The notes under the pieces: generated by a model
Databases searched by the model: none
What the model was told of the DNA's origin: nothing
Seen by the model: the letters and a program-made list of their open reading frames with translations, nothing else
Shown here: in pieces, positions 1-64,000 of the stretch
Numbering within the stretch: position 1 is the first letter of the stretch
How the letters are laid out: each line of letters opens with the position of its first letter
DNA from: Chiloscyllium plagiosum
Taxonomy: Eukaryota
NCBI RefSeq assembly: GCF_004010195.1
Contig: NC_057758.1
Location: 6,882,311 to 6,946,310, forward strand
DNA length: 64,000 nt
Direction of reading: 5' to 3'
Made by a program: the position numbers and the translations under genes

Positions 1-840
1 GTGAAATGTGAGTGCATGTGCATGAACTGCAATGAAGGCATATCAATAAGGCTTGCTTCGTTTGAGACTTTGCAAGAGCTTAGAAGCATTATAGAATACA
101 AGAGCGTGAAAACATTTCGAAAAATACGGCTTGCGATGCGTTCTAAATTCTGACATTTGTTTAGGTTGATTGCATAAAAAATGTCAGTCAAATTGAAATT
201 CAGAGGAATACTGGCCTCGTTTGAGTTGCTGCATTAATTATGCGAAGAGAACGTTCAAAACAATGATTGAATTTACAACCATGGCAATACCGCTTGCAAG
301 TGATGCCCAGGTTTTACGTTCATGTTCGAAACGTTGGTCAATACTGGTGCAATTTCCTTTTCATTTGTTTTATACATTTCAGGAAGTGTTGTTGCTCCTA
401 CACTTTATTTGAAACGAAAATAAATCCAGAAAGTGAAGTCCGCGATTAGACAATTGAATGTGATAAAGTAAATAAACATTTGAGTGTACACAGCGCAGCA
501 TTCATAGAGACACCCGGACACATATATGTACTGAGTTCTCTCAGGAATGTTTTTCACAAGTTTTGCTGTCGCACGAAAAGAACGAAAGTTCACATCTGTA
601 CTTAGAGACAATCATTGTCAACTCGAACTAAAATTCTTAATGACTTAGCAAATGTATCTTTGATGTTTCCTGAATCTAATTCTTGCATCCCAGTTTTTGC
701 AATTTGACTACTGCGTCCCCTGTCGCTTCACGTAGCTATTGCACTTTCTCTGAAACCTGATTTTCATTTGTAACCAGATATTGTTGCGAGAAGAATTGGA
801 AAATAGAACTGGTTACAAAGGTTAGTTGGCTCGTTATTCA

Positions 841-3800
841 GGAGACAGCTAGACATAAGAGTTTACAAATCCTCCTTCCATTTTGCCAGAGTGGCGAGGA
901 GAGAAGGAGTAGTGAAGCGAGGGCTGCCGAGAAGGGTGAGTTTTCCCGCTTTAAAACGGACTTACCTCGGGAGTCGGGTCTCCATTTTGCCAGACTGGTG
1001 AGGATAGAAGGAGTGGTGAAGCGAGGGCTGCAGGGAAGAATGGGTTTTCCGCATATAAAGCGATTTACCACGGGTGTCTGGCCTCCATTTTGCCAGAGTG
1101 GCGAGGAGAGAAGTAGTGGTGAAGTAAGGACTGCCAGGAAGGGTAAGTTTTCCAGCATTGAAACGGACTTACCTCGTGAGTCGGGCCTCCATTTGCTGAG
1201 AGGTACGAGGGAGGAGAGAAGGACATCTGGGAAGTCGTAACTTTGTGTGGTTGCATTACCCGAAGTATTATTCGGGTAGTGTCCCCCAGTCATCCTCCTT
1301 CTCTAAACCAAAATAAAAGGTTCTGTGCACCAGATTGGTACGGTAACGAGTTTATTTTTATTCCTTATTTTTCAACAGTCTCTTTGGGAATTCGGAATAC
1401 TGGGAATGGAGGTGCGGACAGTTGAATGTTCCTCCTGCAGAATGTGGGAGGTAAGGGTCACCATGAGTGTCCCTGCTGACGACATCTACGGGAAGTGCAC
1501 CCAAATCCAGGTCGTCGAAAATCGTGTTACGGAACTGGAGCGAGAGCTGGATCAACTTTGGATTATTCGGGAGGCAGAGGGGTTTATTGAGAGGAGTTAG
1601 AGGGAGGTAGTCACTCCTCAGTTACAAGAAAAAGGCAGATGGGTTACAGTCAGGGGATGGAAAGACAACCGGCAGGCAGTGGAGGGATTCCCCTCAACAG
1701 TAAGTTACCGTTTTGGAAACTATTGGGATGGACGACGTACCACGGGAAAGCAGTGGGGCACAGGGCTCTGGCACAGCGTCTGTCCCCGCTACTCAGAAGG
1801 GAAGGGGGAAGAGGAGCAGAGCAGTACTCATTGGGGACTCCATAGTTAGGGAGACAGCCAGGAGGTTCTGTGGGGAAGAGAGAGTCTCAAGGTTGGTGTG
1901 TTGCCTCCCAGGTGGCAGGGTTTCTGATGTCTCTGATCGTGTTTTGCGGTTCCTTCAGGGGAAGGTGGAGCAGCCAACTGTCGTAGTCCACATAGGCACG
2001 TCGCTCCAGGGATCGTGCAGGAGGGATGGTTTTGTATTTTTGGATAATTGGGGCTCTTTCTGGCGTAGGTGGGACCTCTACAAGCAGGATGGTCTTCATC
2101 CGAAACGGAGGGGTAACAATGTGCTGGGAAGGGGGCGATTTGCTAAGGCTATTCTGGTAGGTTTAAATTAATCCAGCAGGTGGAGGGGAACCAAAATTGT
2201 AGTTCGAGTAAAGAACAGGTTGAGAGTACGGAGGTCCGAAATCAAGTTTCAAGGACGCACGATGGCACCAGAAAGCAAGAAGTTGGTTTGAAGTGCATCT
2301 GCTTCAACGCCAGGAGCATCCGGAATAAGGTGGGTGACCTTGCAGCATGGGTTAGTACCTGGATCTTCAAAGTTGTGGCCATTTCAGAATCATGGATAGA
2401 GCAGGGACAGGCACGGTTGTTGCAGGTTCCAGAATTTATATGTTTCATTAAGCATAGTGAAGATGATAAAAGAGGGGGAGGTGTGGCATTTTTGGTCAAG
2501 GACTGTATTACAGTTGCAGAAAGGATGATTGTGGACTCGTCAATTCACGCAGTATAGGCTGAGGTTAGAAACGAAAAGAGAGGTCACCCTGTTGGGAGTT
2601 TTCTATAGGCCTCTGAATCGTTCCGGAGATGTAGAGGAAAGGACAGAAAAGATGATTCTCGATAGGAGTGAGAGAGATGGGGTTGTCATGAGGAATTTCA
2701 ACTTTCCAAATATTGACTGAAAACACTATAGTCAAGTACTATCGACGGGTCAGTTTTTGTCCATTGTGTGCACGAGGGCTTCCTGACACAGTATGTAGAC
2801 AGGCCAACAAGGGACGTAGCCACATTAGATTTCATATTAGGTAATGTGCCCGGCCAGGTCTTAGACTTGGAAGTAGGTGAGCACTTTTGAGATAGCAATC
2901 ACAATTCTGTTATGTTTACTTCAGTGATAGAAAGTGATATGTGTATACCACTGGGCAAGAGTTATAGCTGGGGGGAAACCAATTACGATGCGATTAGACA
3001 AGATTTAGGAATCATAGGATAGAGAAGGAAACTGTAGGGGGTGGGTACATTAGAAATGTGTAGGTTATTCAAGGAAAAGCTCTGAGTGTCCTAGATAAGT
3101 ATGTACCTGTCAGACAGGGATGAAGTTTTAGGGCGCGGGAGCCGTGGTTTATGAAGAAAGCGGAATTTCTGGTCAAGAAGAAGAAGAAGCCTTATGTTAA
3201 GATGAGATGTGAAGGTCAGTTAGGGCGTTTGAGGGTTACAACGTAGCCAGGAAAGACCTGAAGAGAGAGTTCAGAAGAGCCAGGAGGAGAAATGAGAAGT
3301 TGTTGGCGGATAGGATCAGGGTGAACCTTAAGGCTTTTTATAGGTATTTAAGGAATAAAAGAATGACGAGAGTAAGATTAGGGCCAATCAAGTATAATAG
3401 TGGGAAGTTGTGTGTGGAGTCAGAGGAGATAAGGGAAGCACTAAGTGAATACCTTTCGACAGTTTTCACACCAGAAAGCGACAATGTTGTTGAGGAGAAT
3501 GCGGTGATACAGGCTAATAGACTGGGTGGGACTGTGGTTCACAAGGAAGAGATATTAGAAATCCTGCACAATTTAAAAATAGATAAGTCCCCAATGGTGG
3601 AGGGGATTTATCCTAGGATACTCTGGGAAGCCAGGGTGGAGATTGCCGAGGCTTTGGTATTGATATTTAAATCGTTATTGTCGACAAGAACAGTGCCAGA
3701 CGACTGGAGGTTAGCAATTGTGGTTCCCCTGACCAAGAAGGGTAGTCGAGTTAATCCTGGTAATTATAGACCAGTAAGCCTTACTTCAGTTGTTGGTAAA

Positions 3801-4368
3801 ATGTTGAAACTGTTATAAGAGATAGGATTTATAATCATCAAGAAAATAATAATTTGATTCTGTATAGTCAGCACAGTTTTGTGAAGGATAGGTCGTGCCT
3901 CACAAACCTCATTGAGTTCTTTGAGAAGATGACCAAACAGGTTCATGAGAATAAACCGGTTGATGTGGTGTATAAGGATTTCAGCAAGGCGTTCGATAAA
4001 ATTCACCACAGTAGGCTATTGTACAAAATGCGGAGGAATGGGATTGTGGGAGATATAGCAGTTTGGATCAGTAATTGGATTGCTGAAAGTTGACAGAGGG
4101 TGATTATTGATGGGAAATGCTCATCCTGGAGTCCAGTTACTAGTGGTGTACCGCAAGGATCGGTATTGGGTCCACTTCTGTTCTTATTTTTTACGAACGA
4201 CCTGCATGAGGGCGACCTGCAGAAGGGTGGGTTCGTAAATTTGCAGACGACACTCAGGTCGGTGGAGTTGTGGATAGTGAAGAAGGATGTTGTAGGTTAC
4301 AGACAGACATAGATAAGCTGCAGAGCTGGGCTGAGAGGTAGTAAATGGAGTTTAATGCGGACAAATGA
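841..4368 (+). mobile_element. CR1-clade LINE, retains 5' UTR/ORF1/most of ORF2, 3' end missing, decayed
   Basis: ORF1 (ATG 1406) has CSSC...GKC zinc-finger remnant, coiled coil and SGNH esterase motifs (VLIGDSIVR, VVVHIGT, DGLHP). ORF2 has APE endonuclease (CFNARSIRNK, GGGVAFLVK, VFYRP) and RT ([32 protein letters not shown]). Many stops/frameshifts. Confidence 0.92.
878..1200 (+). repeat. ~104-bp tandem monomers in the LINE 5' UTR (3 units plus start of a 4th)
   Basis: CCATTT(T)GC recurs at 878, 982, 1085 and 1189, with similar sequence after each. Confidence 0.9.
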
Positions 4369-6609
4369 TGGAGTAGATAGTGCATATTTACATGGGAATT
4401 CCATCAGTCAATTTAAAAAAGCAAATATTCATGGAAGCCTGGAGAGGGAGTAATTGAAGAGGAAGGATGCGGTTCATAAATCTCTTGCGGAACAGTGGCT
4501 CATCGCGAGAGGTGGACTCCTTCATTCACCACTTCAAATCTATTTTAATTTTATCCCGATAGCCCACTTAGAATTTCACGTAGGCATTTCCCCTCCTGGG
4601 CTCTGCTGGACAACGGCTCCTGGGAGAGATGGCGATATCACAATAATGTGGGAATGTTTCAAAAAATGCAACGCGAAGATTAGAAACGGCTCATTTCAGA
4701 AGACAGTCTCCGAGCGGGCTCGCTATAGCGAGTGGAATGTAGAACAAAAAAAAAATGAAAGGCCGACAATGAGGGAACAAACACCTTGCTCAGAAATGGT
4801 TCAGAGTCCTCGGGAAAAGACATGGATTTTGAATTTATTAATTTTTTTTAGGTAAAGTAAGATAAATGTTTCAGAAAATGTGGAGTTCAGGGAGTTGAAC
4901 ATGAAGTAAATTCAAATTCCACTTCCGGTCAATTAAATCATTGCTGATCTAATTGTCACTTCACACCCAACCCTCCATCCTTCTCTAAAACTGTTCACGC
5001 CTTTGCTTGTGCACAGGTGGCAATGTGGAATAAAAACTTCTTTTTTCCAATGACACGCTCGCTCACATTCGACAAAATTATATTTTGATATCGTTACACT
5101 GTGTACTAGAGCGTAACTACATGAGTTAAATCCAATGGCAGTTGTCCGGCTGACACACCAGTTCCAAAATGTAATAACATCATGGATAATCTGGTTGTGT
5201 TGTCAACTGCAATTTCCTGCCTGCGCCAATAATCTTTGACTGTGCACTTAAAGGTCTGCACTCTCTTTTCTTGAAATGAAACAACTTTCAGAGCGATACA
5301 GCTTTGCTATGTTTGTGCTACAGTTATATTAAGCGCCTTGTCATTTTTATAACTTGGCCACTATGTCAATTTTGCATGGCCATGTCATATTTATTGCTGC
5401 GAAATGACTGCTGTTCTAGTTACTGTTGAACTCGCTTTTCAGAGTTTATTTGCGACGTGAAGTTACGTATTGAAGTGAAGGTGCAAAGTGAAAGTTGTAT
5501 AATGTTGGCACACATGATTCCTTCTCAGATACAAGTTACCTCGGCACAAAAGGGTTAAGGTACAAAGTACGAAGAGAAACAGGAGTTACAAAGATAAGTG
5601 TTCCTTCATAGAATATTAGAAAATTAAAGAATTTGGCAACAGTTTACACTGACGTTTCTCACAGATTAAATTAGGTATTAAAGGAATATGTTAACCATTC
5701 AACTGATGATTCCTCCGCCAATCTCGCTCTGCTATCTGCTTTTGATGCCACCACCACACACAGAATCGGTGCTGTTGAAATTGCAGCCTCACATATAACT
5801 CCCCGTGCCTCAGAGTACATACTTCGGCACGATACACTCCTACGCCGAGCCAAAGTACCGCCACCGAAACTTCGAGAGAGCAACTGACATCCTGCTGAGA
5901 GATCGGGCTCACAGCTGCCGAGATATCAGTTCGGGACACGTCACGATCCAGGAGAGACCATACTGAGAGCCACCGAGACACCAGGATGGGATCTGTCTGG
6001 AGACGCATGGAGGCTAAGCTGAGAGCAGCGGGAAAACAAAATGATAAAAAAGCCGAATAAACTTGGAGAAAATGAGAAGGAAACATGGAGAGTGGAGGAA
6101 CTCCCGTCGGCGTGTCCAATTCCGTCGCTTTTATACTAGGAATTACCTTTTCCATACCAGATGAGACTCCTGCTTGTGCCACATAGTGCAGTGAGGAGAA
6201 GTAATCCCCACTTTGTTGGAGGGACGATCGTTAATAACAGCGAAATATTTTTGGTCTCATGACGATATCCTTCTGGTAATGTCATTTAAACGCGTAGAAA
6301 AGCTCACCTCGCCTCGTAATCTGTTAAAGTGTGTGTGGCAAAGAACTCCCAAATTCCACTGTTTGAAAAGCATCAAGTTCTTTTTAGCTCTAAAAATGAA
6401 CAATAAACAATAACCATTCACAACGCTGAGCTAAGCGATTTTCTTCATGCCTCTTCAAAAAAAGTACAATTATTAGACAATATTCAGAACTATGTATGCG
6501 AAATGATTCCATAGAAGTAAGCTGTAGACAAGTAAAAGATAAGGCCCACCAGGCAAGAAAGTCGCTAACAAACGCAAGTCACACTTTTTCACAGCATGTG
6601 TCTTGTTTA

Positions 6610-7058
6610 TTTACAAGTTACAGCAGCTCTTTTCTTAGCTGCTTTCTGAAAATCTAGGTACCACTAAGTTTTTAATAGAACAATAACCATTCCCTCCTTG
6701 CCCAAGTGTATAGGATTATGCACATAATCAATAAAAATAGGCAACAGCAAAGAAGGAACACCAACTTGTTCAGTGCGGGTCACTCAAATGTTGCTTTGAT
6801 TATCGAGGGATTACCCTATTTGAGGCCAGAGTTTATGCTCTTCAGCCAGGGGCATCTCAGTAATTCTGTACCTTGCCCAGGTCTGTCATACCTGTCCGCA
6901 TATTGTCTCTACCCGGGGTTTGCTGGCGACCCAATGGGACCAAAAGTTTGGGATGTAAGTCTGCCTGCTTGGCAGCAACATCTGACTGCTCGTTCCTTCG
7001 GAGACTGTACCAATTGCCTGAGCGACAGCCGAACATCTTGATAACTGCCAGATTGATT
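6610..7058 (-). pseudogene. ERV pol remnant (RNase H C-terminus and integrase N-terminus), copy A
   Basis: Minus strand reads PINLAVIK...RNEQSDVAAKQA, then DYVHNPIHLGKEGM...WYLDFQKAA. Confidence 0.75.
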
Positions 7059-10000
7059 GGGTAAGTCGGCTTCCAAGAGATCAATTGTGTTAGGGGATTC
7101 TATAGTCAGAGGTACAGACAGACGTTTCTATGGCCAGCAGAGCAAAAGCAAAATGGTGTGTTGTTTTCCTGTTGCCAGGATCAAGGATGTCTCAGAGAGG
7201 GTGCTGAATGTTCTCACGGGGGAGAGGAGCCAGCAGGAGGTCATTGTCCACATTCTAATCAACGACATTGGAAGGGAAAAGGTTGAGACTCTGAAGGTGG
7301 ATTACAGAGAGTTAGGTAGAAATTTAAAAAGGAGGTCTTCAAGGATAGTAATATCTGGATTACTCCCAGTGCTACGAGCGAGTGAGGCCAGGAATACGAG
7401 GATAGAGCAGATGAATGCATGGCTGAGGAGCTGGTATGTGGGAGAAGGATTCACATCTTTGGATCATTGGAATCTCTTTTGGGGTAGAAGTGACATGTAC
7501 AAAAAGGACGGATGCACCTAAATTGGAAGGGGACTAATATACTGGCAGGGAAATTTGCGAGTATTGCTTGGGTGGATTTAAACTAGTAAGGTGGGGGGAG
7601 GGTGGGACCCAGGGAGATAGTGAGGAAAGAGATCGACCTGAGACTGGTACAGCTGAGAGCAGACGTGAGTCAAATAGTCAAGGCAGACAGGGACAAGGAA
7701 GGACTAATAAATTAAACTGCATTTATTTCAATGCAAGGGACCTAACAGAGAAGGCAGATGAACTCAGGGCATGGTTAGCAACATGGGACTGAGATATCTT
7801 AGCAATTGCAGAAACATGCTCATGGATGGGCAGAGCTGGCAGCTGAATGTTCCAGGATACAAATGCTACAGGAAGGATAGAAAGGGAGGCAAAAGTGAAG
7901 GGGGAGTGGCATTTTTGATACGGATAACACTACAGCTGTGCTAAGGGAGGATATTCCTGGAAATACATGGAGGGAAGTTATTTGAGTGGAACTGAGAAAT
8001 AAGAAATGGATGATCACCTTATTGAGTTTGTATTATAGTCACCCCAATAGTCAGAGGGAAATTGAGAAACAAACTTCTAAGGAGATCTCAGCTTTCTATC
8101 TGTAAGAATAATATGGTGGTTATAGTAGGCGATTTTAGCTTTCCAAACATCGACTGGGACTGCCATAGTGCTAAAGATTTAGATGGAGAGGAATTTCTTA
8201 AGTGTGTACAAGACAATTTTCTGCTTCAGTATGTGGATGTACCTACTGGAGAAAGTGCAAAACCTGACTCTTGGAAAATAAGGCAGGGCAGGTGACTGAG
8301 GTGTCAGTGGGGGAGCACTTTGGGGCCAGCGACCATAATTCTATTCGTTTTAAAATAGTGATGGAAAAGGGTAGACCAGATCTAAAAGTTGAAGTTAGAA
8401 ATTGGAGAAAGGCCAATTTTGACTGTATTAGGCAAGAACGTTCAAAAGCTGATTGGAGGCAGTTGTTCGCAGGTAAAGGGACGGCTGGAAAATGAGAAGC
8501 CTTCAGAAATGAGACAGCAAGAATCCTCAGAAAGTATATTCCTGTCAGGGTGAAAGGGATAGCTAGTGGCTATAGGGAATGCTGGATGACTAAAGAAATT
8601 GAGGTTTTGGTTAAGAAAAAGAAGGAAGCATATGTCAGGTACAGACAGGATAGATCGAGTGAATTCTTAGAAGAGTATAAAGAAAGTAGAAGTATATTTA
8701 AGAGGGAAATCAGGAGGGCAAAACGGGGACATGAGATAGCTTTGGCAAATAGAATAAAGGAGACTCCATAGGGGTTTTACAAATATATGAAGGACAAAAG
8801 GGTAACTAGGGAGAGAACAGGGCCCCTCAAAGATCAGAAAGTCGGCTTTTGTGTGGAGCCAAGGAAAATGGAGGAGATTTTGCATCAGTATTTCCTGTGG
8901 AAAGGGATATGGAAAATATAGACTGCAGGGAAATAGATGGTGACATCTTGCAAAATGTCGAGATGACAGAGGAGGAAGTGGTGGATGTCTTGAAACGGTT
9001 AAAGGTGTATAATTCCCCAGGACCTGATCAGGTGTCCCCGAGGACTCTGTGAGAAGCCAGAGAAGTGATTGCTGGGCCTCTTGTTGAGATATTTGTATCA
9101 TCGATGAAGTGCCGGAAATCTGGAGGTGGCAAACGTGGTGCCACTGTTTAAGAAGGGTGGTAAGGACAATCCAGGGAACTATAAACCAGTGAGACTGACC
9201 TCGGTGGTGGGTAGGTTGTTGGAGGGAATCTTGACGGACAGGATGCACATGTATTTGGAAAGGCAAGGACTGATTCGGGATAGTCAACATGGCTTTGTGC
9301 GTGGGAAATCATGTCTAACAAACGATTGAGTTTTTTTTTAATGAAGTAACAAAGAAGATTGATGAGGGCAGAGCAGTAGATGTGATCTATATGGACTTCC
9401 GTGAGTCGTTCGACAAGTTTCCCCATGGGAGACTGATTAGCAAGGTTAGATCTCATGGAATACAGGCAGAACTAGCCATTTGTATACAGAACTGGCTCAA
9501 AGGTGGAAGACAGAGGGTCGTGATGGAGGGATGTTTTTCAGACTGGAGGCCTGTGTCCAGTGGAGTGCCACAAGGATCTGTGCTGAACCTTCTACTTGTT
9601 GTCATTTCCATAAATGATTTGGATGCGAGCATAAGAGATACGGTTAGTAAGTTTGCAGATGACACCAAAATTGTAGATGTAGTGGACAGCGAAGTGGGTT
9701 ACCTCAGATTACAACATGATCTGGACCAGATGGGAAATGGGCTGAGAAGTGGCAGATGGAGTTTAATTAAGATAAAAGTGAGGTGCTACATTTTGGGAAA
9801 GCAAATCTTAGCATGACTTATACACTTAATGGTAATGTCCTAGGGAGTGTTGCTGAACAAACGGACCTTGGAGTGCAGGTTCATAGCTCTTTGAAAGTGG
9901 AGTCGAAGGTAGATAGGATAGTGAAGAAGGCGTTTGGTATCCTTTCCTTTATTGGTCAGAGTATTGAGGTGAGGAATTGGGAGGTCATGTTGCGGCTGTA

Positions 10001-10570
10001 CAGGATATTGGTTCAGCCACTGTTGGAATATTGTGTGCAATTCTGGTGTCCATCCCATCGGAAAGATGTTGAGAAACTTGAAAGGGTTTAGACAAGATTT
10101 ACAAGGATGTAGCCAGGATTTGAGGATTTGAGCTACAGGGAGAGGCTGAACAGGCTGGGGCTGTTTTGCCTGGAGTGTCGGAGGCTGAGCAGTGACCTTC
10201 TAGAGGTTTACAAAATTATGAGGGGCATGGATAGGATAAATAGGCAAAGTCTTTTCCCTGGGGTTGGGGAGTCCAGAACTGGAGGGCATAGGTTTAGGGT
10301 GAGAGGGAAAGATATAAAAGAGACCAAAGGGGCAACGTTTTCACGCAGAAGGTGGTACGTGTATGGAATGAGCTGCCAGAGGATGTGGTGGAGGCTGGTA
10401 CAATTGCAACATTTAAGAGCCATTTGGATGGCTATATGAATAGGAAGGTTTTGGAGGGATATGGGCCGGGTGCTGGCAGGTGGGCCGAGATTGGGTTGGG
10501 ATATCTGATCGGCATGGACGGGTTGGACCGAAGGGTCTGTTTCCAGGCTGTACAACTCTATTACTCTATT
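7059..10570 (+). mobile_element. CR1 LINE, 5'-truncated within ORF1, with 3' tail; decayed
   Basis: IVLGDSIVRG esterase, LNCIYFNAR endonuclease, SGVPQGSVL and SKFADDTK RT, YCVQFW; ends in CTCTATTACTCTATTAC tail. Confidence 0.93.
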
Positions 10571-10571
10571 A

Positions 10572-11720
10572 CCCCTGTGTTAGATCCAAGTTTGCAAGAA
10601 GGACGCATCACTCCCCAATGGCCACAGTTAAAGCAAGGGCCAGCCATTTGTACTTCGGGATTTCGTGGTCATCTTCCTCGTCCAAAAGGTGTAGTACAAG
10701 GGCCTGTCTGTCCCCACATCCAGGTTCCAATCAGGAAAGGGTTTCTCAGCAGTGGTCGCTGGTTGGGCATTTCAGGTAGATATCCTGTCCCAAACAACAA
10801 TGTCAGGATTGGCACTTGGCATTTGGGATCGCAAGGCTGCTGGATGGAATCAATTTTCCCTGTAACTTACATCGTGCTTCACTCTGGTTCTGGCCATTAC
10901 AATGGAAATCTACTGCTCACCTCATTTGTTATTAGGAAATCCGGGACTATCTCATATTGTTTGGTTCATGTTGGCGACACCAGAAGGAATACATTGCAAA
11001 AGTGTAGTGTTAAACAAAGGTGATGCATTCTCGGTTGTTTTTCAAATGTGGGCTGTATTCCAATTCCTTCAGACAAAAGGCTGCTTATTTCAGTCTCATA
11101 GCAAAAGCCATTCGTGATCAGGCTACTCCCATAATTTGGCTGTCTTTACCTCTGTATCAACCTTCGGACGTATTGAGAAAATTAGGCTGGTGTGTTCTTG
11201 CAGTCAGGGTCATGCTTCATTAACATTACTCTGATTCCCGGGATGGCCCGTGGTTTAGGATGGCTCAGGCCAATCATCCCCTTGATATCGGCTATGAAGA
11301 CTCGACGCTTCATTTTCAAAAGAAGGAAAGGTTTGTAATGAGGAATGCGTTGAGGGCAATCAGGAGATATTCGGGGCTTAGTGGGTATCTTGGTATAAAA
11401 TTCCCATGCCTCATCCCCATTAGTGTCATCCCCATTCTCCAGTAGGGTCTGTATGCCAGACGTAGGCTTGGGGTTCCAAGTAAACAGTAAGTTCTTTATT
11501 TTGCAGCGTTGTTGCTAGAGCTCTTTTTGAATATTCCTCTGCCTTAGTGACCTTACACTGTTTCTCTTGATTCCTTTGTTTTCCATCTACCCATCCAAAT
11601 GTTCAGCGATGAACATCTCTCAGCTTTTGAGATTTCCATTTGCTCTACATACCTCCATGCCTCAATCACATGCGGAATTCCTTCAACTGGCCATGAAGGT
11701 AACTTTCCAATCTTAAATTA
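10572..11720 (-). pseudogene. ERV gag-like remnant, copy A
   Basis: Minus strand: WPVEG matrix-like motif near 11690; degenerate zinc knuckle CFNCGHWGVMRPSC near 10590-10635; position fits gag upstream of RNase H. Confidence 0.5.
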
Positions 11721-14700
11721 GCAATAGATTCATGCATCCATGCTTCAGATTAACTATGAGACAATGGCACAGGTCAATAACAATGTGTACAGGAATAAAA
11801 CCAATCTGTCCTGCCAATAAAATCACATTTTGAGAGTCAGGGCTAATACAATTGGTTATTAAAATAATAAAAAAGTAATCATTACCTGCAATTCAGAGGT
11901 GGAAACTGAACAAGTAGGATATAAACTGGAAATTATTTATTCAAAATTCAATTTTAACATGTACACAGTTACCAACTCTGAAATCCATTATAGTTACTTG
12001 GTTCGAGTCCCTTATTTAATATGTCTAATTAGGTTTCAAAAGTCGGCCTGACAATCGTTGCTCATTTACTATGCTATAGGCCTACTCACATGGTAATAAA
12101 ATACTTCGAATGCATAAATAACGGCCGAATCCTAAGGCACAGATATGAACAATAGGATATTGATTTTGTTACATGATTTATCAGAACATAATGTTGAAAT
12201 TGTCAGTGAGGGAGAGTAATTGAGAAAGAGTAAAGCAATGACTAGTACTTCATAATCACCAATGCGATGCAGCAATCTTCAAATTAAATGGAAACAAACG
12301 AGTGCTAAACAAAATTAAACATGTTAGTATCGTTTTCTAAAAACACTACTGTTGGTTCGGGATATTTTGGATTTATCTTTATACTCACAGCGTTACAATA
12401 TTTAAGCAAATTAAATGAAATCCATGCAATTCCACCACTAAATGATCAAAAGTTAACGTCTGAAGTGATTTTCCTCAATGCTTGGTTTAGATTTTTATTA
12501 ACATTGAGCAGCGACCTGTCCTCATCCTGGAACGGAATTATTCTGCGCCAGAGGTCACGATTTTTGCGCCAATACTTTAATTCGTTTAGTCTATGCCTTC
12601 ATTTGTCGAACATGTATGTGTGGGAAGGGTGAAAATGGTCTTTTGCTTTCGCATGAAACAGTAGGGATTTTGAGACCAAGTTTATACTGATGTCAAATGG
12701 TACGGAATCTCAGTAGGATTCTATTTGTTTAAATCAAAATTGTAATGTCGTTTTCCACCACATTAAACTGATTTCGATTGACAATAGAATTGTTTTCATG
12801 TAAGCATGAACGTGATTAGTTAGAAATTGACAGTAGGACAGCCATGGCCTGCAAAAAACACGGTTGGTGGGGCGATAATATTTCATTTCATAATCACTGA
12901 TGGTTCTTTACACTTAAAAGATATCATCTTAAATTCCCGAAATCCAACTCAAATTCAAAACACTCCTGGATCTCAACTCCAGTCACTAAAACACAAACAT
13001 TCTGTAAATGTGCATTCAAACCAAATCACAAAGGATTAACCTTTCTGCAAGATGCAGGGAATCACAGCTGAGTCAGTCTCTCTTTCTCTATCTCTCTCTC
13101 CCGCTCACACGCACACATGAACATTTTCCAAATTCCCTCATATCTCAGTTTACAGATTTTGTTTATTCCTTGCTTGTGAGGGCCATGAGGCACTTTCCAA
13201 TGCAGTCCAACTTAGGGAGATTAGCCTCATAAATCTTGGCTTTGAAACATAGCTGCTTAACGACGTGGACAAAATCCAAATACCTCCCAGACGTTCCATT
13301 TGCAATTATACCAACATTTTCAAAGCAAGCTGTTCGTGCCGCTGCATTTGTCTGCAACCCAGGGGAAATGTAATGGAGTCCTTAATAGATACACAATGTG
13401 CCCCGTGCGCCAAATCGAGTGAAACCTGGACATCCTGAAGCAAGCAACTATAATTAATACAGATTTGCATGAGCCAATTGAAAATAATGTTGGGCAATTG
13501 AATGGATCGGGGTATCTTGAAGCACGCTGCATACCTCAGAGTGAGTCTGGGGCTTATCAAATATTTCATAACCGTGAGGAAAGCAAATTCGTTTTTCCTA
13601 ATTTTGTAAACGTTAAGATGCTTTCAACAGCACTTTCCATCCGGACAATATGGCCCTGTTGAGTACTCACATGAGTATCTTGCTTTTGTGGAGCGAGAAT
13701 TGCATCAGCATTTCCAACAGCATTTTTTTGTACCTGGCCAAATTTCGATTTTTGTTTTGGACGAGACCAAAGCAGCAATCGCCCTCTTTTTTTCATTTCT
13801 CCAACAATATTGGCCAGTGACCTGGCAGAACCAGGGTATCTCCTACCGTGTTCCTGTGATATTCGGATTTACCTTGGTCCTTCAGGGTCTTTCTGGACAG
13901 ACCAAGAGGACCTGGACTGCCCTTCACAACAGGACAAAGCGAATATGGGGCAGTCCTTCCACATGACGTTTGAAATTAACAAACCCCATCGGATCCTCAG
14001 TAGTCGTGGCATGAGCGTGTAACCTACAAAAGAGAACGAATAAATCCACGCAAAGACAACCTGGCATGGGGGCAGCTGTCAATTCTCCTGTAATTTACCT
14101 GCAATTATAGCTCCATCCTTCACAGACGAAGACAAGTGCAAATTCAGCTTGGCTGCCAATTTCAACAGCTTTCCCTTGCGCAACTTTTGTGAAACCCATT
14201 CTTCCACTCTCAGAAAAATCTTAGCGACTGAAAGAGCCAATAGTTCAGAAAGCACTGTTCAAATCAACCGAATTCAACACCGGGAACAACAGACACCAAC
14301 ACCTACCACTCGCCATCTTTATGTCCAACAATCACAATGTTGAATTATGAATTACACAATCTATCTCGACAACAGCCTTCAAATTGCCAGAACCCTGGAA
14401 TATATTTTCAGAAGTTTGTGTCAAAACTAACGATTCCTCATTTTAAAGGCAGACGTGAGTTGTGTTTCCACCAGAATGCAACGGGTCAGACGACTCATTT
14501 AAGCACTACAGTTGGAACACGAACAAAATAAAAGAGGAATTTAGAATAACTGCACTGTTGCAAAAATTAAATGACCCGCTATAGTAACAAGTAATAAATA
14601 ACTGTTCAAAAACAGAAGCATTCCATAAACGGAATTCTTGTAAAAAGGATAAATTCAAACAAATTCTTGCAGGCATGAGGAACAATATGTAGAGAAATAC

Positions 14701-14929
14701 TTCAGAAAAAATCAAAGGAATTCTTCAAAGCAGCTTGCGACTCCCATGTACTCAATATCTTTTGACTGCTCCAGCTAAACCAAACTGCAAAAAGCCTGAA
14801 CCATGAGACCTGGCCACAGCTATCGAATTGTTAAACTATACTCTCCGTCACCATTGCCATTAATAACTGTCAAAAATAAAAACAGGTCCAAAGCTAGCTT
14901 TATAAAGTGGCAGACTCATCACACGAGCG

Positions 14930-16085
14930 AGGGAAGAAATCATGGAGGCCCTGGCAGAAATTTTCACATCATCTCCAGCTACGGGTATGTTTACAAAATA
15001 CTGGAGGGTGACAAATATTGTGTCTTTATTGAAGGGAAGTGCAAAGGAGAAGCCTGGGAACTATAGATCGATGAGTCTGACAAGAGTGTTAGGTATGTTA
15101 TTGGAGTGGATGTGGAGAGATAGAATTTACACGTATTTGGATGGGCAACGTATAGGGACGGTAGGCATTGTTTCGTACGTCGGAAATCGTGACTAACAAT
15201 CTGCATTGAGTTGTTTAAGGACGGAAGCCAGAAGGTAGATGAAGACAGAATGCTGCACGTTATTTACATGGACATTAGAAAACGTTTGTCAAGATGGAAT
15301 TCAATTAGAAAACTGCCAGATATTGCATTTAGGAAAAGGAAGACGGGTTGGATTTATAGATAATAGCAGGGACGTGGGAGTTTTGCCCAACAGAAAGATC
15401 TGGGTTTCTTGCACTTACTTCGATGAAAGTTGCATCACAGGTAGTCTGGGTGGTTAATAACGGTATTATCACGTTTGCCTTCCGTGCTAATAACATTGAA
15501 TGTAGGAGTGGGAATTCATTTTGAGGTTGTACACGACCCGGTGATGCCACGTTTGGCGTATTGTGCGTGTGGTCTCTCTGTTATTTGAATGGTATTATTT
15601 AATTGGAAATGATTCAGAAAATATTCACCAGGCTGTTACTGGGACTGAAGGGTTTTAAGTTACAACAGGCTGGATAGTCTGATATTTTTATCAGTGGCGG
15701 GTAGACGATTGAGTGGTGACAATTTAGAAGCTTATAACATTGTGAGACGTACAGATATGTTGAATAGCAAAGTCATTCTCTCTCGGGAGGGGAGTTGAAA
15801 ACTAGGGGGCATGTACTTAAGGTGACAGGAAAAATGCTGAACAGGGACATGAGGGGCAATGTTTTGATATAGAGGGTGGTAGCATATGATCTGGCATGCC
15901 GGAAGTAATGGAATAGATAGGCAGATTTAAACCATTCAAAAGACGTTTGGACAGCTTCATGAATAGGAAAGGTTCAAAGGCATATGGGCCGAGCGGATCC
16001 AAATCATTTTAGATTTGTTTATGAATATTGCCAGGGTAAATGTGTTGGATCGAAGTATTTGTTTTTTTCTTCTGCATGACTCTGA
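14930..16085 (+). mobile_element. Heavily decayed CR1 ORF2/3' fragments
   Basis: EALAEIF...WRVTNIVSLLK...PGNYRSMSLT, followed by CR1 3' region similarity. Confidence 0.8.
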
Positions 16086-16306
16086 GAACCTGTGTCGCTG
16101 TTACAGTGGACGTTCCAAAATATGAACAAGAAGTGAGTACCAGAGGTGAATTAAATTAACTCATTCATCATCAAGCATTTAGTTTCAGTGTTTTATGAGG
16201 GAGATCACAACTAGCATAATATCGTGATTTTTCACCCATTTTCGTCCAAATCCTTTCCAGGCAGGAATATTTTTAATAATCAGTTACCGTTTGTTGAGCT
16301 GTGATA

Positions 16307-16806
16307 NNNNNNNNNNNNNNNNNNNNNNNNNNNNNNNNNNNNNNNNNNNNNNNNNNNNNNNNNNNNNNNNNNNNNNNNNNNNNNNNNNNNNNNNNNNNNN
16401 NNNNNNNNNNNNNNNNNNNNNNNNNNNNNNNNNNNNNNNNNNNNNNNNNNNNNNNNNNNNNNNNNNNNNNNNNNNNNNNNNNNNNNNNNNNNNNNNNNNN
16501 NNNNNNNNNNNNNNNNNNNNNNNNNNNNNNNNNNNNNNNNNNNNNNNNNNNNNNNNNNNNNNNNNNNNNNNNNNNNNNNNNNNNNNNNNNNNNNNNNNNN
16601 NNNNNNNNNNNNNNNNNNNNNNNNNNNNNNNNNNNNNNNNNNNNNNNNNNNNNNNNNNNNNNNNNNNNNNNNNNNNNNNNNNNNNNNNNNNNNNNNNNNN
16701 NNNNNNNNNNNNNNNNNNNNNNNNNNNNNNNNNNNNNNNNNNNNNNNNNNNNNNNNNNNNNNNNNNNNNNNNNNNNNNNNNNNNNNNNNNNNNNNNNNNN
16801 NNNNNN
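16307..16806. other. Assembly gap, exactly 500 N
   Basis: N run. Confidence 1.
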
Positions 16807-17559
16807 TCTCACAGACACCATGCCTTCATTAAAGTACTTTACCCTGGTCTTCACAGGGCACATTCACGGGATGAGTAGGTGGACGGGGTGATGAAGATGG
16901 GGAATGCTGGGGGAGGTGGTGTCAATGGGCAATGGAAATGGAGCTGACGAATAGGGAGACTTGCAGTGTCTTTTAAATCTTTGTGTTTTTCTTTCATAAA
17001 CTACAGATGCTGTTTGTATATCGGTGATTGGTGTACAGCTACGTCAGACGAACAGGAGCCCAATGACTGGTTCCTGGTGAAGGCAATCGGTGTGAACAAG
17101 TGACCAGTTTTCAACAGGGACGACTCTCCATTTGACGACAATGTCGCGATTCATTGTGAAGACACCAACGATAGTCTGGGCTGTGACCAGGGCGTGGAGA
17201 AGCTTCATGAGACCCTTGAGAGGAATGAGGGTGGGTGTTACTGAAGATCGGTTGGGCAGTATGTGTCAGCCCGTAAGAGTGGAGAAGGTCGGGCTGTGCT
17301 AGTGCTGGGATCTTGGTTGGAAACACCAACAGGTGCCCAAAAGGAGCAGAATGTGGCTGCAAACCTAGACGCGGTGAGGGGACTTGGAACAGAGACGATA
17401 ACGGGTTGGAGAACTGGAAAGGAAGTGGTGGGACCATGGGAGGCAGGAGTGGGAAGGAAGGCACAGTGCTGCATTGGGAACTTAACCATCCACTGTAAAT
17501 GGGGACAGTGAGTATGTTGGTGCCATCGAGGATCTTGCGATGTTTGATCCAGGGCCAGC

Positions 17560-17725
17560 AGACATGGATAAGGCAGTTGATCCCTTCATCAGGAATGTCA
17601 GGCAGTGATTATGCCCAAAATGTCCATTGTCCTGCTACTCGGATGCTGGCTGACGTACTGTGCTTTCTCAGTGGCAAACGTTCCGACTCGGATCTCCAGC
17701 ATCTGTAGTCCTCATTTTCTCCTTC
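17560..17725. mobile_element. Decayed Penelope-like terminal fragment
   Basis: CCCTTCATCAGGAAT...CTCCAGCATCTGTAGTCCTCATTTTCTCC, resembling the element at 40671-40876. Confidence 0.5.
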
Positions 17726-17749
17726 ATCAGATGCTCCAATAGGTGTGCG

Positions 17750-18075
17750 ATGGATTTTGAGTTTGGTAAAGCAACCTGAGGCAGGACTTATACAATTAAT
17801 AGTAGGACCCTGGAGATGAGGGTGAAGAAGATGTTAGGAATGGTTGGCTTCATTGGTCAGAATTTAGAATCTAGGAGTTGGGATGTCATGTTCCGGCTGG
17901 ACAGGACATTAGTGAGACCACGATTGGAATACTGCATTCAATTCTGGTCTCCCAGGCAGAGGAGAGATTTTGTTAAATGCAGAAAACATTGAAGGATGTT
18001 GAGTTGGTATTTGTGCTACAGGGAGAGGAACAATATGCTGCAGCAATCTTTCCAGGAATGTTGGATACTGAGAGG
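17750..18075 (+). mobile_element. Decayed CR1 3' fragment
   Basis: Matches the CR1 3' region seen elsewhere in the window (GGAATACTGCATTCAATTCTGGTC). Confidence 0.7.
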
Positions 18076-18079
18076 TGAT

Positions 18080-18272
18080 CCAGTCAGTATGTTGGTGCAT
18101 CCATTTAGTTCGTCAGTCGCCTGTGCATCCATTCGGTCAGTCAGCTAGTCAGTCAGTGAGTTCAATCAGTAACTCAGTCAGTGCCTTCATTCTGTCAGTC
18201 AGTGAGAACAATCATTCAGTTAGTCAGTGCGTTCTTTCAGTCAGTCTATCAGTGCGCCCTTTCAGTCAGTCA
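18080..18272. repeat. Degenerate (CAGT)n microsatellite
   Basis: Repeated cagt/tcag units. Confidence 0.85.
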
Positions 18273-18899
18273 AAGTGTGGGAGAAAGTGAAAGCGACGTG
18301 ACTTGTTTAAACTAAAAGAGTCAGGTGTAGAGACTTTGAACAATTAACAAACTTTACCATGACCAGAGGGAGTTAAATCTTCCTTCGTAAAGTCCGACAC
18401 AATTCCAAAGAAATACAAAATGGTACAGGCTGTATAGATAATCAAAGCTCGCTGTCCATAAACTGTGCACCCTCGGGGCAGTCATGAAGTTCCCATACAT
18501 TTTCCAGACCAATATTTCTTAATATCTACGAGACTGAATGTTATATTTTATTCCAGGTTTAGCAAGGCTAGAATTCCCAATAAGGGACAGAGAGAAACAA
18601 TTCATCATTTTCTGGGACAGAGCTAACGACACTGAGGAGCCGAGACATCTTGAAGCTGCAAGTGAGTATTATCAGAGCGGGATTGTTCTCACACTTCATT
18701 AAAATGCTCGAAATCTTACTGCAAAAATTGCTTTGTGACCGAATGTCTTCTAACTGTTTTGTGTCAATTTTGGCCAATTCTTCTTCAATCCTTACTTTTT
18801 TAAAACAAAGGAACGGATTGGGAGCCAGGGGGATTGTCAGGGATATGGTAGTTGGAGATCGGACAGATCATCCTCGGGATTGGTAAGAAAAGGGGCAGA

Positions 18900-20190
18900 A
18901 GGGTCCAGGTAATGAGAATCGCCATTTGGGGTTTCATCAGGAAGAGAAAACCTAGGCATCTGCGGAATCACCGAGGACCAGAGCCAAAACAAGGAATTGA
19001 ATCTTACACTGGCCAGTTGGACACAGACAATAATCATAGTTAGGATAGCAATGGCCACGATGAGGATTATGAGGCCTTGTACAAGGTCACTTAATCATAC
19101 CCGAACCATCGGTCCATCCAGCTCCACAAATCCCACTAGGAACTGTTCTCGTGGAGCTCTGTGACTACTTTACAAATGTGGTTAGCAACATTGGTGATGT
19201 TCTCAGTGTCAAAGGGAATGGAGGTGCAACAGGTAGAGCCTATCAGGGCACCTGTGCTCCGTTTCTCAGCTCACAAATAATCCAGGGCCAGCCTGTTCTG
19301 CAGGGCCATAGTGGGATTGGCGACCATTTCTGCATTTATCTCAGCAAGGGCTGTGGCAGTGTTGTTTGAAGTAAAGCCAGGCGCCTTACTTCAATACGTA
19401 TCGAGCAGTTGCAAAAGGGAAGAGAAAAATCCGAAAAACTGTTTTGAAATGGCAATGGATCTGTTGCAGCGAGACCAAGGCTGTTCAAATGAGGACGAGT
19501 GGGATTCATAGAGGAAAGGAATCACGTACCCCAAATAGCAGTTGGCAGTCTAGAAAAACGTGAAGGCTGGTCTCAGCTGGACAGTCCCACTCGGAGTGGC
19601 CGTGAACACTTTTCTTGGGAATCTGAGTGATCGGAAGCATGTCTTCCAGGCCAAGAGAAATGATGTGCAGAGAGGAGGAGCATGTGCTGGATCTCACCTC
19701 CCAATCCCTCTGCAGGCTGCTTTTGAAGCAGATCGTAGCCTGCGCAGTACACCTTGGATTGTGGTTTTGGTAAGGAACAGGGCAGCGGGTATGCGCGCAA
19801 GATTACATGCAACTTCAAGACATACCTGACTGTCTGCAGACAATACCTTGCTGACTCCCAGATATACCTTATTGTTTTGTTGTGGTGAGGGGAAGAGGGA
19901 ATCTGAACCATCACACCGGCAGGCTGGGTCTGATATAACCACCATTCAACCATCTCAGAGATATGAAGTGTGACGGTCAATGGGGCATGTCTCCGAAAGG
20001 GTGGACAGGAATATGAATACACATCCAGCATCGGGAGTAGTTGACATTCTGTGCAGAAATAGAAGTATTAAACTGTAATTCTGTTAACTGGAGGTTTTCA
20101 GGTTATCCATTGTGTCCCAACCAAACTTAGTCAGTGAAAGAACGATAAGAAAGAGTGTAGTGAAAGGAAGGATGATCAGGCTGAGACATT
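18900..20190 (-). pseudogene. env: Endogenous retrovirus env (gamma-type SU-TM), disrupted
   Basis: Minus strand, across frameshifts: hydrophobic signal-like segment (~20190-20130); CWMC (20030-20019); CYLGYVIP; degenerate cleavage site RCNR; LQNRLALDYL (19303-19274) then TGA; (G)ALIGSTCC; TM segment GLIILIVAIAILTMIIVCV (~19080-19020). Confidence 0.88.
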
Positions 20191-20249
20191 TGCAGACGGA
20201 TGCTGAACAAATGTCTCTGACGGGGTCTCCTGGTTTTCCTCCACTACTT

Positions 20250-20350
20250 TTGCATTGTTTTGCGCGCATCTATTTGGGCCTCCCCTTGACCTTGACCGCT
20301 GTGCAGGTGACCAGTAGAACAAGGAATGGATCTTCCATTTGCCCATTCCT
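20250..20350 (-). pseudogene. ERV integrase C-terminal domain remnant
   Basis: MEDPFLVLLVTCTAVKVKGRPK*MRAKQCK resembles the GPF/Y-VLLxTxTAVKV...WIHAxxxK motif of class I retroviral IN; lies immediately upstream of env. Confidence 0.85.
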
Positions 20351-20629
20351 AATTTTGAGGCTTAGTGTACCTGTGATTGTAAACTTTGATGAGCTTTGGG
20401 TAACTAATGGAAATATTTCCGACGTGTCCACCACAATATTAGCAGCAGTATCAGTTAGTGGGATGGTCTTCATGCCTCTGCAATAAAATCTACAATTATT
20501 AGACAATATTCAGAAAAATGTATGCGAGATGATTCTATAAAAACAAACTGTAGACAAGTAAAAGATAAGGCCCACCAGGCAAGAAAGTCGCTAACAAACT
20601 CAAGTCATCCTTTTTCACAGCATGTGTCT

Positions 20630-21215
20630 TGTTTATTTACAAATTACAGCAGCTCTTTTCTTAGCTGCTTTCTGAAAATCGGGGTACCACTAAGTTTATA
20701 ATAGAACAATAACCATTCCCTCCTTGCCCAAGTATATACCATTATGCACATAATCAACTAAAATAGGCAGCAGCAAAGAAGGATCACAACTTGTTCAATG
20801 CGGGTCACCCAAATGTTGGTTTGAGTATCAAGGGATTACCCTATTTGAGGCAACAGTTTATGCTCTTCAGCCAGCGGCATCCCAGTTATTCTGTACCTTG
20901 CCCAAGTCTGTCATACCTGTCCGCATATTGTCTCTTCTCGGGGTTTGCTGGCGACCCAATGGGGCCAAAAGTTTGGGATGTAAGCCTGCCTGCTTGGCAG
21001 CAACATCTGTCTGCTCGTTCCTTCGACGACTGTACCAATTGCCTGAGCGACAGCCGAACATCTTGATAACTGCCAGATTGATTGGACAAAGCATTATTGC
21101 GAATAGGCTGCCCATGGAGGTTAAAAATCTTCAATGTTCCCACAAGGCTCTGCAATGTTGGATCACATCAAAAGGACAACGAGAGTCAGTGAAGACTTAC
21201 ATGTTTTCCTTTTGA
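20630..21215 (-). pseudogene. ERV pol remnant: RNase H and integrase N-terminal (HHCC-type) region, copy B
   Basis: Across small frameshifts: VFTDS-RCPFDVIQHCRALWEH*RFLTS...PINLAVIK...RNEQTDVAAKQA (RNase H), then LLPILVDYVHNGIYLGKEGM...WYPDFQKAAK (IN N-terminus). Confidence 0.82.
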
Positions 21216-24200
21216 TTGGATGCAAGCACATTCTCAGGTGAACGTAGCATAAATAGCCAGGTTTCTGGTATTGAGACTGGCTCTAATGCAACGCGGGGTA
21301 AGTCGGCTTCCCAGAAATCAATTGTGTTAGAGGATTCTGTAGTCAGCGGTACAGACAGGCGTTTCTATGGCCAGCAGAGCAAAAGCAAAATGGTATGTTG
21401 TTTCCCTGGTGCCAGGATCAGCGATATCTCAGAGATGGTGCAGAATGTTCTCACGGGGGAGAGGGGCCAGAACGAGATCACTGTCCACATTGGAACCAAC
21501 GGCATTGGAAGGGAAAATGGTGAGACTCTGAAGGGAGATTACAGAGAGTTAGGTAGAAATTTAGAAAGGTGATCCTCAAGGATAGGAATATCTGGATTAC
21601 TCCCAGTTCTACGAGCTAGTGAGGGCAGGAGGAGGAGGACGGAGCAGATGAATACATGGCTGAGGAGCTGCTGTATGGGAGAAGGATTCACATCTTTGGA
21701 TCATTGGAATCTCTATTGGGTAGAAGTGACATGTACAAGAAGGAAGGATGCACCTAAAGTCGAAGGGGACTAATATACTGGCAGGGAAATTTGCTACAAC
21801 TGCTTGGGAGGATTTAAACTGGTAAGGTGGGGTGGTGGGTGGGACCCAGGGAGATAGTGAGGAAAGAGATCGACCCGAGACCGGTACAACTGAGAACAGA
21901 CGTGAGTCAAACGGTCAAGGCAGGCAGGGACAAGGAAGGACTAATAAATTAAACTGCATTTATTTCAATGCAAAGGGCCTAACAGAGAAGGCAAATGAAC
22001 GCAGGGCATGGTTAGCAACATGGGACTGGGATATCTTAGCAATTACAGAAACATGGCTCATGGATGGGCAGGGCTGGCATAAGAATGCTCCAGGATACAA
22101 ATGCTACAGGAAGGATAGAAAGGGAGGCAAAAGAGGAGGGGGAGTGGCATTTTTGATAAGGGATAGCATTACAGCTGTGCTAAGGGAGGATATTCCTGGA
22201 AATACATCGACGGAAGTTATTATTTGGAACTGAGAAATAAAAAATGGATGATCACCTTTTTGGGATTGTTCTTTAGCCCCCCCAATAGTCAGAGGCAAAT
22301 TGAGAAACAAACTTCTAAGGAGATCTCAGCTATCTGTAAGAATAATATGGTGGTTATGGTAGGGGATTCTAACTTTCCAAACATCGACTGGGGCTGCCAT
22401 AGTGTTTGGAGGCAGTTGTTTGCAGCTGAAGGGACGGCTGGAAAATGGGAAGCCTTCAGAAATGAGATAGCAAGAATCCAGAGAAAGTATATTCCTGTCA
22501 GGGTGAAAGGGAAGGCTACTAGCTATTGGGAATGCTGGATGACTTTAAGAAATTGAGGGTTTGGTTCAGAAAAAGAAGGAAGCATATGTCAGGTACAGAC
22601 AGGAAAGATCGAGTGAATTCTGAGAAGAGTATGAAGAAAGTAGGAGTATATTTAAGAGAGAAATCAGGAGGACAAAACGGGGACATGAGATAGCTTTGGC
22701 AAATAGAATTAAGGAGAATCCAAAGAGGTTTTACAAATATATTAAGGACAACAGGGTAACTAGGGAGAGAATAGGGCCCCTCAAAGTTCAGCAAGGCGGC
22801 TTTTGTGTGGAGCCACGTAAAATGGGGGAGATTTTGCATCAGTATTTACTGTGGAAAGGGATATGGAAGATATAGACGGTAGGGAAATAGATGGTGATAT
22901 CTTGCAAAATGTCCAGATGACAGAGAAGGAAGTGCTGGATGTCTTGAAGCAGTTAAAGGTGTATAGATCCCCAGGAACTGATCAGGTGTACCCGAGGACT
23001 CTGTGGGAAGCTAGAGAAGTGATTGCTGGGCCTCTTGATGAGATATTTGTATCATCGATAGTCACAGATGAAGTGCCGGAAGACTAGAGGTGTCAAACGT
23101 GGTGCCACTGTTTAAGAAGGGTGGTAAGGACAACCCAGGGAACTATAGACCAGTGAGCCAGACCTCGGTGGTCGGCAAGTTGTTGGAGGGAATCCTGACG
23201 GACAGGATGTACATGTATTCGGAAAGGCAAGGACTGATTCGGGATAGTCATGGGAAATGTGCATGGGAAATCATGTCTAACAAACTATTGAGTTTTTTGA
23301 TGAAGTAACAAAGAAGATTGATGAGGGCAGAGCAGTAAGATGTGATCTATATGGACTTCAGTGAGGCGTTTGACAAGGTTCCCCATGGGAGACTGATGAG
23401 CAAGGTTAGATTTCATGGAATACAGGTAATAGTAGCCATTTGGATACAGAACTGGCTCAAAGGTAGAAGGCAGAGGGTGATGGTGGAGGGTTGTTTTTCA
23501 GACTGGAGGCCTGTGACCAGTGGAGTGCCACAAGGATCGGTGCTGGGCCCTCTATTTTTTGTCATTTACATAAATGATTTGGATGCGAGCAAAAGAGGTA
23601 CAGTTAGTAAGTTTGCAGATGACACCAAAATTGGAGGTGCAGTAGACAGCGAAGAGGATTACCTCAGATTACAACAGGATCTGGACCAGATGGGCCAATG
23701 GGCTGAGAAATGGCAGATGGAGTTTAATTCAGATAAATGCAAGGTGATGCATTTTTGGGAAAGCAAATCTTAGCAGGACTTATACACTTGATGGTGAGGT
23801 CCTAGGGAGTGTTGCTGAACAAAGGGACCTTGGAGTGCAGGTTCATAGCTCCATGAAAGTGGAGTCGCAGGTAGAAAGGATAGTGAAGAAGGCGTTTGGT
23901 ATGCTTTCCTTTATTGGTCAGAGTGTTGAGTCGAGGAGTTGGGAGGTCATGTTGCGGCTGTACAGGTCATTTGTTAGACCACTGTTGGAATATTGTGTGC
24001 AATTCTGCTGTCCTTCCTTTCGGAAAGATACTGTGAAACTTGAAAGGATTCAGAAAAGATTTACAAGGATTTAGCCTGGGTTGGAGGATTTGAGCTACAG
24101 GGAGAGGCTGAACAGGCTGGGGCTGTTTTCCCTGGAGTGTCGGAGGCTGAGGGGTGACCTTATAGAGGTTTACAAAATTATGAGGGGCATGGATAGGATA

Positions 24201-24535
24201 AATAGGCAAAGTCAATTCCCTGGGGTTGCGGAATCCAGAACTGGAGGGCATAGGTTTAGGGTGAGAGAGAAAGATATAAAAGAGATCTAAGGGGAAACTT
24301 TTTCACGCAGAGGGTTGTACATATATGGAATGAGTCACCAAAGGGTGTGGTGGAGGCTGGTACAATTGGAACATTTAAGAGCCATTTGGATCGGTATATG
24401 AATAGGAAGGTTTTGGAGGGATATGGGCCGGTTGCTGGCAGGTGGGACTACATTGGGTTGGGATATCTGGTCGGCATGGACGGGTTGGACCAAAGGGTCT
24501 GTTTCCAGGCTGTACAGCGCTATGACTCTATGACC
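21216..24535 (+). mobile_element. CR1 LINE, paralogous copy of 7059-10570
   Basis: Same motifs ([32 protein letters not shown]); tail CTATGACTCTATGAC; same 3' flank. Confidence 0.93.
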
Positions 24536-25745
24536 CCTGTGTTAGATCCAAGTTAACATAAAGGACATTACTCCCCAATGGCCACATTTCCACATTTAAA
24601 GAAAGGGCCAGCCATTTGTACTTCGGGATTTCGTGGTCATGTTCCTCGTTCAAAAGATGTAGTACAAGGGCCTGTCTTCCCCACATCCAGGTTCCCATCA
24701 GGAAAGGGTTGATCAGCATTGGTCGCTGGGTGGGCATTTCAGGTAGGTATCCTGTCCCAAACAACAATGTCAGGATTGACATGTGGCATTTGGGATCGCA
24801 AGGGTGCTGGATAGAATCAATTTTCGCTGTAACTTGCATCGTGCTTCACTCTTGTTCTGGCCATTACAATAGAAATCTACCGCTCAACTCATTTGTGATT
24901 AGGAAATCCTGGATTATCTCATATTATTTGGTTCATGTTGGCGACACCAGAAGGAATACATTGCAAAAGCATAAAGTTAAACAAAGGTGATGCATTCTCG
25001 GTTGTTTTTCAAATCTGGGCTTTATTCCACTTCCATCAGACAGATGGTTGCTTATTTCAGTCTCATAGCAAAAGCCATTCGTGCTCAGGCCACTCCCAGA
25101 ATTTTGCTGTCTTTAGATTTGTATCAATCTTCGGACGGTTGAGAAAATTAGGAGAGTGAGTTCTTGCAGTCAGGGTCATGCTTCATTAACGTAACTCTGA
25201 TTCACGGGATGGCCCGGGCTTTAGGATGGCTCAGGCCAATCATCCTCTTGATATCTGCTTTGAAGACTTGACGCTTAATTTTCAAAAGAAGGAAAGGTTT
25301 GTCATGAGGAATGTGTTGAGGGAAATCAGGAGATGTTCGGGGCTTAGAGAGTATGCTTTAGATTAGATTAGATTACTTACAGTGTGGAAACAGGCCCTTC
25401 GGCCCAACAAGTCCACACCGACCCGCCGATGCGCAACNNNNNNNNNNNNNNNNNNNNNNNNNNNNNNNNNNNNNNNNNNNNNNNNNNNNNNNNNNNNNNN
25501 NNNNNNNNNNNNNNNNNNNNNNNNNNNNNNNNNNNNNNNNNNNNNNNNNNNNNNNNNNNNNNNNNNNNNNNNNNNNNNNNNNNNNNNNNNNNNNNNNNNN
25601 NNNTTGATTCATTTGTTTTCCATCTAGCCATCCACAGTCAGCTATGAACATCTCTCAGCTTTTGAGATTTCCATTTACTTAACATACCTCCATGCCTCAA
25701 TCATATGGGGAATTTCTTCAACTGGCCATTAAGGTATCTTTCCAA
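24536..25745 (-). pseudogene. ERV gag-like remnant, copy B (interrupted by a SINE/LINE tail and a gap)
   Basis: Paralogous to 10572-11720. Confidence 0.45.
25358..25437 (-). mobile_element. 3' tail of a young CR1-mobilised SINE or LINE (HE1/HER1-like), present only in copy B
   Basis: TTAGATTAGATTAGATT tail plus GTGTGGAAACAGGCCCTTCGGCCCA; absent at the equivalent site in copy A (~11380). Confidence 0.75.
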
Positions 25746-28700
25746 TCTTTAATTAGCAATAAATTTATGCATCCATGCTTCAAATTAACCACGAGACAAT
25801 GGCACAGCTCACTAACAATGTGTACAGGAATAAAACCAATCTGTCCTGCTAAAAAACTCGCATTTTGAGAGTCAGGGCTAATACAATTGGTTATTAAAAA
25901 TAATAAAAAAAAATCATTATCTGCAATTCAGAGTTGGAAACTGAACAAGTAGAATATAAACTGGAAATTATTTATTCAAAATTCAATTTTAGCATGTACA
26001 CAGTTAACAACTCTGAAATCCATTATCATTACTTGGTTCGAGTCCCTTATTTAATATGCCAAATTAGATTCCATAAGTCGGCCTGACAATCATTGCTCAT
26101 TCACAATGCTATAGGCCGTGAAATGACTGCAGCAGCATTAAAAGATCTTGCCTACTCACATGGTAATATAATACTTCGAATGCATAAATAACGGCCAAAT
26201 CCTAAGGCACAGATATGAACAATAGGATATTGATTTTGTTACATGATTTATCAGAACATAATGTTGAAATTGTCAGTGAGGGAGAGTAATTGAGAAAGAG
26301 TAAAACAATGACCAGTACTTCATAATCACCAATGCGATGCAGAAATCTTCAAATTAAATGGAAACAAACGAGTCCTAAACAACATTAAACATGTTAGTAT
26401 CGTTTTCTAAAATCACTACTGTTGGTTCGGGATATTTTGGATCTATCTTTATAGTCACAGCGTTACAATATTTAAGCAAATTAAATGAAATTCATGCAAT
26501 TCCTCCACTAAATGATCAAAAGTTAAAGTCTGAAGTGATTTTCCACAATGCTTGGTTTAGATTTTTATTAACATTCAACAGCGACCTGTCCTCATCCTGG
26601 AACGGAATTATTCTGCGCCAGAGGTCACGATTTTTTGCGCCAATACTTTAATTCCTTTAGTCTATTCCTTCATTTGTCGAACATGTAAATGTGGGAGGGG
26701 TGAAAATGGTCTTTGGCAGTCGCATGAAAGAATAGGGATTTTGAGACTAAGTTTATGCTGATGTCAAATGGTACAAAATCTCAGGACGATTCTTTTTGTT
26801 TAAATCAAAATGTTAATGTCGGTTTACAACACGTTAAAATGATTTCGATTGAAAATAGAATTGCTTTCACGTAAGCATGAATGGGATTAGTTAGAAATTG
26901 ACAGTAAGGCAGCCATGGCCTGTAAAAAACAAGGTGGGTGGGGAGATAATATTTCATTTCATCATCACTGATGGTTCTATACACTTAAAAGATATCATCT
27001 TAAATTCCCGAAATGCAATTCAAATTTAAAACACTCCTGGATCTCAACTCCAGGCAACAAAACACAAACATTCATTAACCAACAAGCAAATGTGCATTCG
27101 AACCAAATCACAAACGGTTATCCTTTCTGCAAGATGCAGCTGAGTCAGTCTCTCTTTCTCTCTCCCTCTCCCTCCCGCTCACACGCACACATGAACATTT
27201 TCCAACTTTCCTCATATCTCAGTTTACAGATTTTGTTTATTCCTTGCTTGTAATGGCCATGAGGCACTCAGTTTCCAATGCAATCAAATTTAGGGAGATT
27301 AGCCTCATAAATCTTGGCTGTGAAACATAGTTGCTTAACCACGTGGGCAAAATCTAAATACCTCCCAGGCGTTCCATTTGCAATTTTAACAACATTTTCA
27401 AAGCAAGATGTTCGTGCCGCTGCATTAGTGTGCAACCCAGGGAAAATGCAATGGAGTCCTTAATTGATACACAATGTGTCCCGTGTGCCAAATCCCGTGA
27501 AACCTGGACATTCTGAAGCAAGCAACTATACTTACTACAGATTTGCACAATTGAAAATAATGTTGGGCAATTGAATGGATCGGGGTTTCTTGAAGCACGC
27601 TGCATACCTCAGAGTGAGTCTGGGGATTATCAAATATTTCATAATCGTGGGGAAAGCAAATTTGTTTTTACGAATTTTGTAAACGTTAAGATGCTTTCAA
27701 CAGCACAATCCGGACAATAGGGCCCTGTTGAGTACTCACATGAGTGTCTTGCGGCTGTGGAGCGAGAATTGCATCAGCATTCCCAACAGCATTTTTTTGT
27801 ACCTGGCCAAATTTCGATTTTTGTTTTGGACGAGACCACAGCAGCAATCGCCCTCTTTTTTTCATTTCTCCAACAATATTGGCCAGTGACCTGGCAGAAC
27901 CAGGGTATCTCCTCCCTGTGATATTCGGATTTACCTTGGTCCTTCAGGGTCTTTCTGGACAGACCCATAGGACCTGGACTCCCTTCAAACCAGGACAAAG
28001 CGAATATGGGGCAGTCATTCCACATGACGTTTGAAATTAACAAACCCCATGGATCCTCAGTAGCCGTGGTATGAGCCTGTAACCTGCAAAAGATAACGAA
28101 CAAAAGCACACAAAGACAAACTGGCGTGGGCGCTGCTCTCAATTCTCCTGTAATCTTCTGCAATTATAGCTCCATCTTGCAGTTGCATGAAAGAATAGCG
28201 ATCTTGAGACCAAGTTTATGCTGATGTCAAATGGTACAAAATCTCAGGAGGATTCTTTCTTTGAAATGTAATTCAAATTCAAAGATGAAGGCAAGTGCAA
28301 ATTCAGCTTGGCTGCCAATTCCAACAGCATTCCCTTGCGCAACTTTTCTGAAACCCATTCTTCCACACTCAGAAAACTCTTAGCGACTGAACGAGCCAAT
28401 AGTTCAGAAAGCACTGTTTAAACCAACCGTATTCAACTCCCGGAACAACAGACAGCAACACCTAGCCATCTTTATGTTCAACAATCACAAATTTGAATTT
28501 TGAATTACACAATCTATCTCGACAACATCCTTCAAATTGCCAGAACCCTGGAATATATTTTAAGAAGTTTGTGTCATTTTAAAGGCAGACTTGAGTTGTG
28601 TTTCCACCAGAATGCAACGGATCAGACGACTCGGCTTTAAACAAAACAGAATTCATTTAAGCACTACAGTTGGAACACGAACAAAATAGAAAGAGGAATT

Positions 28701-29169
28701 TAGAATAACTGCACTGTTGCAAAATTTAAACGACCCGCTACAGTAACAAGCAATAATTAACTGTTCAAAAACAGAAGCATTCCATAAACGGAATTCTTGT
28801 AAAAAGGGAAAATCCAAACAAATTCTTGCAGGCAGGAGGAACAATATGCAGAAAAATACTTCAGAAGAAAGTCAGAGGAATTCTGCAAAGCAGCTTGCGA
28901 CTCCCATGTACTCATTATCTTTTTGACTGCAACAGCTAAACCAAACTGCAAAAAGCCATAACCATGAGACCCTGCCACAGCTATCCAATTGTTAAGCTAT
29001 ACTTTCCGTCACCATTGCCTTTAATAACTGTTCAAAATAAAAACAGGTCCGAAACTAGCTTTATAAAGTGGCAGACTCATCACATGAGCGAGGGAAGAAA
29101 TCATGGACGCCCTGGCAGAAATGTTCGCATCATCTCCAGCTACGAGTATGTTTACAAATGACTGGAGAA

Positions 29170-30325
29170 TGTGTGTGTCAGAGATCGAGAGAGAGAATGC
29201 GAGTGAATTTCCGCGTGTGTGTCAGAGATCGAGAGGGAAAATGTTCGAGTGCGTGAGAAAGAGGGAGAGAGATTGTGAATGTGTGTGAGAGAGGGAGAGA
29301 GAATGTGAGAGTGTATGTGTGTGTGAGAGAGAATAGGAGAGTATGTGTGTGAGAGAGAGAATATGCGAGTGTAATTGTCAGAGATAGAGAGGGGCAATGT
29401 GAGAGAATGTGCAGGTGTGTGTCAGAGATCGAGAGAGAGAATGNNNNNNNNNNNNNNNNNNNNNNNNNNNNNNNNNNNNNNNNNNNNNNNNNNNNNNNNN
29501 NNNNNNNNNNNNNNNNNNNNNNNNNNNNNNNNNNNNNNNNNNNNNNNNNNNNNNNNNNNNNNNNNNNNNNNNNNNNNNNNNNNNNNNNNNNNNNNNNNNN
29601 NNNNNNNNNNNNNNNNNNNNNNNNNNNNNNNNNNNNNNNNNNNNNNNNNNNNNNNNNNNNNNNNNNNNNNNNNNNNNNNNNNNNNNNNNNNNNNNNNNNN
29701 NNNNNNNNNNNNNNNNNNNNNNNNNNNNNNNNNNNNNNNNNNNNNNNNNNNNNNNNNNNNNNNNNNNNNNNNNNNNNNNNNNNNNNNNNNNNNNNNNNNN
29801 NNNNNNNNNNNNNNNNNNNNNNNNNNNNNNNNNNNNNNNNNNNNNNNNNNNNNNNNNNNNNNNNNNNNNNNNNNNNNNNNNNNNNNNNNNNNNNNNNNNN
29901 NNNNNNNNNNNNNNNNNNNNNNNNNNNNNNNNNNNNNNNNNNNNNNNNNNNNNNNNNNNNNNNNNNNNNNNNNNNNNNNNNNNNNNNNNNNNNNNNNNNN
30001 NNNNNNNNNNNNNNNNNNNNNNNNNNNNNNNNNNNNNNNNNNNNNNNNNNNNNNNNNNNNNNNGAGAGTGAGAATGTGTGTCTGTGTGAGGTAGAGAGAT
30101 AGAGAGATACTTACTGTGTGAGTAAGTGAACGAGTGTGTGTGAGAGAGAGCGAGTGAGTGAGAGACAGAGAATGTGAGAGTGTGTGTGTGAGTGAGTGTG
30201 TGTGTGAGAGAGTGAGAGTGAGTGTTTGTGTCTGAGAGAGAGAAAATTTATGTGTGTGAGAGATAGAGAGAGGGGGTGTGTGTGTGAGAGAGAGAATGTG
30301 AGAGTGTGTGCATGTTTGTGAGAGA
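29170..30325. repeat. (GA)n/(GT)n compound microsatellite spanning a gap (29444-30063)
   Basis: Low-complexity GA/GT runs. Confidence 0.95.
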
Positions 30326-32060
30326 GTCATAGAGTCATAAAGATGTACAGCATGGAAACAGACCCTTCGGTTCAACCTGACCATGCCAACGAGATATCCG
30401 AACTAAATCTCAACCCATCTGCCAGTATCCGGCCCGTATCCCTCCAAACTCTTCCTATTCTTTTTACCACCCAAATGCCTCTTAAATGTTGAAATTGCAC
30501 CAGCCTCCACCACTTCTTCTGGCAGCTCATTCCATAAACGTACCACCCTCCGCGGGAACAAAATGCCCCTTAGGTCTGTATTATATCGTTCCCCTCTCAC
30601 CCTAAACCTATGCTCTCTAGGTCTGGACTCCCCGATCCCAGGGAAAATACTTTATTTATCCTATCCATGACCCTCATAACTTTGTAAATCTCGGTAAGAT
30701 CACCCCTCAGCCTCCAACGCTCCAGGAAAAACAGCCCCAGCCTGTTCAGCCTCTCCCTATAGCTCAAATCCTCCAACCCTGGCAATATAATTGTAAAACC
30801 TTTCTGAACCCTTTCAAGTTTTAACACATCTTTCCAAAGGAAGGAGAGCAGAATTGCACAGAATATTCCAACAGTGGCCTAATCAATGCCCAGTACAGCG
30901 GCAACATGACCTATCATCTTCTGTACTCAGTAATCTGACCAATAAAGGAAAGAAAACCAAACGCCTTTTTAACTATCCTATCTACCTGCGACTCCACTTT
31001 CAAGGAGCTATGAACCTGGACTCCAAGGTCTCTTTGTTCAGCAACACTCCCTCGGACATTACCATCAAATATATAAGTCCTGTTAAGATGTGCTTTCATA
31101 AAATGCAGCCCCTCACATTTATCTGAATTAAACTCGAACTGCCACTCCTCAGCCCATTGACCTTTCTGGTACAGATCCTGTTGTAATCTGAGGTATCCCT
31201 CTTCGCTGTCCACTACACCACAAGTTTTGGTGTCTTCTGCAAACTTACTAACTGCACCTCTTATGCTCGCATCCAAATCATTGATGTAAATGACAAAAAG
31301 TAAAGGACCCAGAACCGATCCAGTGGCACTCCACTGTCACAGACCTCCAGTCTGAAAATCAACCCTCCACCACCACCCTGTGTCTTCTACCTTTGAGCCA
31401 GTTCTGTATCCAAATGGCTAGTTCTGTCTTTATTCCAAGAGATCGAACCTTGCTAATCAGTCTCCCAATTGAACCTTGTAGAAAGCCTTACTGAAATCCA
31501 TATAGATCACATCTACTGCTCTGCCCTCATCAATCCTCTTTGTTATTTCTTCAAAAACCTCAATCAAGTTTGTGACACATGATTTCCCATGAACAACGCC
31601 ACGATGACTATTCCTGATAACTCATTGCCTTTCCAAATAATAAAACACCGACAAGACTGGGATTTGAACACACGCGTGCAAACCACAATGGATTAGCAGT
31701 CCTTCGCTTGAACCACTCAACCACCTCGTCCAAAGTTGCAATGCACATAATTATGGTCGCTTCTCCCACAATTTTCCCACACTGAAACTTCACTTACCTG
31801 ACCTGCTTAGTTCCTAAACTCAGGTCCCTTCCCTGGTTGGGCAGTTTACCTATTTTGTCAGGAATCCCTACTGACGGTTCTTACAAATTCTGCCCATCCA
31901 AGTTACTAGCGTGCCAGGGAAGTTAATAGCACCCACCACAACAACCTTGCTATTACATCTATCCAAGATCTGTCTGCATTTTCTCTCTTCTCTCGCCTGC
32001 TGGTCGTTGGGAGGCCTGTAGTATACACGCAGCATTGTTATTTCGCATTTCCTATTCCTG
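30326..32060 (-). mobile_element. CR1 LINE 3' portion with internal deletions
   Basis: SKFAEDTK, LGVQVHSSLKV; tail GAGTCATAGAGTCATA on + strand. Confidence 0.9.
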
Positions 32061-32069
32061 AGTTTTAAG

Positions 32070-32284
32070 CAATGAATCTTGCACTGCCCTTGCTTCTTGA
32101 GTGTTTATATGACACCTGGAATTGTTTCTTCACCAGGAAATAAATCCTTCTCTTCCACATATCTTGTAATGCACTGCAGGGACATGCCGTTTCTCGATCT
32201 AAGGTCGAGTACTGATTTTACCAATTTCACCCCGTGTGGGGCGGTTGGACCCCGATGCAGGGAAGTGTAGGCCTCAGGCTCCAT
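32070..32284 (-). pseudogene. Linker histone H1/H5 globular-domain-like fragment (left arm)
   Basis: VKLVKSVLDLRSRNGMSLQCITRYVEEK resembles H15 helices 1-2; truncated by CR1. Confidence 0.4.
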
Positions 32285-34089
32285 TTTCAGCCGAGCTCTG
32301 AATTTAACAATTTCACCTCATGTGGGACTGTTAATGATCCGGACAAGGAGGCCCCGTCTCATGCTCGTGTTTGTTGATCTTTCATGGAATCTGTGGGATT
32401 GAGAGCCCCACATGTATGGACGTCCATAGGAGGAAAGTTCCAGTTTCTATCTTGACCGAGTACTGCCGAGAATACAAATCTCTTTCCGAACCACAGAGAG
32501 ATAAAACCCAGTAAATGATGGAAATGAACACGCAGTCTTCTGTTTTGAGATAGGCCAGGTGACTCAGAGCAGAATGCCTCATCTCCACGTTTTCCTGACT
32601 TTTCCTTCCAGGACTGACCAGGACCCACAATGTAGGGAAACGTAAGCCTGCGCATCATCTTGGAGAGTTGACTTTACAGAGTTCTGTGAAACTAAAGACC
32701 TTCACACTCACAGCTAGATACATGTGCACAAAGAGCAGGAGAGTCCCAGGCTCCATTCTCGGGCCCTTTCCAAAACCGATCTCACACTAGATGAATTGGG
32801 GATGAATTGAGACCCACAGCGCGGGAGGTTTAGGCCTAAGATCCAGATCATGGAACTAGTACTTACATTTGATCCAGAGTTAGCTGAACTCCACAGATCA
32901 GAGATGAAGAACGCAGGTTGAATCTCTGGGCCAAAATAATGCACATCCCACTCGCACCATGACCCTTATGCAGGACTCGGATGCATCTCAGACCTCGTGC
33001 TGTGTTAGTCAATGAACCAATATCTCGACAGAGCAGTGAAATATCGGATCAGGATGCATCGGGGGCCCAGAGCTGGGGAAGCCAATTAGTGGATTTAATG
33101 CAGGGGCATATAGGACTAGGCTGCATATTGGTCCGAGTGCAAGTGAGCCAATCAGAGTGAAGGTCAGAACTTGCTGCTCAGTGCAAGGAAATATAGGCTG
33201 TGCCTCGGTTTTGGATTTGCTTCACCAATTGGTTGTGCAATTGACTGAGGCCTCAATGTGGCACAACTGATATCGTGGGCCATTACTGCGCCACGGCTGA
33301 GTGCAGCCTCGCCAGCCTCCGACTCTCAGTTTCCATGATTATCATCCAAGGCTCCTGAATGCCCGGCTTCAGGAACTCACCCACCCCTGGCAACAACATG
33401 GAGGATTGGGAGCCTGCCAGCCAGTTCTGCAGCAGGGTGCCTCCTGGACTATGTCGTGGGTGAGCAGCAGTGGCTGAATGAGATCCAGCACTACATCCAC
33501 CAGCATCTGCAGCTCACCATCACAGTCCTCCGGGGCTTGATTGGCACCAAGGCTGCGTCTTGGCGTCGGTGGTCTCCAGCAAAGAGTGGAGCAATGTGCA
33601 GCCACAAAGGGTCCTCTGGCCCATCCTCGTTATGATGCATCTGGAGGCCATGCCAGTGCCTACATCACCACCCAGTGGATTGGTCTGATGTGTTGAAGTT
33701 TGAAATATGGGGCCGAGCTCTTAGAAGGAAGAATTGGTAGATGTTAAACATGGTCCAAAAGCATGAGGCCTAGTTTTTAATGGGAACTAAATTTCAGAAT
33801 ATCATCAAGAATTCTCTGATAAAACTTCTCTTCCCATCCCAGCACTACAAAGAAGAGAAAATCACATCTGTTCCTTACCTGTAACCTCCCAACAAAAACC
33901 CCATCACCAAACTAAAACGAAAAGAGGGAAAGAGAAAGACCTGGTCCTCGGTATGGAAGGAGGAGGAATTGGAAAATGGAAGGTGGAGTTTGGGAAAATG
34001 GGGTCTTTGAATTTAGGCGCGGGGAGTTGTGGTAGGGACGGGTTTGGGGTGCACCAGGCATGGAATTACAGTTTGGGCAGGGTTTTAGG

Positions 34090-34450
34090 TGATCTTGACA
34101 GGGAAGAGTCTATGGGAGCGGTGTTTGGGGAGCGCTGGGCAGTCCAGAGTGTTTGGGAAAGTGCCTGAGGTGCACTGCGTGGGAAATTATAGTTGGTTGG
34201 GTTTGTGCAAAGAGCGGTGCCGTGTTTAGGAGCGGGGTTTGAGGGTGAGCTGGGCAGAGAATTGTGTTTGGCAGTGGAGATTGGGGTGTGCTGGGCGGGA
34301 CGCAGCATTTGGGGCGAGGTTTTGGGCATGCTGGGCGTGGCACAGAGTTTCAGGGCGGAGTTTAAGGTGCGCTGGGCGGGGCAGTGTGTTTGGTGGTGGC
34401 TTTTGTGGTGTGCTGGCGGGCCACAGTGTAATGGGGCGTGGTTTGGGGAA
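34090..34450. repeat. Degenerate ~40-bp GC-rich minisatellite (left arm)
   Basis: Recurrent (T/C)GCTGGGCG...TTTGGG at about 40-bp spacing. Confidence 0.7.
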
Positions 34451-35950
34451 CTGTTTCTGGTAAACGGGAAACTGAAAACAACAAAATATTGGAGACCAGA
34501 GTGGGTCAAGGGCTGTATCTATGGAAATGGAGGAAACTCAACTTTTGAGTTTAGATGTTGGTGTGTTGCGAGAGCAGCATTTATGCAACATTGCTGGGGC
34601 GATGGTTGGACTGACGTGACTTAGAGAGAACGTTGCCAATTCTTATTAAGTGGTCAGACTGTGTGAATGGCAGAACAACTGTGTTTCTATCTGCCAAACT
34701 GGCAAGAGTAGACCGTCCCACTGGCGCGGGCATGAGGGGAGAGAGCGTGATAGAGAAGGTAAAAAGCAAAGCTGAGAGAAAATGAAGCAATGAGCTCACA
34801 ATTTGAAGGTGCTGAACTCAGCATTAGTCCAGAATGTTGTGAACATGCCTAGTTTGAAGATGAGATACTGCTTCTCCAGCTTGCGTCGTGATTCACTGGA
34901 GTATGGTAGAATACCGAGGACAGACAAATGAGCTTGCAAGCAGAATGCTATGTTAAAATGACTGGGCTACGGGAAATTTGGGGTCATGCTTGTTTACAGA
35001 CTGGAAGTGTTCTGCAAATGGGGTTGGACACTCAATGTTGAGCAGGGCTTCTGTGCAGAGTGGATCTCCCTTACATGCACAAAACCAGAGATTCGGAAAT
35101 AAGCGTTGCAATTCACACTTACAGACAGCAAGGTTCAGAGAAAGAATAAATCCCACTTTCAATGTATGACCCGAAACAAAGTTCCACAGTCCCAGAGATT
35201 CGTAAATCTGACAGTGAGAGATTGGGAGCAAACGGCAGGTTCTTGGTCATATACAGTTCAGGCACTGGATAATGCAGAAGTAATTCAATGTTCTCTTTCA
35301 TCGTCGGAGGCTGTCACAATGTATCAAGCACAGGAAGGTTTGCACAAACGTCAATCAACAATCAATGAAGTACAGACTGAATTATTATTTTTTGTATAAA
35401 ACTGTTTAATCAAGTAGGAAACCACCATCAAACGATGTTAAAACTGGCGTTTCATGGAACGACATGTACCTAGAGTTGCCTCCACTTTTATCGTTTCCTA
35501 TGGAACTGTCCAAGATCATCACAATTCATTTGCCTGCATCGTTTTCTAATCTGTAAATGTCATCATTCCAGATAGTGAGGGCAATCATTGGCCAGAGATA
35601 AGGACTGTAACAAAGCTGGTCAAATTTACATTTAGTCTCAGTATTACAGAAGAAGGACAATGTGTAATTTGAGCATAGTTTCTCGTTTACTTTTGCCCTT
35701 TATTGATGAGAATTGCTTAGAGAAATAGGATTGGAGAAATAGTACAAGATTTTCTTCACTCGTTCCAAGACTGGCAATTTCGAGCATAGCTTTTAAAAAG
35801 ACAATGAAGCAAGATTTCTTTCAGATTTCTCAGAAACGGCTTAACGTTATCTGAAATAACCCAATGGCAAATAGTAATGAAAGCTGATGGTGACACAGGT
35901 TTCACAGATATTAAAACTTGTACATGGCTATGGAGTGCAATAAAAGGAAA

Positions 35951-36242
35951 TAGACTAGAATGAGAAGATGTCGAAATGATGGCGTATAGAAGCAGATTCT
36001 GTGTTATATTCGTGGAAAATGGGTCCTCACGGAAACAGCTGCATATATCAATGGTGTTGTTTGAAGATACATCCTCATAGCATCAGCATGGGATCTTAGA
36101 CTAGAATGAGAAGATGTCGAAATGATGGCGTATAGAAGCAGATTCTGTGTTATATTCGTGGAAAATGGGTCCTCACGGAAACAGCTGCATATATCAATGG
36201 TGTTGTTTGAAGATACATCCTCATAGCATCAGCATGGGATCT
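35951..36242. repeat. Perfect 146-bp tandem duplication
   Basis: 35951-36096 equals 36097-36242; single copy in the right arm. Confidence 0.95.
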
Positions 36243-38887
36243 CTGAGTTCAATGAAGTTTCCACAAGAACACTTGATACTACATTCATTCAGAAACAAAT
36301 ACATTCCTATTATCTTTCCTGTCTTTGTAGATTCCTATTCGGTATGTCTACCTCTGCATTCCAGTTTGTATTTTAATATTGCAGAGACCATGCACGCCCA
36401 AGGATAAGAGCCAATGCACAAAAAGCAAAAGCACTCCAAGACCGTTTTCACTTTTGACCATTTCTCCAACAATTGTGCAACTGCTGAAAATTCCTCTTTC
36501 TGCAACTCACCAGCATGTGGTACTTCGGGGTGAGTTCGTGTGGTGGAGTTGGAATCCTGCACCAATCTCTCTGCTCAGCACGCTTTACTGTTTGGAAGTA
36601 ATGCGAAGTAAATTACTTCCTCCCCCATTGTGCACACTTCTCACTGTCAAACAATTCCCAGATATCATTATTCAACCCTATGTAAGTAAGATTGTAATGA
36701 ATCACTCTATGTATTATCTGCCCCCAACCCACCGCCCCTTCAGTAATCTGAAGGTTTGAAGGCAATACGAAAGACCATATTCATGTGAAGGGTTTCCAGT
36801 GCTAGATGGATAACTGCTTTATCCGGAGCAAAATGTTTAACTAGACTACTTAAATGTATGTGGCTCTGGGCAGAATCTGGCTCTGACGCGAAGATTTAAC
36901 TTGATTAAAAAATGTTTTGCAGTTGCATTCCTACTGCAGCGGTTGAGAATCCCACGCATTGTTCGAGCTGCACCAATCAGCGCAAATCTGCGAGTATCTC
37001 ATTATATTTTGGACGTCTGCTTTCTAGATAGTGCCATCTCATTTTCGAGAGTGGGGATGAGTTCCTTACCACAGAAACCATCGCATCTAATCTGCTCCTG
37101 TATCAATGTCAATAATATGATGAATAAAGTTCAACGCCTAGTTGATCCTTTCTTTGTTGAATCATTTAGCCCTGTCTGACAGAAAATGATTTCATTGATT
37201 GTCATCTAAGGAATAGTATCCTGCAGCACACAAGCTGAACACATCATTTTGTTTCCTCGAATGCACATTACAACTGAGTTTTCAGGACGGGTGTCATCTC
37301 TCGGCCTTGTTCACTTATCTCTGGGATGTGAGAATTTTCCTGCTCTTTTGCCATTAGTCATACAAGTTCATATAGGATGTGCCTTGCTGCTGTTGTTGGA
37401 TTTGGGTTATACCTGCTCATTTCTTTCTGCCTTCAGAAGGTTTCTGTTTGACCTGGTGCCGCTGTTCTTTTTTAGTTCCTCTGTTCCTCCATGTGGATTG
37501 GTCACGACATGTTAATACGTCTTGCTTTTCGATTTTGTTTCCCAGCGATGTTCTGCCAAGCCACTCTTTCAATTCACGTATCATCTTTTCAGCAGCTCTG
37601 AGTTGTTTCCTTTCGAAGTTAGTTTCAAAATTAACGTAACCGGATATTTCACCATGCTCTTCAACTGTTCTCTGAACTTGGACTGCGTTGCTACATAAAT
37701 TAATGTGTTTGTGCTTCATGTTAAATTCCGCAACATGTACGCAACTTCCTTAAAGCTATTTTCAGAATTGTCATCTACAAGTTCATTAACATTAAAAATG
37801 AACAGAATATACGGAAACCACAACATTATAAAGCTGCCCGATATGGTGAGGAATCAAATCACAGAATTCCGTCTGCTCTCCATCTCTGGATCATTCTGTC
37901 CCTTGCTATGACCCTTCAGTCCCTTTTTGACTCGACTGGCCACCAATATATACCTAACTATCAGACGATTGAGCAACAGACTTAAATCAAATGGTAGCAA
38001 TGACGTTAAAACCTTATCAACTATTCTAAATCCAATCCATCTTGGTTCAGTAAAATAGGCTCGTTTGTTAGAACAATACAGAGAAACATTGTTAATGATT
38101 CGTTTAGGTTTAAATCGAAAGTAAATGGGTATGTTTTTTAAACTGCAAAATAAACAGAATGTTGCAAGAACTCTTGTTGCGGTTTTCCTAGTGCAATATT
38201 TAGATTTAAGCCTCTCGCAACAAATTGCAATAAATCGATCAAAAGTAAAGGTGACAGTGGACCAGACTGAACAGTCCATTGCTAATCGAGCCAGCAGGTA
38301 GTTAACTTTACACACAGCAGTGAGTGTCAGGAGAGGCATCCGGAAATAATACCAATTGATTACAAGAAGCATGACCTCAGTGATAATCGTCAGTAGATCC
38401 GCCATTGCCATGGCCAACATGTAACAAGTGGTGCCGTTGGAGATCCCACACTTTCCCTGGGATAAGATTACAATTGTCACGAGATTTGCTGTAAGAGGAA
38501 AGAGGCAGAAGGGTCTCAATTTTGTTTATATTCGTGTGGAGAAAGTAAGCACTGAGATTTGTTTCAAAACTTGGAAATCGGCCCTTTTCACAATTTGAAC
38601 CATAACTAAGTAAATGCAGGTAATTGTAGATACATTAATTTTCTTTCATACGTGGAACTCGGGATTTTGACAAATCCACTGATATGAAGGTCTGACGATT
38701 TTTATGTCTAAAGAATCATTGAATAACTACGGAAGCTGCTTGGCTCATCGAGGCTGAACTGACCCTCAGAAGAACATGCCATCCAGAACCCACATCCCTG
38801 TAAACCCACGAAAATTTTCCATGCCTAACCGGTAATATCACATTTCCCATGGCGCATTTACCGAGCGTGCACATCCCTGGACAATAA

Positions 38888-39155
38888 GGCTCAGTGGTAA
38901 GCACTGCTGCCTCACAGTGGCATGTCAGGTCGCAACAAAAAATGGTGAGCACAGACAATGGAATAATTATCTGAGCAGTTCCTATCTTGCAGAAAGTTTT
39001 TCTTTTCCAACATCTTCATTCAAGTCTGTTCTTTCGGGTTTGCACAGCACCAGATACCCGGGTTTGATTCCAATCTGGGACAACTCTCTATGTGGAGTTT
39101 GCACATTCTCCCCGTGTTTGTCTGCGTCTTTTTCGGGTGCTCCGCTTTCCTCCTG
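38888..39155 (+). mobile_element. tRNA-derived V-SINE/HE1-like fragment, split by ~125 bp
   Basis: A-box head GGCTCAGTGGTAAGCACTGCTGCCTCACAG (38888), B-box GGTTTGATTCC (~39061), TGTGGAGTTTGCACATTCTCCCCGTG core. Confidence 0.75.
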
Positions 39156-39765
39156 CAGTTCAAATATGTACTTAAATGCCCCAATGACTCTCCTTCTACC
39201 AGCACAGCTGGCAACGCATTCCATTTATTCACAACTGTCTGTGTAAAGAACCTACCTTTGATATCTCCTTTATACCTTCCTCCTAATATCTTCAAATTTT
39301 GACTCCTTGTGCAAGTCAATCCTGTCCCGGGGAAACGAATCTGGCTATTTACTCTATCTGTTATTCATATTCCTTTGTACACCTCTATCAGGTCTCCTGA
39401 CCTCCTCGTTCTCTCCCGAGAGAAAAGTACGAGCCTATTCAAACTTTCTTCATAAGGAAAACCCTCCAGTCCAGGCAGCAACGTGGTAAACCTTCTTTGC
39501 ACATTCTCCAAAGTCTCTTTATCTTTCCTACCACAGGCCGGACAAAACTGGATTCAACAGTCCAAGTGTGGTCTCACGGGGGACTTGTAGAGCTGCAGCA
39601 AAAACTCACAGCTCTTACACTCAGTCCCCCTGATGATGAAAGCCAAAACACCATATGCTTTCTTAACAACACTATCCAATTGGGTGGAACCTTTGAAGGA
39701 TCTATTTACGTGTACACCCCGATCCCTCTATTCCTCCACACTGCCATGAATCCAGTCTTTAATCG
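39156..39765 (-). mobile_element. Decayed CR1 3' fragment in the GPCR intron
   Basis: GRFFTQTVVNKWNALP; VVKKAYG. Confidence 0.85.
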
Positions 39766-40670
39766 CCTGTGTTAATCGCTGTGTATTGAAATCTATTCTT
39801 TCCTAAAGCAGGACGTGTGACATTCAAATATATTTAAAATTGTGCACCAGAAAGAAGATTAATCAAGTTGAGAAAGTGCTGCCAATAGATTAAATGTAAT
39901 GACGTGTGAAACCGAATGCAATCACCCACACAAGAGCAATTCTAACCTGTGATTCCTCTCAGTAAGAAAAGGCGACTGTTGTTATGGTTGTCCAATTTCA
40001 TCGCATACAGTGGAATCTGACATTGATTATCTCCACCAATACCTATTATCAGGGATTTTTCCTTTTCCTGACTTTGGCTTCACAGGACAGACCATACAGA
40101 AACACACATACATACACACACATTCGCAGACACACATCCCTATGAGTGAGAAAAAATTCAACAAGACAGGGATTTTCAGCGAAAAAAGAAGCATTGTACA
40201 GATAAAAATGACGTATTGGTGTCAGTAATAATGCTATGGTGTCGGTGTTAGAATGGCCAGCAAATACTATATGAAGTCACTGTGCATATCAAAAGCCAAT
40301 GCATTCAGAGACTTAAACGATTTCAAGCCTAACAAACACTTACCAGGAATACCAATTATAGAAAGGATTGCATAAAACATTTTCCTGACAGCTCGTACGG
40401 TATTGTGCATTTTCTCTGGGAAATTGCTGTGTTGGGTTTGTTCTGCAGACAATTTTCCAAGTTCAACTCTGAAACGTTCCATCCCAATACATGCATTTTA
40501 TACTTTTAGGGGCATCCATCGTGACACTGAAGTTTTTTTTTCATTTAGTAAATTTTGAGTAAACAGATTACAACATGCGTGATATCCCCTGTTGATGTAA
40601 AACACAGGTGTTGAGATTTAACTAGAGATTGAAACATTCAAAATGGCCAGGTTTGATCAGTTTAAAGTCG

Positions 40671-40876
40671 AGAATGTGATGCAGGAAAAGCACAACAGGT
40701 CAGGCAGCATTCCAGGAAAATCGACAATTCGAACAAAAGCCCATCATCAGATTCCTGATGAAGGGCTTTTGCCCGAAACGTTGATCTTCCTGCACCTCTG
40801 GGCTGCCTGACCCGCTGTGGTTTTCTAGCATCACACTCTTGACTCTAATCACCTGCATTTGTAGTCCTCACTTTCA
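40671..40876. mobile_element. Penelope-like foldback element with hammerhead-ribozyme core motifs (left arm)
   Basis: Imperfect palindrome 40671-40840; CTGATGA-A-GGGC-TTTT-GCCC-GAAAC-GT at 40755-40781 and a degenerate mirror core on the other strand. Confidence 0.7.
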
Positions 40877-41744
40877 CATAATGAGTTTAAAAATGTACTC
40901 ACTCTTGGAAACTGCGAAACTACAACATGAATTTGAGATCTGTATTTAATACTGTTCTAGTGCTGGACCTAACGAATCAAGATAAATAAATCAGAACCCC
41001 AAGGTAAACCCATTAAGATCGTCGTATCCCAGCAAGTGACTATTCAGCCTGCACTCAGCTGAGCGCACGCACCCACTTCCTTCTTTTTCTCCTGGACTTT
41101 ATCTCATAGCTGCTTGTTCAACTCGCTTTTGATGAAATTTGTCATAGCTTCATTTTCTCTCAGTTATGTTTCTGGTTTCACATGGGACAGGATGTAAAAG
41201 GATGGTTCCTCAGTACCACATTTGCATTACTTATGTATAAAATTTAGCTCCATGAGTTTTTTCACATGTTCGGAGTGGGGGGTGGTGGGGGGGGGGGGGC
41301 GGAGGGGGGTAGCAATGCCTTTTTGTTTGTAATGTGTGAACCCCACATTGTAGTTATCACATCTGTCAGTTTTCTTGTTCTCGAATTGAATCCCTTCTAC
41401 AATGATCTACCTGGTTTACAATAGCAGCTACTTCCAAAATTGACCGATGGAGCTTTGGATGATGACGTGGAACCACCATATAATGCACTCGTTTCTATAA
41501 AACAAAATGCACATATATGTGTATCATTTAAAGATGTAAGTCTCTGGACAACTTGATTGGAGTGACTGCAGGACCTAGGCAGTAGATGGTAAAATAAAAG
41601 CCATTATTCTCATAATCCTACAGAGTCCTCAAATACAGTGGTGCCAGGGCATGCGAAATTCAGTGCAACCACAGCGTCGTCCTGTACTTTAAATCTCCAT
41701 CTCCAGTCGTTCAGACCTACCGCGATTCCAAAGTGTTGCTTTTT

Positions 41745-41975
41745 CGTTTCTGACTGCAAAATGATACAGAAGGTGGGGTGCTCAGCCCACACCATCACGG
41801 AAACCTGCCTTCCATCCATATACACCGTCTACACGGCTCGCTGACATGGAAAAGCTTCCAACATCATCAAAGACCAATTGCACTGCAGTAATGATTTCCG
41901 ACAACCTCTTCAGTCAGACAGGAGATGCAGAAACCTGAACACACACACACAACTTTTCCCTGGCTGTATTAGACA
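41745..41975 (+). mobile_element. Rex1/Babar LINE 3' fragment
   Basis: IQKVGCSAHTITETCLPSIYTVYTAR*HGKASNIIKD...SDRRCRNL resembles the Rex1 C-terminus (LPSI..IY..RC..KA..IIKD..SGRRYRS). Confidence 0.75.
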
Positions 41976-42645
41976 ACATCCCCTGCTCCCCTTTCATCAA
42001 CCTTCTTTGTCACTTATTCAAAAAACAATAATGCTTATCAGACATGATTTCGCATACACAACACCACGTTGACTGCTCCTAATTCGTCCTTGCCTATCCA
42101 AACGCATGTAAATTATGTTCCCAAGGATTCCCTCCAACAACGTACCTACCACTGACAACAGGTTACCTGGCCTCTACATTCCTGCCGTTTCCTCACCTCC
42201 TTTCTAATGCATTGACATCACGTTAGCCAATCTCCAGTCTTCCAGCACCTTATCTGTCGTAAGCGATGTTAAAGATGACTCAGCAAGGGGCACAACAATC
42301 AATTCTCCAACTTCCTACATAGTTCTGGCTTTCATCTGACCACGTCCTGGGGCTCTATCCACCTTTGTGCGTGTTCAGGTGTCCACCACCTCCTCCTCGG
42401 TAAGATGTGGCTGTTCATTTCATTTGCTTTCATTTCCCTCTTAATAACAATACTGATGTGAAATAGTTGTTAAGTGTCTCGCCTGTCTCTTGCAGTTCCA
42501 CACATTCCATGTGGCCTTGTTGACCACATGGGGGAAAGGGGGAAGGCGGCTATTCTCTCCCTTGTCACTTTTACCCTTAAAGTATTTGTGGAATCTCATT
42601 GGATTATCCTTAACCATATTCACAAAGTTACCTCATGTCCACATT
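41976..42645 (-). mobile_element. Decayed CR1 ORF2 fragment
   Basis: VKDNPMRFHKYFKGK; KAPG; EDWRLANV. Confidence 0.8.
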
Positions 42646-42649
42646 ATCA

Positions 42650-43806
42650 AACATAGAACATAGAACATTACAGCGCAGTACAGGCCCTTCGCCCCTCGAT
42701 GTTGCGCCGCTCTGTCATACTAATCTGAAGCCCACCCAACCTACACTATCCCATATACGTCCATATGCCTGTCAAATGACGACTTAAGTGGACTTAAACT
42801 TGGCGAATCTACTACCGTTGCAGGTAAACCATTCCATCCCCTTACTACTCTCTGAGTAAAGAAACTACCTCTGACATCTGTCTTATATCTATCTCTCTTC
42901 ATTTTAAAGTTGTGTCCCCTCATGTTTGCCGTCCCAATACTTGGAAAAAGGCTCTCCCTTTCCACCCTATCTACCCTCTCATTATCTTGTATGTCTCTAT
43001 TAAATCTCCTCTCAACCTTCTTCTCTCTAACGAGAACAGCCTCAAGACCCTCAGCCTTTCCTCGTAAGACATTCCTTCTATACCAGGCAACATCCTATTA
43101 AATCTCCTCTGCACCCTTTCCAAAGCTTCCATATCCTTCTTAAAATGCGGTGACCAGAACTGTGCACAATATTCCAAGTATGGCCGTACCAGAGCTTTGT
43201 ACAGCTGCAACATAACCTCTTGGTTCTGGAACTCAATCTCTCTATTAATAAAGGTCAAAACGCCGCATGCCTTCTTAACAAACCTGTCAATCTGGGTGGC
43301 AACTTTCAGGGATCTGTGTACATGGAAACCGAGATCTCTCTGCTCATCTGCACTCCCGGGAATCTTACAATTAGCCCAGTACTTTGCATTCCTATTACCC
43401 CATCCAAAGTGTATCACCTCACACTTGTCCACATTGAACTCCATTTGACACCTCTCAGTTCAGGTCTGCATCCTATCTATGTCTCTCTCAACCCACTACA
43501 TCCTTCAACACCAACCACAACTCCACCGACCCCAGTGTCGTCCGCAAATTTACTAACTCACCCTTCTAAACCCTCATCCAGGTCATTTATAAAAATGACG
43601 AACAGTAGTGGACCCAACACTGACCCTTGCGGTATGCCGCTAGTAAATGGACTCCAAGATGAACATGTTCCATCAACCATAACCCTCTGTTTCTTTCAGC
43701 AAGCCAATTACTGATCAAAACTGCTATGTCTCCCACAATCCCATTCCTCCGCATTTTGTAAAATAGCCTACTGTGGAGAACCTTATCGAACACCTTGCTG
43801 AAATCC
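42650..43806 (-). mobile_element. CR1 LINE 3' portion with (CATAGAA)n tail, runs into the gap
   Basis: MEFNVDKCEVIHFG, YCAQFWSPH; tail ACATAGAACATAGAACAT. Confidence 0.92.
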
Positions 43807-44306
43807 NNNNNNNNNNNNNNNNNNNNNNNNNNNNNNNNNNNNNNNNNNNNNNNNNNNNNNNNNNNNNNNNNNNNNNNNNNNNNNNNNNNNNNNNNNNNNN
43901 NNNNNNNNNNNNNNNNNNNNNNNNNNNNNNNNNNNNNNNNNNNNNNNNNNNNNNNNNNNNNNNNNNNNNNNNNNNNNNNNNNNNNNNNNNNNNNNNNNNN
44001 NNNNNNNNNNNNNNNNNNNNNNNNNNNNNNNNNNNNNNNNNNNNNNNNNNNNNNNNNNNNNNNNNNNNNNNNNNNNNNNNNNNNNNNNNNNNNNNNNNNN
44101 NNNNNNNNNNNNNNNNNNNNNNNNNNNNNNNNNNNNNNNNNNNNNNNNNNNNNNNNNNNNNNNNNNNNNNNNNNNNNNNNNNNNNNNNNNNNNNNNNNNN
44201 NNNNNNNNNNNNNNNNNNNNNNNNNNNNNNNNNNNNNNNNNNNNNNNNNNNNNNNNNNNNNNNNNNNNNNNNNNNNNNNNNNNNNNNNNNNNNNNNNNNN
44301 NNNNNN
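43807..44306. other. Assembly gap, exactly 500 N, at the centre of the inverted duplication
   Basis: N run. Confidence 1.
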
Positions 44307-44789
44307 TTTACTGTGGGTCTGCCTACACGACACAGTCTGTAGAGGTTCAAGGAACAGCTCACCCCTACCTCCACCCCACGTTCTCAAGAGGGGCAACGAG
44401 AGACGGGAGACAAATACCAGGCAGGAAAGCACCACCCAAGTCCAATGAATTAATAGAAATGAGATTTCATGAAAAGTTTCGAGCTGTGGCTTCAGAGAAA
44501 TGCCATTTCTCTCCTCACACACACCGGAGTCCACCCTATTGGAGAGTTTTCCATCCTTCTGACCTGCTCTACTCTTGAGACCTGACAGTGAAGTTGTTCG
44601 ATTGTTGCAAGTGTTCAGACATGAAATATTTTTTAAAGTCTAGAAAATGGTACAGGATACACAGTCCTGGAACTGTTATTTATTGATTCACAACCGAGGA
44701 CATCAGCTAAAAATAGATAACACAGAGACAAACAGGTTTTGGATCCAATACGTTTTGTCATTTGTATCAATGATTTGATTGTCATTGGG

Positions 44790-46968
44790 TAGTTGTCATT
44801 GGAGACTTCAAATATCAAAATATTGACAGGGATCACGACTGTATGAGTACTATAGATGGGTCAGCTTTTGTCCAGTGTGTGCAGCTGGGCTTCCTGACAC
44901 AGTATGGAGAAAGGCCTACAAGGGGCAAAGTGACTTTAGATTTAGCGCTGGGTAACGAGCCTGGCCAGGTGTTAGATTTGAAAGTAGGTGAGCACTTTGG
45001 AGACAGCGATAAAAATTTTGTCAGGTTTACATTAGTGATGGAAAGGGATAGGTGTACCCCACCGAGCAAAAGTTACAGCTGGGGGAAGGGAAATTACGAT
45101 ACCATTAGGAAAGATTTAGGAAGGGTAGACTGGGGAAGGAAACTGCAGAGGATAAGCACATTAAAAATGCGGAGCTTATTCAAGGAAAAGCTCCTGTGTG
45201 GACTAGATAATTTTGAGCCTGTCAGGCAGGGAGGAAGATATAGAACGCGTGAGCCGTGGTATACCAAAGGAGTAGAATCCCTGGTCAAGAAGAAGAAGAA
45301 GGCTTATGTTCGAACAAAATATGAAAGAAAGTTAGAGCGCTTGAGGGTTACAAGGAAGTCAGGAAATCCAAAAAAAAAAAACAGATTTCAGAAGATCCAG
45401 TAGGAGACATGAGAGGTTGTTGGCGCATAGAAGCAGGATTAACCCTAAGGCTTTCCATAGGTATGTCAGGAATAAAAGAATGACGAGAGTCAAATTAGTG
45501 CCAATCAAGGATAAAAGTGGGAAGTTGTGTGTGGAGTTAGAGGACGTAGGTGAAGCACGAAACAAATATTTTTCGACAGTGTTCACTGGAGAAAATGAAA
45601 GTGTTGGCGAGGAAGATATAGAGATACTTGCATCTACACTAGAAGAGATTGAGGTTCACAAGGAAGAGGTATTAGATAAACTGCAAAGTGTGAAAATAGA
45701 TAAATCCACTGGGCCGGATGGGATCTATCCTCGGATCCTATGGGAAGCAAGGGAAGAGATTGCTGAGCCTTTGGCATTGAACTTCAAATCATCATTGTCT
45801 ACACGAATAGTGCGTGAGGACTGGAGGATAGCAAATTTGGTTCCCTTTTTCAGAAAGGGTAGTAGAGACAACCCTGGTAATTAAAGACCAGGGTTGGTAA
45901 AGTGTTGGAAAAGTGTTGGAAAAGGTTATAAGAGATATGATGTATAACCATCTAGAATAGAATAATCTGACCAGGGACAGTCAGCACGGTTTTTTGAAGG
46001 GTAGGTCGTGCCCAACGAAACTTGTCGATTTTTTTGACAAAGTGACCAAACAGCTGGATGAGAGTAAATCAGTTGATGTGGTGTATATGGATTTCAGCAA
46101 GGCGTTCAATGAGGTTCTCCACAGTAGGCTATTTTACAAAATGTGGAGGAATGGGATTGTGGGAGACATAGCAGTTTTGATCAGTAATTGGCTTGCTGAA
46201 AGAAACAGAGGGTTATGGTTGATGGAACATGTTCATCTTGGAGTCCATTTACTAGCGGCATACCGCAAGGGTCGGTGTTGGGTCCACTGCTGTTCGTCAT
46301 TTTAATAAATGACGTGGATGAGGGTTTAGAAGGGTGAGTTAGTAAATTTGCGGACGACACTGAGGTCGGTGGAGTTGTGGATAGTGTCGAAGGATGTAGT
46401 GGGTTGAGAGAGACATAGTTAGGATGCAGAACTGAACTGAGAGGTGTCAAATGGAGTTTAATGTGGACAAGTGTGAGGTGATACACTTTGGATGGGGTAA
46501 CAGGAATGCAAAGTACTGGGCTAATTGTAAGATTCCCGGGAGTGCAGATGAGCAGAGAGATCTCGGTTTCCATGTACACAGATCCCTGAAAGTTGCCACC
46601 CAGATTGACAGGTTTGTTAAGAAGGCATGCGGCGTTTTGACCTTTATTAATAGAGAGATTGAGTTCCAGAACCAAGAGGTTATGTTGCAGCTGTACAAAG
46701 CTCTGGTACGGCCATACTTGGAATATTGTGCACAGTTCTGGTCACCGCATTTTAAGAAGGATATGGAAGCTTTGGAAATAGTAAGGGGATGGAATGGTTT
46801 ACCTGCAACGGGAGTAGATTCGCCAAGTTTAAGTACATTTAAGTCGTCATTGGACAGGCATATGGACGTATATGGGATAGTGTAGTTTGGTTGGGCTTCA
46901 GATTAGTATGAGAGAGCGGCGCACCATCGAGGGGCGAAGGGCCTGTACTGCGCTGTAATGTTCTATGT
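44790..46968 (+). mobile_element. CR1 LINE ORF2 to tail (mirror of 42650-43806, longer 5' part, ~270-bp internal deletion near 46780)
   Basis: TLDLALGNEPG, KSTGPDGIYPRIL, YMDFSKAF, YCAQFWSPH. Confidence 0.92.
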
Positions 46969-46974
46969 TTGATA

Positions 46975-47648
46975 ATATGGACATGAGGTAACTTTGTGAA
47001 TATGGTTAAGGAGAATCCAATGAGATTCCACAAATACTTTAAGGGTAAAAGTGACAAGGGAGAGAATAGCCGCCTTCCCCCTTTCCCCCATGTGGTCAAC
47101 AAGGCCACATGGAATGCGTGGAACTGCAAGGGACAGGCGAGACACTTAACAACTATTTCACATCAGTATTGTTATTAAGAGGGAAATGAAAGCAAATGAA
47201 ATGAACAGCCACATCTTACCGAGGAGGAGGTGGTGGACACCTTAACACGCACAAAGGTGGATAAAGCCCCAGGACGTGGTCAGATGAAAGCCAGAACAGT
47301 GTAGGAAGTTGGAGAATCGATTGTTGTGCCCCTTGCTGAGTCATCTTTAACATCGATCACTACAGATAAGGTGCTGGAAGACTGGAGATTGGCTAACGTG
47401 ATGTCAATGCTTTAGAAAGGAGGTGAGGAAACGGCAGGAATGTAGATGCCAGGTAACCTGTTGTCAGTGGTAGGTACGTTGTTGGAGGGAATCCTTGGGA
47501 ACATAATTTACATGTGTTTGGATAGGCAAGGACGAATTAGGAGCAGTCATCGTGGTGTTGTGTATGCGAAATCGTGTCTCATAAGCATTATTGTATTTTT
47601 GAATAAGTGACAAAGAAGGTTGATGAAGGGGGAGCAGGGGATGTTGTC
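46975..47648 (+). mobile_element. Decayed CR1 ORF2 fragment (mirror of 41976-42645)
   Basis: VKENPMRFHKYFKGK. Confidence 0.8.
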
Positions 47649-47875
47649 GAATACAGCCAGGGAAAAGTTGTGTGTGTGTTCAGGTTTCTGCATCTCCTGT
47701 CTGACTGAAGAGGTTGTAGGAAATCATTACTGCAGTGTAATTGGTCTTTGATGATGTTGGAAGCTTTTCCATGTCAGCGAGCCGTGTAGACGGTGTATAT
47801 GGATGGAAGGCAGGTTTCCGTATTGGTGTGGGCTGAGCACCCTACCTTCTGTATCATTTTGCAGTCAGAAACAAA
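47649..47875 (-). mobile_element. Rex1/Babar LINE 3' fragment (mirror)
   Basis: CLPSIYTVYTAR. Confidence 0.75.
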
Positions 47876-48743
47876 AAAGCAACACTTTGGAATCACGGTA
47901 GTTCTGAACGATTGGAGATGGAGATTTAAAGTACAGGACGACGCTGTGGTTGCAGTGAATTTCGCATGTCCTGGCACCACTGTGTTTGAGGACTCCGTAG
48001 GATTATGAGAATAATGGTTTTTATTTTACCATCTACTGCCTAGGCCCTGCAGTCACTCCAATCAAGTTGTCCAGAGACTGACATCTTTAAAAGATACACG
48101 TATATGTGCATTTATTTTACAGAAACGAGTGCATTATATGGTGGTTCCACGTCATCATCCAAAGCTCCATTGGTCAATTTTGGAAGTAGCTGCTATTGTA
48201 AACCAGGTAGATCATTGTAGAAGGGATTAAATTCGAGAACAAGAAAACTGACAGATGTGATAACTACAATGTGGGGTTCACACATTACAAACAAAAAGGC
48301 ATTGCTACCCCCCTCCGCCCCCCCCCCCCCCCACCACCCCCCACTCCGAACATGTGAAAAAACTCATGGAGCTAAATTTTATACATAAGTAATGCAAATG
48401 TGGTACTGAGGAACCATCCTTTTACATCCTGTCCCATGTGAAACCAGAAACATAACTGAGAGAAAATGAAGCTATGACAAGTTTCATCAAAAGCGAGTTG
48501 AACAAGCGGCTATGAGATAAAGTCCAGGAGAAAAAGAAGGAAGTGGGTGCGTGCGCTCAGCTGAGTGCAGGCTGAATAGTCACTTGCTGGGATACGACTA
48601 TCTTAATGGGTTTACCTTGGGGTTCTGATTTGTTTATCTTGATTCGTTAGGTCCAGCACTAGAACAGTATAAAATACAGATCACAAATTCATGTTGTAGT
48701 TTCGCAGTTTCTAAGAGTGAGTAAATTTTTAAACTCATCAGGA

Positions 48744-48950
48744 GAAAGTGAGGACTACAGATGCAGGTGATTAGAGTCAAGAGTGTGATGCTAGAAAACC
48801 ACAGCGGGTCAGGCAGCACAGAGGTGCAGGAAGATCAACGTTTAGGGCAAAAGCCCTTCATCAGGAATCTGATGATGGGCTTTTGTTCGAACTGTCGATT
48901 TTCCTGGGATGCTGCCTGACCAGTTGTGCTTTTCCTGCATCACACTCTCG
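48744..48950. mobile_element. Penelope-like foldback with hammerhead cores (right arm; GAAA box mutated to TAAA)
   Basis: ACGTTTAGGGCAAAAGCCCTTCATCAG-GAAT-CTGATGATGGGCTTTTGTTCGAACTGTC. Confidence 0.68.
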
Positions 48951-49839
48951 ACTTTAAATTGATCAAACCTGGCCATTTTGAAAGTTTCAGGCTCGAGTTA
49001 AATCTCAACAGCTGTGTTTTACATCAACAGGGAATATCACGCATGTTGTAATCCGTTTACTCAAAATTTACTAAATGAAAAAAAAACTTCAGTGTCACGA
49101 TGGATGCCCGTAAACGGAGAAAATGCATGTATTGGGATGGAACGTTTCAGAGTTGAACTTGGAAAATTGTCTGCAGTACAAATCCAACACAGCACTTTCC
49201 CAGAGAAAATGCACAATACCGTACGAGCTGTCAGGAAAATGTTTTATACAATCCTTTCTATAATTGGTGTTCCTGGTAAGTGTTTGTTAGGCTTGAAATC
49301 GTTTAAGTCTCTGTATGCATTGGCTTTTGATATGCACAGTGACTTCATATAGTATTTGCTGGCCATTCTAACACGGACACCATAGCATTATTACTGACAC
49401 CAATACGTCATTTTTATCTGTACAATGCTTCTTTTTTCGCTGAAAATCCCTGTCTTGTTGAATTTATCTCGCTCATAGGGATGTGTGTCTGCGAGTGTGT
49501 GTGTGCATGTATGTGTGTGTGCGTGCGTGTGTGTGTGTTTCTGTATGGTCTGTCCTGATAATAGGTATTGGTGGAGATTATCAATGTCAGATTCCACTGT
49601 ATGCGATGAAATTGGACAACCATAACAACAGTCGCCTTTTCTTACTGAGAGGAATCACAGGTTAAAATTGCTCTTGTGTGGGTGATTGCATTCGGTTTCA
49701 CACGTCACTACATTTAATCTATTGGCAGCACTTTCTCAACTTGATTAATCTTCTTTCTGGTGCACAATCTTAAATATAGTTGAATGTCACACGTCCTGCT
49801 TTAGGAAAGAATTGATATCAATACACAGCGATTAACACA

Positions 49840-50450
49840 GGCGATTAAAGACTGGATTCTTGGCAGTGTGGAGGAATAGAGGGATCGGGGTATGCACGTA
49901 CATAGATCCTTCAAAGGTTCCACCCAAGTGGATAGTGTTGTTAAGAAAGCATATGGTGCTTTGGCTTTCATCATCAGGGGGACTGAGTGTAAGAGCTGTG
50001 AGTTTTTGATGCAGCTCTACAAGTCCCCGGTGAGACCACACTTGGACTGTTGTATCCAGTTTGTCCGACCTGTGGTAGGAAAGATACAGAGACTTTGGAG
50101 AATGTGCAAAGAAAGTTTACCACGTTGCTGCCTGGACTGGAGGGCTTGCCTTCTGAAGAAAATTTGAATAGGCTCGTACCTTTCTCTCGGGAGAGAACGA
50201 GGAAGACAAGAGACCTGATAGAGGTGTCCAAAGGAATGAGAGTAACAGATAGAGTCAATAGCCAGATTCGTTTCCCCGGGACAGGATTGACTTGTACGAG
50301 GAGTCAAAATTTGAAGATATTAGGAGGAAGGTATAAAGGAGATATCAAAAGTAGATTCTTTACACAGACAGTTGTGAATAAATGGAATGCGTTGCCAGCT
50401 GTGCTGGTAGAAGGAGAGTCATTGGGGCATTGAAGTACATATTTGAACTG
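49840..50450 (+). mobile_element. Decayed CR1 3' fragment in the GPCR intron (mirror)
   Basis: VVKKAYGALAFI; FFTQTVVNKWNALP. Confidence 0.85.
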
Positions 50451-50451
50451 C

Positions 50452-50718
50452 AGGAGGAAAGCGGAGCACCCGAAAAGACGCAGACAAACACGGGGAGAAT
50501 GTGCAAACTCCACATAGAGAGTTGTCCCAGATTGGAATCAAACCCGGGTATCTGGTGCTGTGCAAATCCGAAAGAACAGACTTGAATGAAGATGTTGGAA
50601 AAGAAAAACGTTCTGCAAGATAGGAACTGCTCAGATAATTATTCCATTGTCTGTGCTCACCATTTTTTGTTGCGAACTGACATGCCACTGTGAGGCAGCA
50701 GTGCTGACCACTGAGCCT
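50452..50718 (-). mobile_element. V-SINE/HE1-like fragment (mirror of 38888-39155)
   Basis: CACGGGGAGAATGTGCAAACTCCACA; CTGTGAGGCAGCAGTGCTGACCACTGAGCC. Confidence 0.75.
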
Positions 50719-53700
50719 TATTGTCCAGGGATGTGCACGCTTGGTAAATGCGCCATGCGAAATGTGATATTACCGGTTAGGCATGGAAACTTTTCGTGGG
50801 TTTACAGGAATGTGGGTTCTGGATGGCATGTTCTTCTGAGGGTCAGTTCAACCTCGATGAGCCAAGCAGCTTCCGTAGTTATTCAATGATTCTTTAGACA
50901 TAAAAATAGGCAGACCTTCATATCAGTGGATTTATCAAAATCCCGAGTTCCACGTATGAAAGAAAATTAATGTATCTACAATTACCTGCATTTACTTAGT
51001 TATGGTTCAAATTGTGAAAAGGGCCGATGTCCAAGTGCTTACTTTCTCCACACAAATATAAACAAAATTGAGACCCTTCTGCCTCTTTCCTCTTATAGCA
51101 AATCTCGTGGCAATTGTAATCTTATCCAAGGGTAAGTGTGGAATCCCCAACTGCACAACTTGTTACATGTTGGCCATGGCAATGGCGGATCTACTGACGA
51201 TTATCAGTGAGGTCATGCTTCTTGGAATCAATTGGTATTATTTCCCGATGCCTCTCCTGACACTCACTGCTGTGTGTAAAGTTAACTACCTGCTGGCTCG
51301 ATTAGCAATGGACTGTTCAGTCTGGTCCACTGTCACCTTTACTTTTGATCGATTTATTGCAATTTGTTGCGAGAGGCTTAAATCTAAATATTGCACTAGG
51401 AAAACCGCAACAAGAGTTCTTGCAACAATCTGTTTATTTTGCAGTTTAAAAAACATACCCATTTACTTTCGATTTAAGCCTAAACGAATCATTAACAATG
51501 TTTCTCTGTATTGTTCGAACAAACGAGTCTATTTTACTGACCCGAAATGGATTGGATTTAGAATAGTTGATAAGGTTTTAACACCATTGCTGCCAGTTGA
51601 TTTAATTCTGTTGCTCAATGCTCTGATAGTAAGGTATATATTAGTGGCTAGTCGAGTCAGAAAGGGACTGAAGAGTCATAGCAAGGGACAGAATGATCCA
51701 GAGATGGAGAGCAGACGGAATTCTGTGATTTTACTCCTCACCATATCGGGCAGCTTTATAATGTTGTGGTTTCCGTATATTCTGTTCATTTTTAATGTTA
51801 ATGAACTTCTCGATGACAATTCTGAAAATATATTTAAGGAAGTTGCGTACATGTTGCGGAATTTAAGATGAAGCACAAACACATTAATTTATGGAGCGAC
51901 GCAGTCCAAGTTCAGAGAACAGTTGAAGAGCATGGTGCAATATCCGGTTACGTTAATTATGAAACTAACTTCGAAAGGAAACAACTCTGAGCTGCTGAAA
52001 AGATGATACGTGAATTGAAAGGGTGGCTTGGCAGAACATCGCTGGGAAGCAAAATCGAAAAGCAAGACGTATTAACATGTCGTGACCAATCCACATGGAG
52101 GAACAGAAGAACTAAAAAAGAACAGCGAACCAGGTCAAACAGAAACCTTCTGAAGGCCTGAAAGAAATGAGCAGGTATAACCCAAATCCAACAACAGCAG
52201 CAAGGCACATCCTATATGAACTTGTATGACTAATGGCAAAAGAGCAGGAAAATTCTCACATCCCAGAGATAAGTGAACAAGGCCGAGAGATGACACCCGT
52301 CCTGCAAACTCAGTTGTAATGTGCATACGAGGAAACAAAATGATGTCTTCAGCTTGTGTGCTGCAGGATACTATTCCTTGCATGACAATCAATGAAATCA
52401 TTTTCTGTCAGACAGGGCTAAATGATTCAACAAAGAAAGGATCAACTAGGCGTTGAACTTTATTCATCATATTATTGACATTGATACAGGAGCAGATTAG
52501 ATGCGATGGGTTCTGTGGTAAGGAACTCATCTCCACTCTCGAAAATGAGATGGCACTATCTAGAAAGCAGAAGTCCAAAATATAATGAGATACTCGCAGA
52601 TTTGCGCTGATTGGTGCAGCTCGATCAATACGTGGGATTCACAACCGCTGCAGTAGGAATTTAACTGGAAAACATTTTTTTAATCAAGTTAAATATTCGC
52701 GTCAGAGCCAGATTCTGCCCAGAGCCACATACATTTAAGTAGTCTAGTTAAACATTCTGCTCCGGATAAAGCAGTTATCCATCTGGCACTGGAAACCCTT
52801 CACATGAATATGGCCTTTCGTATTGCCTTCACATCTTCAGATTACTGAGGGGGCGGTGGGTTGGAGGAGCTAATACATAGAGTGATTCATTACAATCTTA
52901 CTTACATAGGTTGAATAATGATATCTGGGAATTGTTTGACAGTGAGAAGTGTGCACAATGGGGGAGGTAGTGATTCACTTAGCATTACTTCCAAACAGGA
53001 AAGCGTGCTGAGCAGAGAGATTGGTGCAGGATTCCAACTCCACCACACGAACCCACCCCGAAGTACTACATGCTGGTGAGTTGCAGAAAGAGGAATTTTC
53101 AGCAGTTGCACAATTGTTGGAGAAATGGTCAAAAGTGAAAACGGTCTTGGAGTGCTTTTGCTTTTTGTGCATTGGTCTTATCCTTGGGCGTGCATGGTCT
53201 CTGCAATATTAAAATACAAACCTGAATGCAGAGATAGACATACCGAATAGGAATCTACAAAGACAGGAAAGATAATAGGAATGTATTTGTTTCTGAATGA
53301 AAGTAGCATCAAGTGTCCTTGTGGAAGCTTCATTGAACTCAGAGATCCCATGCTGATGCTATGAGGATGTATCTTCAAACAACACCATTGATATATGCAG
53401 TTGTTTCCGTGAGGATCCATTTTCCACGAATATAACACAGAATCTGCTTCTATACGCTATGATTTCGACATCTTCTCATTCTAGTCTATTTCCTTTTATT
53501 GCACTCCATAGCCATGTACAAGTTTTAATATCTGTGAAACCTGTGTCACCATCAGCTTTCATTACTATTTGTCATTGGGTTATTTCAGATAACGTTAAGC
53601 CGTTTCTGAGAAATCTGAAAGAAATCTTGCTTCATCGTCTTTTTAAAAGCTGTGCTCGAAATTGCCAGTCATGGAACGAATGAAGAAAATCTTGAACTAT

Positions 53701-54994
53701 TTCTCCAATCCTCTGTTGTTTCTCTAAGCAATTCTCATCAATAAAGGGCAAAAATAAACGAGAAACTATGCTCAAATTACACATTGTCCTTCTTCTATAA
53801 TACTGAGACTAAATGTAAATTTGACCAGCAGTGTTACAGTTCTTATCTCTGGCCAATGATTGCCCTCACTATCTGGAATGATGACATTCACAGATTAGAA
53901 AACGATGCAGGCAAATGAATTATGATGATCTTGGACAGTTCCTTAGGAATCGATAAAAGTGGAGGCAAACTCTAGGTACAAGTCGTTCCATGAAACGCTA
54001 GTTTTAATATCGTTTGATGGTGGTTTCCTACTTGATTAAACAGTTTTATACAAAAAAAGTAAATCAGTCTGTACCTCATTGATTGTTGATTGACGTTTGT
54101 GCAAACATTCCTGTGTTTGATACATTGTGACAACCTCCGACGATGAAAGAGAACATTGAATTACTTCTGCATTATCCAGTGCCTGAATTGTATATGACCA
54201 AGAACCTGCCGTTTGCTCCCAATCTCTCACTGTCAGATTTACGAATCTCTGGGACTGTGGAACTTTGTTTCGGGTCATACATTGAAAGTGGGATTTATTC
54301 TTTCTCTGAACCTTGCTGTCTGTCAGTGTGAATTGCAACGCTTATTTCCGAATCTCTGGTTTTGTGCATGTAAGTGAGATCCACTCTGCACTGAAGCCCT
54401 GCTCAACATTGAGTGTCCAACCCCATTTGCAGAACACCTCCAGTCTGTAAACAAGCATGACCCCAAATTTTCCGTAGCCCAGTCATTTTAACACAGCATT
54501 CTGCTTGCAAGCTCATTTGTCTGTCCTCGGTATTCTACCATACTCCAGTGAATCACGACGCAAGCTGGATTAGCAGTATCTCATCTTCAAACTAGGCATG
54601 TTCACAACATTCTGGACTAATGCTGAGTTCAGCACTTTCAAATTGTGAGCTCATTGCTTCATTTTCTCTCAGCTTTGCTTTTTACCTTCTCTATCACGCT
54701 CTCTCCCCTCATGCCCGCACCAGTGGGACGGTCTACTCTTGCCAGTTTGGCAGATAGAAACACAGTTGTTCTGCCATTCACACAGTCTGACCACTTAATA
54801 TAAATTGGCAACGTTCTTTCCAAGTCACATCAGTCCAACCATCGCCCCAGCAATGTTGCATAAATGCTGCTCTCGCAACACACCAACATCTAAACTCAAA
54901 AGTTGAGATTCCTCCATTTCCATAGATACAGCCCTTAACCCACTCTGGTATCCAATATTTTGTTGTTTTCAGTTTCCCGTTTACCAGAAACAGT

Positions 54995-55355
54995 TCCCCA
55001 AACCACGCCCCATTACACTGTGTCCCGCCAGCACACCACAAAAGCCACCCACAAACACACTGCCCCGCCCAGCGCACCTTAAACTCCGCCCTGAAACTCT
55101 GTGCCACGCCCAGCATGCCCAAAACCTCGCCCCAAATACTGCGTCCCGCCCAGCACACCCCAAACTCCGCAGCCAAACACAATTCTCTGCCCAGCTCACC
55201 CTCAAACCCCGCTCCTAAACACGGCGCCGCCCTTTGCACCAACCCAACCAACTATAATTTCCCACACAGTGCACCTCAGGCATTTTCCCAAACACTCTGG
55301 ACTGCCCAGCGCTCCCCAAACACCGCTCCCATAGACTTTTCCCTGTCCAGATCAC
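54995..55355. repeat. Degenerate ~40-bp GC-rich minisatellite (right arm)
   Basis: Recurrent CGCCCAGCA units. Confidence 0.7.
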
Positions 55356-56380
55356 CTAAAACCCTGTCCAAACTATAATTCCATGCCTGGTGCACCCCAA
55401 ACCCGTCCCTACCACAACTCCCCGCGCCTAAATTCAAAGACCCCATTTTCCCAAACTCCACCTTCCATTTTCCAATTCCTCCTCCTTCCATACCGAGGAC
55501 CAGTTCGTTCTCTTTCCCTATCTTTTTTAGTTTGGTGATGGGGTTTTTGTTGGGAGGTTACAGGTAAGGAACAGATGTGATTCTCTCTCCTTTGTAGTGC
55601 TGGGATGGGAAGAGAAGTTTTGTCAGAGAATTCTTGATGATATTCTGAAATTTTGTTCCCATTAAAAACTAGGCCTCATGCTTTGGGACCACGTTTGACA
55701 TCTACCAATTCTTGCCTCTCAGAGCTAGGCCCCATATTTCAAACTTCAACACGACAGACCAATCCACTGGGTGGTGATGTAGGCACTGGCATGGCCTCCA
55801 GATGCATCACAACGAGGATGGGCAAGAGAACCCTTTGTGGCTGCGCATTGCTCCACTCTTTGCTGGAGAACACCGACGCCAAGACGCAGCCTTGGTGCCA
55901 ATCAAGCCCTGGAGGACTGTGATGGTGAGCTGCAGATGCTGGTGGATGTAGTGATGGATCTCATTCAGCCACTGCTGCTCACCCACGACATAGTCCAGGA
56001 GGCACCCTGCTGCAGAACTGGCTGGCAGGCTCCCAATCCTCCACGTTGTTGCCAGGAGTGGGTGAGTTCCTGGAGCCGGGCATTCAGGAGCCTTGGATGA
56101 TAATCATGGAAACTGAGAGTCGGAGGCTGGCGAGGCTGCACTCAGCCGTGGCGCAGTAATGGCCCACGAAATCAGTTGGGCCACATTGAGGCCTCAGTCA
56201 ATTGCACAGCCAATTAGTGAAGCAAATCTAAAACAGAGGCAGAGCCTATATTTCCTTGCACTGATCAGCAAGTTCTGACCTTCACTCAGATTGGCTCACT
56301 TGCACTCGGATCAAGATGCAGCCTAGTCCTATATGCCCCTGCATTAAATCCACTAATTGGCTTACCCAGCTCTGGGCCCC

Positions 56381-57871
56381 CGATGCATCCTGAGCCGATA
56401 TTTCACTGCTTTGTCGAGATATTGGTTCATTTACTAACACAGCACGAGGTCTTCGATGCATCCGAGTCCTGCATCAGGGTCATGGTGCGAGTGGGATGTG
56501 CATCATTTTGGCCCAGAGATTCAACCTGCGTTCTTCATCTCTGATCTGTGGAGTTCAGCTAACTCTGGATCAAATGTAAGTACTTGCTCCATGATCTGGA
56601 TCTTCGGCCTAAACCTCCCGCGCTGTGGGTCTCAATTCATCCCCAATTCATCTAGTGTGAGATCGGTTTTGGAAAGGGCCCGAGAATGGAGCCTGGGACT
56701 CTCCTGCTCTTTGTGCACATGTATCAAGCTGTGAGTGTGAAGGTCTTTAGTTTCACAGCACTCTGTAAAGTCAACTCCCCAAGATGATGCGCAGGCTTAC
56801 GTTTCCCTACATTGTGGGTCCTGGTCAGTCCTGGAAGGAAAATTCAGGAAAACTGGCAGATGAGGCATTCTGCTCTGAGTCACCTGGCTTATCTCAAAAC
56901 AGAAGACTGTGTGTTCATTTCCATCATTTACTGGGTTTTAACTCTCTGTGGTTAGGAAAGAGATTTGTATTTTCGGCAGTACTAGGTCAAGATGGAAACC
57001 GGAACTTTCCTCCTATGGACGTCCATACATGTGGGGCTCTCAATCCCNNNNNNNNNNNNNNNNNNNNNNNNNNNNNNNNNNNNNNNNNNNNNNNNNNNNN
57101 NNNNNNNNNNNNNNNNNNNNNNNNNNNNNNNNNNNNNNNNNNNNNNNNNNNNNNNNNNNNNNNNNNNNNNNNNNNNNNNNNNNNNNNNNNNNNNNNNNNN
57201 NNNNCGATGCATCCTGAGCCGATATTTCACTGCTTTGTCGAGATATTGGTTAATTTACTAACACAGCACGAGGTCTGAGATGCATCCGAGTCGTGCATAA
57301 GGGTCATGGTGCGAGTGGGATGTGCATCATTTTGGCCCAGAGATTCAACCTGCGTTCTTCATCTCTGATCTGTGGAGTTCAGCTAACTCTGGATCAAATG
57401 TAAGTACTTGCTCCATGATCTGGATCTTAGGCCTAAACCTCCCGCGCTGTGGGTCTCAATTCATCCCCAATTCATCTAGTGTGAGATCGGTTTTGGAAAG
57501 GGCCCGAGAATGGAGCCTGGGACTTTCCTGCTCTTTGTGCACATGAATTTAGCTGTGAGTGTGAAGGTCTTTAGTTTCACAGCACTCTGTAAAGTCAACT
57601 CCCCAAGATGATGCGCAGGCTTACGTTTCCCTACATTGTGGGTCCTGGTCAGTCCTGGAAGGAAAAGTCAGGAAAACTGGCAGATGAGGCATTCTGCTCT
57701 GAGTCACCTGGCTTATCTCAAAACAGAAGACTGTGTATTCATTTCCATCATTTACTGGGTTTTAACTCTCTGTGGTTAGGAAAGCGATTTGTATTTTCGG
57801 CAGTACTAGGTCAAGATGGAAACCGGAACTTTCCTCCTATGGACGTCCATACATGTGGGGCTCTCAATCCC
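56381..57871. repeat. ~667-bp direct duplication flanking the 57048-57204 gap
   Basis: 56381-57047 matches 57205-57871 with scattered substitutions. Confidence 0.92.
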
Positions 57872-57981
57872 ATAGATTCCATGAAAGATCAACAAACGCG
57901 AGCACGAGACGGGGCCTCCTTGTCCGGATCTTTAACAGTCCCACATGGGGTGAAATTGTTAAATTCAGAGCTCGGCTGAAA

Positions 57982-58195
57982 ATGGAGCCTGAGGCCTACA
58001 CTTCCCTGCATCGGGCTCCAACCGCCCCACACGGGGTGAAATTGGTAAAATCAGTACTCGATCTTAGATCGAGAAACGGCATGTCTCTGCAGTGCATTAC
58101 AAGATATGTGGAAGAGAAGGATTTATTTCCTAGTGAAGAAACAATTCCAGGTGTAATATAAACACTCAAGAAGCAAGAGCAGTGCAAGATTCATT
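57982..58195 (+). pseudogene. Linker histone H1/H5 globular-domain-like fragment (right arm)
   Basis: MEPEAYTSLHRAPTAPHGVKLVKSVLDLRSRNGMSLQCITRYVEEK...*TLKKQ. Confidence 0.4.
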
Positions 58196-58199
58196 GCTT

Positions 58200-59932
58200 A
58201 AAAGTCAGGAATAGGAAATGCGAAATAACAATGCTGCGTGTATACTACAGGCCTCCCAACGACCAGCAGGCGAGAGAAGAGAGAAAATGCAGACAGATCT
58301 TGGAAAGATGTAACAGCAAGGTTGTTGTGGTGGGTGCTTTTAACTTCCCTGACACGCTAGGAACTTGGATGGGCAGAATTTGTAAGGACCGTCAGGAGGG
58401 ATTCCTGACAAAATCGGTAAACTGTCCAACCAGGGAAGGGACCTGAGTTTAGGAACTGAGCCAGGTCAGGTAAATGAAGTTTCAGTGTGGGGCAATTGTG
58501 GGAGAAGCGACCATAATTATGTGCATTGCAACTTTGGACGAGGTGGATGAGTGGTTCAAGCGAAGGACTGCTAATCCATTGTGGTTTGTACGCGTGTGTT
58601 CAAATCCCAGCCTCGTCGGTGTTTTATTATTTGGAAAGGCAAGGAGTTATCAGGAATAGTCATCGTGGTGTTGTTTATGGGAAATCATGTGTCACAAACT
58701 TGATTGAGGTTTTTGAAGAAATAACAAAGAGAATTGATGAGGGCAGAGCAGGAGCTGGACTTCAGTAATGCTTTCGACAAGGTTCGATTGGGAGACTGAT
58801 TAGCAAGGTTAGATCTCTTGGAATAAAGGCAGAACTAGCCATTTGGATACAGAACTGGCTCAAAGGTAGAAGCCACAGGTGGTGGTGGAGGGTTCATTTT
58901 CAGACTGGAGGTCTGTGACCAGTGGAGTGCCACTGGATCGGTTCTGGGTCCTTTACTTTTTGTCATTTACATCAATGATTTGGATGCGAGCATAAGAGGT
59001 GCAGTTAGTAAGTTTGCGGAAGACACCAAAACTTGCGGTGTAGTGGACAGCGAAGAGGGTTACCTCAGATTACAACAGGATCTGTACCAGATAGGTCCAT
59101 GGGCTGAGGAGTGGCAGTTCGAGTTTAATTCAGATAAATTTGAGGCGCTGCATTTTAGGAAAGCACATCTTAACAGGACTTATATATTTGATGGGAATGT
59201 CCTAGGGAGTGTTGCTGAACAAAGAGACCTTGGAGTGCAGGTTCATAGCTCCTTGAAAGTGGAGTCGCAGGTAGATAGGATAGTTAAAAAGGCGTTTGGT
59301 TTTCTTTCCTTTATTGGTCAGATGACTGAGTACAGAAGATGATAGATCATGTTGCGGCTGTACTGGGCATTGGTTAGGCCACTGTTGGAATATTCTGAGC
59401 AATTCTGCTCTCCTTCCTTTGGAAAGATGTTTTAAAACTTGAAAGGGTTCAGAAAAGTTTTACAATTATGTTGCCAGAGTTGGAGGATTTGAGCTATAGG
59501 GAGAGGCTGAACAGGCTGGGGCTGTTTTTCCTGGAGCGTTGGAGGCTGAGGGGTGATCTTACCGAGGTTTACAAAGTTATGAGGGTCATGGATAGGATAA
59601 ATAAAGTATTTTCCCTGGGATCGGGGAGTCCAGACCTAGAGGGCATAGATTTAGGGTGAGAGTGGAACGATATAATACAGACCTAAGGGGCATTTTGTTC
59701 CCGCAGAGGGTGGTCCGTGTATGGAATGAGCTGCCAGAAGAAGTGGTGGATGCTGGTGCAATTTCAACATTTAAGAGGCATTTGGGTGGTTATAAGAATA
59801 GGAAGAGTTTGGAGGGATACGGGCCGATACTGGCAGGATGGGTTGAGATTTAGTTCGGATATCTCGTTGGCATGGTCAGGTTGAACCGAAGGGTCTGTTT
59901 CCATGCTGTACATCTTTATGACTCTATGACTC
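58200..59932 (+). mobile_element. CR1 LINE 3' portion (mirror of 30326-32060)
   Basis: VYYRPP, SKFAEDTK, tail TATGACTCTATGACTC. Confidence 0.9.
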
Positions 59933-60127
59933 TCTCACANNNNNNNNNNNNNNNNNNNNNNNNNNNNNNNNNNNNNNNNNNNNNNNNNNNNNNNNNNNNN
60001 NNNNNNNNNNNNNNNNNNNNNNNNNNNNNNNNNNNNNNNNNNNNNNNNNNNNNNNNNNNNNNNNNNNNNNNNNNNNNNNNNNNNNNNNNNNNNNNNNNNN
60101 NNNNNNNNNNNNNNNNNNNNNNNNNNN

Positions 60128-63100
60128 GTACATGGGAGTCGCAAGCTGCTTTGAAGAATTCCTCTGACTTTCTTCTGAAGTATTTCTCTGCATATTGTGC
60201 CTCCTGCCTGCAAGAATTTGTTTGATTTTACCCTTTTTACAAGAATTCCGTTTATGGAATGCTTCTGTTTTTGAACAGTTAATTATTGCTTGTTACTGTA
60301 GCGGGTCGTTTAAATTTTGCAACAGTGCAGTTATTCTAAATTCCTCTTTCTATTTTGTTCGTGTTCCAACTGTAGTACTTAAATGAATTCTGTTTTGTTT
60401 AAAGCCGAGTCGTCTGATCCGTTGCATTCTGGTGGGAACACAACTCACGTCTGCCTTTAAAATGAGGAAACGTCAGTTTTGACACAAACTTCTGAAAATA
60501 TATTCCAGGGTTCTGGCAATTTGAAGGCTGTTGTCGAGATAGATTGTGTAATTCAAAATTCAACTTTGTGCTTGTTGGACATAAAGATGGCTTGTGGTAG
60601 GTGTTGCTGTCTGTTGTTCCGGGAGTTGAATACGGTTCGTTTAAACAGTGCTTTCCGAACTATTGGCTCGTTCAGTCGCTAAGAGTTTTCTGAGAGTGGA
60701 AGAATGAGTTTCAGAAAAGTTGCGCAAGGGAATGCTGTTGGAATTGGCAGCCAAGCTGAATTTGCACTTGCCTTTGTCTTTGAATTTGAATTGCATTTCG
60801 GGAATTTAAGATGATATCTTTTAAGTGTATAGAACCATCAGTGATTATGAAATGAAATACTATCGCCCCAACCACCTTGGTTTTTACAGGCCATGGCTGC
60901 CCTACTGTCAATTTCTAACTAATCCCATTCATGCTTACATGAAAGCAATTCTATTTTCAATCGAAATCAGTTTAATGTGTTGTAAACCGACATTAACATT
61001 TTGACTTAAACAAAAAGAATCCTCCTGAGATTTTGTACCATTTGACATCAGCATAAACTTGGTCTCAAAATCCCTATTCTTTCATGCGACTGCAAGATGG
61101 AGCTATAATTGCAGAAGATTACAGGAGAATTGAGAGCTGCGCCCACGCCAGTTTGTCTTTGTGTGCTTTTGTTCGTTCTGTTTTGCAGGTTACAGGCTCA
61201 TACCACGGCTACTGAGGATCCATGGGGTTTGTTAATTTCAAGCGTCATGTGGAATGACTGCCCCATATTCGCTTTGTCCTGTTTTGAAGGGAGTCCAGGT
61301 TCTCTGGGTCTGTCCAGAAAGACCCTGAAGGACCAAGGTAAATCCGAATATCACAGGAACACGGTAGGAGATACCCTGGTTCTGCCAGGTCACTGGCCAA
61401 TATTGTTGGAGAAATGAAAAAAAGAGGGCAATTGCTGCTTTGGTCTCGTCCAAAACAAAAATCGAAATTTGGCCAGGTACAAAAAAATGCTGTTGGGAAT
61501 GCTGATGCAATTCTCGCTCCATAGCCGCAAGATACTCATGTGAGTACTCAACAGGGCCCTATTGTCCGGATTGTGCTGTTGAAAGCATCTTAACGTTTAC
61601 AAAATTAGTAAAAACAAATTTGCTTTCCCCACGATTATGAAATATTTGATAAGCCCCAGACTCACTCTGAGGTATGCAGCGTGCTTCAAGAAACCCCGAT
61701 CCATTCAATTGCCCAACATTATTTTCAATTGGCTCGTGCAAATCTGTAGTAATTATAGTTGCTTGCTTCAGAATGTCCAGGTTTCACGCGATTTGGCACA
61801 CGGGACACATTGTGTATCTATTAAGGACTCCATTGAATTTCCCCTGGGTTGCAGACTAATGCAGCGGCACGAACATCTTGCTTTGAAAATGTTGTTAAAA
61901 TTGCAAATGGAACGTCTGGGAGGTATTTAGATTTTGCCCACGTGGTTAAGCAACTATATTTCACAGCCAAGATTTATGAGGCTAATCTCCCTAAGTTTGA
62001 TTACATTGGAAACTGAGTGCCTCATGGCCATTACAAGCAAGGAATAAACAAAATCTGTAAACTGAGATATGAGGAAAGTTGAAAAATGTTCATGTGTGCG
62101 TGTGAGCGGGAGGGAGAGAGAGGGAGAAAGAGAGACTGACTCAGCTGCATCTTGCAGAAAGGTTAACCGTTTGTGATTTGGTTCGAATGCACATTTGCTT
62201 GTTGGTTAATGAATGTTTGTGTTTTGTTGCGTGGAGTTGAGATTTTTGAATTGCATTTCGGGAATTTAATATGATATCTTTTAAGTGTATCGAACCATCA
62301 GTGATTCTGAAATGAAATATTATCTCCCCACCCACCTTGTTTTTTACAGGCCATGGCTGCTCTACTGTCAATTTCTAACTAATCCCATTCATGCTTACAT
62401 GAAAGCAATTCTATTTTCAATATTTAATGTATTGTAAACCGACATTAACATTTTGATTTAAACAGAAAAAATCCTCCTGAGATTTTGTACTATTTGACAT
62501 CAGCATAAACTTGGTCTCAAAATCCCTATTCTTTCATGCGAAAGCAAAAGACCATTTTCACCCCTCCCACACTTACATGTTCGACAAATGAAGGAATAGA
62601 CTAAAGGAATTAAAGTAGTAGCGCAAAAGATCGTGACCTCTGGCGCAGAATAATTCTGTTCCAGGATGAGGACAGGTCGCTGCTCAATGTTAATAAAAAT
62701 CTAAACCAAGCATTGTGGAAACTCACTTCAGACTTTAACTTTTGATCATTTAGTGGTGGAATTGCATGAACTTCATTTAATTTGCTTAAATATTGTAATG
62801 CTGTGAGTATAAAGATAGATCCAAAATATCCCGAACCAACAGGAGTGATTTTAGATAACGATACTAACATGTTTAATGTTGTTTAGGACTCGTTTGTTTC
62901 CATTTAATTTGAAAATTGCTGCATCGCATTGGTGATTATGAAGTACTAGTCATTGCTTTATTATTTCTCAATTCCTATCCCACACTGACAATTTCAACAT
63001 TATGTTCTGATAAATCATGTAACAAAATCAATATCCCATTGTTCATATCTGTGCCTTAGAATTCGGCCGTTATTTATGCATTCGAAGTATTATATTACCA

Positions 63101-64000
63101 TGTGAGTAGGCAAGAGCTTTTAATGCTGCTTCAGTCATTTCACGGCCTATAGCATTGTGAATGAGCAATGATTGTCAGGCCGACTTATGGAACCTAATTT
63201 GGCATATTAAATAAGGGACTTGAACCAAGTAATTATAATGGATTTCAGAGTTGTTAACTGTGTACATGTTAAAATTGAATTTTGAATAAATAGTTTCCAG
63301 TTTAGTTCAGTTTCCACCTCTGAATTGCAGATAATGATTATTTTTTATTATTTTTAATAACCAATTGTTTTAGCCCTGACTCTCAAAATGTGATTTTATT
63401 GGCAGGACAGATTGTTCTTCAATCCTTACTTGTTTTTATTCCTGTACACATTGTTAGTGACCTTGGATGCATAAATTTATTCTGCCATTTCTCAGGCCAT
63501 TGGCCCATCTGGTCCAGATCCTGTTGTAATCTGAGGTAATCCTCTTCGCTGTCTACTACACCTCCAATTTTGGTGTCATCTGCAAACTTACTAACTGTAC
63601 CTCTTATGCTCGCATCCAAATCATTTATGTAAATGACAAAATTGAGAGGGCCCAGCACCGATCCTTGTGGCACTCCACTGGTCACAGGCCTCCAGTCTGT
63701 AAAACAGCCCTCCACCATCACCGTCTGCCTTCTACCTTTGAGCCAGTTCTGTATCCAAATGGCTACTATTACCTGTATTCCATGAGATCTAACCTTGCTA
63801 ATCAGTCTCCCATGGGGAAACTTGTCGAACGCCTCACTGAAGTCCACATAGATCACATCTTACTGCTCTGCCCTCATCAATCTTCTTTGTTACTTCATCA
63901 AAAAACTCAATAGTTTGTTAGACTTGATTTCCCATGCACAAAGCCATGTTGACTATCTCGAATCAGTCCTTGCCTTTCCAAATACATGTACATCCTGTCT
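60128..64000 (-). repeat. Segmental duplication copy C (inverted), includes a CR1 RT fragment at 63481-64000
   Basis: Reverse complement of 23200-28910 with an ~2-kb deletion. Confidence 0.93.

Follow-up and report, generated by a model that had tools for sequence, protein, structure and literature searches.

A broken endogenous retrovirus in a shark genome, probably of class I and epsilon-like, with an antisense LINE in the place of protease and reverse transcriptase

Introduction

The epsilon reference used here (L005), which we take to be walleye dermal sarcoma virus, an epsilonretrovirus of the exogenous kind, measures 12,708 nt and carries a cyclin ORF after env (Pfam Cyclin_N). Epsilon-like endogenous retroviruses (ERVs) of cartilaginous fish have also been reported (PMC4422223, PMC6001957, PMC4977317 and PMC10699275); the fish epsilon-like ERVs constitute clade Mu (PMC6001957), and lineages II and III of the elephant shark CmiERVs are epsilon-like (PMC4422223). 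Class I terms follow PMC4724089. Retrovirus-derived extra sequence ahead of gag is known from ERV-W, where it is a piece of another ERV's pol (PMC6995185). The available part of PMC8672886 contains nothing on a double gag, and our literature search, a weak guide because subscription literature lay outside its scope, returned neither a natural ERV with two capsid modules nor a description in elasmobranchs of the envelope family discussed below.

Here we analyze a 64-kb stretch of the genome of the shark Chiloscyllium plagiosum (contig NC_057758.1; hereafter the window, meaning the stretch at its full length). Its minus strand holds a real retrovirus, and the locus as a whole is very probably a dead, fragmented class I ERV, likely of the fish epsilon-like kind, with an antisense LINE occupying the place of protease and reverse transcriptase (RT).

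Results

On the minus strand, broken RNase H, integrase and gamma-type env pieces follow one another in proviral order: RNase H, the H2C2 zinc finger, the integrase core and C-terminus, then env, as in a class I ERV. All retroviral genes are interrupted by stops and frameshifts. An earlier note, made from the sequence alone, had proposed such a provirus on the strength of short motifs, every one of which sits where it was reported, on the minus strand; protein searches bear out the retroviral homology of its RNase H, integrase N-terminus, integrase C-terminus and env. The frameshift-aware protein comparison that it proposed gives scores of 225-400 for env and 193-252 for pol (P0032, P0034), both against shuffle maxima of at most 50.

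The C-terminal half of RNase H (20981-21226, minus strand) matches the pol of L002 and L005 (E 3e-6 and 2e-5) and includes TDS (21190-21182), ALW (21148), RFLTS (21130), LAVIK (21076) and NEQTDVAAKQA (21019-20987), all on the minus strand; its top PDB matches are XMRV/MLV RNase H (E 0.03). The integrase N-terminal zinc-finger region (20627-20860, minus strand), with YVHN (20752) and LGKEGM (20731-20714), is recovered by tblastn with two fish epsilon-like ERVs, P0032 and P0034 (E ~1e-14), which themselves carry the Pfam domain Integrase_H2C2. A degenerate start of the catalytic core follows on the same strand (20476-20565), where the alignment pairs it with residues 155-183 in P0034 and 236-264 in P0032. 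The C-terminal domain survives as an MLVIN_C-like remnant (20243-20368, minus strand) containing PFLVLLVTCTAVKV (20329-20288), with tblastn matches to the pol of L002, L005, L006 and L010 (E 4e-3 to 6e-5). Against P0032 and P0034, the pol piece shows 3-4 stops and 5-6 frameshifts.

The earlier statement that protease, RT and integrase core are missing holds for protease and RT; for the core it goes too far, given the alignment of its start at 20565-20476. The greater part of the core was not found at the locus, nor were protease, RT and the N-terminal half of RNase H, and the protease-RT of L002, compared with five flanking regions, scored 44-65 against shuffle maxima of 42-64. Pfam, run directly on the window's retroviral frames (12 frames and 17 short pieces), assigned no family to the 12 frames and, among the 17 pieces, returned only MLVIN_C at E 0.17; it is blind to these frames because they are too decayed.

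The env pseudogene spans 18837-20155 on the minus strand, delimited by homology, its lower end being the stop of the membrane-span frame. It comprises an SU with CWMC (20030), a basic cleavage-like site (19471-19460), a TM with an immunosuppressive motif (LQNRLALDYL, 19303-19274) and a degenerate CX6CC (IGSTCC, 19243-19226), a hydrophobic membrane span (19076-19014) and a tail. These are the features of a gamma-type envelope (SU CxxC, immunosuppressive motif, CX6CC, membrane span), save that CX6CC lacks its first cysteine. Env is the best-kept gene of the locus, with 36-42% identity over ~300 residues for most of seven envelope references, and is broken against them by 2-8 stops and 1-6 frameshifts, depending on the reference. 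It occurs once within the window.

A single-frame query (19061-21220, with X at stops) searched against 1.84 billion representative proteins retrieved 217 proteins at E<=0.001, the best a shark/ray gamma-type envelope (7.7e-27). Among 20 of these 217 scanned with Pfam, 15 contained TLV_coat, three contained RNase H and/or integrase domains, one was an astacin/CUB protein and one a bacterial repeat protein; the last (P0086, E 2e-6) was taken as a chance match. Of the twelve best env matches, six are named proteins, each of them from a shark, and further matches come from stingray, sawfish, white shark, sturgeon, alligator and bony fish. The top PDB match of the TM piece is syncytin-1 (E 0.002); a word-index search with the env TM frame gave no match. 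In a tree of envelopes, the window env finds no sister and falls in an open fork of 15 rows. Automatic annotation has already picked up close envelopes in eight or more shark/ray species, under the names 'ERV group PABLB member 1 Env-like', 'ERV group 3 member 1 Env-like' and 'syncytin-like'. Of the earlier suggestion of an old class I provirus from a probably uncatalogued cartilaginous-fish lineage, the first part is supported, as an epsilon-like remnant; the lineage is not an isolated one.

Placement of the Pol piece against epsilon and gamma ERVs, also proposed earlier, sets it with fish epsilon-like rows and outside the gamma clade. In a tree of RNase H-integrase pieces (22 rows, of which L004, L007 and L008 are of odd length), the window row joins P0032 and P0034 (86/82), within a group that includes L002, P0135 and P0165 (94/91, unstarred), and the 12 MLV-like (gamma) rows form a 100/99 clade that does not contain it. 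A second tree with even cuts (15 rows) gives the same grouping and rejects a union of the window with the gamma rows (AU p=0.025). The Pol piece is therefore likely epsilon-like, although the placement draws on ~190 degenerate residues, its branch is long (3.2-3.5 changes per column) and RT is absent. Six-frame translation of 16807-18800 yielded no Pfam match, and no accessory (cyclin-like) ORF was found after env, although decay could hide one.

The earlier note mentioned neither the LINE, nor the duplications, nor an upstream capsid fragment. The LINE (21229-24534, left edge approximate, plus strand) is 5'-truncated, ~3.3 kb long and antisense to the provirus, and fills the gap between putative gag and RNase H. 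It has the endonuclease and RT of a LINE ORF2 (Pfam Exo_endo_phos E 1e-6, RVT_1 E 3e-26), a short tandem-repeat tail and, as a high-copy element would, very high depth in sequencing runs; presumably it belongs to the CR1 clade. Its flanks (21208-21226 and 24535-24552) have 14 of 19 letters in common; among 400 random anchored pairs, 5 score as high, but among unanchored random pairs 15% do.

On the gag side, homology does not back the earlier assignment of gag to 25745-24536, with the exception of a degenerate zinc knuckle where the region ends on its 3' side. This putative region (24540-25745, minus strand) is broken up at 25358-25437 by a LINE tail and at 25438-25603 by an assembly gap, and comparison with Pfam, PDB, the atlas, the ORFs of 21 retroviral loci, viral contigs and two gag profiles gave it no significant relative. 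Atlas searches with two natural open stretches recovered either no usable match or unnamed clusters only, with recognition below threshold; the best weak scores (L018, 53 against a shuffle maximum of 39; L005, 45 against 38) both fall in a charged stretch. The knuckle-like motif is clearest in a duplicate copy (10635-10594). Its pattern, picked after the sighting, has no other match in the window, where 0.11 are expected per shuffled window, and the nucleocapsid of P0167 aligns at the knuckle with a score reached by none of 40 shuffles.

Beyond this weak knuckle, the only gag piece to pass a homology test lies 1.7 kb upstream of putative gag: a fragment resembling the capsid N-terminal domain of fish ERVs (27444-27627, minus strand), with copies at 13557-13363 (minus) and 61649-61843 (plus). 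It matches the capsid start of the fish-type gags of L002 and P0167, and all three copies score 72-102 against P0167 in frameshift-aware comparison (shuffle maxima 32-50); profile E values are 8e-7 for copy 1, 1e-4 for copy 3 and 0.016 at 27627-27444. A capsid C-terminal domain was found neither after the fragment nor before the knuckle, where 5-39 of 40 shuffles reach the score. Knuckle and capsid fragment are 2.9 kb apart here versus ~0.7 kb in L002, and an AT-rich spacer of ~1.3 kb separates the fragment from putative gag.

The earlier failure to see an LTR pair or a primer-binding site (PBS) was confirmed by an LTR pairing test and a PBS pattern search. The env 3' flank scored 30-36 against six upstream regions (shuffle maxima 36-43), so that no partner LTR appears in any copy; four loose PBS patterns matched, none after a repeat; Rfam returned a single weak tRNA match in the window; and no proviral target-site duplication was found, so a complete provirus is not present. 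A purine-rich run followed by TG just after env (18787-18801, minus strand) is possibly a polypurine tract and the start of a 3' LTR that has no partner. In copies 2 and 3, but not in copy 1, a 315-nt segment (26716-27030) recurs upstream of the capsid fragment at 96% likeness; as an LTR pair it was ruled out, the upstream copy being absent from copy 1.

Copies were sought within the window only. Copy 1 (6442-15006, minus strand), comprising pol piece, LINE, gag-like region and capsid fragment, duplicates copy 2 (20467-29167) at 88-93% in blastn; it ends inside the integrase core and lacks the integrase C-terminus, env and 21086-21295. Copy 3 (60128-63999, plus strand), found by similarity search, is an inverted partial duplicate with the capsid fragment and spacer, then the LINE; it lacks 23718-25757, hence the whole of putative gag. 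K2P distances from copy 2 are 0.071-0.094 for copy 1 and 0.03-0.05 for copy 3. Because the LINE differs between copies 1 and 2 about as much as the viral pieces and the spacer do (about 7-9%), it predates the duplication. Over 95 in-frame codons, these two copies differ by 13 non-synonymous and one synonymous change and have two stops in common; the zinc-finger frame adds two more common stops. A second block (92 codons, 14 non-synonymous and three synonymous differences, five common stops) exceeds the supported frame and is not fully counted. Given the common stops and the mostly non-synonymous differences, the virus had already died by the time of copying. A separate inverted duplication (~96%), with two GPCR genes, takes up most of 30317-59939.

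The locus is present in two other sequenced organisms. Part of 18800-21200 occurs in 17 of the 24 sequencing runs listed, eight from organism A (43-47% of words) and nine from organism B (5-7%), with no RNA run listed among them. Contigs resemble the window by up to 99% in organism A and ~91% in organism B, viral pieces and flanks alike, and the RNase H/LINE junction is bridged by one X9 contig from organism B, which shows 44 differences in 513. Four runs were mapped on 16807-25437 at 88% likeness. In the three DNA-like runs, env bins have roughly the depth of the flanks (in X4, 49-117 versus 55-92) and LINE bins reach 1e5-1e6, depths of summed contigs that do not amount to copy numbers. Because env depth is close to that of the flanks and four orders below that of the LINE, there is no sign at this likeness of a young dispersed family or of numerous solo LTRs. 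In the RNA run X18, depth is 0 in 6/6 bins of 18823-20550 and at most 0.23 in other clean viral bins; as a single polyA single-cell run of organism A, with 2 in 100 read, it is a weak sign of silence.

Discussion

The structure of the gag side admits more than one reading. It is nearly an even question whether two adjacent remnants are present, that is, a pol-env element with its own gag at 24540-25745, of a type not represented among the references, next to a capsid piece of a separate, older ERV at 27627-27444. The two gag-like regions are mutually unlike (best tblastx E 0.03) and have the AT-rich spacer between them, and the zinc-knuckle-like motif, where the P0167 nucleocapsid aligns, stands exactly at the end of putative gag. 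However, the two pieces share a strand and follow the expected order with no LTR between them, and L002, the nearest full-length Pol relative at hand, bears exactly the upstream capsid type. This question touches the gag side only and is compatible with our main explanation.

The same capsid type in L002, combined there with a related Pol, also suits a different arrangement, which we consider possible at a clearly lower level: one provirus whose true gag begins at ~28.0-27.2 kb, with ~2 kb of unrelated DNA between capsid and nucleocapsid, so that most of putative gag would not be gag at all. The homology-backed gag pieces are indeed the upstream fragment and the terminal knuckle only. But a capsid C-terminal domain is nowhere found, and the putative gag region has, by eye, what may be a gag-like spacing of motifs.

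It is improbable that the provirus replicated in a defective, helper-dependent form, having already dropped protease-RT and part of integrase while keeping gag and env, or having carried tandem capsid modules. P0167, kin of the upstream capsid piece, does have two capsid-like repeats in tandem, and the anchored match of the LINE flanks resembles a decayed target-site duplication, in which case gag would have abutted RNase H before the LINE arrived. If the flanks are so read, we lean towards the loss of protease-RT having preceded the LINE. But unanchored flank matches are common, deletions after integration give the same picture, and no dispersed family is seen, viral bins being close to flank depth at 88% likeness. 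The most ambitious version, a shark epsilon-like lineage with two different capsid modules in tandem ahead of pol that lived helper-dependently with a full envelope and without protease and RT, seems less probable still. That env was domesticated by the host in the manner of a syncytin is hardly credible: it is the best-preserved gene and the locus is kept in both other organisms, but stops and frameshifts against 7/7 references contradict an open frame, the first cysteine of CX6CC is missing, and the lack of X18 reads on env speaks, weakly, against expression.

We therefore return to a dead class I provirus as the preferred reading, and its history may be sketched as follows. An epsilon-like retrovirus, exogenous and bearing a gamma-type envelope (disulfide-linked SU-TM, immunosuppressive motif), would have entered the germ line by integration. 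The provirus would then have shed protease-RT, the N-terminal half of RNase H, the greater part of the integrase core and its recognizable LTRs, with neutral decay of the remainder, and the LINE would have landed where gag meets pol, probably once protease-RT had gone. Segmental duplication, which in this region also involved GPCR genes, would have yielded two further copies of the dead block inside the window, each copy thereafter gaining its own deletions and insertions. At a K2P of 0.073 and the rate of 2.2e-10 per site and year assumed in PMC4422223, and flagged there as uncertain, the duplication would be ~165 million years old; a threefold faster rate would give ~55 million years. The provirus is older than the duplication at either rate.

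The locus likely has no present function and is passenger DNA, an ordinary genomic fossil that joins the cartilaginous-fish ERVs of class I, likely the epsilon-like ones. It points to no new mechanism, and would gain weight if full-length relatives proved to have tandem capsids or a helper-dependent, env-carrying life style. Its value is that of one more dated fossil in the thin shark retrovirus record: the order of provirus, LINE and duplication supplies relative dates for a duplicating GPCR region, and the envelope belongs to a family spread over many sharks and rays. RT-based surveys would miss such a locus, since it has no RT.

For the same reason, direct comparison with the published RT trees of clade Mu and the CmiERV lineages does not apply. 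The closest Pol relatives of the window are the fish epsilon-like ERVs P0032, P0034, L002, P0135 and P0165 (cichlid). P0032 and P0034 have 31-36% identity to its RNase H-integrase piece; fish epsilon-like ERVs and the window both have an MLVIN_C-type integrase end, and the upstream capsid piece matches the gag of L002 and P0167. Exogenous epsilon- and gammaretroviruses resemble the window in their class I Pol motifs and gamma-type TM, and are more distant in Pol: identity to the window piece is at most 22% for L005, which has a cyclin where the window has no accessory ORF, and 15-27% for the gamma rows. In ERV-W the extra piece in the long pre-gag regions is pol-derived, whereas at the shark locus the upstream piece is capsid-like and may or may not belong to the same provirus.

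The nearest known envelopes are those of sharks and rays, whose Pfam family is TLV_coat. Proteins of Heterodontus (XP_067885108), Scyliorhinus torazame (XP_072343862), Chiloscyllium punctatum (XP_072421847) and Pristiophorus (UniRef), and also of Pristis and Carcharodon, are annotated as PABLB member 1 Env-like or syncytin-A-like, and the four best named shark envelopes are 41-45% identical to the window env over the SU end and TM ectodomain. They have in common with it the SU CxxC, the basic site, the immunosuppressive motif, the CC pair and the membrane span; unlike them, the window env is broken by stops and frameshifts.

Repeated and duplicated sequence in the window

A 315-nt segment is represented, in whole or in part, at 60779-61093, 28179-28267 and 26716-27030. 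It was copied a second time, 1.46 kb upstream, in the common lineage of copies 2 and 3 (the studied locus and the inverted, partial copy, respectively); most of the upstream duplicate was subsequently deleted in copy 2. In the 3' flank of env, a GTCA-type microsatellite (18136-18270) lies approximately 560 nt beyond the end of env, and may mark the end of this flank of the element.

A much larger inverted duplication, with arms of approximately 13.5 kb each (30317-43806 and 46089-59939) and approximately 96% identity, has an assembly gap close to its centre. The duplication could be genuine, or could in part represent two haplotypes. Each arm harbors an open reading frame for a rhodopsin-family GPCR, at 51062-51868 on the plus strand (7tm_1, E = 1e-18) and at 37857-38525 on the minus strand (7tm_1, E = 5e-13), with GPR139 among the best PDB matches for the two; the open stretch is shorter in the latter copy (223 versus 269 aa). 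Both arms also carry a tRNA-Ser(GCT)-like sequence adjoining a LINE fragment (31649-31730, minus strand; 58537-58618, plus strand), which has a weak Rfam score and is possibly a pseudogene. Two shorter repeats, a 667-nt direct repeat at 98% identity (56381-57047 and 57205-57871, with an assembly gap between) and a perfect 146-nt tandem pair (35951-36242), are likely assembly artefacts.

Relatives of gag, pol and env in databases

The gag-like Logan protein P0167 contains two tandem capsid-like repeats ahead of its zinc knuckle. The fish-type Pol of two reference retroviral loci, L002 (1430-5548) and L018 (3324-7487), includes approximately 200 additional residues between protease and RT. Two further database proteins, P0102 and P0047, combine an env TM-like piece with either Ig V-set or astacin/CUB domains; these joins may be annotation fusions or captures.
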